From Geosiphon pyriformis uo1 (lineage: Eukaryota; Fungi; Glomeromycota), in contig JAAOMT010000283.1 of the NCBI GenBank assembly GCA_016748015.1, forward strand, positions 314,108-378,107: a stretch of 64,000 nucleotides of DNA. The letters run 5' to 3'. The notes under the pieces were generated by a model. It worked only from the letters and a program-made list of their open reading frames with translations, made no database searches and was not told the DNA's origin. The translations under genes and the position numbers were made by a program. This document shows positions 1 to 64,000 of this stretch, in pieces. Each line of letters starts with the position of its first letter. Positions within the stretch are counted from its first letter, which is position 1.

Positions 1-111
1 CCATACTTATTCAATTTGCTTATTGAAGTTGAAATTCTTTTGATTATTTCTATGACCCTACAATCTTGTTCTCCCTTGCTATTTATTAGCTTGTTACTCC
101 AACCCATAACA
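1..111 (+). repeat. 3' end of an LTR-A long terminal repeat (runs off the window)
   Basis: Matches the end of the other LTR-A copies (…ttagcttgttactccaacccataaca). It is followed by 'atat' and gag-pol sequence of another copy, not by a PBS. Confidence 0.85.
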
Positions 112-1260
112 ATATTATCTTTGGCCAATTAATAACCAATTCACAGTTCAAAAAAAATCTTTGCAAATCCTTGATTCCTAAGAAAAAAACACCAAAAACC
201 ATTAAGTATTCTCACCAAGCTGAACTTGTTGACAACAGCAATGTTACTTCTATAATTTACAAAACCCAAGTAGCTGAATACTTTATTAATCTAATCTTAA
301 ATAGTAAATTATCTGTAAGTATTATTGCCAAACATTTCTTGGAAGCAATTGATAGAAAAATTAATAAACCCTCAACCAAATTTATAATTAATGTGTATGG
401 TAACAAAAAAAAAAGCTTGGCATAGCCAAAGCTGTTCCTATTTACATCAATGGCATTAGTATTGAAACTAACATAGAGGTTTCTAAAGCCAAAGAATACA
501 CTATTATTGTTGACAATAAATAACTTAAAAAAGCAAAAGTCTTACTTAATTATAAACTCTGTGAACTAATCATAAGATGTAAAAAAAAAATCCATTGTGG
601 TTAAATATTATCATTGGACAACTCTTCCAATATTTAAGCAAGATTTAGAAAAAAAACAATCAAATGAATCAGATAATAAAAAAATAAAGAAGAAAAAGAA
701 CAAAAAAAAACTGCTAAACTTGCTTACACTATTTTTACCAGCAATGGCAAGTTTTTGGACAATATTAAAACTGACAAAGAAAAAATTATTGTAAATGACA
801 AGCTAATTTGTTGGTTATACTATAACATACTCAGAAAAATTTTTAACAAAAAGCCTGGCAAAAAAGCCAAATACAGTTATTAGTGACATGGTTTTTTGTG
901 CCTGGTATTAGTGTAATAAGCCATTGTATTCTTCCAGTAATAAATACAAATCCTGCTTAATTTAATACAAGAATTGAAAATTTATTAGTCTAATATTCAG
1001 AGAAAAAATCAAAGAAGTACAAAAGTTCTTTGAGAATAAACTACCAAAGATAGAGTTATTAATAATAAAGCAAAAAAAACTCTTTTCAGAAAAAAAAAAT
1101 AGACATTGAAAATTTGTTGGCTAGAAACAGCCCAATTATTTCAAAAGAAGATAATACTCTTGAATATACTCATGTAATACAATACATTATCACTATTAAA
1201 AAAACTTGTTCTATTTATTTGAAGCCTTATTAGTCCAATTACCATAATAATAAATTTATT
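112..1260 (+). pseudogene. pol: Degenerate LTR-A pol fragment (aspartic protease and PR-RT spacer)
   Basis: ORF 171..425 (LILNSKLSVSIIAKHFLEAI) aligns to the LILDSGSSVSVIA protease of other copies; many stops and frameshifts. Confidence 0.85.
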
Positions 1261-3265
1261 AAAATTTTTATAACCACAATAAGAGCTAAGAGTAGAAAAG
1301 TTGCAAACATTACTTTTTCTATAGTAACTAATAAAGTTTTAACATGAAAAGATCTCTTTATTATTAAAACAGCTAAACAAAACATTCTGGCTACATTTCT
1401 TTTAAAAAACATTAATAAAAAGCTGTTTTTAATAGCTTCTGGTTTATTTTTTTTACCTTTGGCTGGAAGTTCTTTTCTTGTCAAAGTTTTTTAAAAAGAC
1501 ACACTTTGGTTAATTCCAGTATTGTTTTTATTACTTCTAAAAACCCAAAGATTTTTAATAACAGACCAGTTTTTAAGTTGGTCTTTTCTGTTCTTACCAC
1601 TCTTATTATTACTACTACTACTACTACTATTATTGCTTTGCAAATAGCTGAAAAAGCCAAAAAATTTAAAAAACAGCAGTAGATTCTCACAACTGCTATA
1701 GTTATACTGAATTTTTTGTGGTTTCAGATAAGATCTCAGAAAAGATCTTCACAACAGCAGTCAGTTTTTTTTCTGATATAGATGACAACAGCAACAGCAT
1801 ATTTCTCAAGATAAGACAAGATTAACTACTGGCTGTATTGCTTAATGTGGTACTTTTCAGTAAATTATTACTTATTATAAAACAAAACAGTTTATCACTT
1901 TAAAAGATCTTAAAGATTGGGCTAATCAAATAGAAATAAAATTAACTGCTTTTCTTCCAGTTTCTGGCACTGCTAAAAGTGATGCTTGAGTGAATGTAAA
2001 TAGTCACCAAAAGTTCTTTGGATAAGTGGCCTCCACTCTAGTGCCTGGTGCTATATTTAAGATTAAAATGGCTCTGTTTAGTTCTTTGTTTCAGTTGCTG
2101 CCTAGTTGTATTGGGCTTAAATCTGTTTTACAAGATGCTGTCAAATTGTTCTGTATAGAATTTGCATCTCAGAAAAGTCTAAATAGTGCCACTAAAGTAG
2201 CTATTGGTAATGAAGTTTTTTTAACTACTCTTAAGATTGCATGATTTTCTGATATGATCTTTGTTTTTTCTTCTTTTCTGTTAGTTGTATTTTATAATAT
2301 ATTTTTGGATATTTCTTTTAATAATATTAAAGCTGCTTTTGGCATTTTTAGTGTTGTCATTTTAGTCAAATTGAAGCCTACTGGTCTGTGGCAATATGTT
2401 GTAGTTCAATTTAAGAACACTTTTTCTGCTATTGCTGTTTTTACTTATTGATCTGTTCTGGTTAGAAAGAAAAGTATTAGGATTTTTTTGTTGTCAACCA
2501 AAAAAAAGTTATCAAAACTAAGTTGATTAATCTTTCTTTCGGCTGTACTGTTTTTGAAATAAGTGAGTTGGTCTCCTAAATTGGTGGCCAAACATGTTTT
2601 ATTTTCTGCTCTCTTAAATTATATTAATGTTAATGCTTTGCTGTAATTACTTTTGATTTCTTAGAATCTCTGAACTTTGTTGTGTTAAAAACTGGTACTT
2701 TGCATGGTTGTCATATTTGGAAAAAAACTTCTGAATGTTGCCACTGTTACAGATATTAAGACTTGACTTATTTGGCTGTAAACTACAAAATATTACCACT
2801 TATTTTTCTCAAATTCTCTTCTAACTCTGCTAATAGTCCCAAAATATTCAAATCATTATTTACTGAAGCTAAATCTTATGCCAAGACTGCTGTTTTTGTG
2901 GTTTTTTCTGTTGCTACTGCTGTTAATATAAACTTGGCTCTTAGTATTTTCCTCAAAGCTTCAATACTTCTGTTGCCTATTGTTTTTTTTGTTTTTAATA
3001 ATGCTATTGAATCTAGATTGGCTTCTCTGAAATCCCATCTTAGTGAACTTTTTTTGTTGATAAAATCTTTAGTTGAATCTGTTGACTCTTTGATTACATT
3101 GGTTATCAAATTGCTGTTTATTTTACTTACTATAGACATATTAGTAAAAAAAAGTGTGAATGGATTGTTTAAGTAAATTAATGCTGTTAGAAAAAGAAAT
3201 AGTAAACCTAAAAAAAAAGTGTGAATAAGCCTGCTTGGAAAAAGTATCAAATGATGATTATATAG

Positions 3266-3297
<32 letters not shown>

Positions 3298-3454
3298 TAA
3301 GATTTCTCAGTTTATGACAACATCTTTGATATTATGATGCATTTATGGAAAAATTAGCTTTCCAATATTAAATCTAATTCTAATCAGACTGCCAAATAGA
3401 TAAGTAGTTTTATTAAGAATAGTTATAAGCTTGTTAGCATTATGAATAAGATGT
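1261..3454 (+). mobile_element. ORF1-only non-LTR element, old degenerate copy (H1); 3' end cut by LTR-B
   Basis: Collinear with the 27199-29609 copy; heavily C>T/G>A mutated; acidic tail decayed to (AAT)n at ~3268-3296. Confidence 0.85.
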
Positions 3455-3839
3455 TGTTACTAGTAGAATTTTAGCTATTAATTAGCATGAAATTACCCTT
3501 ATAATTCCTATTATTAATTAACATACATTACTATTATTTTAATTATCACTTATTATTTAATCAAATTATCAAATATTATTACTCAATCAATAATCTGATT
3601 TGTACTCTAGAAATTAAGATAATCAAATTACACAATACCCTAAACCATTTAACATAGTCAAAATTTGCCAAAATTAATGAAAATTGGCTGAAATAATTAA
3701 TAGTTCAGTGAAATAACTTGTAAATTCACCAAAATATATCTTTAGTTTACTCAAATTATAGCAAAGAGAAAAGTGCAAGTTCAAAGACTAGTACTACAAC
3801 AAGTTGTATAAAAGAAAAGCTTCTTTCTTCAAGAAAATG
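3455..3839 (+). repeat. LTR-B: 5' part of a second LTR-like repeat
   Basis: Starts TGTTAC; very AT-rich; a reverse-complement homolog lies at 35872-36208/38619-38631; TATA-like gtataaaag near 3806. No internal coding region is seen. Confidence 0.55.
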
Positions 3840-3886
3840 TAGTTCTAGTCATGGTCATAAAATTAAAGAAAGAAAAAGTTTTTTTT
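3840..3886 (-). mobile_element. 5'-terminal fragment of the ORF1-only element (H2)
   Basis: Reverse complement of (A)n-ctttttctttctttaattttATGaccatga, the family's 5' end. Confidence 0.6.
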
Positions 3887-3912
3887 GATGACTCTCCTAA
3901 AAGATAAGCTTA

Positions 3913-4071
3913 TTTTTTTTTTGTTAATGTGTAGCCATGCCAGTTGTTTATTAGTTATGTTCACAAAATTGTGGTGCTTTCATAAAGCCAGCTTACCCAA
4001 TAATACAAAAATTACAAGATGTAGTTAATTACAAACAGAGAGTCTTAACTACATACTAGTACTACCTTTGC
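3913..4071 (-). mobile_element. 3'-UTR plus poly(A) fragment of the ORF1-only element (H3)
   Basis: Poly(T)-gttaatgtgtagccatgcc… is the family's 3' end on the minus strand. Confidence 0.8.
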
Positions 4072-7000
4072 TTTTTTTTTTTGTTAATGTGTAATTATGT
4101 CAGTTATTTATTAGTTAAGTCCACAATAATATGATAGTTTCATAAAGCTAGCTCACCCAATAATACAAAAATTACAAGATGTGGCTAACCACAGGTAGGA
4201 AGCCTTAATTACATGCTAGTACTATCTTTGCTACTTAATATATTAAACATATCTAATTTATACATCTTACTTATAATGCTAACAAGCTTATGACTATTCT
4301 TAACCATATCACTTATCCACTAGCAGTCTGATCAGGATTGAATTTGATACTAAAGAGTTGGTCTTTCCATAAATTTATCATAAGATCAAAAGTGTTATCA
4401 TAAACAGAAAAATCTTTAATATTATCATTATTATCATTATTATTATCATCATCATCTATGTTGTTATTATTTGATACATCTTCCAAGCAGACCTGTTCAC
4501 ATTTTTTTTCAAGGTGTATCATTTTCTTCTATATCATGAAAGTAATAGCAGCAAAGTCTTTATTTTGCTTAACCAATCCAGCCACACTTTCTTTAACAAA
4601 CACATTCACAGCAGGTAGAGCAGACAGCAATTTGGTAACCAAAACAACCAGCATGCCAACAGGTTCAACTAAGGATTTTATTAACAAAGACAGTTCACCA
4701 AGATGGAATTCCAAAGAAGCCAACTTAGCATTAACAGCAACATCAGAACCAAAAGAAACAACAAACAGCAGAGACATAACACTTTTGGAAGGCACCAAAA
4801 TCTGAATCCATATCAACAGCAATAGCAACAAGAGGAACCACATAGGCAGCAGCTTTGGCATAAGATTTAATTCCAGCAAAGAACAACTTAAATATTTTGG
4901 GACCACCAGCAGAATTGGAAAAAATTTTGGAATAGAAAGGTGGTAACATTTTGCAGTCCACAGCCAAATAATCCAATTCTTAACATCTATAGCAGTGACA
5001 ACATCCAAGAGTTTTTCACCAGATATAGCAGCCATACAAGGTACCAGTTTTTGAAACAGCAATGATCAAGAATTCCAAAGAATCAAAGGTAACCACAACA
5101 AAACATTGACATCAGTATGACTCAGAGAAGCAAGAAATGAAACAAATACAGCTACCAACTTGAGAGACTAAATTACTTATCTCAAAAGCAGTGCAGCCAA
5201 ATAAAAGATTGACCAACTTAGCCTTAAAAGCATTTTTTGAAGAAATAGCATTATTTTGGTTGACAACAAAAAAAATCCTAACACTGTCTTTTCTAACTAG
5301 TACAGACCAATAAGTAAGAGCAGCAGCAACAGAAAAAGTGTCTTTGAATTAAACCACAGCATATTGTCATAAACCAGCTGGCTTCAACTTGACTGAAGTA
5401 ACAACACCAAACATGTCAAGAGCAGTTTTGATGTTATCAGAAGAGATACCCAAAGGTACATTGTACAATGCAACTAACAAGAAAAGAGAAAAAACAGAGG
5501 CCACACCAGAAGACCATGCAATTTTAAGAGTGATCAAAAAAATTTCATTACTAATAGCCACTTTGGTAAAATCATTTAGACTCTCCTGAGATGCAAATTC
5601 CATATAGAACAACTTAACAGCATTTTGTGAAACTGACTTAAGCCCAATACAACTAGACAGCAACTAAAACAAAGAACCAAGCAGGACTATTTTGATCTTA
5701 AATGTAGCACTAGGTACTAGATTAGAAGCCACCCAACCAGAAAACCTTTGATGACCATTCATATTCTTCCAAGCCCTACCATTAGCAGCACCAGAAACTG
5801 GGGGAAAGACAGTTGATTCTATTTCTATCTGATCAGTCTAATCTTTGAGATTATCTGAATTGATGAACTGTTTTGCAACTGAGATTGGCAATAATCTGCT
5901 AAAGAGTACCACATTAGGCAACACAGCCAGTGGTTGATCTTGGCCCATCTTGGAAGATGTGCTGCTGCTGTTGCCATTCATATCAGGAAGAAGACTGGCT
6001 GCTGCTGTAGAGATCTTACTAAAAATCTCATCTGGAACCACAAAAGGGTTTAGTGTGACCATAGCAGTTGTGACTGCCTGCTATTGTTTTTTGGAATTTT
6101 TTGCTTTCACAGCTATTTGTGAAGCAGTAGTAGTAGAAATAGTAGTGGGAGCATAAAAAAAAAAACTCTTTCTCTCCTAATTTTCATGACCATGAATAGA
6201 GCTAAAAGTAAAAAAGTTGCAAACATTATTTTTCTTATAGTAACTAATAAAGTTTCAACATGAGAGGGTTTTTCTGTTATTAAAGCAGTTAAACAAAACA
6301 TTCTGGCAACATTTTCTTTAAAAAATATTAGTAAAAAGCTGTCTTTAGTGGCTTCTGGTTCATTTTCTTCTCTTTTGGCTAGAAGTTTTTCTCCAGTCAA
6401 AGTTCCTTCAAAAAGGCACATTTGGGTTAGTTCCAGTATTGTCTCTACCATTTCAAAAAGCCCAAAGATTTTTAATAACAAACCAGTCAACAAATTGGTC
6501 TTTCCTGCTTTTACCACTCCCACTACTACTACTTCTACTACTACTGCTTCACAAATGGCTGCAAAAGCAAAAAATTCCAAAAAACAGCAGCAGATAGTTG
6601 CAACTACTATGGTCACACCAAACCCTTTTGTAGTTCCAGATGAAATCTTTGGTAAGATCTCCACAGCAGCAGCCAGTCTTCTTCTTGATATAAATGGCAA
6701 CAGCAGCAGCACATCTCTCAAGATAGGCCAAAATCAACTACTGGCTGTGTTGTTAGATGTGGTACTCTCTGGCAGATCATTGCCAATTTTTGTAGCAAAA
6801 CAGCTCATCAATTCAGATGACCTTAAAAATTGGACTGATCAGATAGAAATGAAATCAACTGTCTCTCCCCCAGTTTCTGGTGCTGCTAATAGTAGTGCTT
6901 GGAAAAATGTGAATGGTCATCAGAGGTTCTCTGGTTGGATGGCCTCCAATCTAGTACTTGATGCTACATTTAAGATCAAAATGGCCCTGCTTGGTTCCTT

Positions 7001-8965
7001 GTTTCAGTTGCTGCCTAGTTGTATTGGGCTTAAGTCAGTTTCACAAAATACTATTAAATTGTTCTGTGTAGAATTTGCATTTCAAGAGTGTCTAAATAGT
7101 GCCACCAAAGTGGTCATCAGTGATAAAGTTTTTTTGACCACTTTTAAGATTGCACAATTTTCTGGTGTGGTCTCTGTTTCTTTATTTTCCTTGTTAGTTG
7201 TACTGCATGATATACTTTTGGGTACCTCTTCTGATGACATCAAAACTGCTCTTGGCATTTTTGGTGTTGTCACTTCTATGAAGTTGAAGCCTGCAATATG
7301 CTGTGGTTAATTTTAAGGACATTTTTTCTGCTGCTGCTGCTCTCTCTAACTGGTTTGTATTGATCAGAAAAGATAATATTAGGATTTTTCCCATTACCAA
7401 CTAAAAGGAGGTTATCTTCTCAAGAGATATATTCAAAGCTAAGTTGGTCAATTTTCTATTTGGCTGTACTGCCTTTGAGATAAGTAATTTGGTCTTCCAA
7501 GTTGGTAGCCATACATGTTTCATTTCTTGCTCCTCTGAATCTTATCATTATCAATACTTTGCTATGGTTATCTTTGATTCTTTGAAATCTTTAAATGTTG
7601 CTGTGTCAAAAACTGGTACCTTGTATGGTTGTCACATCTGGTGGGAAACTCCTGGATGTTGCTGCTGCTACAAGTGTCAAAACTTGAATTATTTGGCTGT
7701 AGACTGCAAGAAGTTATCTTCTCTTTCAGCCAAACTCTTTTTCACCATCTTTGGTGGCCCCAAAAATCTCAAACCTTCATTTGCTGGATTTAAATTTTAT
7801 GCCAAAGCTGCTGCTTTTGTGGTTTTTTCTGGTGCTGCTGCTGCTGATATGAACTTGGATTTTGGTGGTCTTTCTAAAACTGCAACACTCAAATTGTTTG
7901 CTGTCCCTTTTGTTCCCAATTCTGCTGTTGAATCTAGGTTGGCTTCTTTAGAATCCCATCTTAGTGAACTATCTGTGTTGTTAAAATCTTTAGTTGAACC
8001 TGTTTGTGTTCTAGTTGTATTAGTTACCAAATTGCTGTCTATTTTACCTGCCATGGATGTGTTAATAAGAAAAAGTGTGGCTGAGTTGGCTAAGCAAAAT
8101 AAAGACTTGGCTGTTGTTGCCATCATAATGCAGAAAAAAATAACATGCCTTGAAAAAATATGTGAACGGGTCTGCTTGGAGGATAGATCAGATGGTAATA
8201 ACATGGTTGATGATATTAATGATAATAATAATGAAGATAAAAACTTTTCAGTTTATAATAATACCTTTGATATTATGATGCACTTATGGGAAGATCAGCC
8301 TTCCAGAATCAAATTCAGTCCTAATCAGACTGCTAAGTAGATGAGTGGTATGATTAAAAATAGTTATAAGCTTGTTAGCATTATGAGTAAGATGTATAAA
8401 TTAGATATGTTTAATACATTAGGTAGCAAAGATAGTACTAGTGTATAGTTAGAACTTTCCACTTGTGGTTAACCACATCTTGTAATTTCTGTATTATTGG
8501 GTGAACTGGCTTTGTGAAACCACCACATTACTGTGACTTAACTAATAAACAACCAGCGTGGCTACATGTTAACATAAAAAAAAAAAAAAGTAGTAGTGAA
8601 AGTAGTGAGAGCAGGAAAGACCAAATTGTTGACTGGTCTGTTATTAAAAATTTTTGGGCTTTTTGAAGTGGTAGAGACAACACTAGAACTAACCCAAGTG
8701 TGTCTTTTAAAAAGAACTTTGACTGGAAAAAAACTACCAGCCAAAGGTGAAAAAAATAAACCAGAAGCCACTAAAGGCAGCTTATCACTAATATTTTTTA
8801 AAGGAAATATTGCCAGAACGTTTTGTCTAGCTGCTTCAATAACAGAGAAACTCTCTCATGTTGAAACTTTATTAGTTACTATAGAAAAAGTAACGTTTGC
8901 AACTTTTTTACTCTTAGCTCTATTCATAATTATGAATTTTTAGGAGAGAAAAAGTTTTTTTTTTT
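4072..8965 (-). mobile_element. ORF1-only element H4, split by H5 (pieces 4072-6151 and ~8588-8965)
   Basis: Poly(A) tail at 4072, 5' oligo(A) leader at 8955-8965; the ORF1 pieces rejoin across the H5 TSD. Confidence 0.9.
6152..8587 (+). mobile_element. ORF1-only element H5, nested in H4
   Basis: 5' A-run, ORF1 fragments 6348..7310 and 7444..8340, poly(A). TSD aaatagtagtgggag (6137-6151) / aagtagtagtgaaag (8588-8602). Confidence 0.92.
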
Positions 8966-9633
8966 CTCCTGCTCTTATTTACTGGTCTGTGCTGATTTTG
9001 TTTGTTACATACACTCTATATATATCTACTAAATTCATATGTTGTAACATAGCAACAGTAGGACAAGCTTTGATCTTATTTGTAGCATATGTTTCTTCAA
9101 GTGATTTGGATAACAGGTCTTTATTCAAATCATTTGTAACTATAATTATCTCTTTGTTTTGCACAATGTCTCCCAAAAGTTTCTTGATTTCTTTAGTGAC
9201 TGCTCTCTTAGTAGGCAATTTGAAAGCAAGCATGTACAGTCCTACTATGTGCACATTGATTCTACCTCTAAATTTCAACCCCAAATGTAACAGCCTCCCA
9301 TAATATCCCTTAATTGTTTCTATATGGTGTATCCAACATTTTTTGACCAGTATACCAACACCAGTTCCCATTTGTTTCTCTGTGCTTAACTCCCAAAAGG
9401 CATGATATTCATTAGAGCCAAAAAATACACCTTTTTCTTTTATTGGAGTCATTTTAGTTTCTGTAACAATCATAAAGTCAAATTGTTCCTCAATAACTCA
9501 GCATAGCACCTCTTCAATTTTACCAGGATTATTAAGCCCTCTAACATTAACAGTACCAATTTTCCAAGTGTTGTTATTAAAGTATTTCTGTTCTATATTG
9601 GAATTAAATATGCTACACATTATCTGTTTCCAT
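8966..9633 (-). pseudogene. LINE ORF2 N-terminus: APE-type endonuclease, truncated
   Basis: WKIGTVNVRGLN…IVTETK…GTGVGILV…IVGLYM…IIVTNDLN are canonical L1/APE motifs; there is an in-frame stop and no RT in the window. Confidence 0.88.
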
Positions 9634-10192
9634 AGATTTAGATTCTTCAGCAGTAGAACTGTTCCAGCTACTCTGTTTTTTCATTTGCTTCAATAATTCT
9701 AGAATGGGTTTCAATGTTTTTTTGATTTTTTTGATTTCAAATTTTGGGTTGTATGCCTCTTTTTTTGCTGCTGAAATAGATTTAAATGTATTACTTTAGC
9801 TTGGTAATCTATTCTCCATCTCTTTTTTTTCTTTTAAGGTGTTACTTGGCTGTTAAGTAACTATTACTTCTTTTTTTTCTTTATTGTTACTCCAAGTTTG
9901 GCAGCAACTGCACTCAGCAGTTTTGCTATTTCATCAACCTGCTGTCTCAATTCATTAATTTCAGCCTTCCATGGTTGGTTGACTCTCTTTTTTGATCATT
10001 CTTCTCTATTGTTTACTTGTAGACCAGGTTTCTGAGTACTGTTTGAATTGGTGTTGTTCTAATTATGGGGCAGTCTAAGTGCAGCCATTTCAGCATATGA
10101 TCTTTCACTAAAGGCCTTGATGTTTTCCTTTGGAACATTCTTCTTAACATACAGCTTTGCCAACCTAATATTGTTGGTAACTTTTTTGGTAT

Positions 10193-10846
10193 TATTATGG
10201 TTGAAACTTATACTTCTTATTAATTATCACATGTATTAGCCACTAATGTCATATAAATTAGCCACTCTATTTTTAGTAAGTGATTATTGATCTGATTATT
10301 GATCTAATCATTGACCACTTCTGATAGCTATATAAGTGATGAATCTTTTAACTATAGAAAAGTATGAAAAAATTAAAGAAATAAAATAAATAAAATAACA
10401 CTTTCATCTCAATTCTTCTCTTATTGCTAATTTCTCTTTTCCTACTTTCAAGTATCTGAACATCTTAAAGATAAAAGATTACTTGTTGGTTATTCCTTAC
10501 CCTTTTTCTGAAATATGTAATTACAGTATTTGAAGATTATTGAATAAAATGTGACTGAAGAGCACATCAGATACTTAATATTGAATTCTAAGAGCACTGA
10601 TATGAGACATAGAATTATACCAAGTGTGATCATTTGTTGACAGTACGAACTATCTCTCTACCTTTAGATTCTCTGGTTATTTTTGAAAAGTATAGCAACT
10701 AAGATATTTTATGAGACTAATCTCGCACATTGAATCCATACTTATTTAATTCACTCTTTGAAGTTGAATTTCCTTTAATTATTTCTATCACTCTACAATT
10801 CTGTTCTCCCTTGCTATCCATTAGATTGTTACTTTAATCTGTAACA
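10193..10846 (+). repeat. 5' LTR of A1
   Basis: t[g>a]ttatgg…gtaaca termini; TATA box tatataa at 10329-10335; aataaa cluster at ~10380-10395. Confidence 0.92.
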
Positions 10847-10852
10847 TAAAAG

Positions 10853-10869
10853 TGGTGCTCCCTGTGAGG
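10853..10869 (+). promoter_or_regulatory. Primer-binding site TGGTGCTCCCTGTGAGG (tRNA 3'-end complement; elongator Met or Ile-UAU type)
   Basis: 6 nt after the LTR end; also at 35173-35189(-), 48338-48354(-) and 53974-53990(+). The complement CCTCACAGGGAGCACCA has the T-stem/acceptor/CCA form of a tRNA 3' end. Confidence 0.85.
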
Positions 10870-10898
10870 TTGTCAAAATCCACTTTGTTTCTTATTGT

Positions 10899-13800
10899 AT
10901 GGGTGATTATTTATACCTGCCACAACAATCAAAAGAACACTTTAAAGCACACAACAAAAATGATCTAGACTTTATTGAACCCAATCCTTTGCCTTTCTGC
11001 TTGATTTGCTTCCCCATTGAAAAACAATCTAGCAGACAATTCCAAGACTTTTGGAACTGGTTCTTGAATGAGCATTCAGCTAAAACCTACACAGCTTATA
11101 CAATTTATTACTTTGACCAAGCTTATTTTGAAGATGACTTTGAAAAAAGCTATTAAACCACTCCTGTTTTTGATCTCTTTTCAAGTGAATCAGGACACTC
11201 CACACAAACAGTTACACCTGAACCAATGGTTCAAGACCCTCTACAACAAAACATTCTGATTGCCCTCCAAGGTATACAGACTGCTTTAAAAAAAAAGTAG
11301 AAATAAACTCTTTCTCTCCTAAATTTCATGACCACAAATAGAGCTAAGAGTAAAAAAGTTGCAAACATTACTTTTCTTATAGTGACTAATAAAGTTTTAA
11401 TACGAGAGGGTCTCTCTGTTATTGAAGCAGCTAGACAAAACATTCTGGCAACATTTCCTTTAAAAATAATAGTAATAAGCTGCCTTTAGCAGCTTCTAGT
11501 TCATTTTCTTCACCTTTGGCTGGTAGTTTTTCTCCAGTCAAAGTTCCTTCAAAAAAACACACTCAAGTTAGTTCCAGTGTTGTCTCCACTACTTTAAAAA
11601 GCCCAAAGATTTTTAATAACAGACTAGTCAACAAGTTGGTCTTTCCTGCTCTCATCACTCCCACTATTACTTCTATTACTACTGCTTTACAAATGGCCGT
11701 GAAAGCAAAAAATTCCAAAAAACAGCAGCAGGCAGTCACAACTGCTATGGTCACACCAAACCCCTTTGTAGTTTCAGATGAGATCTTCAGTAAGATCTCC
11801 ACAGCAGCAGCCAGCCCTCTTCCTGATATGGATGGCAACAGCAGTGGCACATCTCCCAAGATGGGCCAAGATCAACCACTGGCTGTGTTGCTTAATGTGG
11901 TATTTTCCAGCAGATCATCGCCAATTTCAGTAAAAAAACAGTCCATCAATCCAGATGATCTCAAAGATTGGGCTGATCAAATGGAAATGGAATCAACTGT
12001 TCCTTCCCTAGTTTCTGGTGCTGCTGATGGTGATGCTTGGGAAAATGTGAATGGTCATCAGAGGTTCTTTGGTTGGGTGGCCTCCAATCTAGTATCTGGA
12101 GCTACATTCAAGATCAAAATGGCCCTGCTTGGTTCTTTGTTTCAGTTACTGCCTGTTTGTATTGGGCTTAAGTCAGTTTTACGAAATGCTATTAAGTTGT
12201 TCTGTATGGAATTTGCATCTTAGGAGTGTCTAAATAATGCCACCAAAGTGGCCATCAGTGATGAGGTGTTTTTGACCACTCTTAAGATTGCATGGTCTTC
12301 TGGTGTGGCCTCTGTTTCTTCCCCTTCTTTGTCAGTTGCACTGTGCAACATACCTTTGGGTATCTCTTCTGATGACATCAAAACTGCTCTTGGCATTTTT
12401 GGTGTTGTCACTTCTATGAAGTTGAAGCCTGCAATATGCTGTGGTTAATTTTAAGAACATTTCTTCTGCTGCTGCTGCTCTCTCTAACTAGTCTGTATTG
12501 GTCAGAAAAGATAGTGTTAGGATTCTTCCTGTTGCCAACCAAAAGGAGGTTATTTTCTCAAGAAATGTATTCAAAACTAAGTTGGTCAATCTTTCATTTG
12601 GCTGTACTGCCTTTGAGATAAGTAATTTGGTCACCCAAGTTGGTGGCCGTATGTGTTCATTCTTTGCTTCCCTGAATCTTATCGATGTCAACACTTTGCT
12701 GTAATTACCTTTGATTCTTTGGAATCTCTAAATGTTGCTGTGTTAAAAACTGGTACCTTGTGTGGTTGTTGCATTTGGTGGGAAACTCCTGGGTGTTGCT
12801 ACTGTTACAGATGTCAAGACTTGGATCATTTGGCCATGGACTGCAAGAAGTTGCCTCTTTCCACACCCAAACTCTACTTTAATACTTTTGGTGGCCCCAA
12901 AATTTTCAAACCTTCATTTGCTGAATCTAAATTTTATGCCAAAGCTGCTGCTTTTGTGGTTTCTCCTGGTGCTGCTGCTGCTAATATGAACTTGGATCTT
13001 GGTGGTCCTTCCAAAACTACACCACTTATGGTGCCTGCTATATCTTCTGTTTCTAAGTCTGCTGTTGAATCTAGGTTGGCTTCCTTGGAATCCCATCTTA
13101 GTGAACTCTCTGTGTTGATAAAATCCTTAGTTGAATTTGTTGGTGCTCTTGTTACATTGGTTACTAAACTGCTGTCTATTCCAACTGCCATGGATGTGTC
13201 AGTTAAGAAATGTGTGAATGGTTTGGCTAAGCAAAATAAAGGCTTGGCTGTTGTTGTTTCTGTGATGCAGAGAAGCATTACACACCTTGAGAAAAGATGT
13301 AAACAGGCTGGCTTGGAGGATGGATCAGATGTTGATGACATGGTTGATAATAATGATGATGATGATAAAAATTTTTCAGTTTATGATAATACCTTTGATG
13401 TTATGATGTATCTATGAGAAGATTAGCCTTCTAGTATCAAATCCAGTCCTGATCAAACTGCTAAGTGGATGAGTAGTATGGTTAAGAATAGTCATGAGCT
13501 TGTTAGCATTATGGGTAAAATGTATGAATTAGAAATGTTTGATACATTAAGTAGCAAAGGTAGTATTAGCATGTAGTTAGGGCTTTCCACTAAGTAGTTA
13601 GCTGCATCTTGTAAACTTTGTATTATTGGGTAAGCTGGCTTTATGAAAGTGCCAACTTTATTGTTAGACAAAACTAATAAACAATCAGTGTGGCTACATG
13701 TTAACATAAAAAAAAAATACAGACTGCTTTAGGGCGAAGAAACAACACCTCATTACTATTATTCAGAGGTAATGTTCAAGATCCAATTGAATGGTTGGAT

Positions 13801-14754
13801 GATTTTGAAAGAGCTGCCACAGCAAACCAATATGATAATGAATACAAGTTCCAAATTGTTGGTGGCTACATCCAAGGCTCTCCTGCTACTTGGTTCTCAC
13901 AAGAAACCAATGCTAATGCTCAGCAAAGAATCATTAAATGGGCACTGACAAATGCTGGAGAAGACAACACCTCTTTTACTACCCAGTTTGAAACTAAATT
14001 TAGAACTCCCATCTTAATCTCAAAATGGCATATGGAATTAGAAAGAAGAACTCAAGACTCTGGTGAGGTTGTGACAGAATATGCCAAAGCAATAAGAAAA
14101 CTTATTAAATGGGTAGACTCTGGAAGAAATTGGACAGAAAAGCAGAAAATACATTCCTTTACAAAAGGACTGAGAACTGATTTATCATATGCTCTTTGGC
14201 CCCTTCTGGCCTTGAAAGATAATCCCACAATGGACATGGCCATTGAACTTGCTCAGAAAATAGAAGACAATTAAAAGATGCATCTAGGATCCACATTTCC
14301 AGTTTTTGCTCCTGTTCCTGTTATGGCTTCTGCTCCCCAAATGGCTGCTACCTCTTTTACTGCCCAAACTCAAGACTCAAATGAACAGTTAATAGATAGA
14401 CTTATAGCTAATCTTGCCTGGCTATTAGAACCATTGGCCCAAACAGTTAGAAAGAATCAACAATCCTAAAAACCCAGATTTGAACTTCATTTCAATTAGC
14501 CCCAATAACCACCATATCAAAGACAGCAAAATCATGGCCCACCTGTGTGCTATTGTTGTGGACTAACTGAACACTTCTCAAGAAACTGCAACAATCCTCC
14601 ATTGCTCTCTCCAGCTTCTAGAAACAATGACAATCAAAACAACAGAACCATTAACAATAATGTTCCCAACCAAAGAACCAATCATCTCAACATCAATTTT
14701 TTTGGATAGGATCTCCTAGTTAAAGCCACTGTTTATCAGCTTTTAAACTGGTAG
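10899..14754 (+). pseudogene. gag: gag of A1 (interrupted by H6)
   Basis: Retrotransposon capsid-like region (IEWLDDFERAA…Q…EVVTEYAKAIRKL…KIHSFTKGLR), decayed CCHC knuckle, ends LNW-stop. Confidence 0.88.
11289..13716 (+). mobile_element. ORF1-only element H6 in gag of A1
   Basis: Perfect 15-bp TSD atacagactgcttta (11274-11288 / 13717-13731); 5' A-run; 3' poly(A). Confidence 0.96.
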
Positions 14755-17700
14755 GCACACCTCCAAAGGATGAGAGTGCAAGCCAACCAGAAAAAACCTC
14801 TTTTATGCTTTTAACCTAACTGATGATGATCATGATATAGATAAACTAGCAATCAACATCTCTGAATCAACCAAAAAGAAGAAGAAAGCCAAGGTTGATT
14901 TCGTCTTGGACCCAAACAAAGCATCCAAATCATCTGCTGATAACAATGAGCCACCAAAGGCTAAGGTTTTTAAAAATCCTCCAAAGTTAGAACCCCCAAA
15001 AATTGTACAAAAATCTGGACCCTATTCTGTTGTTAAAGATCTCATGGAAACCCCCAGCACCAACAAATGCCCTCACCAAGCTGGACTTGTTGATAACAGC
15101 AATGTCACCCCTCTGATTTGTAAAGCCCAAGTGGCTGGTTACTTTATTAATCTGATTCTAGATAGTAGATCATCTGTTAGTGTAATTGCCAAACATTTTC
15201 TTGAAGCAATTGGCAGAAAGATTGATGAGCCTTCCACAAGACCAATGACTAATGTACATGGTAACAAGAAGAAAGGCCTGGACATAGCCAAAGCTATTTC
15301 TGTTCGCATCAATGGTATTAGCATTGAAACAGATATGGAAGTATCTGAAACAAAAAAGTACACCATTATTGTTGGTAATGAATGGCTTAAAAAAGCCAAA
15401 GCATTACTTGACTATGAACTTTGTGAGCTAACCATCAGATGTGGTGAGAAACCCATTGTGGTTAAATGCTGACATTAGACAACTCCTCCAGTACCCAAGC
15501 AGAATCAAGAAGAAGAACAATCAGATGAATCAGATAATAATAAGAGCAATAAAAAAGAAGATCAAGAACCAGAAGAAACAAAACAAAAACTCTTTCTCTC
15601 CTAAATTTCATGACCACGAATAGAGCTAAGAGTAAAAAAGTTGCAAATGTTACTTTTCCTATAGTAACTAATAAAGTTTCAACACGAGAGGGTTTTTCTG
15701 TTATTGAAGCAGCTAGACAAAACATTTTGGCAACATTTTTTTTAAAAAATAATAGTAATAAGCTGCCTTTAACGGCTTCTGGTTCATTTTCTTCACTTTT
15801 GGCTGGTAGTTTTTCCTCAGTCAAAGTTTCTTCAAAAAGACACACTTGGGTTAGTCCCAGTGTTGTCTCCACTACTTCAAAAAGCCCAAAGATTTTTAAT
15901 AACAGGCCAGTCAACAAGTTGGTCTTTCCTGCTCTCACCACTCTCACTACTACTTTACAAATGGCCATGAAAGCCAAAAATTCCAAAAAACAGCAGTAGG
16001 CAGTCGCAACTGCTATGGTCACACCAAACTCCTTTGTAGTTCCAGATGAGATCTTTGGTAAGATCTCCACAGCAGCAGCCAGCCCTATTCCTGATATGGA
16101 TGGCAACAGCAGCGGCACATCTCTCAAGATGGGCCAAGATCAACCACTGGCTGTGTTGCCTGATGTGGTACTCTTCGGCAGATTATCACCAATCCTAGTA
16201 ACAAAACAGTCCATCAATCCAGATGATCTCAAAGATTGGGCTGATCAAATGGAAATGGAATCAACTGTCACCCCCCCCCCCAGTTTCTGGTGCATCTGAT
16301 GCTGGTGCTTGGGTGAATGTGAGTGGACGTCAAAGGTTCTCTGGTTGGGTGGCCTCCAATCTTGTACCTGGTACTACGTTTAAGATCAAGATGGCTTTGC
16401 TTAGTTCTTTGTTTCAGTTGCTGCCTGGTTGTATTGGGCTTAAATCTGTTTTACAAGATGCTGTCAAGTTGTTCTGTGTGGAATTTGCATCTCAGGAGTA
16501 TCTAAATGGTGCTACCAAAGTGGCCATTGGTGATGAGGTTTTTTTGACCACTCTTAAGATTGTACAGTCTTTAGGAGTGACCTCTGTTTCTTCCTCTTCT
16601 TTGTCAGTTGCACTGCGTGATGTACCTTTGGGTACCTCTTCTGATAACATTAAATTGGCTCTTGGCATTTTTGGTGTTGTCACTTCTGTTAAGTTGAAGT
16701 CTGCTGGCTTATGGCAATATGCTGTGGTTAACTTTAAGGACATTTTTTCTGCTGCTGCTGCTCTCTCTAACTGGTCTGTGTTGGTCAGAAAAGATAGTGT
16801 TAGGATTTTTCCTATTGCCAACCAAAAGGAGGTTATCTTCTCAAGAGATGCTTTCAAAGCTAAGCTGGTTAATCTTCTATTTGGCTGCACTGCATTTGAG
16901 ATAAGTGATCTGGTCTCCCAAGTTGGTAGCCATACATGCTTTATTCCCCACTTCCCTGATTCTTATCAATGTTAATGCTTTGCTGTGGTCACCTTTGATT
17001 CCTTGGAATCTTTAAATGCTGCTGTTTCAAAAACCAGTACCTTACATGGCTGTTACATCTGGTGGGAAACTCCTGGATGTTGTTGCTGCTATAAATGTCA
17101 AAATTTAGATCATTTGGCTGTGGACTGCAAGGTGTTGTCACCTCTCCCTCCCAAACTCTCTTCTAATTATGCTGGTGGTCCCATCATTTTCAAGTCATCC
17201 CACATTGGAGCTAAATCTTATGCCAAAGCTGCCACCTCTGTGGTTCCTCCTGTTGCTGCTGCTGCTGCTAATACGGGTCTGGCTTTCAGTACCTCTCCCA
17301 AGGTTGTGGTGCTGCTGTTGCCAGTTGCCTCCTCTGGTTTAGATCTTGCTGTTAATGCTAGATTGGCTTCTCTGGAAACCCAACTTAGTAAACTGTCTTT
17401 GTTGATCAAATCTATAGTTGAGCCTGTGGGTTCTTTGGTTGCATTAGTTACTATGTTATTGTCTACTCCACCAGTTATGGCTGAGGCAATGAAGAAAAGT
17501 GTGATCGGATTGGGAAACCAAATTAAGGCTGTTCATGCTGTGGCTTCTGTGCTGCAAAAAGAAGTGAGGGCCCTCAAGTTGAGGAGTAGGAAAGTACAAT
17601 ATAACATATCTGATGATAAAAACATGGATGATGATGATAATAATAATGATGATGATGATGGTGATGCTAAAGATTTTTTGGTCTATGATGATATATTTGA

Positions 17701-20700
17701 TGCGATGATGGAGTTATGAGATGTTCAATCCTCTAATATCAACTCTGATCCAGATCAGACGGCTAAGTGGATGAGCAGTCTTGTTAAGAATAGTCATGAA
17801 CTGGTATGTATTATGGGTAAAATGTATGAATTAGATATGTTTAATACATTAGGTAGCAAAGGTAGTACTAGCATATAGTTAGGGCTTTCCATTTGTGATT
17901 AACCACATCTTGTAATATGTATTATTGGGTGAGCTGGCTTTATGAAACCACCACATTACTGTGGACTAACTAATAAACAACTGGTGTGGCTACACGTTAA
18001 CAAAAAAAAAAAAAAAAAAAACAGAAGAAACTGCTGAACTCACTTATACCATCTTCACCAGCAATAACAAGCCACTGGACAATGTTAAAGCTGACAAAAA
18101 AGGAATTATGGTAAATGGCAAACTGGTCTGCTGGCCCTACTATGATATTCTCAGAAGAATCTTTGACAAAAAACCTAGCAAAAAAGCAAAATACAGTTAT
18201 TGATGACATGGCCCTTGTGCATGGTGCTGGTGTAATAAACTTTTGTATTCACCAAGTGATGAATGCAAATCCTGCCTAATCTACTACAAAAATTGGAAAC
18301 CAATTAGCTTGATACCTTGAGAATGAACCACCTAAAATCCAATTACTAGTTGTAAAACAAAGAGAACCTTCTCTTGAAGAAAGAAAAATGGACATTGAAA
18401 ATATGTTGGCTAGAAATAGCCCAGTTATCTCAAAAGAAGATGATGCCCCTGGACAAACCCATGTGATACAACACACCATCACTACCAAAGAAACTCACCC
18501 CATCTATTTGAAGCCTTATCAATCCAATTGACACAATGATGAGTTTATTAAGAAAGAAATAAACCAGATAAAAGATCTTGGATTCATACAAGAAACCAAG
18601 AGTGAATGGGATTTCTCAATTGTAGTGGTATCCAAGAAAGATGGAACCCTATGCTTCTGTGTTGACTACTGCCAATTAAATAGCCACTTCCCAAAATTGA
18701 TGCAATGCTAGATAAATTCAATGGTGCTGCTTTCTTCTCAACCATTGATTTAACTGCTGGATTCTGGCAAGTAGAGATGGATCCAGAAAGCAGAAAGAAA
18801 ACTGCCTTTATTACCAAGTATGGCACCTATGAATTCACAGTCATGCCTTTTGGTCTCACCAATGCTCCTCTCATCTTTCAACGCCTAATGGATAAAGTGT
18901 TTGAATCAGTAAAAGAAAACTTTGTTCTGGTTTACTTGGACGACATAATAGTATATTCAAAAACCTGGGATGAACACCTTGAACATTTACAGAAGGTTTT
19001 TGACCTGCTAAAAAATGCTGGCCTTAAGATCAACCCAATCAAATCTTTTTTTGGACGCCAATCCATTCAATTCCTTGGTCATTTTATTACAAAAGATGGA
19101 ATCTTTCCTGACCCAGCTAAAGTTAAAAAAGTTCAAAACATTAGACAACCAATGAATGTTTCTGAACTACATTTTTTTCTTGGTTTGGTCTCTTACTATT
19201 GCAAATTTATCAAGGATTTCTTCAAAATTGCCTTTTTCCTCAATCAGCTACTCAAGAAAAATGTCAATTATTACTGGGGCACTCATTAACAAAAAGCTTT
19301 TGAATTTTTGAAGGAAAAACTTGTTACTGAACCAATTCTCAAACAACCAAATCTGGACCAATCTTTTATTCTCCACACTGATGCATCTGGCTATAGACTT
19401 GGTACTGTCCTTTTACAAAAAGATGAAAATGGCAGAGAACATGCCATAGCATATGCCAGTAGATCCCTTACACCAGCAGAAAAGAACTAATTAGTTACTA
19501 AACAAGAATGTTTAGCAGTAGTTTGGGCTACCAACTACTGGGATCAATATCTTCTTGGTGCAAAATTCTTAGTGGTAATAGATCATCAAGCCTTGGTTTG
19601 GCTGTACAATAAAAAGAAGCTAGAACACAAAAGAATAACTTGCTAGATACTTCACTTGGATGAATTCGACTATGATATTCAACACTACAAAGGAACAAAT
19701 CATCAAAATGCTGATGCTCTATCTAGACTTACCATCCAGTGACAGTACAACCTCTTAAACCAAACCAACTTAATTATTAGTAACTCCTTTACAAACAAAC
19801 ATGATAATGGACTTGGACAACGACTCTGCCTTAATGGAATTTTTGGGTAAAGAACAATACTTACTGGAATACACTCGACAGCAAAGAGAACATTTGCACA
19901 AACAATCAAATTTCTATTTGATTCACCAGAACCAGCTATATAAAAGAAATAGAAAAGACCCTGACCGCCCCCAGAGAGTCATCAGATTTGAAGAAAGAGA
20001 AATTGTAATATACAACATGCACACTGATCCATTAGCTAAACACTTTGGAAAAACAAAGACATTCAGAAAACTTTAGCTTACTATTATTGGCCTATCTTGA
20101 GAAAAGACATTGCTAAATACACCAAAACCTGTAACATCTGCCAAAGAAGAGGCAAACCCAATCACAAAGAAGATATCCATCCAATCTCTATTAGTCAACC
20201 ATTTGACAGAATTGGTATAGATGTTGTTGGACTTTTAACAATAACTCCTGATGGCAACAGATATATTATCACAGCTACCAACTATCTTACAAAGTAAGTA
20301 GAAGCAAGAGCCACCTCAGACCAAACAGCAGTCTCAATAGCCAATTTTATTTATGAAGATATCATCTGCCATTATGGCTGCCCCAAAGAACTTTTATCTG
20401 ATAGAGGAAAAGCTTTTCTCAGTACACTGGTTGAAGAACTTTGTAGAAAAATGGGAATACATCATAAACTTTCCTCCCCTTATCACCCCTAAACAAATGG
20501 TCTAGTAGAACGTTTCAATAGAACACTGTGTGAAACCCTAGCCAAAACCAGTGAAAAAACAAACTTATGAGACAAAGTACTGACTTCAGCTTTGTTTGCT
20601 TATAAAACTGTAAATTATGACATAACAAGTTATGAACCTTTTTATCTGTTCTATGGATGCATGGCAATACTACCAATAGAAACTGATATTAAAACAATAC

Positions 20701-21119
20701 CCTTTGAAGAGATTACAATAGGAAATTAGAAAGACATTTTGCAAAGAAGACTTGGTACTATTCTTAACTCCTTGGTAAAAACATGAATAATTGCTTTTGA
20801 AAAAATAAAACAGTTCCAAGAAAAGCTTAAGAAAAAGAAAACCTATAAAACACTTTCTTTAAGTGTTGGTAACTTAGTTTTAGAATACCATTTTGACAGA
20901 GACAATGTTTATAGTGATAAATTTTCTAGCCAGTGGAAAAGACCCTTTATAGTTAACAAAGTTTTGAACAATGGTTCTTATATTCTTCAAGATCAATCTG
21001 GAACAATCTTCAATGATCATTCTGTTCATGATACACGACTCAAGAAATACCATAAACAACCTGATTGGCTGCCTGTTGTGGTAATACTGATTCAAATGAT
21101 CAGCAAAAATCAAGTATAA
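14742..21119 (+). pseudogene. pol: pol of A1 (PR, Cys-rich spacer, RT, RNase H, IN), interrupted by H7
   Basis: LILDS[G]SSVS; MPFGLTNAP…YLDD; LHTDASGY; HHCC, IGIDVVG, SDRG, GLVERFNRTL. Confidence 0.92.
15580..18021 (+). mobile_element. ORF1-only element H7 in pol of A1
   Basis: TSD cagaagaaac (15570-15579 / 18022-18031); A20 tail; ORF1 fragments 15610-17719. Confidence 0.95.
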
Positions 21120-21160
21120 ATAAATGCACTATTCCCAAAACAGAGGTATCTTCAATCGAC

Positions 21161-21806
21161 ATGAACAATTATTTTCTAGATCAAAACATTCAAAACGTTT
21201 TCTATACTTTTCATGAGTATTGGATCAAAAACTATCCAAATGCTACTCTGACCATTAGAAAACAAACCATCATAACTGATAACAGTGGAACACATACTGT
21301 TATTAGACCAAAGAAAATCACTACCAGAAGAGAAAGAATTGGTAGTAAAATGGACAAATATCTGTTGGAAAGTATAACAGCAGCTATACTCCTACCTTCC
21401 AACACAATTGGAAAAACACTTATCCATAGACAAAAACTTGTCATATGGAAGACAATTAAAACTCTATGGTCGTCTTGGTGAAATCATAGAGGATATGAAA
21501 CTCATGAAGAAAACAAATTCAGAAATACAGGCAGAAATTTTGGGCATTATATGGTTAGATGTTCCAAGAGTTTTAACTATTGCTAAAAGAGTCAAAACTC
21601 TAATACAAAGATTTGGTCTCTTGAATACAAAACTCATTTTGCCTCAAGTGTTATATATCTTATTGACAAAAGACTTCAACAAACTAGTTAGCTTTAAGTT
21701 AGATAAAACTTTTCCAATAGATTATACCATAAATAGCTTAATTTCGCCAGAGCTCAATCTCTTTGAAGAGGATGATGTTATGGTTGAAACTTATACTTCT
21801 TATTAA
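21161..21806 (+). pseudogene. ORF3 of A1 (frameshifted)
   Basis: ORFs 21065..21481 and 21408..21806 together equal the intact ORF3 at 31760-32416. Confidence 0.8.
21765..21775 (+). promoter_or_regulatory. Polypurine tract g(g/a)agaggatga
   Basis: Abuts the TG of the 3' LTR; also at 32375-32385 and 39699-39709(-). Confidence 0.75.
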
Positions 21807-22395
21807 TTATCACATGTATTAGCCACTGATGTCATATAAATAAGCCATTCTATTTTTAGTAAGTAATCATTGACCTGATTAATGACCTAACTGTTGAACT
21901 GATCATTGACCACTTTTGACAACTATATAAGCAATGAATCTCTTAGCTGTAGAAAAGCATGTTCAAAATAATCAAGAATAAATAAAATAACAACTTACAT
22001 CTCAATCCTTCTCTTATTGCTAATTTCCCTTTCCCTACTTTCAAGTATCTGAACATCTTAAAGATAAAAGAAACATGTAATTGCAGCATTTGAAGATTAT
22101 TGAATAAAATGTGACTGAAGAGTACATCTGATACTTGATATTGAATTCTAAGAGCACTGACATGAGCCATAGAATTATACCAAGTGTGATCATTTGTTGA
22201 CAGTATGGACTATCCCTCTACCTTCAGATTCCCTGGTTATCTTTGAAAAGTATAGTGACTGAAATATTTTATGAGACTGATCTCGCACATTGAATCAATT
22301 TGCTCTTTGAAGTTGAATTCCCTTTGATTATTTCTATTATCCTACAATCCTGTTCTCTCTTGCTATCTGTTAGCTTGTTACTGCGACTCATAACA
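21776..22395 (+). repeat. 3' LTR of A1
   Basis: tgttatgg…taaca; direct repeat of 10193-10846 with substitutions and indels. Confidence 0.92.
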
Positions 22396-22399
22396 GTAT

Positions 22400-24084
22400 C
22401 TTCTTCTTTTTTTTTATGCAGGGTTGGACATTTTGAGACCAAATGTCCCATCTGATAACAGAAGTGGTACTCTTTAGCATCAGTAGGCACCCAGTGGACC
22501 AGTGTGTCACCAATTACCAAGGGCTTTTTGGTGGCATTGTTGCAGCTAGCTTTACTGTTAAATCTTATATAAGCACAGCCCATCCTTGTATAATTTTTGC
22601 TAGTTTTTGGAATGAAGCAAGATCAGGCTTTGATTTGATCCAGAGTGGTGCTCAAGTAGTGAGCAGTACAGTTTTGTGGTAGGCCCACCAATTTAGCTTC
22701 CCAGGCTTTTCTCTGCTTAATGATCTTTTGAGTTCCAATCATTGGGTAAATTCTGACTACATCTTTTCTGACCATGGTCAACCATTGGTTTACAGCTCTG
22801 GTTGTTGTTATATTCAATCACTGCTGATTGCCATTTGCCAGCTACTTTGATTTGGATTTTTTTGACTTTTCCAAATTTTTTTATGGCAGCTCTCACCTCT
22901 TTGTCTGAGATGCCCAAGGGGATATCTCTTACCAGGACTTTTCTTTGACCAGCCATTTGGTTGTTGACACCATCAGTAGCCATCAAAAATGATTCTATTT
23001 CTTTATTTGCCAGGATTTCTCTGGCTTGGTCTCTTCCAGCCACTTGGGAAAAATCAACTCTGATTTCTTGGTTTCTAGTTATTACAGCTCCCAAGAGGTA
23101 ACTAACATCTTCCAAGAGATTATAAATCCACCCCACTTTCTTTTCCATGATTTTTTTTGGTATGTCCAATGCTTGCACAAAAAGTACATGCCTCTTGGTC
23201 CCATGGACTACTGTTCTTCAGCCTTTTTCATGGTTTGCTTCCACAAGCATGGGTTTTTTGCCAAGTAATTTACTACTGTATTGTTCTGGACTTGGACTAG
23301 CCATTCTGCTTGATAGGCTTAATTCAGAGTCTTTTATGTCTTCTACAGCATTATTCAGATTAGACTTATCTTTGTTTGTGTCAAATGGATTGTCCATTTG
23401 CTTTTTATTCTCTATCACAAAATTTCTTCTGTTGATCTTGTCCAAAATATCAGAATTGCATTTTCTCAAAGCCACTTCTATTTGTGCAGCTCTTTCCCTG
23501 TCTTCTTTAGGTGTTTTGGATGGTTTATCTATTTTTCTCAGGGACTTTAAGACTCCCTTTTCACTAGTCTAAGCTTCTATTTGAAATTTGTTGCTGTTTC
23601 CACTTTTGTTAAACATTAGTTGCAAGACAAAGCTATTGGTTTAAACAGATGTGTTTTTAGGTAGGTCTTCTTTAGTTATTTGATTGAATTTCTCAGTTAG
23701 CCCTTTTACACTAATTCTTTCAATGTGTCTGTATTTTTTGTTGGCCTTTTTCTCTAATCTGTTAGCTGTTATTGGAGAAAAGTCTGTCACTCTCCTATGT
23801 AGAGCTGTTTTTTTCGATGTGTTGGCTATTCTAAAGGGTGTATTGTCTCCACTACTTGTGTTCACACTTCCAAATAGTCTATTGGTAGTTTCAAATCTAA
23901 ATGGAAGTGTAATAGGTCTTGTAGTTTCTACAGTTGTTGAATTCCATGGATTAGTGTTAATGTTTTCTCTTTCAACAGTGGAAGTTATGTTTCCCTCTAC
24001 TTGGTATTCACTGTCAATAGTCTCTACACTTGTACTTCTTTGCCTGACTGGTGTCACTTTACTGTTAACATTGTTATTAGACAC
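22400..24084 (-). pseudogene. LINE ORF1 (RRMs and CCHC), fragmented; C-terminus continues at ~9700-10192
   Basis: ORFs 23641..24084, 23218..23475, 22717..23178, 22623..22817 and 22269..22583 form one collinear protein. Confidence 0.82.
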
Positions 24085-24215
24085 TTTTAAGTCTGTTGTG
24101 ATAATAATAATAATTTATTATAATTAAAGGTTTCTTTGCAAAAACTTATTTTTCAAATTTGAGGCATAGTAAATTGTGTGGTAGCAGTCAAAGAGAGAAA
24201 AAAAGTTTTTTTTTT

Positions 24216-27198
24216 GTGGTTAGGGTATATAATACTTGAGGCAAAATGAGTTTTGTATTCAAGAAACCAAATCTTTGTATTAGAGTTTTGGCTCTTTTAA
24301 AAATAGTTAAAACTCTTAAGACATCTAACCTTATAATACCCAAAATTTTTGTCTGTATCTCTGAAGCTGTTTTTTTCATGAGTTTCATATTCTCTATGAT
24401 TTTTCTAAAGTGACCATAGAGTTCTAATTGCCTTCTATATGACAAGTTTTTGTCTATGGTTAAGATTTTTTAGAGTGTTTTTCCAATTGTGCTGGAAGGT
24501 GGGAGTATAGCTACTATTATACTTTCCAACAGATATTTATTCATTTTGCTACCAATTCTTTCTCTTCTGGTAGTAGTTTTCTTTAGTCTAATAACAGTAT
24601 GTGTTCCACTGTTATCGGTTATGGTGGTTTGTTTTCCAATGGTCAGAATAGCATTTAGATAGTTTTTGATCCAATACTCATGAAGAGTATAGAAGGCATT
24701 TTGAATGTTTTGATCCAAAAAATAATTGTTCATGTCAATTGAAGATACCTCTGTTTTGGGAATGGTGCATTTATTTATACTTGATTTTTGTTGATCATTT
24801 GGGTCAGTATTACCACAACAGACAGCCAATCAGATTATTTATGATATTTCTTAAGTCATGTACTATAAACAGGGCGATCATTGAAGATTGTTCTGGATTG
24901 ATCTTGAAGAATATAAGAACCATTGTTCAAAACTTTGTTGACTATAAAAAATCCTTTCCACTTGCTAAAAAATTTATCATCATAAACATTGTCTTTATCA
25001 AAATAGTATTCTAGTACCAAGTTACCAACACTTAAAGAAAGTGTTTTATAGGTTTTCTTTCTTTTAAGCTTTTCTTGGAACTGTTTTAACTTTTTAAAAG
25101 CAATTATTTATGCTTCTACCAAGGAGTCAAAAATGGTACCAAGTCTTTTTTGCAAAATGTCTTTGTAATTTTCTATTGTGATTTCTTTAAAGGGTATTGT
25201 TTCAATATCAGTTTCTATTAGTAGTGTTGCCATGCATCCATAGAGCAGATAAAAAGGTTCATAACTTGTTATGTCATGATTCACAGTTCTATAAGCAAAC
25301 AAAGCTGAAGTCAGTACTTTGTTCCATAAGTTTGTTTCTTCACTGGTTTTGGCTAGAGTTTCACATAGTGTTTTATTGAAACGTTTCACTAGGCCATTTG
25401 TTTGGGGGTGATAAGGGGAGGAAAGTTTATAATGTATTCCCATTTTTCTACAAAGTTCTTCAACCAGTGTACTGAGAAAAGCTCTTCCTCTATCAGATAA
25501 AAGTTCTTTGGGGCAGCCATGATGGCAGATGATATCTTCATAAATGAAATTGGCTATTGAGACTGCTGTTTGGTCTGGGGTGGCTCTTGCTTCTACTCAC
25601 TTTGTAAGATAGTTGGTAGCTGTGATAATATATCTGTTGCTATCAGGAGTTATTGTTAAAAGTCTAACAACATCTATACCAATTCTGTCAAATGGTTGAC
25701 TAATAGAGATTGGATGGATATCTTCTTTGCAATTGGGTTTGCCTCTTCTTTGGCAGATGTTACAGGTTTTGATGTATTCAGCAATGTCTTTTCTCAAGGT
25801 AGGCCAATAATAGTGAGCTAAAGTTTTCTGAATTGTTTTTGTTTTTCCAAAGTGTCTAGCTAATGGGTCAATGTGCATGTTGTATATTACAATTTCTCTT
25901 TCTTCAAATCTGATGACTCTCTGGGGGCGGTCAGGGTCTTTTCTATTTCTTTTATATAGCTGGTTCTGGTGAATCAAATAGAAATTTGATTGTTTGTGCA
26001 AATGTTTTCTTTGCTGTCGAGTGTATTCCAGTGAGTATTGTTCTTTACCCAAAAATTCCATTAAGGCAGAGTAATTGTCTAAGTCTATTATCATGTTTGT
26101 TTGTAAAGAAGTTACTAATAATTAAGTTGGTTTGGTTTGAGAAATTGTACTATCACTAGATGGTAAGTCTAGAGAAAGCATCAGCATTTTGATGATTTGC
26201 TCCTTTGTGGTGTTGAATATTATAGTCAAATTCATCCAAGTAGAGTATCCACCAAGTTATTTGTTTGTGTTCCAGCTTCTTTTTATTGCACAGCCAAACC
26301 AAGGCTTGATGATCTGTTACCATTAAAAATTTTGCACCAAGAAGATATTGATCCCAGTAGTTAGTAGTCAAAACTACTGCTAAACATTCTTGTTCAGTAA
26401 CTGAATAGTTCTTTTCTGCTGGTGTGAGAGATCTACTGGCATATGCTATGGCATGTTCTCTGCCATTTTCATTTTTCTGTGAAAGGACAGCACCAAGTCT
26501 ATAGCCAAATGTATCAGTGTGGAAGATAAAAGGTTGGTCCAAATCAGGTTGTTTGAGAATTGGTTCAGTAACAAGTTTTTCCTTCAGAATTTTAAAAGTT
26601 TTTTGTTGATGAGTGCTCCAGTGGTAATTGACATTTTTCCTGAGTAGCTGATTGAGAAGAAAGGCAATTTTGGAGAAATTCTTAATAAATTTGTGATAGT
26701 AAGAGGCCAAACCAAAGAAAGAGTGTAGTTCAGAAACATTTATTGGTTGTCTAATGTTTTAAACTTTTTTAACTTTAGCTGAGTCAGGGAAGATTCCATC
26801 TTTTGTAATAAAATGACCAAGAAATTGAATGGATTGGCATCCAAAAAAAGATTTAATTGGGTTGATCTTAAGGCCAGCATTTTTTAGCAGGTCAAAAACC
26901 TTCTGTAAATGTTCAAGGTGTTTATCCCAGGTTTTTGAATATACTATTATGTCGTCCAAGTAAACCAGAACAAAGTTTTTTTTTACAGATTCAAACACTT
27001 TATTCATTAGGCATTGAAAGGTGGGAGAAGCATTGGTGAGACCAAAAGGCATGACTGTGAATTCATAGGTGCCATACTTGGTAATAAAGGCAGTTTTCTT
27101 TCTGCTTTCTGGATCCATCTCTACTTGCCAAAATTCAGCAGTTAAATCAATGGTTGAGAAGAAAGCATTGCATCAATTTTGGGAAGTGGATACATGTC
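24216..27198 (-). mobile_element. pol: LTR-A internal fragment A2 (RT-RH-IN-ORF3)
   Basis: ORFs 26759..27118 (YLDD), 26156..26710 (RNase H), 25597..26094 and 25108..25443 (IN), 24470..24829 and 24188..24445 (ORF3). Confidence 0.92.
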
Positions 27199-27522
27199 TT
27201 TTTTTTTTGTTAACGTGTAGCCATGCCGGTTATTTATTAGTTATTCCACAGTAATGTGGCAGTTTCATAAAGCCAGCTCACCCAATATTACATATTACAA
27301 GATGCAGCTAACCACAAGTGGAAAGCCCTAACTACACACTAGTACTACCTTTGCTATCTTACCCATAATGCATACAAGTTTGTGACTACTCTTAACAAGA
27401 CTGCTCATCCACTTAGCAGTCTGATCTGGATCGGACTTGATATTAAAGGATTGAACCTCTCATAACTCCATCATCACATCAAATATATCATCATAGACTG
27501 AAAAATCTTTAGCATCACCATT

Positions 27523-27554
<32 letters not shown>

Positions 27555-29609
27555 TGTCTTTATTATCAGATATGTTATATTGTACCTTCCTACTTCTCAA
27601 CTTGAGGGCCTCCACTTCCTTTTGCAGCACAGAAGCCACAGCACAAACAGCCTTAATTTGGTTTCCCAATCCAATCACACTTTTCTTCATTGCCTCAGCC
27701 ATAACTGGTGGAGTAGACAATAACGTAGTAACTAATGCAACCAAAGAACCCACAGGCTCAACTATAGATTTAATCAACAAAGACAGTTCACTAAGTTGGG
27801 TTTCCAGAGAAGCCAATCTAGAATTAACAGCAACATCTAAACCAGAAAAGGCAACCAGCAACAGCGGCACCACAATCTTGGGGGAGGTACTGAAAGCCAG
27901 ACCCGTATCAGCAGCAGCAGCAACAGGAGGAACCACAGAAGTGGCAGCTTTGGCATAAGATTTAGCTCCAACGTGGGATGACTTGAAAATGATGGGACCA
28001 CCAGCATAATTAGAAGAGAGTTTGGGAGAGAGAGGTGGCAACACCTTGCAGTCCACAGCCAAATGATCTAAACTTTGACATCTATAGCAGCGACGACATC
28101 CAAGAGTTTCCCACCAGATGCAGCAGCCACGTAAGGTACTGGTTTTTGAAACAGCAGCATTCAAAGATTCCAAGGAACCAAAAATCACTACTGCAAAGTG
28201 TTGACGTCGATAGGAATCAGGGGAGTGGGGAATGAAACACGTACAGCCACCAACTTGGGAGACCAGATCACTTATCTCAAAAGCAGTGCAGCCAAATGGA
28301 AAATTAACCAGCTTAGCTTTGAAAGCATCTCTTGAAGAAATAATTTCCTTTTGGTTGGCAATGGGAAGAATCCTAACACTATTTTTTCTGACCAACACAG
28401 ACCAGTTAGAGAGAGCAGCAGCAGCAGAAGAAGTGTCCTTAAAGTTAACCACAGCATATTGCCATAAGCCAGCAGGCTTCAATTTAACAGAAGTGACAAC
28501 ACCAAAAATGCCAAGAGCAGATTTGATGTCATCAGAAGAGGCACCCAAGGGTACATTGCGCAGTGCAACTGACAAAGAAGGAGAAGAAACAGAGGCCACT
28601 CCTGAAGACCGTGCAATCTTAAGAGTGGTCAAAAAAACCTCATCACCAATGGCCACCTTGGTAGCACCATTTAGACACTCCTGAGATGCAAATTCCACAC
28701 AGAACAACTTGACAGCATCTTGTGAAACCGATTTAAGCCCAATACAACCAGGCAGCAACTGAAACAAAGAACTAAGCAAAGCCATCTTGATCTTAAACAT
28801 AGCACTAGGTACAAGATTGGAGGCCACCCAACCAGAGAATCTTTGATGTCCATTCACATTCACCCAAGCACCAGCATCAGATGCACCAGAAACTGGGAGG
28901 GGAACAGTTGATTCCATTTCCATCTGATCAGCCCAATCTTTGAGATCATCTGGATCAATGGACTGTTTTGCTACTGGGATTGGCGATGATCTGCCAGAGA
29001 GTACCACATCAGGCAACACAGCCAGTGGTTGATCTTGGCCCATCTTGGGAGATGTGCCGCTGCTGTTGCCATCCATATCAGGAATAGGGCTGGCTGCTGC
29101 TGTGGAGATCTTACTAAAGATCTCATCTGGAACCACAAAGGGGTTTGGTGTGACCATAGTAGTTGCAACTATCTGCTGCTGTTTTTTGGAATTTTTTGCT
29201 TTTGCAGCCATTTGTGAAGCAGTAGTAGTAGAAGTAGTAGTAGTGGGAGTGGTAAAAGCAGGAAAGACCAATTTGTTGACTGGTTTGTTATTAAAAATCT
29301 TTGGGCTCTTTGAAGTGGTAGAGACAACACTAGGACTAACCCGAGTGTGCCTTTTTGAAGGGACTTTGACTGGAGAAGAACTTCCAGCCAAAGGAGAAAA
29401 AAATGAACCAGAAGCTGCTAAAGACAGCTTATTACTATTATTTTTTAAAGGAAATGTTGCCAGAATGTTTTGTCTAGCTGCTTCAATAACAGAGAGACCC
29501 TCTTGTGTTGAAACTTTATTAGTTAGTATAGGAAAAGTAACGTTTGCAACTTTTTTACTCTTAACTCTATTCGTGGTCATGAAATTTAGGAGAGAAAGAG
29601 TTGTTTTTT
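27199..29609 (-). mobile_element. ORF1-only element H8 (best preserved; flanks do not form a TSD)
   Basis: Poly(A) at 27199, 5' leader at 29581-29609, near-complete ORF. Confidence 0.95.
27460..29580 (-). CDS. L1-type ORF1 protein of H8, 706 aa from MTTNR (premature TGG>TGA stop ~45 codons before the family C-terminus)
   Basis: S/T/P-rich N-terminus; RRM-like repeats (SVALRNVPLG…LWQYAVVNF; KAKLVNFPFG…FAVVIF); CYRCQSLDHLAVDC knuckle; KSYAKAA motif; heptad region RLASLETQLSELSLLI; poly-Asp. Confidence 0.85.
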
Positions 29610-30535
29610 CCTCACAAATGCTTCTCCCATCTTTCAACGCTTAATGGACAAAGTATTTGAATCAGTAAAAGAAAACTTTGTTCTAGTCTACTTGGATGAC
29701 ATAATGATATACTCAAAAACCTGGGATGAACACCTTGAACATTTGCAAAAAGTTTTTGACCTCCTTAGAAATGCTGGCCTCAAGATCAATTCAATCAAAT
29801 CATTTTTTGGATGTCAATCCACCCAGTTCCTTGGCTATCTTATTATAAAAAATGGAATCTTCCCTGATCCAGCCAAGATTGAAAAAGTTTAAAACATTAG
29901 ACAACCAATGAATGTTCATGAACTATGCTCTTTTCTTGGTTTGGCCTCTTATTATCACAAGTTTGTTAAGGATTTCTCCAAAATCGCTGCTCCTCTCAAT
30001 CAGCTACTTAGGAAAAACATCAATTATCACTGGGGCACTCATCAACAAAAAGCATTTGAAATTCTGAAAGAAAAACTGGTTACAGAATCCATCCTCATGC
30101 AACCTAATCTGGATCAACCTTTTATCCTCCATACTGATACATCTGGCTATGGACTTGGTGCTGTTCTTTTCCAGAAAGATGAAGATGGCAGGGAACATGC
30201 CATAGCATATGCCAGTAGAACTCTCACACCAGCAGAAAGGAACTACTCAGTCACTGAGCAAGAATGCTTAGCAGTAGTTTGGGCTACCAGCTACTGGGAC
30301 AAATATCTTAAGGGTGTAAAATTTTTGGTGGTAACAGATCACCAAGCTTTGGTTTGGCTACACAACAAAAAAAACCTGGAACATAAACGGATAACTCACT
30401 GGATACTCCACTTGGATGAATTTGACTATGACATTCAACACTGCAAAGGAGCTAATCATCAAAATGCCGACGCTCTCTCCAGACTTACCATCCAGTGATA
30501 GTAAAACCCTCTCAAACCAAACCAACTTAATTATT

Positions 30536-30585
30536 NNNNNNNNNNNNNNNNNNNNNNNNNNNNNNNNNNNNNNNNNNNNNNNNNN
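30536..30585. other. Assembly gap (50 N)
   Basis: Run of n. Confidence 1.
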
Positions 30586-31001
30586 GTGACATTATCACAC
30601 AAATAGAATTGAGAAACTCACGAAAGACTGATTGCAATTAAAGCGGGATATCAGCAATTAAATATAACAAAAAAACCATCCCATAACATTTGGGGAACCC
30701 TATGAGGAAAGAAAATCAAAAAAGAAATAATAATTAGCAATAATTCATTGCTAAAAAGGAAAAAACAAAAGTGGCAACAAAAACCCCTAATCTTACTGTT
30801 CTTGAATTCTGCCGTGCTATTTACACACAAAATCAAAGTGATCTTGGATTACCAGAAGGGTGTTGTCCAGCAGAATCTGCCCTCACTTATTATATCAATG
30901 CCAGAATAAATTATCATATAGGAAAGAAAGAAGAACCACACGACGCAAAACTTGGATTGTATAGAGAATTATCACAATACACTACAAAAGAAGTAGCAGT
31001 A

Positions 31002-31020
31002 AGATGTGTATAAGAGACAG
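31002..31020 (+). other. Nextera/Tn5 mosaic-end adapter (library artefact)
   Basis: Exact 19-mer AGATGTGTATAAGAGACAG at the junction of unrelated sequence and integrase. Confidence 0.97.
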
Positions 31021-31759
31021 GTATACTGGTTGAAGAACTTTGCAGAAAAATGGGAATACATTATAAACTCTCTTCCCCTTATCACCCCCAAACAAATGGT
31101 CTAGTGGAACGTTTCAATAGAACACTATGTGAAACCCTAGCCAAAACCAGTGAAGAAACCAACCTATGGGACAAAGTATTGCCTTCAGCTTTGTTCACCT
31201 ACAGAACTGTGAATCATGACATAACAAGTTATGAACCCTTTTATCTGCTCTATGGACGAATGGCAACTCTACCAATAGAAACAGATATAGAAACAATATC
31301 TTTTGAAGAAATAACAATAGGAGATTACAAGGACATTTTGCAAAGAAGACTTGGTACCATTCTTGACTCATTGGTAGAAGCATAGATAATTGCCTTTGAA
31401 AAGATAAAACAGTTCCAAGAGAAGCTCAAAAAGAAAAAGACCTATAAAACACTTTCCTTAAGTGTTGGTGACTTAGTTTTGGAATACCGTTCAGACAGAG
31501 ACAATCTCTATGGTAATAAATTCTCCAGCCGCTGGAAAGAACCTTTTATAGTCAACAAAGTTTTGAAAAATGGTTCATATATCCTACAAGATCAATATGG
31601 AACAATATTTAGTGATCACCCTGTTCATGGCACACAACTCAAAAAATATCACAAACGACCTGATTGGTTATCTGTTGTGGTAATACTGACCCAAATGATC
31701 AGCAAAAATCAGATATAAATAAATGCACCATTTCCAAAACAGAGGTATCTTCAATCGAC

Positions 31760-32416
31760 ATGAACAATTATTTCCTGGATCAAAACATTCAAAATGCTTT
31801 CTATACTCTCCATGAGTACTGGATCAAGAACTATCCAAATGCTACTCTGACTATTGGAAAACAAACCACCATAACAGACAACAGTGGAACTCACACTGTT
31901 ATCAGACCAAAGAAAACAACTACCAGAAGGGAAAGAATTGGTGGCAAAATGGATAAATACCTGCTGGAAAGCATAATAGCAGCGATACTTTCACCTTCCA
32001 GCACAATTGGAAAAACAATACAAGAAATCTTGCCCATAGACAAAAACTTGTCATATGGAAGGCAACTAGAACTCTATGGTCGTCTTGGTGAAATCATAGA
32101 AGAAATGAAACTCATGAAGAAAACAACTTCAGAGATACAAGTGGAAATTTTGGGCATTATACGTTTAGATGTCCCAAGAGTTTTAACCATTGCAAGAAGA
32201 GCCAAAACTCTTATACAAAGATTTGGTCTCTTGGATACAAAGCTTATTTCGCCTCAAGTACTATATACTTTATTCACAAAAGACTTCAACAAACTAGTTA
32301 GTTTTGAGTTAGACAAAACCCTTCAATTAGAATACCCTATAAATAGCTTGATTTTGCCGGAGCTCAATCTCTTTGGAGAGGATGATGTTACAGTTAAAAC
32401 CTATAATTTTTATTAG
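31760..32416 (+). CDS. LTR-A ORF3, 218 aa, unknown function
   Basis: Uninterrupted from MNNYFLDQ; between the IN stop and the 3' LTR, with its stop inside the LTR; homologs in 4 copies. Confidence 0.7.
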   Translation: MNNYFLDQNIQNAFYTLHEYWIKNYPNATLTIGKQTTITDNSGTHTVIRPKKTTTRRERIGGKMDKYLLESIIAAILSPSSTIGKTIQEILPIDKNLSYGRQLELYGRLGEIIEEMKLMKKTTSEIQVEILGIIRLDVPRVLTIARRAKTLIQRFGLLDTKLISPQVLYTLFTKDFNKLVSFELDKTLQLEYPINSLILPELNLFGEDDVTVKTYNFY

Positions 32417-32476
32417 TTATCACATGTATTAGTCACTGATGTCATATAATTAGCCACTTTATTTTTAGATAGTAAT

Positions 32477-32546
32477 CATTGACCTGATCAATGATCTGAC
32501 TGTTGACCTGATCATTGACCTAGTCGTTGACCTGGTCATTGACCAC
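32477..32546 (+). repeat. 12-bp tandem repeat (tgatcattgacc-like) in LTR-A U3
   Basis: About 6 degenerate units here, more at 53564-53668, and only 1-2 at ~39600 and ~48890. Confidence 0.75.
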
Positions 32547-33063
32547 TTTTAATAGCTATATAAGCAATGAGTCTCTTAGCTGTAGAAAATCATCTCTCAG
32601 ACAAGAATCAAATAAATAAAAATAACAACTTTCATCTCAATCACTCTTTTATCACTAATTTTTCTTTCCCTACCTTCAAGTATCCAAACATCTTAGGATA
32701 AAAGATTACTTGTTGGCCTTTTCCTGTTTGAATAACTGTAGTATTTGAAGACTATTTGTATAAATGTGACTGAAGAGCACAAGTTGATACCTGATATTGA
32801 ATTCTAAGAGCGCCGATGTGAGGCATAGAATTATACTAGTGGTGATCAATTGTTGACAGTACAGACTATCCCTCTACCTTCAGATTTCCCAGTTATCTTT
32901 GAAAAGAATAGCAACTGAGATATTTTATGAGACTGATCTTGCACATTGAATCCATACTCATTCAATTTGCTCTTTATAGTTGAATTCCTCTTTGATTATT
33001 TCTATCACCCTACAATCCTGTTCTCCCTTGCTATCCATTAGCTTGTTACTTTAACCCGTAACA

Positions 33064-35871
33064 ATATGTTGGTTATTGGTCTTGTGGAAGGCTCATCAAT
33101 CTTTCTGCCAATTGCTTTAAAAAAGTGTTTGGCAATTACACTAACAGATGATCCACTGTCTAGGATCAGATCAATGAAGTAACCAACCACTTGGGCTTTA
33201 CAAATCAGAGAAGTGACATTGCTGTATTCTGCAAGTTCAACATGGTGAGAGTGTTTGTTGGTCTTTGGTGTTTTCTTCTTTGGTATCAATGATTTGTGAA
33301 GATCTTTTCTGAACTGTGGATGAGTCATCAGTTGGCCAAATGTAATGTGTGCAGGGATTTCCATGAGATCTTTAACAACAGAATAGGGTTCAGATTTTTG
33401 TACAATTTATGGAGGTTCCAACTTTGGGGGATTTTTAAAAACTTTAGCCTTTGGTGGCTCATTGTTATCAGCAGTTGATGTAGATGCTTTGTTTGGGTCC
33501 AAGACGAAATCAACCTTGGCTTTCTTCTTCTTTCTGATTGATTCAGAGGTGTTGATTGCTAGTTCATCCATATCATGATCATTATCTGTTAGGTTAAAAG
33601 CATAAAAGGGGTTTTTTTTTGGTTGGCTTGCACTTTCACCCTTTGGAAGTACACCTACCAGTTTAAAAGCTGATAAACAGTGGCTTGAACTAAGGGATTC
33701 TTTCCAAAAAAATTGATGTTGGTATGATTGGGTCTTTGATTGGGAACATTATTATTGTTGGGTCTGTTATTCTGGGTGTCATTATTTCTAAAAGCTGGAG
33801 GAGACAATAGAGGATTGTTGTCTTTGATATGGTGGTTGCTGGAGTTAATTAAAATGGGGTTCAAATCTGGGTCTTTGGGGTTGTTGATTCTCTCTGACAG
33901 CTTGGGCTAAGAGTTCCAGTAACTGGGCAAGATTAGCTGTGAGTCTATCTATTAACTGTTCATTTGGGTCTTGAGTTTGGGCAGCAAAAGAGACAGCAGC
34001 CATTTGTGGAGCTGGAGCCATGGCAGGAGCAAAAGCAAAAACTGGAAGTGTGGATTCCAAATGCATCCTTTGGTTATTTTTAATTCTTTGTGCCAGTTCA
34101 ATAGCCATGTCCATTGTTGGGTTGTCTTTTAAAGCCAAGAGAGACCAAAGAGCATATAATAAATCAGTTCTTAATTCTTTTGTAAAGGAATGGATCTTTT
34201 GCTCTTCTGTCCAGTTTCTTCCAGAGTCTACATATTTGATTAGCTTTCTGATAGCTTTGGCATATTCAGTTACTACTTCTCCAGGGCCTTGGGTTTTTCT
34301 TTCCAATTCCATGTGCCATTTGAATATTAATATTGGAGTTCTGAACTTGGTCTCAAACTGGGTAGTGAAAGAGATATTTTCTTTTCCAGCATTGGTTGGT
34401 GTCCATCTGATTATTCGGTGTTGAGCATTGGTATCTGTTTCTTGTGAGAACCAGGTAGCAGGAGAGCCTTGGAGATAGCCACCAATGATTTGGAACTTGT
34501 ATTCTTCATCATACTGGTTGGTTGTGACAGCTCTCTCAAAATCATCCAACCATTCAATTAGATCTTGTGTATTACCTCTAAATAGTGGTAGTGGGGTATT
34601 GTTTTTTCTTCTTAGAGCAGTTTGTATATCTTGGAGGGCGGCCAGAATGTTTACTTGCATGAGATCATTAGCCATTGGTTCAGAGATAACTGTTTGTGTA
34701 GATGAGTCTGATTCACTTGATAAAAGATCAAAAACAGGGGCAGTTTGGTAGCTTTCTTCTTCTGTTTCAAAGAGAGTTTCAGTTGCTTGATGGGCAGCAA
34801 TTTAAATGTGGATTTGATGATTCAGATATTCGGAATCAGGAGGCTGTTGTTCAAAAGTTGTGGAGTATAAAAGTTGATTGATGCTGTTGTTTTTTTCTTC
34901 AAAGTTGTCTTCAAAATAAGCTTGGTCAAAGTAATAGATTGTATAAGCTGTATAGGTTTCAGCTGAATGCTCATTCAGGAACCAGTTCCAAAAGTCTTGG
35001 AATTGTCTGCTGGATTGTTCTTCAATGGGGAAGCAAATCAAGCAGAAGGGCAAAGAATTGAGTTCAATAAAGTCTAGATCGTTTTTGTTGTGTGCTTTAA
35101 AGTGTTCTTCTGATTGTTGTGGCTGGTATGAATAATCACCCATATAATAGGAAACAAAGTGGAATTTGACAACCTCACAGGGAGCACCACTTTTATGTTA
35201 CAGATTGGAGTAACAAGCTAATGAATAGCAAAGGAGAACAGGATTGTAGGGTAATGGAAATAATCAAAGAGAATTCAACTTCAAAGAGCGAATTAAATAA
35301 GTATGAATTCAATGTGTGAGATTAGTCTCATAAAATATCTCAGTTGCTATTCTTTTCAAAAGATAACTGGGGAATCTGAAAGTAGAGAGATAGTCTGTAC
35401 TGTCAACAAATGATCACACTTGGTATAATTCTATGCCTTACATCAGCACTCTTAGAATTCAATATCAAGTATCAAATGTGCTCTTCAGTCACATTTTATT
35501 CAATAATCTTCAAATACTACACTTATACATTTCAGGAAAAGGGTAAGAATTAACCAACAAGTAATCTTTTATCCCAAAATGTTCAGATACTTAAAAGTAG
35601 GAAAAGGGAAATTAGTGATAAGAGAATAATTGAGATGAAAGTTGTTATTTTATTTATTCTTGATTATTTTGAACATGCTTTTCTACAGCTAAGAGATTCA
35701 TTGCTTATATAGTTGTCAAAAGTGGTCAATGATCAGGTCAACAACTAGATCAATGATCAGGTCAATGGTCAGGTCAATGATCACTTTCTAAAAATAGAGT
35801 GGCTAATTTATATGATATTAGTGACTAATACATGTGATAATTAAAAAGAAGTATAAGTTTCAACCATAACA
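33064..35871 (-). mobile_element. LTR-A partial copy A4 (5' LTR 35196-35871, PBS, gag 33655-35143, start of PR)
   Basis: ORFs 34802..35143, 33845..34675 (gag), 33655..33864 and 33038..33364 (LILDSGSSVS). Confidence 0.92.
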
Positions 35872-36208
35872 GTACTAGTCTTTGAACTTGCACTTTTTTC
35901 TTTGCTACAATTTGGGTGAACTAAAGATACATTTTGGCAAACTACAAGTTATTTTACTGAACTATTTGATTATTTTGGCCAATTTCTATTAATTTCAGTG
36001 AATTTTGACTATGATAAATGGTTTAGGGTATTATGTAATTTGATCATCTTAATTTCTAGAGTACAAATCAGATTATTGATTGAGCAATAATATTTGATAA
36101 TTTGATTAACTAATAAGTGATAATCAAAATAATAATAATATATACTAATTAATAATAGGAATTATAAGAGTAATTTCATGCTAATTAATAGCTAAATTCT
36201 ACTGGTAA

Positions 36209-38618
36209 AAAACTCTTTCTCTCCTAATTTTCATGACCACGAATAGAGCTAAAAGTAAAAAAGTTGCAAACGTTACTTTTCCTATAGTAACTAATAAAGT
36301 TTCAACATGAGAGGGTCTCTCTGTTATTGAAGCAGCTAGACAAAACGTTCTGACAACATTTCCTTTAAAAAATAATAGTAATAAGCTGCCTTTAGCAGCT
36401 TCTGGTTCATTTTCTTCTTCTTTGGCTGTAAGTTCTTTTCCAGTCAAAGTCCCTTCAAAAAGGCACACTTGGGTTAGTCCTAGTGTTGTCTCTACTACTT
36501 CAAAGAGCCCAAAGATTTTTAATAACAGACCAGTCAACAAGTTGGTCTTTCCTGCTCTCACCACTGCCACTACTACTTTTACTACTACTGCTTCACAAAT
36601 GGCCGCAAAAGCAAAAAATCCCAAAAAACAACAGCAGGCAGTCACAACTGCTATGGTCACACCGAACCCCTTTGTGGTTCCAGATGAGATCTTCAGTAAG
36701 ATTTCCACAGTAGCAGCCAGCCCTATTCCTGATATGAATGGCAAGTTGGGCCAAGATTACCCATTGGCTGTGTTGCCTGATGTGGTACTCTCCAGCAGAT
36801 CATTGCCAATCCCAGTAGCAAAACAGTCCATCAATCCAGATAATCTCAAAGATTGGGCTGATCAGATAGAAATGGAATCAACTGTTCCCCCCCCAGTTTC
36901 TGGTGCATCTGATGCTGGTGCTTGGGAGAATGTGAATGGGCGTCAAAGGTTTTCTGGTTGGGTGGCCTCTAATCTTGTACCTGGTGCTACATTTAAGATT
37001 AAGATGGCTTTGCTCAGTTCTTTGTTTCAGTTGCTGCCTGGTTGTATTGGGCTTAAATCTGTTTCATGAGATGCTGTCAAGTTGTTCTGTATGAAATTTG
37101 CATCTCAGGAGTGTCTAAATAGTGCCACCAAAGTGGCCATCAGTGATGAGGTTTTTTTGACCACTCTTAAGATTGCACGGTCTTCAGGAGTGGCCTCTGT
37201 TTCTTCCCCTTCTTTGTCAGTTGCATTGTGCGATGTACCCTTGGGTGCCTCTTCTGATGACATCAAATCTGCTCTTGGCATTTTTGGTGTTGTCACTTCT
37301 GTTAAGTTGAAGCCTGCTGGCTTATGGCAATATGCTGTAGTTAACTTTAAGAACATTTTTTCTGCTGCTGCTGCTCTCTCTAACTGGTCTGTGTTGGTTA
37401 GAAAAGATAGTGTTAGGATTTTTCCCATTGCCAACCAAAAGGAGGTTATCTCCTCAAGAGACGCTTTCAAAGCTAAGCTGGTTAATCTTTCATTTGGCTG
37501 CACTGCATTTGAGATAAGTGATCTGGTCTCCCAAGTTGGTGGCCGTATGTGCTTCATTCCCCGCTCCCCTGATTCCTATCAACGTCAACACTTTGCAGTG
37601 GTAACTTTTGGCTCCTTGGAATTTTTGAATGCTGCTGTTTCAAAAACCAGTACCTTACGTGGCTGCCGCATCTGGTGGAAAACTCCTGGATGTTATCACT
37701 GCTATAGATGTCAAAGTTTAGATCATTTGGCTGTGGACTGCAAGGTGTTGCCACCTCTTCCTCCCAAACTCTCTTCTAATTCTGCTGGTGGTCCCATCTT
37801 TTTCAAGTTGTTGTCCCTCATTGGAGCTAAATCCTATGCCAAAGCTGCCACTTCTGTGGTTTCTCCTGTTGCTGCTGCTGCTGATACAGGTCTGGCTTTT
37901 AGTACCTCCCCCAAAGTTGTGGTGCCGCTGTTGCTGGTTGCCTTCTCTGGTTCAGATGTTGCTGTTAATGCTAGATTGGCTTCTCTGGAAACCCAACTTA
38001 GTGAACTGTCTTTGTTGATCAAATCTATAGTTGAGTCTGTGGGTTCTTTAGTTGCATTGGTTACTACGTTATTGTCTACTTCACCAGTTATGGCTGAGGC
38101 AATGAAGGAAAGTGTGATTGGATTGGGAAACCAAATTAAAACTGTTCATGTTGTGGCTTCAGTACTACAAAAGGAAGTGGGGGCCCTCAAGTTAAGGAGT
38201 GGGAAGGTACACTATAACATATCTGATGATGAAAACATAGATGATGATGATGATAATGATGATGATGGTGATGCTAAAGATTTTTCAGTCTATGATGATA
38301 CATTTGATGTGATGATGGAGTTATGGGAGATTCAATCCTCTAATATCAAGTCCGATCCAGATCAGACTGCTAAGTGGATGAGCAGTCTTGTTAAGAGTAG
38401 TCATGAACTTGTATGTATTATGGGTAAGATGTATGAATTAGATATGTTTAATACATTAGGTAGCAAAGGTAGTACTAGCATGTAGTTAGGGCTTTCCACT
38501 TGTGGTTAGCTGCATCTTGTAATATGTATTATTGGGTGAACTGGCTTTATAAAACTGCCACATTACTGTGGAATAACTAATAAATAACTGGCATGGCTAC
38601 ACATTAACAAAAAAAAAA
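36209..38618 (+). mobile_element. ORF1-only element H9
   Basis: TSD tctactggtaa (36198-36208 / 38619-38629); poly(A). Confidence 0.95.
36233..38485 (+). pseudogene. Full-length ORF1 frame of H9 (751 codons, two internal TGA from CGA)
   Basis: ATG at 36233 is in frame with 36422..37069 and 37082..38485; ends …MFNTLGSKGSTSM-stop, which defines the family C-terminus. Confidence 0.85.
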
Positions 38619-38631
38619 TCTACTGGTAACA

Positions 38632-39065
38632 CTGGTTTATTTCTTTCTTGATGAATTCATTATTATGACAGTTGGACTGATAAGGCTTTAAGTGAATAAG
38701 ACAAGTTTTTCTGGTGGTAATAGTATATTGTATCACATGAGTGCATTCAGAGGCATCACCTTCTTTGGATATAACTGGGCTATTTTTAGCCAATAGGTTT
38801 TTAATGTCCACTTTTTTTTCTTCAGAGAAGGGTTTTTTTTGTTTTATAATTAATCATTGAATCTCAGGTAGTTCATTCTCAAAAGACTTTTGGACTTTTT
38901 TTATTTTTTCACAAGGTATCAAGCTGATTGGTTCCCAATCTTTGTAATAGATCAGACAGGACATGCATTCATCACTAGGAGAGTACAATGGTTTATTGTA
39001 CCAGCACCAGGCACAAGGACCATGCCATCAATAACTGTATTTTGCTTTCTTGCCAGATTTTTCAT
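38632..39065 (-). pseudogene. pol: LTR-A pol fragment A5 (PR-RT spacer)
   Basis: DIKNLLAKNSPVISKEGD…HLKPYQSN and the Cys-rich segment. Confidence 0.85.
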
Positions 39066-39667
39066 TGTTATGGGTTGGAGTAACAAGCTAACAGATAGCA
39101 AGGGAGAACAAAATTGTAAGGTGATGGAAATAATCAAAGGGAATTCAATTTCAAAGAGCAAATTGAATAAATATGGATTCAATGTGTGAGATCAGTCTCA
39201 TAAAATATCTTAGTCACTATTCTTTTCAAAAGGTAACTGGGAAATCTGAAGGTAAAGGGATAGTCCATACTGTCAACAAATAATCACACTTGGTATAATT
39301 CTATGCCTCACATCGCCACTCTTAGAATTCAATATCAAGTATCAGATGTGCTCTTCAGTCACGTTTTATTTAATAATCTCCAAATGTTGCAATTACACAT
39401 TTTCAGAAAAAGTGTAAGGAATAACCAACAAGTAATCTTTTATTTTTAAAATGTTCAGATACTTGAAAGTAAAGAAAGAGAAATTAGTGATAAGAGAAGA
39501 ATTAAGATGAAAGTTGTTATTTTATTTATTTGATTTTCTTGATTTCTTCATGTTTTTCTACAGTTAAGAGATTTATCACTTATATAGCTATCAAAAGTGG
39601 TCAATGATCACTTTCTAAAAATAGAGTGGCTAATTTATATGACATCAGTGGCTAATACATGTGATAA

Positions 39668-40324
39668 TTAATAAGAAGTATAAGTTTCAATTATAACATC
39701 ATCCTCTCCAAAGAGATTGAGCTCCAGCAAAATCAAGCTATTTATGGTGTAATCTATTGAAAGGGTTTTATCTAACTCAAAGCTAGCTAGTTTGTTGAAG
39801 TCTTTTGTGAATAAAGTATATAACACTTGAGATGAAATGAGTTTTGTATCCAAGAGACCAAATCTTTGTATTAGAGTTTTGGCTCTTCTAGCAATAGTTA
39901 AAACTTTTGGAACATCTAACCATATAATGCCCAAAATTTCTGCCTGTATCTCTGAAGTTGTTTTCTTCATGAGTTTCATATCCTCTATAATTTTACCAAG
40001 ACAACCATAGAGTTCTAATTGCCTTCCATATGACAAGTTTTTGTCTATAGTTAAGATTTCTTGAAGTGTTTTTCCAATTGTGCTGGAAGGTAGGAGTATA
40101 GCTACTATTATACTTTCCAACAGATATTTATCCATTTTGCTACCAATTTTTTCTCTTCTGGTAGTAGTTTTCTTTGGTTTAATAACAGTATGTGTTCCAC
40201 TGTTATCAGTTATAGTGGTTTGTTTTCCAATGGTCAGAGTAGTATTTGGATAGTTTTTGATCCAATACTCATAAAGAATATAAAAGGTGTTTTGAATGTT
40301 TTGATCCAGAAAATAATTGTTCAT
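39668..40324 (-). CDS. LTR-A ORF3 of A6, 218 aa, intact
   Basis: Same length as and collinear with 31760-32416. Confidence 0.68.
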   Translation of the reverse strand: MNNYFLDQNIQNTFYILYEYWIKNYPNTTLTIGKQTTITDNSGTHTVIKPKKTTTRREKIGSKMDKYLLESIIVAILLPSSTIGKTLQEILTIDKNLSYGRQLELYGCLGKIIEDMKLMKKTTSEIQAEILGIIWLDVPKVLTIARRAKTLIQRFGLLDTKLISSQVLYTLFTKDFNKLASFELDKTLSIDYTINSLILLELNLFGEDDVIIETYTSY

Positions 40325-42739
40325 GTTGATTGAAGATACCTCTGTTTTGGGAATGGTGCATTTATTTATACTTGATTTTTGCTGATCATTTGAGTCAGTA
40401 TTACCACAACAGGCAGCCAATCAGGTCGTTTATGGTATTTCTTGAGTTATGTACCATGAACAGGACGATCATTGAAGATTGTTCCAGATTGATTTTGAAG
40501 AATATAAGAACCATTATTCAAAACTTTGTTGACTATAAAAAGTTCTTTCCATTGGCTAGAAAATTTATCACCATAGACATTGTCTCTGTCTGAACAATAT
40601 TCCAATATCAAATCACCAACACTTAAAAAAAGTGTTTTATAAATTTTCTTTTTCTTAAGTTTTTCTTGGAACTGTTTTATCTTTTTAAAAGAAATTATTC
40701 ATGCTTCTATCAAGGAGTCAAGAATAGTACCAAGTCTTCTTTGCAAAATGTCTTTGTAATTCCCTATTGTGATCTCTTCAAAGAGTATTGTTTTAATATC
40801 AGTTTCTATTGGTAGTGTTGCTATGCATCCATAGAGCAGATAAAAAAGTTCATAACTTGTTATGTCATGATTCACAGTTTTATAAGCAAACAAAGCTGAA
40901 GTCAGTACTTTGTCCCATAAATTTGTTTCTTCACTGGTTTTGGCTAGGGTTTCACACAGTGTTCTATTGAAACATTCTATTAAGCCATTTGTTTAGGGGT
41001 GATAAGGGGAGGAAAGTTTATAATGTATTCCCATTTTTCTACAAAGTTCTTCAACCAGTGTACTGATAAAAGTTCTTTGGAGCAGCCATAATGGCAGATG
41101 AAATCTTCATAAATGAAATTGGCTATTGAGACTGCTGTTTGGTCTGGGGTGGCTCTTGCTTTTACCCACTTTGTAAGATAGTCAGTAGCTGTGATAATAT
41201 ATCTGTTGCCATCAGGAGTGATTGTTAAAAGTCCAACAACATCTATACCAATTCTGTCAAATGGTTGACCAACAGAGATTGGATGGATATTTTCTTTGTG
41301 ATTGGGTTTGCCTTTTCTTTGGCAGATGTCACAGGTTTTGATGTATTCAGCAATGTTTTTTCCCAAGATAGACCAATAATAGTGAGCTAAAGTTTTCTGA
41401 ATTGTCTTTGTTTTTCCAAAGTGTCCAGCTAAGGGGTCAGTGTACATGTTGTATATTACAATTTCTCTTTCTTCAAATCTGATGACTCTCTGGAGATGGT
41501 CAGAATTTTTTCTGTTTCTTTTGTATAATTGGTTTTGGTGGATCAAATAAAAATTTGATTGTTTGCGCAAATGTTCTTTTTGCTATCGAGTGTATTCAGG
41601 TGGGTATTGTCCTTTACCCAAAAATTTCATTAAGGCAGAGTAGTTGTCCAAGTCCATTATTGTGTTTGTTTATGAAGGAGTTACTAATAATTAAGTTGGT
41701 TTGGTTTGAGAGGTTGTACTGTTACTGGATGGTAAGTCTAGATAGAGCATCAGCATTTTGATGATTTGCTTCCTTGTAGTGTTGAATATCATAGTCGAAT
41801 TCATCCAAGTGGAGTATCCAGCAAGTTATTCTTTTGTGTTCCAGCTTCTTTTTCTTGCACAGCCAAACCAAGGTTTGATGATCTGTTATCACTAAGAATT
41901 TTGCACCAAGAAGATATTGATCCCAGTAGTTAGTAGCCAAAACTACTGCTAGACATTTTTGTTCAGTAACTGAATAGTTCTTTTCTGCTGGTGTGAGGGA
42001 TTTACTGGCATATGCTATGGCATGTTCTCTGCCATTTTCATCTTTCTGTGAAAGGACAGCACCAAGTCTATAACCAGATGCATCAGTGTGGAGGATAAAA
42101 GGTTGGTCCAGATCAGGTTGTTTGAGAATTGGTTCAGTAACAAGTTTTTTCTTCAAAAATTCAAAAGCTTTTTGTTGATAAGTGCCCCAGTGATAATTGA
42201 CATTTTTTTTGAGTAGTTGATTGCAATTTTGGAGAAATTCTTGATAAATTTGCAATAGTAAGAGGCCAATGTTTTGAACTTTTTCAACTTTAGCTGGGTC
42301 AGGAAAAATTCTATCTTTTGTAACAAGATGACCAAAAAATTGGGTGGATTGGCATCCAAAGAAAGATTTGATTGGGTTAATCTTAAGGCTAGCATTTCTG
42401 AGCAGGTCAAAAACCTTCTGTAAATGTTCAAGATGTTCATTCCAAATTTTTGAATATACTATTATGTCATCCAATTAAACCAGAACAAAGTTTTTTTTTA
42501 CTGATTCAAACACTTTATCCATTAGGCATTGAAAGATGGGAGGAGCATTGGTAAGACCAAAAGGCATGACTGTGAATTCATAAGTGCCATACTTGGTGAT
42601 AAAGGCAGTTTTCTTTCTGCTTTCTGGATCTATTTCTACTTGCCAGAATCCAGCAGTTAAATCAATGGTTAAGAAGAAAGCAGCACCATTGAATTTATCT
42701 AGCATTGCATTAATTTTGGGGAGTGGATACATGTCTCTT

Positions 42740-43095
42740 TTTTTTTTTTTTTTGTTAACGTGTAGTCACGCCGGTTGTTTATTAGTTATTTTACAGTAAT
42801 GTGGCAGTTTCATAAAGCCAGTTCACCCAATAATACATATTACAAGATGTGGCTAACCACAAGCAGAAAGCCCTAATTACACACTAGTACTACTTTTGCT
42901 ACTTAATGTATTAAACATATCTAATTCATACATCTTACCCATAATGCATACAAGTTCATGACTACTCTTAACAAAACTGCTCATCCACTTAACAGTCTGA
43001 TCTGGATTGGACTTGATATTAGAGGATTGAACCTCCCATAACTCTATTATTGCATCAAATGTATCATCATAGACTGAAAAATCTTTAGCATCACT

Positions 43096-43130
<35 letters not shown>

Positions 43131-45159
43131 TGTCTTCATTATCAGATATGTTATAGTGTACCTTCCCACTCCTCAACTTGAAGGCCCCCACTTCCTTTTG
43201 CAGTACTGAAGCCACAGCATGAACAGCTTTAATTTGGTTTCCCAATCCAATCATACTTTCCCTTATTGCCTCTGCCATAACTGGTGGAGTAGACAATAAC
43301 ATAGTAACCAATGCAACTAAAAAACCCACAGGCTCAATTATAGATTTGATCAACAAAGACAGTTCACTAAGTTGGGTTTCCAGAGAAGCCAATCTAGCAT
43401 TAACAGCAACATCTGAACCAGAGGAGGCAACCAGCAACAGCAGCACCACAACTTTGGGGGAAATACTGAAAGCCAGACCTGTATCAGCAGCAGCAGCAAC
43501 AGGAGGAACCACAGAAGTGGCAGCTTTGGCATAGGATTTAGCTCCAATGAGGGATAACTTGAAAATAATGGGACCACCAGCATAATTAGAAGAGAGTTTG
43601 GGAGAGAAAGGTGGCAACACCTTGCAGTCCACAGCCAAATAATCTAAACTTTAACATCTATAGCAGCGACAACATCCAGAAGTTTCCCACCAGATGCGGC
43701 AGCCACGTAAGGTACTGGTTTTTGAAACAGCAGCATTCAAAGATTCCAAAGAGCCAAAGGTCATCACTGCAAAGCGTTAACATTGATAGGAATCAGGGGA
43801 GCAGGGAATGAAACATGTACAGCCACCAACTTGAGAGACCAGATCACTTATTTCAAATGCAGTGCAGCCAAATGGAAAGCATCTCTTGAGGAGATAACCT
43901 CCTTTTGGTTGGCAATGGGAAAAATCCTAACACTATCTTTTCTGACCAACACAGACCAGTTAGAGAGAGCAGCAGCAGCAGAAAAAATGTCCTTAAAGTT
44001 AACCACAGCATATTGCCATAAGCCAGCAGGCTTCAACTTAACAGAAGTGACAACACCAAAAATGCCAAGAGCAGATTTGATGTTATCAGAAGAGGCACCC
44101 AAGGGTACATCATGCAGTACAACTGACAAAAAAGGGGAAGAAACAGAGGCCACTTCTGAAGACCATGCAATCTTAAGAGTGGTCAAAAAAACCTCATCAC
44201 CAATGGCCACTTTGGTAGCACCATTTAGACACTCCTGAGATGCAAATTCTACACAGAACAACTTGACAGCATCTTATGAAACAGATTTAAGCCCAATACA
44301 ACCAGACAGCAACTGAAACAAAGAACTGAGCAAAGCCATCTTGATCTTAAACGTAGCACCAGGTACAAGATTGGAGGCCACCCAATCAGAGAACCTTTGA
44401 CGTCCACTCACATTCACCCAAGCACCAGCATCAGATGCACCAGAAACTGGGGGGGAAACAGTTGATTCCATTTCCATCTGATCAACCCAATCTTTAAGAT
44501 CATCTGAATTGATGGACTGTTTTGCTACTGGGATTGGTGATGATCTGCCAGAGAGTACCACATCAGGCAACACGGCCAGTGATTGATCTTGGCCCATCTT
44601 GGAAGATGTGCTGCTGCTGTTGCCATCCATATCAGGAATAGGGCTGGCTGCTGCTGTGGAGATCTTACCAAAGATCTCATCTGGAACCACAAAGGGGTTT
44701 GGTGTGACCATAGCAGTTGTGACTGTCTGCTGCTGTTTTTTGGGATTTTTTGCTTTTGCAGCCATTTGTGAAGCAGTAGTAGTAAAAGTAGTAGTGGGAG
44801 TAGTGAGAGCAGAAAAGACCAACTTGTTGACTGGTCTGTTATTAAAAATCTTTGGGCTCTTTGAAGTGGTAGAGACAACACTAGGACTAACCTGAGTGTG
44901 CTTTTTTGAAGGGACTTTGACTGGAAAAGAACTTTCAGCCAAAGGAGAAAAAAATGAACCAGAAGCTGCCTTTAGCAGCTTATTACTATTATTTTTAAAG
45001 AAAATGTTGCCAGAACGTTTTGTCTAGCTGCTTCAATAACAGAGAGACCCTCTCGCATTGAAACTTTATTAGTTACTATAGGAAAAGTAACATTTGCAAC
45101 TTTTTTACTCTTAGCTCTATTCATGGTCATGAAATTTAGGAGAGAAAGAGTTTTTTTTT
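42740..45159 (-). mobile_element. ORF1-only element H10 in pol of A6
   Basis: Perfect 17-bp TSD gtggatacatgtctctt (42723-42739 / 45160-45176). Confidence 0.96.
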
Positions 45160-48100
45160 GTGGATACATGTCTCTTATAGTGATGGCATTTAATTGGTGG
45201 TAGTCAACACAGAAGCATAAGGTTCCATCATACTTGGATACCACTACAACTGGAAAAGCCCATTCACTTTTGGTTTTTTGTATGAATCCAAGATCTTTCA
45301 TCTGGTTTATCTCTTTCTTGATAAACTCATCATTGCATCGATTGGATTGATAAGGCTTCAAATAGATAGAGTGAGTTTCTTTGGTGGTGATGGTGTGTTG
45401 TATCACATGGGTTTGTCCAGGGGCATCACCTTTTTTTGAGATAACTGGGCTATTTCTAGCCAACAGATTTTCAATATCCACTTTTCTTTCTTCAGGGGAA
45501 GGTTTTTTTTGTTTTACAACTAGTGATTGGATTTTAGGTGGTTTATTCTCAAAAGACTTTTGTACTTCTTTAAGTTCTTCTCAAGGTATCAAGCTAATTG
45601 GTTCCCAATCTTTGTAGTAGATTAAGCAGGATTTGTATTCATTACTTGGTAAATACAAAGATTTATTACACCAGCACCATGCACAAAGACCATGCCACCA
45701 ATAACTGTATTTTGCTTTCTTGCTAGGTTTTCTGTCAAAGGTTCTTCTGAGGATATTATAGTAGGGCCAGCAGATCAGCTTGTCATTTACCATAATTCTT
45801 TCTTTGTCAGCTTTAATATTGTCCAGTGGCTTGCCATTGCTGGTGAAGATGGTATAAGCGAGTTCAGCAGTTTCTTCTAGTTTTTCTTGATCTTCTTCAT
45901 CATCGCTCTCATCATTATCTGATTCATCTGATTGTTCTTCTTCTTGGTTCTGCTTGGGTACTGGAGGGGTTGTTCAATATTGGCATTTAACCACAATGGG
46001 CTTTTCACCACATCTGATGGTTAACTCACAAAGTTCATAGTCAAGTAGTGCTTTGGCTTTCTTAAGCCATTCATTACCAACAATGATGGTGTACTCTTTT
46101 GCTTTAGATACTTCCATATCTGTTTCAATGCTGATATCATTGATGCAAACAGGAATAGCTTTGGCTATGCCCAGGCCTTTCTTTTTGTTACCATGTACAT
46201 TAGTCATTGGTCTTGTGGAAGGCTCATCAATCTTTCTGCCAATTGCTTCAAAAAAATGTTTGGCAATTACACTAACAGATGATTCACTGTTTAAGATCAG
46301 ATCAATGAAGTAGCCAGCCACTTGGGCTTTACAAATCAGAGGGGTGACATTGCTGTTATCAACAAGTCCAGCTTGGCGAGGGCATTTGTTGGTCTTTGGT
46401 GTCTTTTTCTTTGGTATTAATGATTTGTGAAAATTTTTTCTGAATTGTGGATGGGTCATCAGTTGGCCAAATGTAATGTGTGCTGGGGGTTTCCATGAAA
46501 TCTTTAACAACAGAATAGAGTCCAGATTTTTGTACAATTTTTGGGGGTTCTAACTTTGGAGGATTTTTAAAAACCTTAGCCTTTGGTGGCTCATTGTTAT
46601 CAGCAGATGATTTGGATGCTTTGTTTGGGTCTAAGACGAAATCAACCTTGGCTTTCTTCTTCTTTCTGGTTGATTCAGAAGTGTTGATTGCTAGTTTATT
46701 CATATCATGATCATCATCAGTTAGATTAAAAGCATAAAAGAGGTTTTTTTCTGGTTGGCTTGCACTCTCACCTTTTGGAGATGTGCCTACTAGTTTAAAG
46801 GCTGATAAACAGTGGCTTCAACTAGGGAATCCTCTCCAAAGAAATTGATGTTGGCATGATTGGTTCTTTGGTTGGGAACATTATTGTTAATGGTTCTGTT
46901 GTTTTGATTGTCATTGTTTCTAGGAGCTGGAGGGGACAATGGAAAATTGTTGCAGTCTCTTGAAAAGTGTCCAATTAGTCCACAATGGTAGCACACAGGT
47001 GGGCCACGGTTTTGCTGTTTTTAATATATTGGTTGTTAGGGCTGATTGAAATGGGGTTCAAATTTGGGTCTTTGGGATTGTTGATTCTTTCTAACTGCTT
47101 GGGTCAATGGTTCTAATAGCCAGGCAAGATTAACTGTAAGTCTATCTATTAACTGTTCATTTGAGTCTTGAGTTTGGGCAGTAATCGAGGTAGCAGCCAT
47201 TTGGGGAGCAGAAGCCATAACAGGAACAGGAGCAAAAACTGGAAATGTGGATCTTAGATGCATCTTTTAATTGTCTTCTATTTTCTGAGCAAGTTCAATG
47301 GCCATGTCCATTGTGGGATTATCTTTCAAGGCCAGAAGGGGCCAAAGAGCATATGATAAATCAGTTCTCAGTCCTTTTGTAAAGGAATGTATTTTCTGCT
47401 CTTCTGTCCAATTTCTTCCAGAGTCTACCCATTTAATAAGTTTTCTTATTGCTTTGGCATATTCTGTCACAACCTCATCAGAGTCTTGAGTTCTTCTTTC
47501 TAATTCCATATGCCATTTTGAGATTAAGATGGGAGTTCTAAATTTAGTTTCAAACTGGGTAATAAAAGAGGTGTTGTCTTCTCCAGCATTTGTCAGTGCC
47601 CATTTAATGATTCTTTGCTGAGCATTAGCATTGGTTTCTTGTGAGAACCAAGTAGCAGGAGAGCCTTGGATGTAGCCACCAATGATTTGGAATTTGTATT
47701 CATTATCATATTGGTTTGCTGTAGCAGCTTTTTCAAAATTATCCAACCATTCAATTGGATCTTGGGCATCACTTCTGAATAATAGTAATGGGGTGTTGTT
47801 TCTTTGCCCTAAAGCAGTCTGTATACCTTGGAGGGCAATCAGAATGTTTTGTTGCAGAGGGTCTTGAGCCATTGGTTCAGGTGTAACTGTTTGTGTGAAG
47901 TGTTCTGATTCACTTGAAAAGAGATCAAAAACAGGAGCAGTTTGATAGCTTTCTTCTTCTGTTTCAAGAGAAGTTTCTGTTGATTAATGAGCAGCAATCC
48001 AAATGTGGATTTGATGATTCAGATATTCGAGATCAGGGGGCTGTTGTTTAAAGGTTTTAGAATATAAGAGCTGATTAATACTGTTGTTTCTTTCTTCAAA

Positions 48101-48991
48101 GTTGTTTTCAAAATAAGCTTGGTCAAAATAATAGATTGTATAAGTTGTGTAGGTTTTAGCTGAATGCTTGTTCAGGAACCAGTTCTAAAAGTCTTGGAAT
48201 TGTCTGCTGGATTGTTCTTCAATGAGTTCAATAAAGTCTAGATCATTTTTGTTGTGTGCTTTAAAGTGTTCTTTTAATTGTTGTGGCAGGTATGAATAAT
48301 CACCCATACAAATAGAAAACAAAGTGAATTTTGACAACCTCATAGAGAGCACCACTTTTATGTTACGGGTTGGAGTAATAAGCTAATGGATAACAAGAGA
48401 GAACAGGATTGTAGGGTAATGAAAATAATCAAAGAGAATTAAACTTCAAAGAGCAAATTCAATAAGTATAAATTCAATGTGTGAGATCAGTCTTATAAAA
48501 TATCTCAGTTGCTATATTTTTCAAAGATAACCAGAAAATCTGAAGGTAGAGGGATAGTCCATACTGTCAACAAATAATCACACTTGGTATAATTCTATGC
48601 CTCACGTCAGTGCTCTTAGAATTCAATATCAAGTATCAGATGTGCTCTTCAGTCACATTTTATTTAATAATCTTCAAATTTTGCAATTACACAGTTCAGG
48701 AAAAGGGTAAGAAATAACCAACAAGTAATCTTTTATCTTTAAGATGTTCAGATACTTGAAAGTAGGAAAAGGGAAATTAGTGATAAAAGAGAGATTAAGA
48801 TGAAAGTTGTTATTTTATTTATTTTATTTCTTTGATTTCTTTATGTTTTTCTACAGTTAAGAGATTCATTGCTTATATAGCTATCAAAAGTGGTCAATGA
48901 TCATTTACTAAAAATAGAGTGGCTAATTTATATGACATCAGTGGCTAATACATGTGATAATTAATAAGAAGTATAAGTTTCAACCGTAACA

Positions 48992-50241
48992 ATAGGAAGG
49001 ATCCTAACACTATCTTTTCTGACCAATACAGACCAGTTAGAGAGAGCAGCAGCAGCAAAAGAAATGTCCTTAAATTTAACCACAGCATATTGCCATAAAC
49101 CAGCAGGCTTTAATTTAACAAAAGTGACAACACCAAAAATGCCAAGAGCAGTTTTGATGTCATCAGAAAAGGTACTTAAAAGTACATTACACAATGCAAC
49201 TGACAAGGAAGAGGAAGACACAGAGACCACACCAGAAGACTGTGCAATCTTAAGAGTGATCTAAAAAACTTCATCACTGATGGCCACTTTGGTGGCACTA
49301 TTTAGACTCTTCTGAGATGCGAATTCCACACAGAACAACTTTACAGCATCTTGTGAAACTGTCTTTAGCCCAATACAACCAGGCAGCAACTGAAACAAAG
49401 AACCAAGCAGGGACATTTTGATCTTAAACATAGCACCAGATACAAGATTGGAGGCCACCCAACCAGAGAACTTTTGACGTCCATTCACATTCACCCAAGC
49501 ACTAGCATCAGATGCACCAGAAACTGGGGGGGAAACAGTTGATTCCATTTCCATCTGATCAGCACAATCTTTGAAATCATCTGGATTGATGGACTGTTTT
49601 GCTTCTGGGATTGGCAATGATCTGCTGGAGAGTACCACATCAGGCAACACAACTAGTGGTTAATCTTGGCTTATCTTGGGAGATGTGCCACTGCTGTTGC
49701 CATCCATATCAGGAATAGGGCTGGCTGCTGTTGTGGAGATCTTACTGAAGATCTCATTTGGAACCACAAAGAGGTTTGGTGTGACCATAGCAGTTGTGAC
49801 TGCCTGCTGCTGTTTTTTGGAATTTTTTGCTTTTGCAGCCATTTGTGAAGCAGTAATAGTAATAGTAGTAGTGGAAGTGATAAGAGTAGAAAAAACCAAC
49901 TTGTTGACTGGTCTGTTATTAAAAATTTTTGGGCTTTTTGAAATAGTGAAAACAACACTGGGACTAACCCAAGTGTGTTTTTTTGAAGGAACTTTGACTG
50001 GAGAAGAACTTCCAGCCAAAGATAAAAAAAATGAACCAAAAGCTGCTAAAGACAGCTTATTACTAGTATTTTTTAAAGGAAATGTTGCCAGAACGTTTTG
50101 TCTAGCTGCTTTAATAACAAAGAGACCCTTTTATGTTGAAACTTTATTAGTTACTATAGGAAAAGCAACATTTACAACTTTTTTACTCTTAGCTCTATTT
50201 GTGGTCATGAAATTTAGGAGAAAAAAAAGTTTTTTTTTTTT
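48992..50241 (-). mobile_element. ORF1-only element H11, 5' half (3' cut by the A6 LTR), inserted in LINE L2
   Basis: 5' A12 leader at 50230-50241; ORFs 49660..50019, 49261..49650 and 48961..49230. Confidence 0.9.
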
Positions 50242-52469
50242 ATAGCTCTCCTGTTTCACTTTTTTATTATCTTCTTCTTTCTTTTTCTCTGATATGTAAC
50301 TTGGTGATTGATTCATTATTCTGTTTTCATTTTTTTTTTCTACTGTTACTCCAAGTTTTAAAGCCACAGCATTCAGTAGTTTAGCCATTTCATTCATCTG
50401 TTGTCTCAATTCATCAATTTCAACCCTTCATGGCTGGTCTGCCCTTTTTTTTGTTGGCCCTCTTTGTTGTTTACTTGTGAGCCTGTTTTTTGAGATCCAC
50501 TTGGATTTACATTATTCCTACTACTATATGGGTTTAGTACCACCATTTTAGCATATGACTTTCCTCCAAAGGTCTTGATGAGTTCTTCTGGTACATTTTT
50601 TTTAACATACAATTTGGCCAATCATATGTTGTTGGTAATCTTTCTTGGTATTTCCCTCCTTTTTCTTAAGTAGAGTAGGGCACTTTGAGACCAAGTGTCT
50701 TATCTGATAACAAAAATGACATTTTTTAATATCAGTAGGCACTTAGTGAACCAAAGTGTTTCCAATTACCAAGAGTTTATCAGTAGCATTGTAATGACTG
50801 GTTTTGCTATTAAACCCTATGTAAGCACAGCCCGTTCTGGTGTAATTTCTGCTAGTCCTTGGAATAAAGCAGGATTGGGCTTTGATTTAATCCAAAGTGG
50901 TACTCAGATAGTGGGCAGCACAGTTTTGTGGTAGGCCAACAAGCTTAGCTTCTCAGGTTTTTCTCTGTTCAATGATCTTTTGGGTACCTATCATTGGATA
51001 AATTCTAACTGCATCTTTCCTGATCAGGGTTGACCATTGGTTTACAGCTCTAGTTGCCTTCTTTTGGTTGTTGAATTCAACTACTGCTAACTGCTATTTT
51101 CCAGTCACTTTAATTTTGACTTTTTTAACCTCTCCAAATTCTTTCATGGCAGCTTCAACTTCTCTGTCAGAAATACCCAAAGGAATATCTTTAACTAGAA
51201 CTTTTTTTTGACCAGCCATTTGGTTGGCAATACCATCAGTTGCCATTAAAAATGACTCAATTTTCACATCTGTTAGGATTTTCCTAGCTTGATTCCTTCC
51301 AGTAATTTAGGAGAAATCTATTCAGATTTCTTGGTTTCTTATCATTACAGTTCCCAAAAGGTAACTAACATCCCCCAACAAATTGTAAATTCACCTTATC
51401 TTCTTTCCCATGTTTTTTTCTGGTATGTCCAGTATCTGCACAAACAGAACATGTCTTTTGGTGCCATAAACAACAGTTCTCTACTCTTCTTCTTGATTTG
51501 CTTCCTTAGCCATAGCATTTTTCTCCAATATTTTGCTACTTTTTTGGTTTGGGCTTGGGCTTGTTATTCTGCTTAAAAGACCCAATTCAGAGTCTTCCAT
51601 GTCTTCTGCAATCCCTTTCAAATTGGCTATATCCTTGTTTGTTTCAAATAGATTGTCCATTTGCTCATCAAATTTCTCTACAGATTTTTCTTTGTTGATC
51701 TTGCCCAAAATCTCAGGATCGCATTTTCTTAGAGCAGCTTCAATCTGTGCTGTTCTCACAACTTCTTTATTAAGCAATTTGGATGGTCTATCCAATTTCT
51801 TTAGGGACTTTGATGCTCTTTTTTCACCAGTTGAAGCTTCTATTTAAAACTTATTACTGTTTTCTTTTTTGTTGAACATTGGTCACAAGACAAAATTGTT
51901 GGTCTGGTCTGTTGTTTTATCAGTAAGTTCTTTTTCAATGACCTGATTAAATTTCTCTGTCATGCCTTTTACACTTATTTTTCCCAAATGTCTGTATTTT
52001 TTATTGGGTTTTTCTTCTAGTCTGTTGTCTATTAGTGGAAAGAAGTCAGCCATTCTTCATTGTAAAGCTGTTCTTTTTAATGTATTAGCAATTCTAAAGG
52101 GTGTATCATCTCCACTACTTGTGTTTACACTTCTAATTGTTCCACTGCTATGTTTAAATCTGAATGGAAGTGTTATAGATCTCGTATTTTCAACCAGTAT
52201 TTGGTTTAGTATGATCGTGTTAATTCCCTTTTTTTCAGTATTGACAGTCTCTTCCACTTGGTTTTTATGCTTAGTGGTATCTTTACTAGTACTTCTGTTC
52301 ATGACTATTGTCACTTTGCTATTAGTATTATTGTCAGACACTTTGAAGTCTGTTATGATAATAAAGTGTACTTTTTAACTAAAGGTATCTTTTGGCAAAA
52401 AACTATTTTTCTAAATTTAAGGCATAGTAAATTTTGTGATAGTAAACAAAGAAAGAAAAAAAGTTTTTT
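50242..52469 (-). mobile_element. L1-like LINE copy L2 (5' end and degenerate ORF1)
   Basis: Collinear with 22400-24215 plus 9870-10192 (MSDNNTNSKVT…; LAKLYVKKNVP…KSYAKM). Confidence 0.85.
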
Positions 52470-52486
52470 GCCCAAACTACTGCTTG

Positions 52487-52578
52487 ATCTTTTTTTAAAA
52501 ATAGAGTGGCTAATTTATATAATATCAGTGGCTAATACATGTGATAATTAATAAAAAGTATAAGTTTCAGCCATAACA
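52487..52578 (-). repeat. LTR-A terminal fragment
   Basis: Reverse complement of the first ~90 nt of LTR-A, ending ccataaca. Confidence 0.8.
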
Positions 52579-53477
52579 CTAGTACCAAGTCACCAATACT
52601 TAAAGAAAGTGTTTTATAGGTTTTCTTTTTCTTAAGCTTTTCTTAGAACTGTTTTATTTTTTCAAAAGCAATTATTCATGCTTCTACCAAGGAGTCAAGA
52701 ATGATACCAAGTCTTCTTTGCAAAATGTCTTTGTAATTTCTTATTGTGATTTCTTCAAAAGGTATTGTCTCAATATTAGTTTCTATTGGTAGTGTTGCCA
52801 TGTGTTCATAAAGCAGATAAAAAGGTTTATAACTTGTTATGTTATGATTCACAGTTCTACAAGCAAACAAAACTGAAGGCAGTACTTTGTCTTATAAGTT
52901 TGTTTTTTCACTGGTTTTGGCTAGGGTTTTATATAGTGTTCTTTTAAAACATTCTACTAAGCCATTTGTTTGGAAATGATAAGAGAAGAAAAGTTTATAA
53001 TGTATTCCCATTTTTTTACAAAGTTTTTCAACCAGTGTACTGAGAAAAGCAAATGATATCTTCATAAATAAAATTGGTTATTGAGACTGCTGTTTGGTCT
53101 GGAGTGGCTCTTGCTTCTACCTACTTTGTAAGATTGTTAATAGCTGTAATAATATATTTGTTGTTATCAGGAGTTATTGTTAAAGGTCCAACAACATCTA
53201 TACCAATTCTGTTAAATAGTTGACCAATAGAGATTAGATGGATATTTTCTTTGTGATTGGGTTTGCCTTTTCTTTGGCAAATGTTACAGGTTTTGATATA
53301 TTTAGCAATGTCCTTTTCCAAGATAGGCCAATAATAGTGAGCTAAGGTTTTCTGAATTGTTTTTGTTTTTTCAAAGTGTCCAGCTAACAGGTTAGTGTGC
53401 ATGTTGTATATTACAATTTCTCTTTCTTCAAATCTGATGACTCTTTGGGGGTGGTCAAGATCTTTTCTATTTCTTTT
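52579..53477 (-). pseudogene. pol: LTR-A integrase fragment A7
   Basis: ORFs 53121..53402 (HHCC, IGIDVVGP) and 52676..52870. Confidence 0.85.
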
Positions 53478-55391
53478 GTTGAAACTTATACTTCTTATTA
53501 ATTATTATATGTATTAGCTGCTAATATCACATAAATTAGCCACTTTATTTTTAGAAAGTGATTATTGACCTGATCAATAACTTGACCATTGATCTAATCA
53601 TTAACCTGATTATTGACCTAATCAATGACCTGATCATTGACCTAGTCATTGACCTAATTATTGACCACTTTTGATAACTATATAAGCGATGAATTTCTTA
53701 GTTGTAGAAAAATATGTAGAAATTAAAGAAAGAAATAAAATAAAATAACAACTTCATCTCAATCTTTCTCTTATTGCTAATTTTTTTTTTCTTACCTTCA
53801 AGTATCTGAACATCTTGGAATAAAAAATTACTTGTTGGTTATTCTTTACTCTTTTTCTGAAATGTGTAATTGCAGCATTTGAAGTTGAAATTCTTTTGAT
53901 TATTTCTATCACCCTACAATACTGTTCTCCCTTGCTATCCATTAGCTTGTTACTCCAACCTGTAACATAAAAGTGGTGCTCTTTGTGAGGTTTTTAAAAT
54001 CCACTTTGTTTTCTATTGTATGGATAATTATTCATATCTGCCACAACAATCAAAAAAACACTTTGAAGCACACAACAAAAATAATCTAGACTTTATTAAA
54101 CTCAATTCTTTGCTCTCCTGTTTGATTTGCTTCCCCATTGAAAAACAATCTAGCAAACAATTCCAAAACCTTTCTGAACAAGCATTCAGCTGAAATCTAC
54201 ACAGTCTATACAACTTATTACTTTAATCAAGCTTATTTTTAAAGAAAAAAACAACAGCATTAATCAGCTTTTATATTCCACAACCTTTGAACAACAGCTC
54301 CCTAATTTCGAATATCTGAATTATCAAATCCATACTTGGATTGCTGCTCATCAAGCAACTAAAACTACTCTTGAAACAGAAGAAGAAAGCTATTAAACTG
54401 CTTCTGTTTTTGATCTCTTTTCAAGTGAATCAGATCACTCTACTCAAACAGTAACTCCTGAACCAATGGCTAATGATTCTATGCAATAGAACATTCTGAT
54501 TGCTTTCCAAGACATACAAACTGCTTTTGGAAGAAAAAACAACACTCTATTACTCTTGTTTAGAGGTGATGCACAAGATCCAATCGAATAGTTAGATGAC
54601 TTTGAAAGAGCAGCCACAGCAAACCAATATGATAATGAATACAAGTTTCAAATCATTGGTGGCTACCTTTAAGGCTTTTCTGCTACTTGGTTCTCACAAG
54701 AAACCAATGCCAATACCTAGCAAAGAATCATTAGATGGACACCAGCAAATGCTGGAGAAGACAATACCTCTTTTACTACTTGATTTGAAATGAAATTTAG
54801 AACTCCTATCTTAATATCAAAATGACATATGGAATTAGAAAGAAGAACCCAAGGTCTTGGTAAAACTGTAACTGAATATGCAAAAGCAATCAGAAAGTTA
54901 ATCAAGTGGGTAGACTCTGAAAAAAACTGGACAAAAGAGCAGAAAACTCACTCCTTTACAAAAGGATTGAGAACTGATCTTTCATATGCTCTTTGGCCCC
55001 TCCTGGTCCTAAAAAACAATCCTACAATAGATATGGCTGTTGAACTAGCCCAACAAATTGAAGACAATTAAAGGATGCACTTGGAATCCACACTTCCAGT
55101 TTTTGCTCCTGCTCTTGTTATGGCTTCTGCTCCTCAAATGGCTGCTACTTCTTTTACTGCTCAAACTTCAGATCTCAATGAACAATTAATAGATAGATTC
55201 ACAGCCAATCTTGTCCAGTTATTAGAACTCTTAGCTCAAGCAGTCAGAGAAAATCAACAAACTTAAAGACCCAGATTTGAATCCCATTTTAATCAGCCCC
55301 AGCAACTCCCTTATCAAAGACAACAAAATCATGGCCCATTTGCTGTGGATTAACTGAACATTTCTCCAAAGATTGCAACAATTCTCCTCCA

Positions 55392-57755
55392 ATTTTTTTT
55401 TTGTTAAAGTGTAGCCATGCTGGTTATTTATTAGTTAAGCCTAAAGTAATGTGGTGGTTTCATAAAGCCAACTCACCCAATAATACAAAAATCACAAGAT
55501 GCAGCTAACCACAAGCAGAAAGCCCTAACTATATGTTAGTACTACCTTTGCTACCTAATGTATTAAACATATCTAATTCATACATTTTACTCATAATGCA
55601 TACAAGCTCATGATTACTCTTAACAAGACTACTCATCCACTTAGTAGTCTGATCAGGATCGGATTTGATATTAGAGAATTGAACCTCTCATAATTTCATC
55701 ATTGCATTAAATGTGTTATCATAGACTGAAAAATTTTTAACGTCATTATCATTATTATCATCATCCATGTCTTTATCATCAGATATGTCAAAATGGACTT
55801 TTTCACTTCTCAACTTGATGGCTCCCACTTCCTTTTGCAATACAGAAGCCACAGCACAAACAGCATTAATTTGGTTTCCCAATCCAACCACACTTTCTTT
55901 CATTGCCTCTGCCATAACAAATGGAGTAGACAATAATTTAGTAACCAACACAACCAAAAAACTTACAGGCTCAATTATAGATTTGATCAACAAAGACAGT
56001 TCACTAAGTTGGATTTCCAGAGAAGCCAACCTAGCATTAACAGCAACATCTGAACCAGAGGAAACAACAGACAACAGAAGCACAACACTTTTGGGGAGAG
56101 AACCAAAAGCAAGATCCATATCAGCAGCAGCAGCAACAAAAAGAACCACAGAGGTAGCAGCTTTGGCATAGGATTTAGCTCCAACAAAGGATGTGAGAGA
56201 GAGGTGGCAGCACCTTGTAGTCCACAGCCAAATGATCCAAACTTTGGCATTTGTAGCAGCAATGACAACCAGGAGTTTCCCACCAGATATGACAGCCACA
56301 TAAGGTACCAGTTTTTGAAACAGCAGCATTTAAAAATTCCAAGGAATCAAAGGTTACCACAGCAAAGTGTTGATGTCAATAGGAATCAGGGGAGAAGAGA
56401 ATGAAACATGTATGGCCACCAACTTGGGAGACCAGATTACTTATTTCAAATGCAGTACAGCCAAATAGAAGATTAACCAGCTTAGTTTTAAAAACATCTC
56501 TTAAGGAGATAACTTTCTTATAGTTGGCAATAAAAAGAATTCTAATACTGTCTTTCCTAACCAAAACAGATTAGTGAGAGAGAGTGGTAGCAGCAGAAGA
56601 AGTGTTCTTAAAATTAACCACAGCATATTGCCATAAGCCAACAGGCTTTAACTTAACAGACATGACAACACCAAAAATGCTAAGAGCAGTTTTGATGTCA
56701 TCGGAAGAGGTACCCAAAGGTACATTATGCAGTACAACTAACAAAAAAGGAGAAGAAACAGAGGCCACACCAGAAGACCATGCAATCTTAAATATAGTCA
56801 AAAAAACCTCATCACTAATAGTCACTTTAATGGCACCAGTTAGACTCTCCTAAGATGCAAATTCCATACAGAACAACTTAACAGCATCTTGTAAAACCAA
56901 CTTAAGCCCAATACAACCAGGCAGCAGCTGAAACAAAGAACTAAGAAGAACCATCTTAATCTTAAATATGGCACCAAGCACAAGAGTAGAGGCCACCCAC
57001 CCAAAGAACCTTTGTTAACTATTTACATTCATCCAAGCATCACCATCAGCAACACCAAAAACTGGGGGAAGAGTAAATAATTCCATTTCCATCTGATCAG
57101 CCCAATCTTTGAGATTATCTGAAATAATAGGCTGTTTTGCTTCCATGGCAGGAAATGATCTGCTGGAGATTACCACATCAGACAACACAGCCAGTGGTTA
57201 ATCTTGCTTCATATTAGGAGTTGAGTCGTTGCTATTGCCATCCATATTAGGAAGAGGACTGGCTGCTGCTGTGGAGATCTTACCCAAGATCTCATCTGAA
57301 ACCACAAAAGGGTTTGGTGTAACCATAGTAGTTGCTGCTGTTTTTTGGAATTTTTGGCTTTTGTAGCTATTTGTGAAGCAGAGATAGTAGAAATAATGGG
57401 AGTGGTAAGAGCAAGAAAAACCAACTTATTGACAAGTCTGTTATTAAAAATCTTTGGGCTTTTTGAAGTAGTAGAGACAACACTAGGACTAACTTAGTGT
57501 GCTTTTTTGAAAGAACTTTGACTAAAGAAGAACTACCAGCCAAAGAAAAAAAAAATAAACCAGAAGCTGCTAAAAGCAGCTTTTCACTAATGTTTCTTAA
57601 AGGAAATGTAGCCAGAACGTTTTGTCTAACTGCTTCAATAATAAAGAGACCCTCTTGTGTTGAAACTTTATTAATTACTATAGGAAAAGTACTGTTTGTA
57701 ACTTTTTTACTCTTAGCTCTAATTGTGGTCATGAAATTTAGAAGAAAAAGAGTTT
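55392..57755 (-). mobile_element. ORF1-only element H12 in gag of A8
   Basis: TSD aacaat(t/c)ctcctcca (55377-55391 / 57765-57779); poly(A). Confidence 0.92.
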
Positions 57756-57916
57756 AAAGATTTTAACAATCCTCCTCCATCTCATCCAGCTTCCAGAAAC
57801 AATAACAATCAAAACAACAGAACTATCAACAACAATGTCCTCAATCAAAGACCCAATTATGTCAACATCAATTTCTTTGGAGAGAATTCCTTAGTTGAAG
57901 CCACTGTTTATCAGCC

Positions 57917-57965
57917 TTTAAACTGGTAGGTGCACCTCCAAAGGGTGAGAGTGCAAGCCAACCAG
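57917..57965 (+). promoter_or_regulatory. Putative -1 ribosomal frameshift signal (U UUA AAC plus hairpin) at the gag/pol junction
   Basis: In-frame X XXY YYZ heptamer two codons before the gag stop; also at 14742-14748, 33661-33667(-) and 46793-46799(-). Confidence 0.8.
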
Positions 57966-59383
57966 AAGAAAATTTTTTTTCACTTTTAACCTAACTGATG
58001 ATGATCATGACATGAATAAACTAGCAATCAACACTTCTAAATCAACCAGAAAGAAGAAAAAAGCCAAGATTGATTTCATTTTGAACACAAACAAGTTATC
58101 CAAATCAACTGTTAATAACAATAAGCCACCAAAGGCTAAAGTTTTTAAGAATTCTCCAAAGTTAGAACCCCCAGAAATTGTACAAAAATCTGGACTCTAT
58201 TCTGTTGTCAAAGATCTTATGGAAACACCTGCTTACATTACCTTTGGCCAGTTAATAACCCATTCCCAATTCTAAAAAGACTTTTACAAATCTTTAATTT
58301 CCAAGAAAAAGATACCAAAGACCAACAAACACTTACACCAAACTAGACTTGCTGACAACAGCAATGTTACTCCTCTTATTTGTAAAGCCCAAGTGGCTGG
58401 TTATTTCATTGATCTGATTCTGAATAGTGAATCATCTGTTAGTATTATTGCCAAACACTTTTTAGAAGCAATTGGCAGAAAGATTGATAAATCATCCACA
58501 AGACCAATGACCAATATACATAGTGACAAGAAGAAAAATCTGAACATAACCAAAGCTGTTCTTGTCTGAATTAATGGCATTAGCATTGAAACTGACATGA
58601 AAGTATTAGAAGTAAAAGAATACATCATAATAGTTGGCAATAAATGGCTCAAGAAAACAAAAGCCTTGCTTAATTATAAACTCTATAAACTGACCATTAG
58701 ATGTGGTGAGAAACCCATTGTGGTTAAGTATTACCATTGGATAACTCCTTTAGTATTCAAACAAAGCCAAAAAAAAGAGCAATCAGATAAATCAGATGAT
58801 AAAAAAAGTGAAGAAAAAGATAAACAAAAAAAACAAGACGAAACTGCTGAACTTGTCTACACCATCTTTACCAGCAATGGCAAGCCATTAGATAATGTCA
58901 AAACAGATAAAAAAAGAATCATGGTAAATAGCAAACTAATTTGCTGGCCCTACTATGATATCCTTAGAAGAACCTTTAATAGAAAACCTGGCAAGAAAGC
59001 AAAATACAGTTATTGGTGGCATGGTCCTTGTGCTTGGTGCTAGTGTGATAAACCATTGTACTCTTCTAGTGATCAATGCATGTCCTGCCTAATCTATTAC
59101 AAAGATTGAGAACCAATCAGCTTGATACCTTATAAAGAAATAAAAGAAGTCCAAAAGTCTTTTGAGAATGAACCACCTGAGATCTAATCATTAATTATAG
59201 AACAAAGAGAACTCTCCCCTAAAAAAAGAAAAGTGGACATTGAAAACTTATTGTCTAAAAACAGCCCAGTTATATCCAAAGAAGATGATGCCTCTGGACA
59301 CACTCATGTAATACAACATACCATTACTACCAAAGAAACTTGTCTTATCCACTTAAAGCCTTATCAGTCCAACCATTATAATA

Positions 59384-61970
59384 TTTTTTTTTTATGTTAA
59401 CGTGTAGCCACGCTGGTTATTTATTAGTTAAGCCACAGTAATGTGACAGTTTCACAAAGCCAGCTCACCCAATAATACAAAAATCACAAGATGTGGCTAA
59501 CCACAAGTGGAAAGCCCTAACTACATGCTAGTACTACCTTTGCTACCTAATGTATTAAACATATCTAATTTATACATCTTACCCATAATGTTAACAAGCT
59601 TGTAACTATTCTTAACCATACCACTTATCTACTTAGCAGTCTGATCAGGACTGGATTTGATTCTGGAAAACTAATCTTTCCATAAGTGCATTATGACATC
59701 AAAGATGTTATTATAAACCGAAAAGTTTTTATTTTCATTATTATCATCATCAATATTATTAATTATGTCATCAACATCTGATCTATTCTCCAAGCAGATC
59801 TATTCACATATTGTCTCAAGACATGTCAATCTTTTCTGCATCACAGTAGTAACAGCAGCCAAGCCTTTATTTTGCTTAGCCAATCCATCTACACATTCCT
59901 TAACCAACACATTCACAGCAGATGAAGTAAATAGCAATTTGGTAACCAATACAACCAAAGCACCAACAGGTTCAACTAAAGATTTTATCAACATAAATAG
60001 TTCACTAAGGTAAGATTCAAGAGAAGCTAACCTAGATTCAACAGCAGAATTGGGAACAAAAAAGACAGCAGACAACATGGATGTCACAGTTTTGGGAGGA
60101 CCACCAAGATCCAAGTCCATATCAGCAGCAGCAGCACCAGAAAGAACCACAAAAGCAGCAGCCTTAACATAAGATTTAGATCTAACAAATGAAGGTTTGA
60201 AATTTTTGGGGCCACCAAAGGTATTAGAAGAGAGTTTAGGTGGGGGAGGAGGCAACTTCTTACAGTCCACAGCCAAATAATTCAAGTCTTAATACCTGTA
60301 GCAGTGGTAACACCCAGGAGTTTCCCACCAGATGCAACAACCATGCAAGGTACCAGTTTTTAACACAGCAACATTCAGAAATTCCAAAGAATCAAAGGTA
60401 ACCACAACAAAGCATTAACAACAATAAGATTCAGAGGAGTGAGGAATAAAACATGTATGGCCACCAACTTGGGAGATCAAATCACTTATCTCAAAGACAG
60501 TACAGCCAAATGGAAAATTAACCAACTTAGCTTTGAATGCATCTTTTGAAGAGATTTTTTTTTTGTTAATGTATAGCCATACTGGTCTTTTATTAATTTA
60601 GCCATACTTAAAAAGCATGACCTTTTTATAAAGCCAACTCATCCAATAATCTAAATTACAAGATGTGGCTAACCACTAATCTCTTGAGGAGATAACTTTC
60701 TTTTGGTTGGTAATGGGAAAAATCCTAACACTATTTTTTCTGACCAATACAGACCAGTTAGAGAGAGCAGCAGCAGCAGAAGAAATGTTCTTAAAATTAA
60801 CCACAGTGTATTGCCATAAGCCAGCAGACTTCAACTTAACAGTAGTGACAACACCAAAAATGCCAAGAGCAGTTTTGATGTCATCAGAAGAGGTACCCAA
60901 AGGTATGTCATGCAGTGCAATTGACAAGAAAGGGGAAAAAACAGAGGCCACACTAGAAAACTGTACAATCTTAAGAATGATCAAAAAAATCTTATTACTG
61001 ATGGCCACTTTAGTGGCAATATTTAGACTCTCCTGAGATGCAAATTCCACACAGAACAACTTAACAGCATCTTGTAAAACTGATTTAAGCCCAATACAAC
61101 CAGGCAGCAACTGAAACAAAGAACCAAGCAGGGCCATTTTGATCTTAAATGTAGCACCAGGTACTAGATTGAAGACCATCCAACCAGAAAATCTCTGATG
61201 ACCATTCACATTTTCCTAAGCACTACCATCGGCAGCACCAGAAACTGGGGAAGAGACAGTTGATTCTATTTCCATCTGATCAGCCCAATCTTTAAGATCA
61301 TTTGGATTGATGAACTGTTTTGCTACTAAGATTGGTAATGATCTGCCAGAGAGTACCACATCTGGCAACACAACTAGTGGTTAATTTTCGCTCATCTTGG
61401 GAGATGTGCTGCTACTGTTGCCATCTATATCAAGAAGAAGGCTGGCTGCTGCTGTGGAGATCTTACCAAAGATCTTATTTGGAACCACAAAGGGGTTTGG
61501 CATGACCATAGCAGTTGCGACTACCTGCTGTTGTTTTTTGGAATTTTTCACTTTTATGGCCATTTGTGAAGCAGTAGTAGTAGAAGTAGTAATAGGAGTG
61601 GTAAGAGCAGGAAAGACCAACTTGTTGACTGGTCTGTTATTAAAAATCTTTGGGTTTTTTGAAGTGATAAAGACAACACTGAGATTAATCTGAGTGTGCC
61701 TTTTTGAAAGAACTTTGACTGGAAAAAAACTTCTAGCCAAAGGAGAAAAAAATAAACCAGAAGCCACTAAAGGCAGCTTATCACTAATATTTTTTTAAAA
61801 AAATGTTGCCAGAACATTTTGTCTAGCTGCTTCAATAACAGAGAAATCTTCTCATGTTGAAACTTTATTAGTTATTATAGGAAAAATAATGTTTGCAACT
61901 TTTTTACTCTTAGCTCTATTCATGATCATGAAAATTAGGAGAGAAAGAGTTTTTTTTTTTTCAAGTTTTA
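59384..61970 (-). mobile_element. ORF1-only element H13 in pol of A8 (contains H14)
   Basis: TSD tccaa(c/t)cat(t/c)ataata (59368-59383 / 61971-61986); 5' A12 leader. Confidence 0.93.
60556..60678 (-). mobile_element. 5'-truncated, 3'-UTR-only copy H14 nested in H13
   Basis: 123 bp of the family's 3' end with poly(A); TSD atcttttgaagagat / atctcttgaggagat (60541-60555 / 60679-60693). Confidence 0.88.
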
Positions 61971-64000
61971 TCCAATCATCATAATAATGAATTCATTAAG
62001 AAAAAAATAAACTGAATGAAAGATCTTAGATTTATACAAAAACCAAGAGCAAATGGGCATTTTCAGTTATAGTAGTATCCAAAAAAGGTGAAACTTTACA
62101 CTTCTGTGTTGACTATTGTCAATTAAATGCCATTACTATAAGAGACATGTACCCATTTCCTAAAATTGATGCAATGCTAAATAATTCAATGATGCTGTTT
62201 TCTTCTCAACTATTGATTTAACTGCTGGATTTTGGCAAAAAGAAAACTGCTTTTATTACCAAGTATGATACCTATAAATTTACAGTCATGCCTTTTGGTC
62301 TCACTAATGCTCTTCTCATCTTTCAATGCCTAATAGACAAAGTATTTGAATCAATAAAAGAAAACTTTGTTCTGGTCTACTTAGATAACATAATAGTTTA
62401 CTCAAAAACCTGGAATGAACATCTTGAACACTTGCAAAAGATTTTTGATCTGCTCAGAAATGCCAGCCTTAAGATTAATCCAATCAAATCTTTCTTTAGA
62501 CATCAATCCACCCAGTTCCTTGGTTATCTTATTACAAAAGATGGAATCTTCTCTGATCTAGCTAAAGTTAAAAAAGTTCAGAACATTAGACAACCAATAA
62601 ATGTTCTTGAACTATGCTCTTTCTTTAATTTGACCTCTTACTATCACAAATTTATTAAAGATTTTTCTAAAATCACCTTCTCTTTCAATCAGCTATTCAG
62701 AAAAAATGTTAATTATTACTGGGGCACTTATCAACAAAAAACTTTTGAAATTCTAAAGGAAAAACTTGTTATTGAACCAATTCTCAAGCAATCTGATCTG
62801 AACCAATCTTTTATTCTCCACACTGATATATCTGATTATGAACTTGGTGCTGTTTTTTCACAGAAAGATGAAAATGGCAGAGAACATACCATAGCATATG
62901 CCAATAGATCCTTCACACCAGTAGAAAAAAACTATTATATAACTAAACAAGAATGTTTAGCAGTAGTTTGGACCACTAGTTACTGAGATCAATATTTTCT
63001 TGGTGCAAAATTCTTAGTGCTAATAGATCATTAAGCCTTGGTTTGGCTGCACAATAAAAAAAAGCTGGAACACAAACAAATAACTTGTTAGATACTCCAC
63101 TTGGATGAATTCAACTATGATATTTAACACCATAAAGGAGCAAATTATCAAAATGTTGATGCTCTCTTTAGACTTATCATTTAGTAATAGTACAACCTCT
63201 TAAACCAAACCAACTTAATTATTTGTAACTTCTTTACAAACAAACATGATAATGGACTTGGACAACTACTCTGTCTTAATAGAATTTTTAGATAAAGGAC
63301 AATACCCACCAGAATACACTTGACAGCAAAGAGAATATTTGCACAAACAATCAAATTTCTATTTGATTTGCCAGAACTAGCTATATAAAAAAAATAGAAA
63401 ATATTTTGACTGCTCTTAGAGAGTCATCAGATTTGAAGAAAAAGAAATTGTAATATACAACATGTATACTGATCTGTTAGCTGGACACTTTGGAAAAACA
63501 AAAACAATTCAGAAAACTTTAGCTTGCTATTATTGGCCTATCTTGGAAAAAGACATTGCTGAATACATCAAAACCTGTAATACCTGCCAAAGAAGAGGCA
63601 AACCCAATCACAAAGAAGATATCCATCCAATCTCTGTTGGTCAACCATTTGACAAAATTGGTATAGATGTTGTTGAACTTTTAACAATAACTCCTGATGG
63701 CAACAAATACATTATCACAGCTACTGACTATCTTACAAAGTGAGTAGAAGCAAGAGCCACTTCTGACCAAACAGCAGTCTTAATAGCCAATTTTATTTAT
63801 AAAGATATTATTTGTCACCACGGCTGCCCCAAAAAACTTTTATCTGATAGAAGAAGAGCTTTTCTCAGTACACTGGTTGAAAAACTTTGCAGAAAAATGG
63901 GAATACATTATAAACTCTCTTCCCCTTATCACCCCCAAACAAATGACCTAGTAGAATGTTTTAATAGAACACTATGTGAAATTCTAGCCAAAACCAGTGA

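Follow-up and report, generated by a model that had tools for sequence, protein, structure and literature searches.

What is the 2.4-kb unit that recurs with the same boundaries through a 64,000-nt stretch of the genome of Geosiphon pyriformis uo1 (Glomeromycotina; GCA_016748015.1, contig JAAOMT010000283.1, positions 314,108-378,107; hereafter the window): an element in its own right, a by-product of a longer LINE or a copied host gene? The unit, 2,411 nt long and named HAL-A here, consists of an oligo(A) leader, a 20-nt 5'UTR, a single ORF, an AATAAA signal and poly(A) (Table 1). Searching the window with the unit by blastn located 11 copies, seven of them essentially full length with the same ends, as the preliminary description of this DNA had proposed for a multi-copy unit with shared boundaries. 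Together they occupy about 40% of the window. The reported copy, c6, is the only one of 20 HAL-A copies examined that has an open frame, the other 19 carrying stops or frameshifts. Its ORF encodes 706 aa, where about 750 aa had been claimed, and its 3'UTR measures 251 nt instead of about 130 nt, the sister family HAL-B being the one that a length of ~135 nt fits. With a single ORF and these 251 nt between stop and poly(A), there is indeed no room for an endonuclease or a reverse transcriptase (RT). The tail module that ends the unit is also found as solo 5'-truncated copies.

Table 1. HAL-A copies, features of the reported copy and LINE-A fragments, in coordinates of the window.
Feature	Position	Strand	Remarks
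c1, oldest copy	1263..3452	+	72% identity; interrupted at unit position 2254 by LTR-like sequence
Solo 3' tail (unit 2255-2411)	3913..4072	-	own poly(A); directly after c2 poly(A)
c2, 3' part (unit 369-2411)	4073..6146	-
c2, 5' part (unit 1-374)	8589..8963	-
c3, full copy	6157..8583	+	nested within c2
c4, full copy	11306..13715	+	target-site duplication ATACAGACTGCTTTA (15 bp)
c5, full copy	15581..18011	+	target-site duplication CAGAAGAAAC (10 bp)
c6, reported copy	27199..29609	-	2,411 nt
c6: 5' oligo(A) leader AAAAAACAA	29601..29609	-	5-9 A, in every HAL-A copy
c6: 5'UTR CTCTTTCTCTCCTAAATTTC	29581..29600	-	20 nt, pyrimidine-rich
c6: ORF	27460..29580	-	706 codons + stop; ATG at 29580, stop 27460-27462
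c6: RRM 1 (aa 336-397)	28390..28575	-	Pfam RRM_1, 3e-10
c6: RRM 2 (about aa 417-500)	28081..28332	-	second RRM_1 stretch; aligns to LINE-A ORF1
c6: CCHC zinc knuckle CYRCQSLDHLAVDC (aa 497-512)	28045..28092	-	Pfam zf-CCHC
c6: two long C-terminal helices (aa 583-671)	27568..27834	-	predicted model, pLDDT 50-70
c6: 3'UTR	27209..27459	-	251 nt
c6: 3' tail module (unit 2255-2401)	27209..27355	-	77-80% identity to LINE-A 3' end
c6: AATAAA polyadenylation signal	27233..27238	-
c6: poly(A)	27199..27208	-
c7, full copy	36207..38618	+	target-site duplication TCTACTGGT(AA) (9-11 bp)
c8, full copy	42744..45159	-	target-site duplication AAGAGACATGTATCCAC (17 bp)
c9, 5' half only	48990..50238	-
c10, old full copy	55393..57754	-	imperfect ~23-bp target-site duplication
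c11	59386..61958	-	split by 113-nt insert at 60566-60678
LINE-A copy, 5' 1.8 kb (5' end + degraded ORF1)	22396..24213	-	continues at 8998-10192
Same LINE-A copy continued (reference 2616-3810)	8998..10192	-	12 kb nested insertions between parts
Second, older LINE-A 5' fragment	50279..52469	-	74% identity

Poly(A) combined with target-site duplications of variable length, the signature of target-primed reverse transcription, was found in 11 of the 14 HAL-A copies checked in the window and on five other contigs. The duplications are mostly 9-17 bp long (12-17 bp for the five copies on other contigs), two old imperfect ones reaching ~20-23 bp, and the oligo(A) leader falls within them. The claim that copies have duplications of their own was thereby verified, but the reported copy, c6, has none at its flanks. 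The copies c6 and c8 occupy the same Gypsy RT site; a single duplicated insertion was considered for this pair and dropped because the Gypsy flanks (87% identical) are less alike than the elements (93%). Across the 128-Mb genome the whole unit gave 1,096 first-look candidates, a figure that is not a copy number, and a probe made of the tail only gave 281 first-look candidates.

The protein begins with a disordered Ser/Thr/Pro-rich N-terminal third, followed by two RRMs, a CCHC knuckle, C-terminal helices and a poly-Asp tail. Pfam returned RRM_1 and zf-CCHC only, the latter with E=1e-3 and 19.6 bits, slightly below the cut-off of 20.8 bits; the knuckle is kept in HAL-B and in the ORF1 of LINE-A, the LINE introduced below. 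The AlphaFold model has a mean pLDDT of 44.8 and a confident fold in RRM1 only (pLDDT ~90), and a profile search of PDB sequences with the protein gave no match; the predicted C-terminal helices may possibly form an oligomerisation module. By definition, a Type I ORF1p has one or more RRMs directly before a CCHC knuckle (classes of Khazina & Weichenrieder; PMC4120745), and the HAL-A protein has this arrangement, its RRM2 (end at ~aa 500) lying directly upstream of the knuckle (aa 497-512). The pairing of RRM and CCHC had been taken as a mark of the L1 clade, which does not hold: Type I ORF1 occurs in Tad1, I, Jockey, R1, L2 and plant L1 and is not specific to L1 (PMC4120745). As no Type II L1 ORF1p domain, Transposase_22 (PF02994), was detected by Pfam in the HAL-A ORF, the family stands outside HAL1 proper, although it would work in a HAL1-like way.

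An RRM-RRM-CCHC ORF1 lies upstream at 22 of 22 sampled APE-bearing loci and is 24-35% identical to the HAL-A ORF, and homologues of this ORF beyond the genome adjoin RT/RNase H genes on their upstream side. HAL-A itself encodes the ORF1-type protein and neither endonuclease nor reverse transcriptase. Premature polyadenylation products are known for LINEs, and in HAL-A AATAAA and poly(A) come after an ORF1, so that the copies might stem from transcripts of a full LINE that were polyadenylated too early or truncated at the 3' end, and might form no separate family. This is extremely improbable, since none of the 22 APE-bearing loci is a LINE with the HAL-A ORF1, several HAL-A waves differ by fixed, selection-shaped differences, and the unit terminates in the last 155 nt of a LINE, which premature polyadenylation does not yield. 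In the sampled copies no HAL-A ORF continues into APE-RT, and ~33 of 40 copies scored genome-wide end at the same 3' terminus with the tail. Two candidate ORF1-RT fusions proved to be chimeric gene models: P0121 (1,376 aa) merges a complete ORF1-only unit, tail included, with a neighbouring truncated LINE, and P0149 (1,845 aa) joins adjacent elements. At least 266 'hypothetical proteins' match the HAL-A ORF, some of the gene models being chimeric.

The ends of the unit also bear on an origin from the host, in which a host gene, such as one for a domesticated ORF1-like RNA-binding protein in the manner of L1TD1, would have given rise to the copies as processed pseudogenes. Both ends of HAL-A match those of a LINE, which is not expected of a host gene, and such an origin is therefore disfavoured. 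A selected parent gene would likewise yield waves of copies with synonymous-biased fixed differences; no intron-bearing parent came to light among ~80 scored copies, a non-exhaustive sample in which all copies are colinear and 0 have an intron. Together with the hundreds of copies, the sister family HAL-B and the recombinants between HAL-A and HAL-B, this makes the host-gene origin very improbable.

The LINE that shares its termini with HAL-A is an autonomous element resident in the same genome, 7.43 kb long and named LINE-A here as the candidate helper. Its ORF1 is followed by APE, RVT_1 and RNase H domains (APE-RT-RNase H order), and it carries its own 12-bp target-site duplication. The last ~155 nt are common to both elements with 77-80% identity, AATAAA being unchanged in 23 of 23 aligned HAL-A and LINE-A tails, and outside the tail no nucleotide match between the two was found. 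At the 5' end, both start with A(n)CT and a pyrimidine tract, the HAL-A 5'UTR resembling the LINE-A 5' end, A(n)CTTTTTTTCTCTCTTTGA, in a low-complexity motif for which a chance match is possible. The HAL-A ORF is ~34% identical to LINE-A ORF1, in the core only, and HAL-A is thus not a simple recent deletion derivative of LINE-A. ORF1 homology, termini shared with a LINE and the lack of ORF2 in the sampled copies combine to support the earlier view of the unit as a protein-coding, non-autonomous LINE parasite.

The two elements lie in the same TE islands with a similar age spectrum, and LINE-A contigs include 13 of the 21 HAL-A contigs, out of 792. The unit had been put at about five times the abundance of its helper, and it is the commoner of the two, by ~11:2 within the window and, with probes of equal length, by ~7:1 across the genome. 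Insertion of LINE-A head-to-tail after the HAL-A poly(A) was considered and rejected: at locus L023, the single one with both flanks readable (other such loci run off the fetched stretch, and the choice of loci was biased towards HAL-A/LINE-A neighbours), the flanks show that HAL-A landed in a LINE-A copy already present. Each of the five LINE-A copies covered over most or all of its length carries stops or frameshifts. The tail similarity could reflect descent instead of current recognition; covariation lends weak support to a tail structure, with a term of -2.4 kcal/mol, and most tail changes are CpG decay. Judged from these sequence comparisons, LINE-A is the likely helper of HAL-A.

HAL-A copies fall into several amplification waves. 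The evidence for selection on the ORF consists of 74 fixed differences between old and young waves, divided N41:S33 in frame as against 49:18 and 57:10 in the shifted frames (Fisher pooled p=4.5e-4). Per site, fixed differences amount to 0.035 in the ORF and 0.027 in the tail, compared with 0.125 in the mid-3'UTR. These values show that ORF and tail were constrained in the propagating lineage, and the family has an amplification history of its own with the ORF under selection. The pairwise dN/dS of 0.51 among copies was rejected as a sign of purifying selection, the shifted frames giving similar values (0.53 and 0.57), and most of the divergence among copies is therefore neutral. The ts/tv ratio of 3.9 among copies results from CpG decay, and no difference was found between singleton and shared variants; differences between copies are neutral CpG-driven decay. 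Present activity, which the preliminary description had implied, finds no support: the closest pair of copies is only 94.4% identical, and 19 of 20 HAL-A and all five LINE-A copies have stops or frameshifts. The family appears inactive now, after several waves.

Combined, these results identify HAL-A, with a probability of roughly 0.8, as a non-LTR retrotransposon that is not autonomous, codes for an ORF1-type RNA-binding protein and nothing else, and had a LINE-A-dependent cycle. In such a cycle, transcription would start at the 5' end of HAL-A itself (oligo(A) and pyrimidine tract), and the transcript would be polyadenylated after AATAAA and then translated. The protein would coat its own RNA, and the resulting RNP would recruit the APE-RT-RNase H protein of LINE-A via the shared, putatively structured ~155-nt tail, the poly(A) or both. 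The LINE-A protein would then insert the HAL-A RNA by target-primed reverse transcription, giving the 9-17-bp target-site duplications. That LINE-A ORF2p mobilises HAL-A in trans, that the tail has a part in this and that the HAL-A ORF1 protein acts in cis are steps that we infer.

A different LINE of greater abundance (e.g. the L029-type 'LINE-C') might instead have moved an ORF1-only HAL-A via the poly(A), the shared tail being a relic of common ancestry only. RT of LINE-C type gave 8,547 first-look candidates, several with stop-free frames of about 1,300-1,600 aa, no intact LINE-A was seen among the copies examined, and the HAL-A ORF1 is roughly equidistant from LINE-A ORF1 and other LINE ORF1s. 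However, the tail is the sole nucleotide-level similarity of HAL-A to any sampled LINE and, in the propagating lineage, changed at about a quarter of the rate of the 3'UTR next to it; moreover, HAL-A and LINE-A have their islands in common, whereas HAL-B, with another tail, is scattered in AT-rich DNA. We therefore consider mobilisation by another LINE unlikely and retain LINE-A as the probable partner.

HAL-B is a second ORF1-only family, dispersed in AT-rich DNA, with 1,549 first-look matches in the 128-Mb genome, again not a copy number. In the search for its partner LINE, the tail, which is unlike that of HAL-A, had one weak match only among the fetched loci, and for the L029-type LINE the 3' end disappears in AT-rich DNA of low complexity. 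The two families differ by 0.35, 0.27 and 0.46 at codon positions 1, 2 and 3, respectively, and HAL-A/HAL-B recombinants are present. We tentatively suggest, as a possibility more doubtful than the LINE-A-dependent cycle, that both belong to one old self-sustaining 'half-LINE' lineage, which would have kept its own ORF1 and 5' end while swapping 3' tails and ORF segments by recombination. If so, tail exchange would give the lineage access to different LINE partners and genomic settings: HAL-A would pair with LINE-A in Gypsy islands and HAL-B with another partner in AT-rich DNA. ORF1-only elements would then represent a stable evolutionary strategy and not short-lived deletion products. The two families help explain the repeat load of the G. 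pyriformis genome and inflate its gene catalogue. They also offer a natural case for asking how the reverse transcriptase of a LINE picks out a 3' tail shared with another element, and why a parasite retains its own ORF1.

We found no description in the literature of a self-contained ORF1-only LINE parasite in fungi, and a recent survey of Glomeromycotina transposable elements leaves ORF1 unmentioned (PMC11952901). In fungi, the EKA family of Blumeria graminis (AVRk1/AVRa10), with more than 1,350 members derived from a LINE ORF1 (PMC4641428), is like HAL-A a multi-copy family related to ORF1. Published accounts treat its members as LINE copies that have degenerated or been truncated and were co-opted as effectors, whereas HAL-A is a self-contained element whose 5' and 3' ends are defined and whose insertions carry target-site duplications. 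A 3' tail in common with a LINE is also found in SINE-LINE pairs with 'stringent' recognition, in which the non-autonomous partner bears the 3' terminal sequence of the LINE (PMC5786205). SINEs are short, non-coding and transcribed by Pol III, in contrast to HAL-A, which is 2.4 kb long, protein-coding and equipped with AATAAA.

Closer parallels come from elements that encode ORF1 without ORF2. HAL1 of mammals is an ORF1p-only, poly(A)-tailed, non-autonomous element amplified in trans by LINE ORF2p (PMC5753468), and according to that source, which cites Smit 1999 and Bao & Jurka 2010, HAL1s originated several times. HAL-A is likewise non-autonomous, ORF1-only and poly(A)-tailed. HAL1 belongs to L1 and its ORF1p is of Type II (coiled coil-RRM-CTD, Pfam Transposase_22), whereas HAL-A has a Type I protein (RRM-RRM-CCHC), lives in a fungal host and has a candidate helper with APE-RT-RNase H; its ORF is only ~34% identical to the ORF1 of that candidate, yet the specific 155-nt 3' tail is common to both. 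TRE5-A.2 of Dictyostelium discoideum has ORF1 and no ORF2, bears at its ends the modules of the autonomous TRE5-A.1, and moved in trans about as efficiently as its parent, the 3' C-module being essential (PMC5391098). HAL-A resembles it in having ORF1 without ORF2 and the terminal sequence of an autonomous LINE. TRE5-A.2 arose by recent deletion, shares its ORF1 with the parent element and targets tRNA genes; in HAL-A, known from sequence alone, the ORF1 is deeply diverged and no tRNA targeting was seen. HeT-A of Drosophila telomeres is a long-lived Gag/ORF1-only lineage with a Type I-like ORF1 that obtains RT from TART/TAHRE (PMC5537684), and HAL-A is, like it, an ORF1-only non-LTR element with a Type I ORF1. 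HeT-A is telomere-specific and serves its host, whereas HAL-A, for which no host role was seen, enters Gypsy and LINE islands, where its insertions are flanked by target-site duplications. The parasitic strategy is already known from HAL1, TRE5-A.2 and HeT-A; the lineage appears to be new for it.

Comparison of the 2,411-nt unit, HAL-A, with the window (C660:314108-378107 of an assembly of 128.3 Mb in 792 contigs) by blastn identified 11 copies at 72-91% identity, including seven essentially full-length copies with the same two ends and one copy nested within another, and two solo 3' tails. HAL-A copies occupy about 40% of the window, which has a G+C content of 35% and otherwise consists almost entirely of Ty3/Gypsy fragments. 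The repeated unit with identical boundaries that had been noticed from the sequence was therefore confirmed, with corrections: in the reported copy, c6, the ORF has 706 codons rather than about 750, and the 3'UTR is 251 nt long rather than about 130 nt. An ORF of 250 aa with no Pfam match also recurs in Gypsy copies of the window (31664-32416, 39668-40420 and 41722-42474).

Features of HAL-A, of the LINE family LINE-A and of the second ORF1-only family, HAL-B (bare coordinates are window positions)
Feature	Location	Strand	Description
HAL-A unit, copy c6	27199-29609	minus	
c6 leader and 5'UTR		minus	leader AAAAAACAA, then 20-nt pyrimidine-rich 5'UTR
c6 ORF	ATG 29580, stop 27460-27462	minus	
c6 3'UTR			AATAAA ~25 nt upstream of 10-nt poly(A)
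LINE-A 5'UTR			~100 nt
LINE-A ORF1			~765 codons; RRM-RRM-CCHC core
LINE-A ORF2			~1,560 codons; Exo_endo_phos, RVT_1, RNase_H
LINE-A 3'UTR			~400 nt, then poly(A)
LINE-A fragment in window	22396-24213, continued at 8998-10192		
LINE-A fragment in window	50279-52469		
HAL-B unit	L040:2789-5067 (C659); also L041, L042		2.28 kb

The HAL-A ORF contains two RRM_1 stretches (Pfam, 3e-10) and a CCHC knuckle that scores just below the Pfam cut-off. An RRM immediately followed by a CCHC motif is the defining feature of the Type I ORF1p, found in the clades I, Jockey, R1, Tad1 and L2 and in plant L1 (PMC4120745). In the AlphaFold model, which is of poor quality as a whole (pLDDT 44.8), RRM1 is folded with confidence, the N-terminal 260 residues are predicted to be disordered and two long helices are predicted at the C-terminus. 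As claimed in the preliminary description, neither endonuclease nor RT follows the ORF in the copies sampled: about 33 of the 40 HAL-A copies scored genome-wide reach the same 3' end. Two long annotated gene models were considered as fusions of the ORF with an RT and rejected; P0121 consists of an entire ORF1-only unit, which has its own tail, beside a 5'-truncated LINE of another family, and P0149 is a similar patchwork. Homology of the HAL-A ORF to LINE ORF1s was examined at the 22 AP-endonuclease-domain loci located in the Geosiphon pyriformis genome. Just upstream of the domain, 20 of them carry a stretch 24-35% identical to residues ~325-640 of the HAL-A ORF, and no closer ORF1 occurs at any of the 22; the other two (L028 and L030) lack a HAL-type ORF1, as they gave no match to the HAL-A ORF at all. 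The nearest relatives outside this genome come from metagenomes; downstream of them lie RT and RNase H genes or a second, overlapping ORF. The reading of HAL-A as an ORF1-only retroposon is supported.

A protein search with the HAL-A ORF returned 266 matches, the best 120 of which were all G. pyriformis 'hypothetical proteins'. At least 266 such annotated proteins represent copies or fragments of HAL ORFs, some in chimeric gene models (P0121, P0149, P0153), and they inflate the published gene count.

The view that poly(A)-tailed copies with target site duplications (TSDs) are insertions of their own was borne out: TSDs of 9-17 bp are clear in four copies of the window, longer and decayed in two others, and present (12-17 bp) in five copies of other contigs. 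Several copies carry 7-19 extra bases between the TSD and the canonical 5' end. No TSD was found at the flanks of c6. On its 3' side, c6 abuts the same Gypsy RT site (YPLP motif) as copy c8 does, at the same nucleotide (3' junctions 27199 and 42744), and its 5' flank is another Gypsy copy in inverted orientation. A single insertion duplicated with its surroundings was ruled out because the Gypsy flanks are 87% identical and the elements 93%; c6 and c8 are therefore two separate hits at one site. The missing TSD and the inverted 5' junction of c6 could reflect a rearrangement at insertion. Solo or internally rejoined 3' tails (window 3913-4072 and 60555-60676, L034:928-1090, L025:4716-4876) begin at unit position ~2251-2255, except 60555-60676, which begins at ~2295, and four copies (window c1, C699, C594, C710) break at 2247-2254, c1 continuing into LTR-like sequence (TGTTGTTACTAG...). 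These junctions make the border of the tail module (2255-2401) a recurrent breakpoint.

The best endonuclease hits were no more than a few kb away from HAL-A copies. The LINE defined here as LINE-A, with contig C490 as reference, is 7.43 kb long and has its own TSD, e.g. GTCAGTATGTGC. Its last ~155 nt are 77-80% identical to the HAL-A tail in every copy, invariant blocks and AATAAA included, and outside this tail the two elements have no nucleotide-level match. Their 5' ends are alike: an oligo(A) stretch, then CT and a pyrimidine tract. A branched structure was proposed for the tail by RNAalifold, with weak covariation support since the variation is mostly CpG decay. LINE-A is likely the helper of HAL-A, and the shared 3' tail may play a role in its mobilisation.

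With probes of equal length, genome-wide first-look candidates numbered 1,096 for HAL-A and 153 for LINE-A ORF2, and a HAL-A tail-only probe gave 281. We therefore estimate that real copy numbers lie between a few hundred and about a thousand and put the HAL-A to LINE-A ratio at about 7:1, in line with the excess over the helper (about 5:1) claimed for the window. Of the 792 contigs of the assembly, 21 have scored HAL-A copies and 13 of these also carry scored LINE-A copies, and identity ranges are similar in the two families. Densely nested clusters, each spanning tens of kb, concentrate HAL-A, LINE-A and one Gypsy family; a contig usually has one or two of them (C615, C594, C733, C647, C699, C702, C710, C607, C660), and they could be centromere-like TE islands. 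Another LINE, LINE-C (L029, C710:495000-504999), occurs in much larger numbers (8,547 first-look candidates with an RT-RNase H probe); some copies have open frames of ~1,300-1,600 aa, and this family may be the LINE that is currently active in the genome.

Proteins of ~700 aa, 45-53% identical to the HAL-A ORF, led to HAL-B, whose ORF (701-708 codons) is homologous over its full length (~52% identity). HAL-B has the same 5' leader (ACTCTTTGTCTCC...ATG) and a different 3'UTR, ~135 nt long, with poly(A) after it. Its copies are scattered through very AT-rich DNA (1,549 first-look candidates; 39 of 40 scored copies full length), and a search for a partner LINE found none. One copy with a HAL-B tail (L043, C656:1163500-1171500, reverse strand 1861-4166) is a mosaic in which the N-terminal 257 residues match HAL-A at 73% identity and the remainder matches HAL-B at 79%, which suggests recombination between the families. 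NCBI gene model G9A89_012446 joins this copy to a neighbouring truncated LINE.

Pairwise dN/dS among 18 HAL-A copies is 0.51; as two wrong frames give 0.53 and 0.57, this divergence represents neutral decay. CpG dinucleotides are extremely depleted in the window (observed/expected 0.09), and at 29 recognisable ancestral CpG columns 25% of copies keep CG and 71% now have TG or CA, consistent with heavy cytosine methylation of repeats. Such depletion, together with a ts/tv of 3.9, makes a naive dN/dS misleading. By contrast, the 74 differences fixed between the young wave (pairwise identity 92-94%) and the older one split N41:S33 in the true frame, whereas shifted frames give 49:18 and 57:10 (Fisher pooled p=4.5e-4). 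Per site, the fixed differences amount to 0.035 in the ORF, 0.027 in the tail and 0.125 in the mid-3'UTR, and HAL-A and HAL-B differ at 0.35, 0.27 and 0.46 of codon positions 1, 2 and 3. These patterns indicate constraint on both the ORF and the tail during propagation of the HAL-A lineage. Stops or frameshifts in 19 of 20 copies show free decay after insertion, the one open copy being about the chance expectation. As the closest pair is only 94.4% identical, nothing points to recent activity.

The strategy is already known from mammalian HAL1 (PMC5753468), from Dictyostelium TRE5-A.2, for which experiments demonstrated trans-mobilisation (PMC5391098), and from Drosophila HeT-A (PMC5537684), and HAL-A is a further example. 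Among fungi, the closest described case is the Blumeria EKA family, which derives from truncated copies of LINE ORF1 (PMC4641428); a survey of Glomeromycotina transposable elements does not mention ORF1 (PMC11952901). HAL-A lies outside HAL1 proper because it differs in ORF1 type, in host and in the architecture of the helper, and by analogy it would work in the same way. Compared with HAL1, TRE5-A.2 and HeT-A, it combines an ORF1 deeply diverged from that of the helper (~34%) with a conserved shared tail, and there are here two large families, HAL-A and HAL-B, with different tails.
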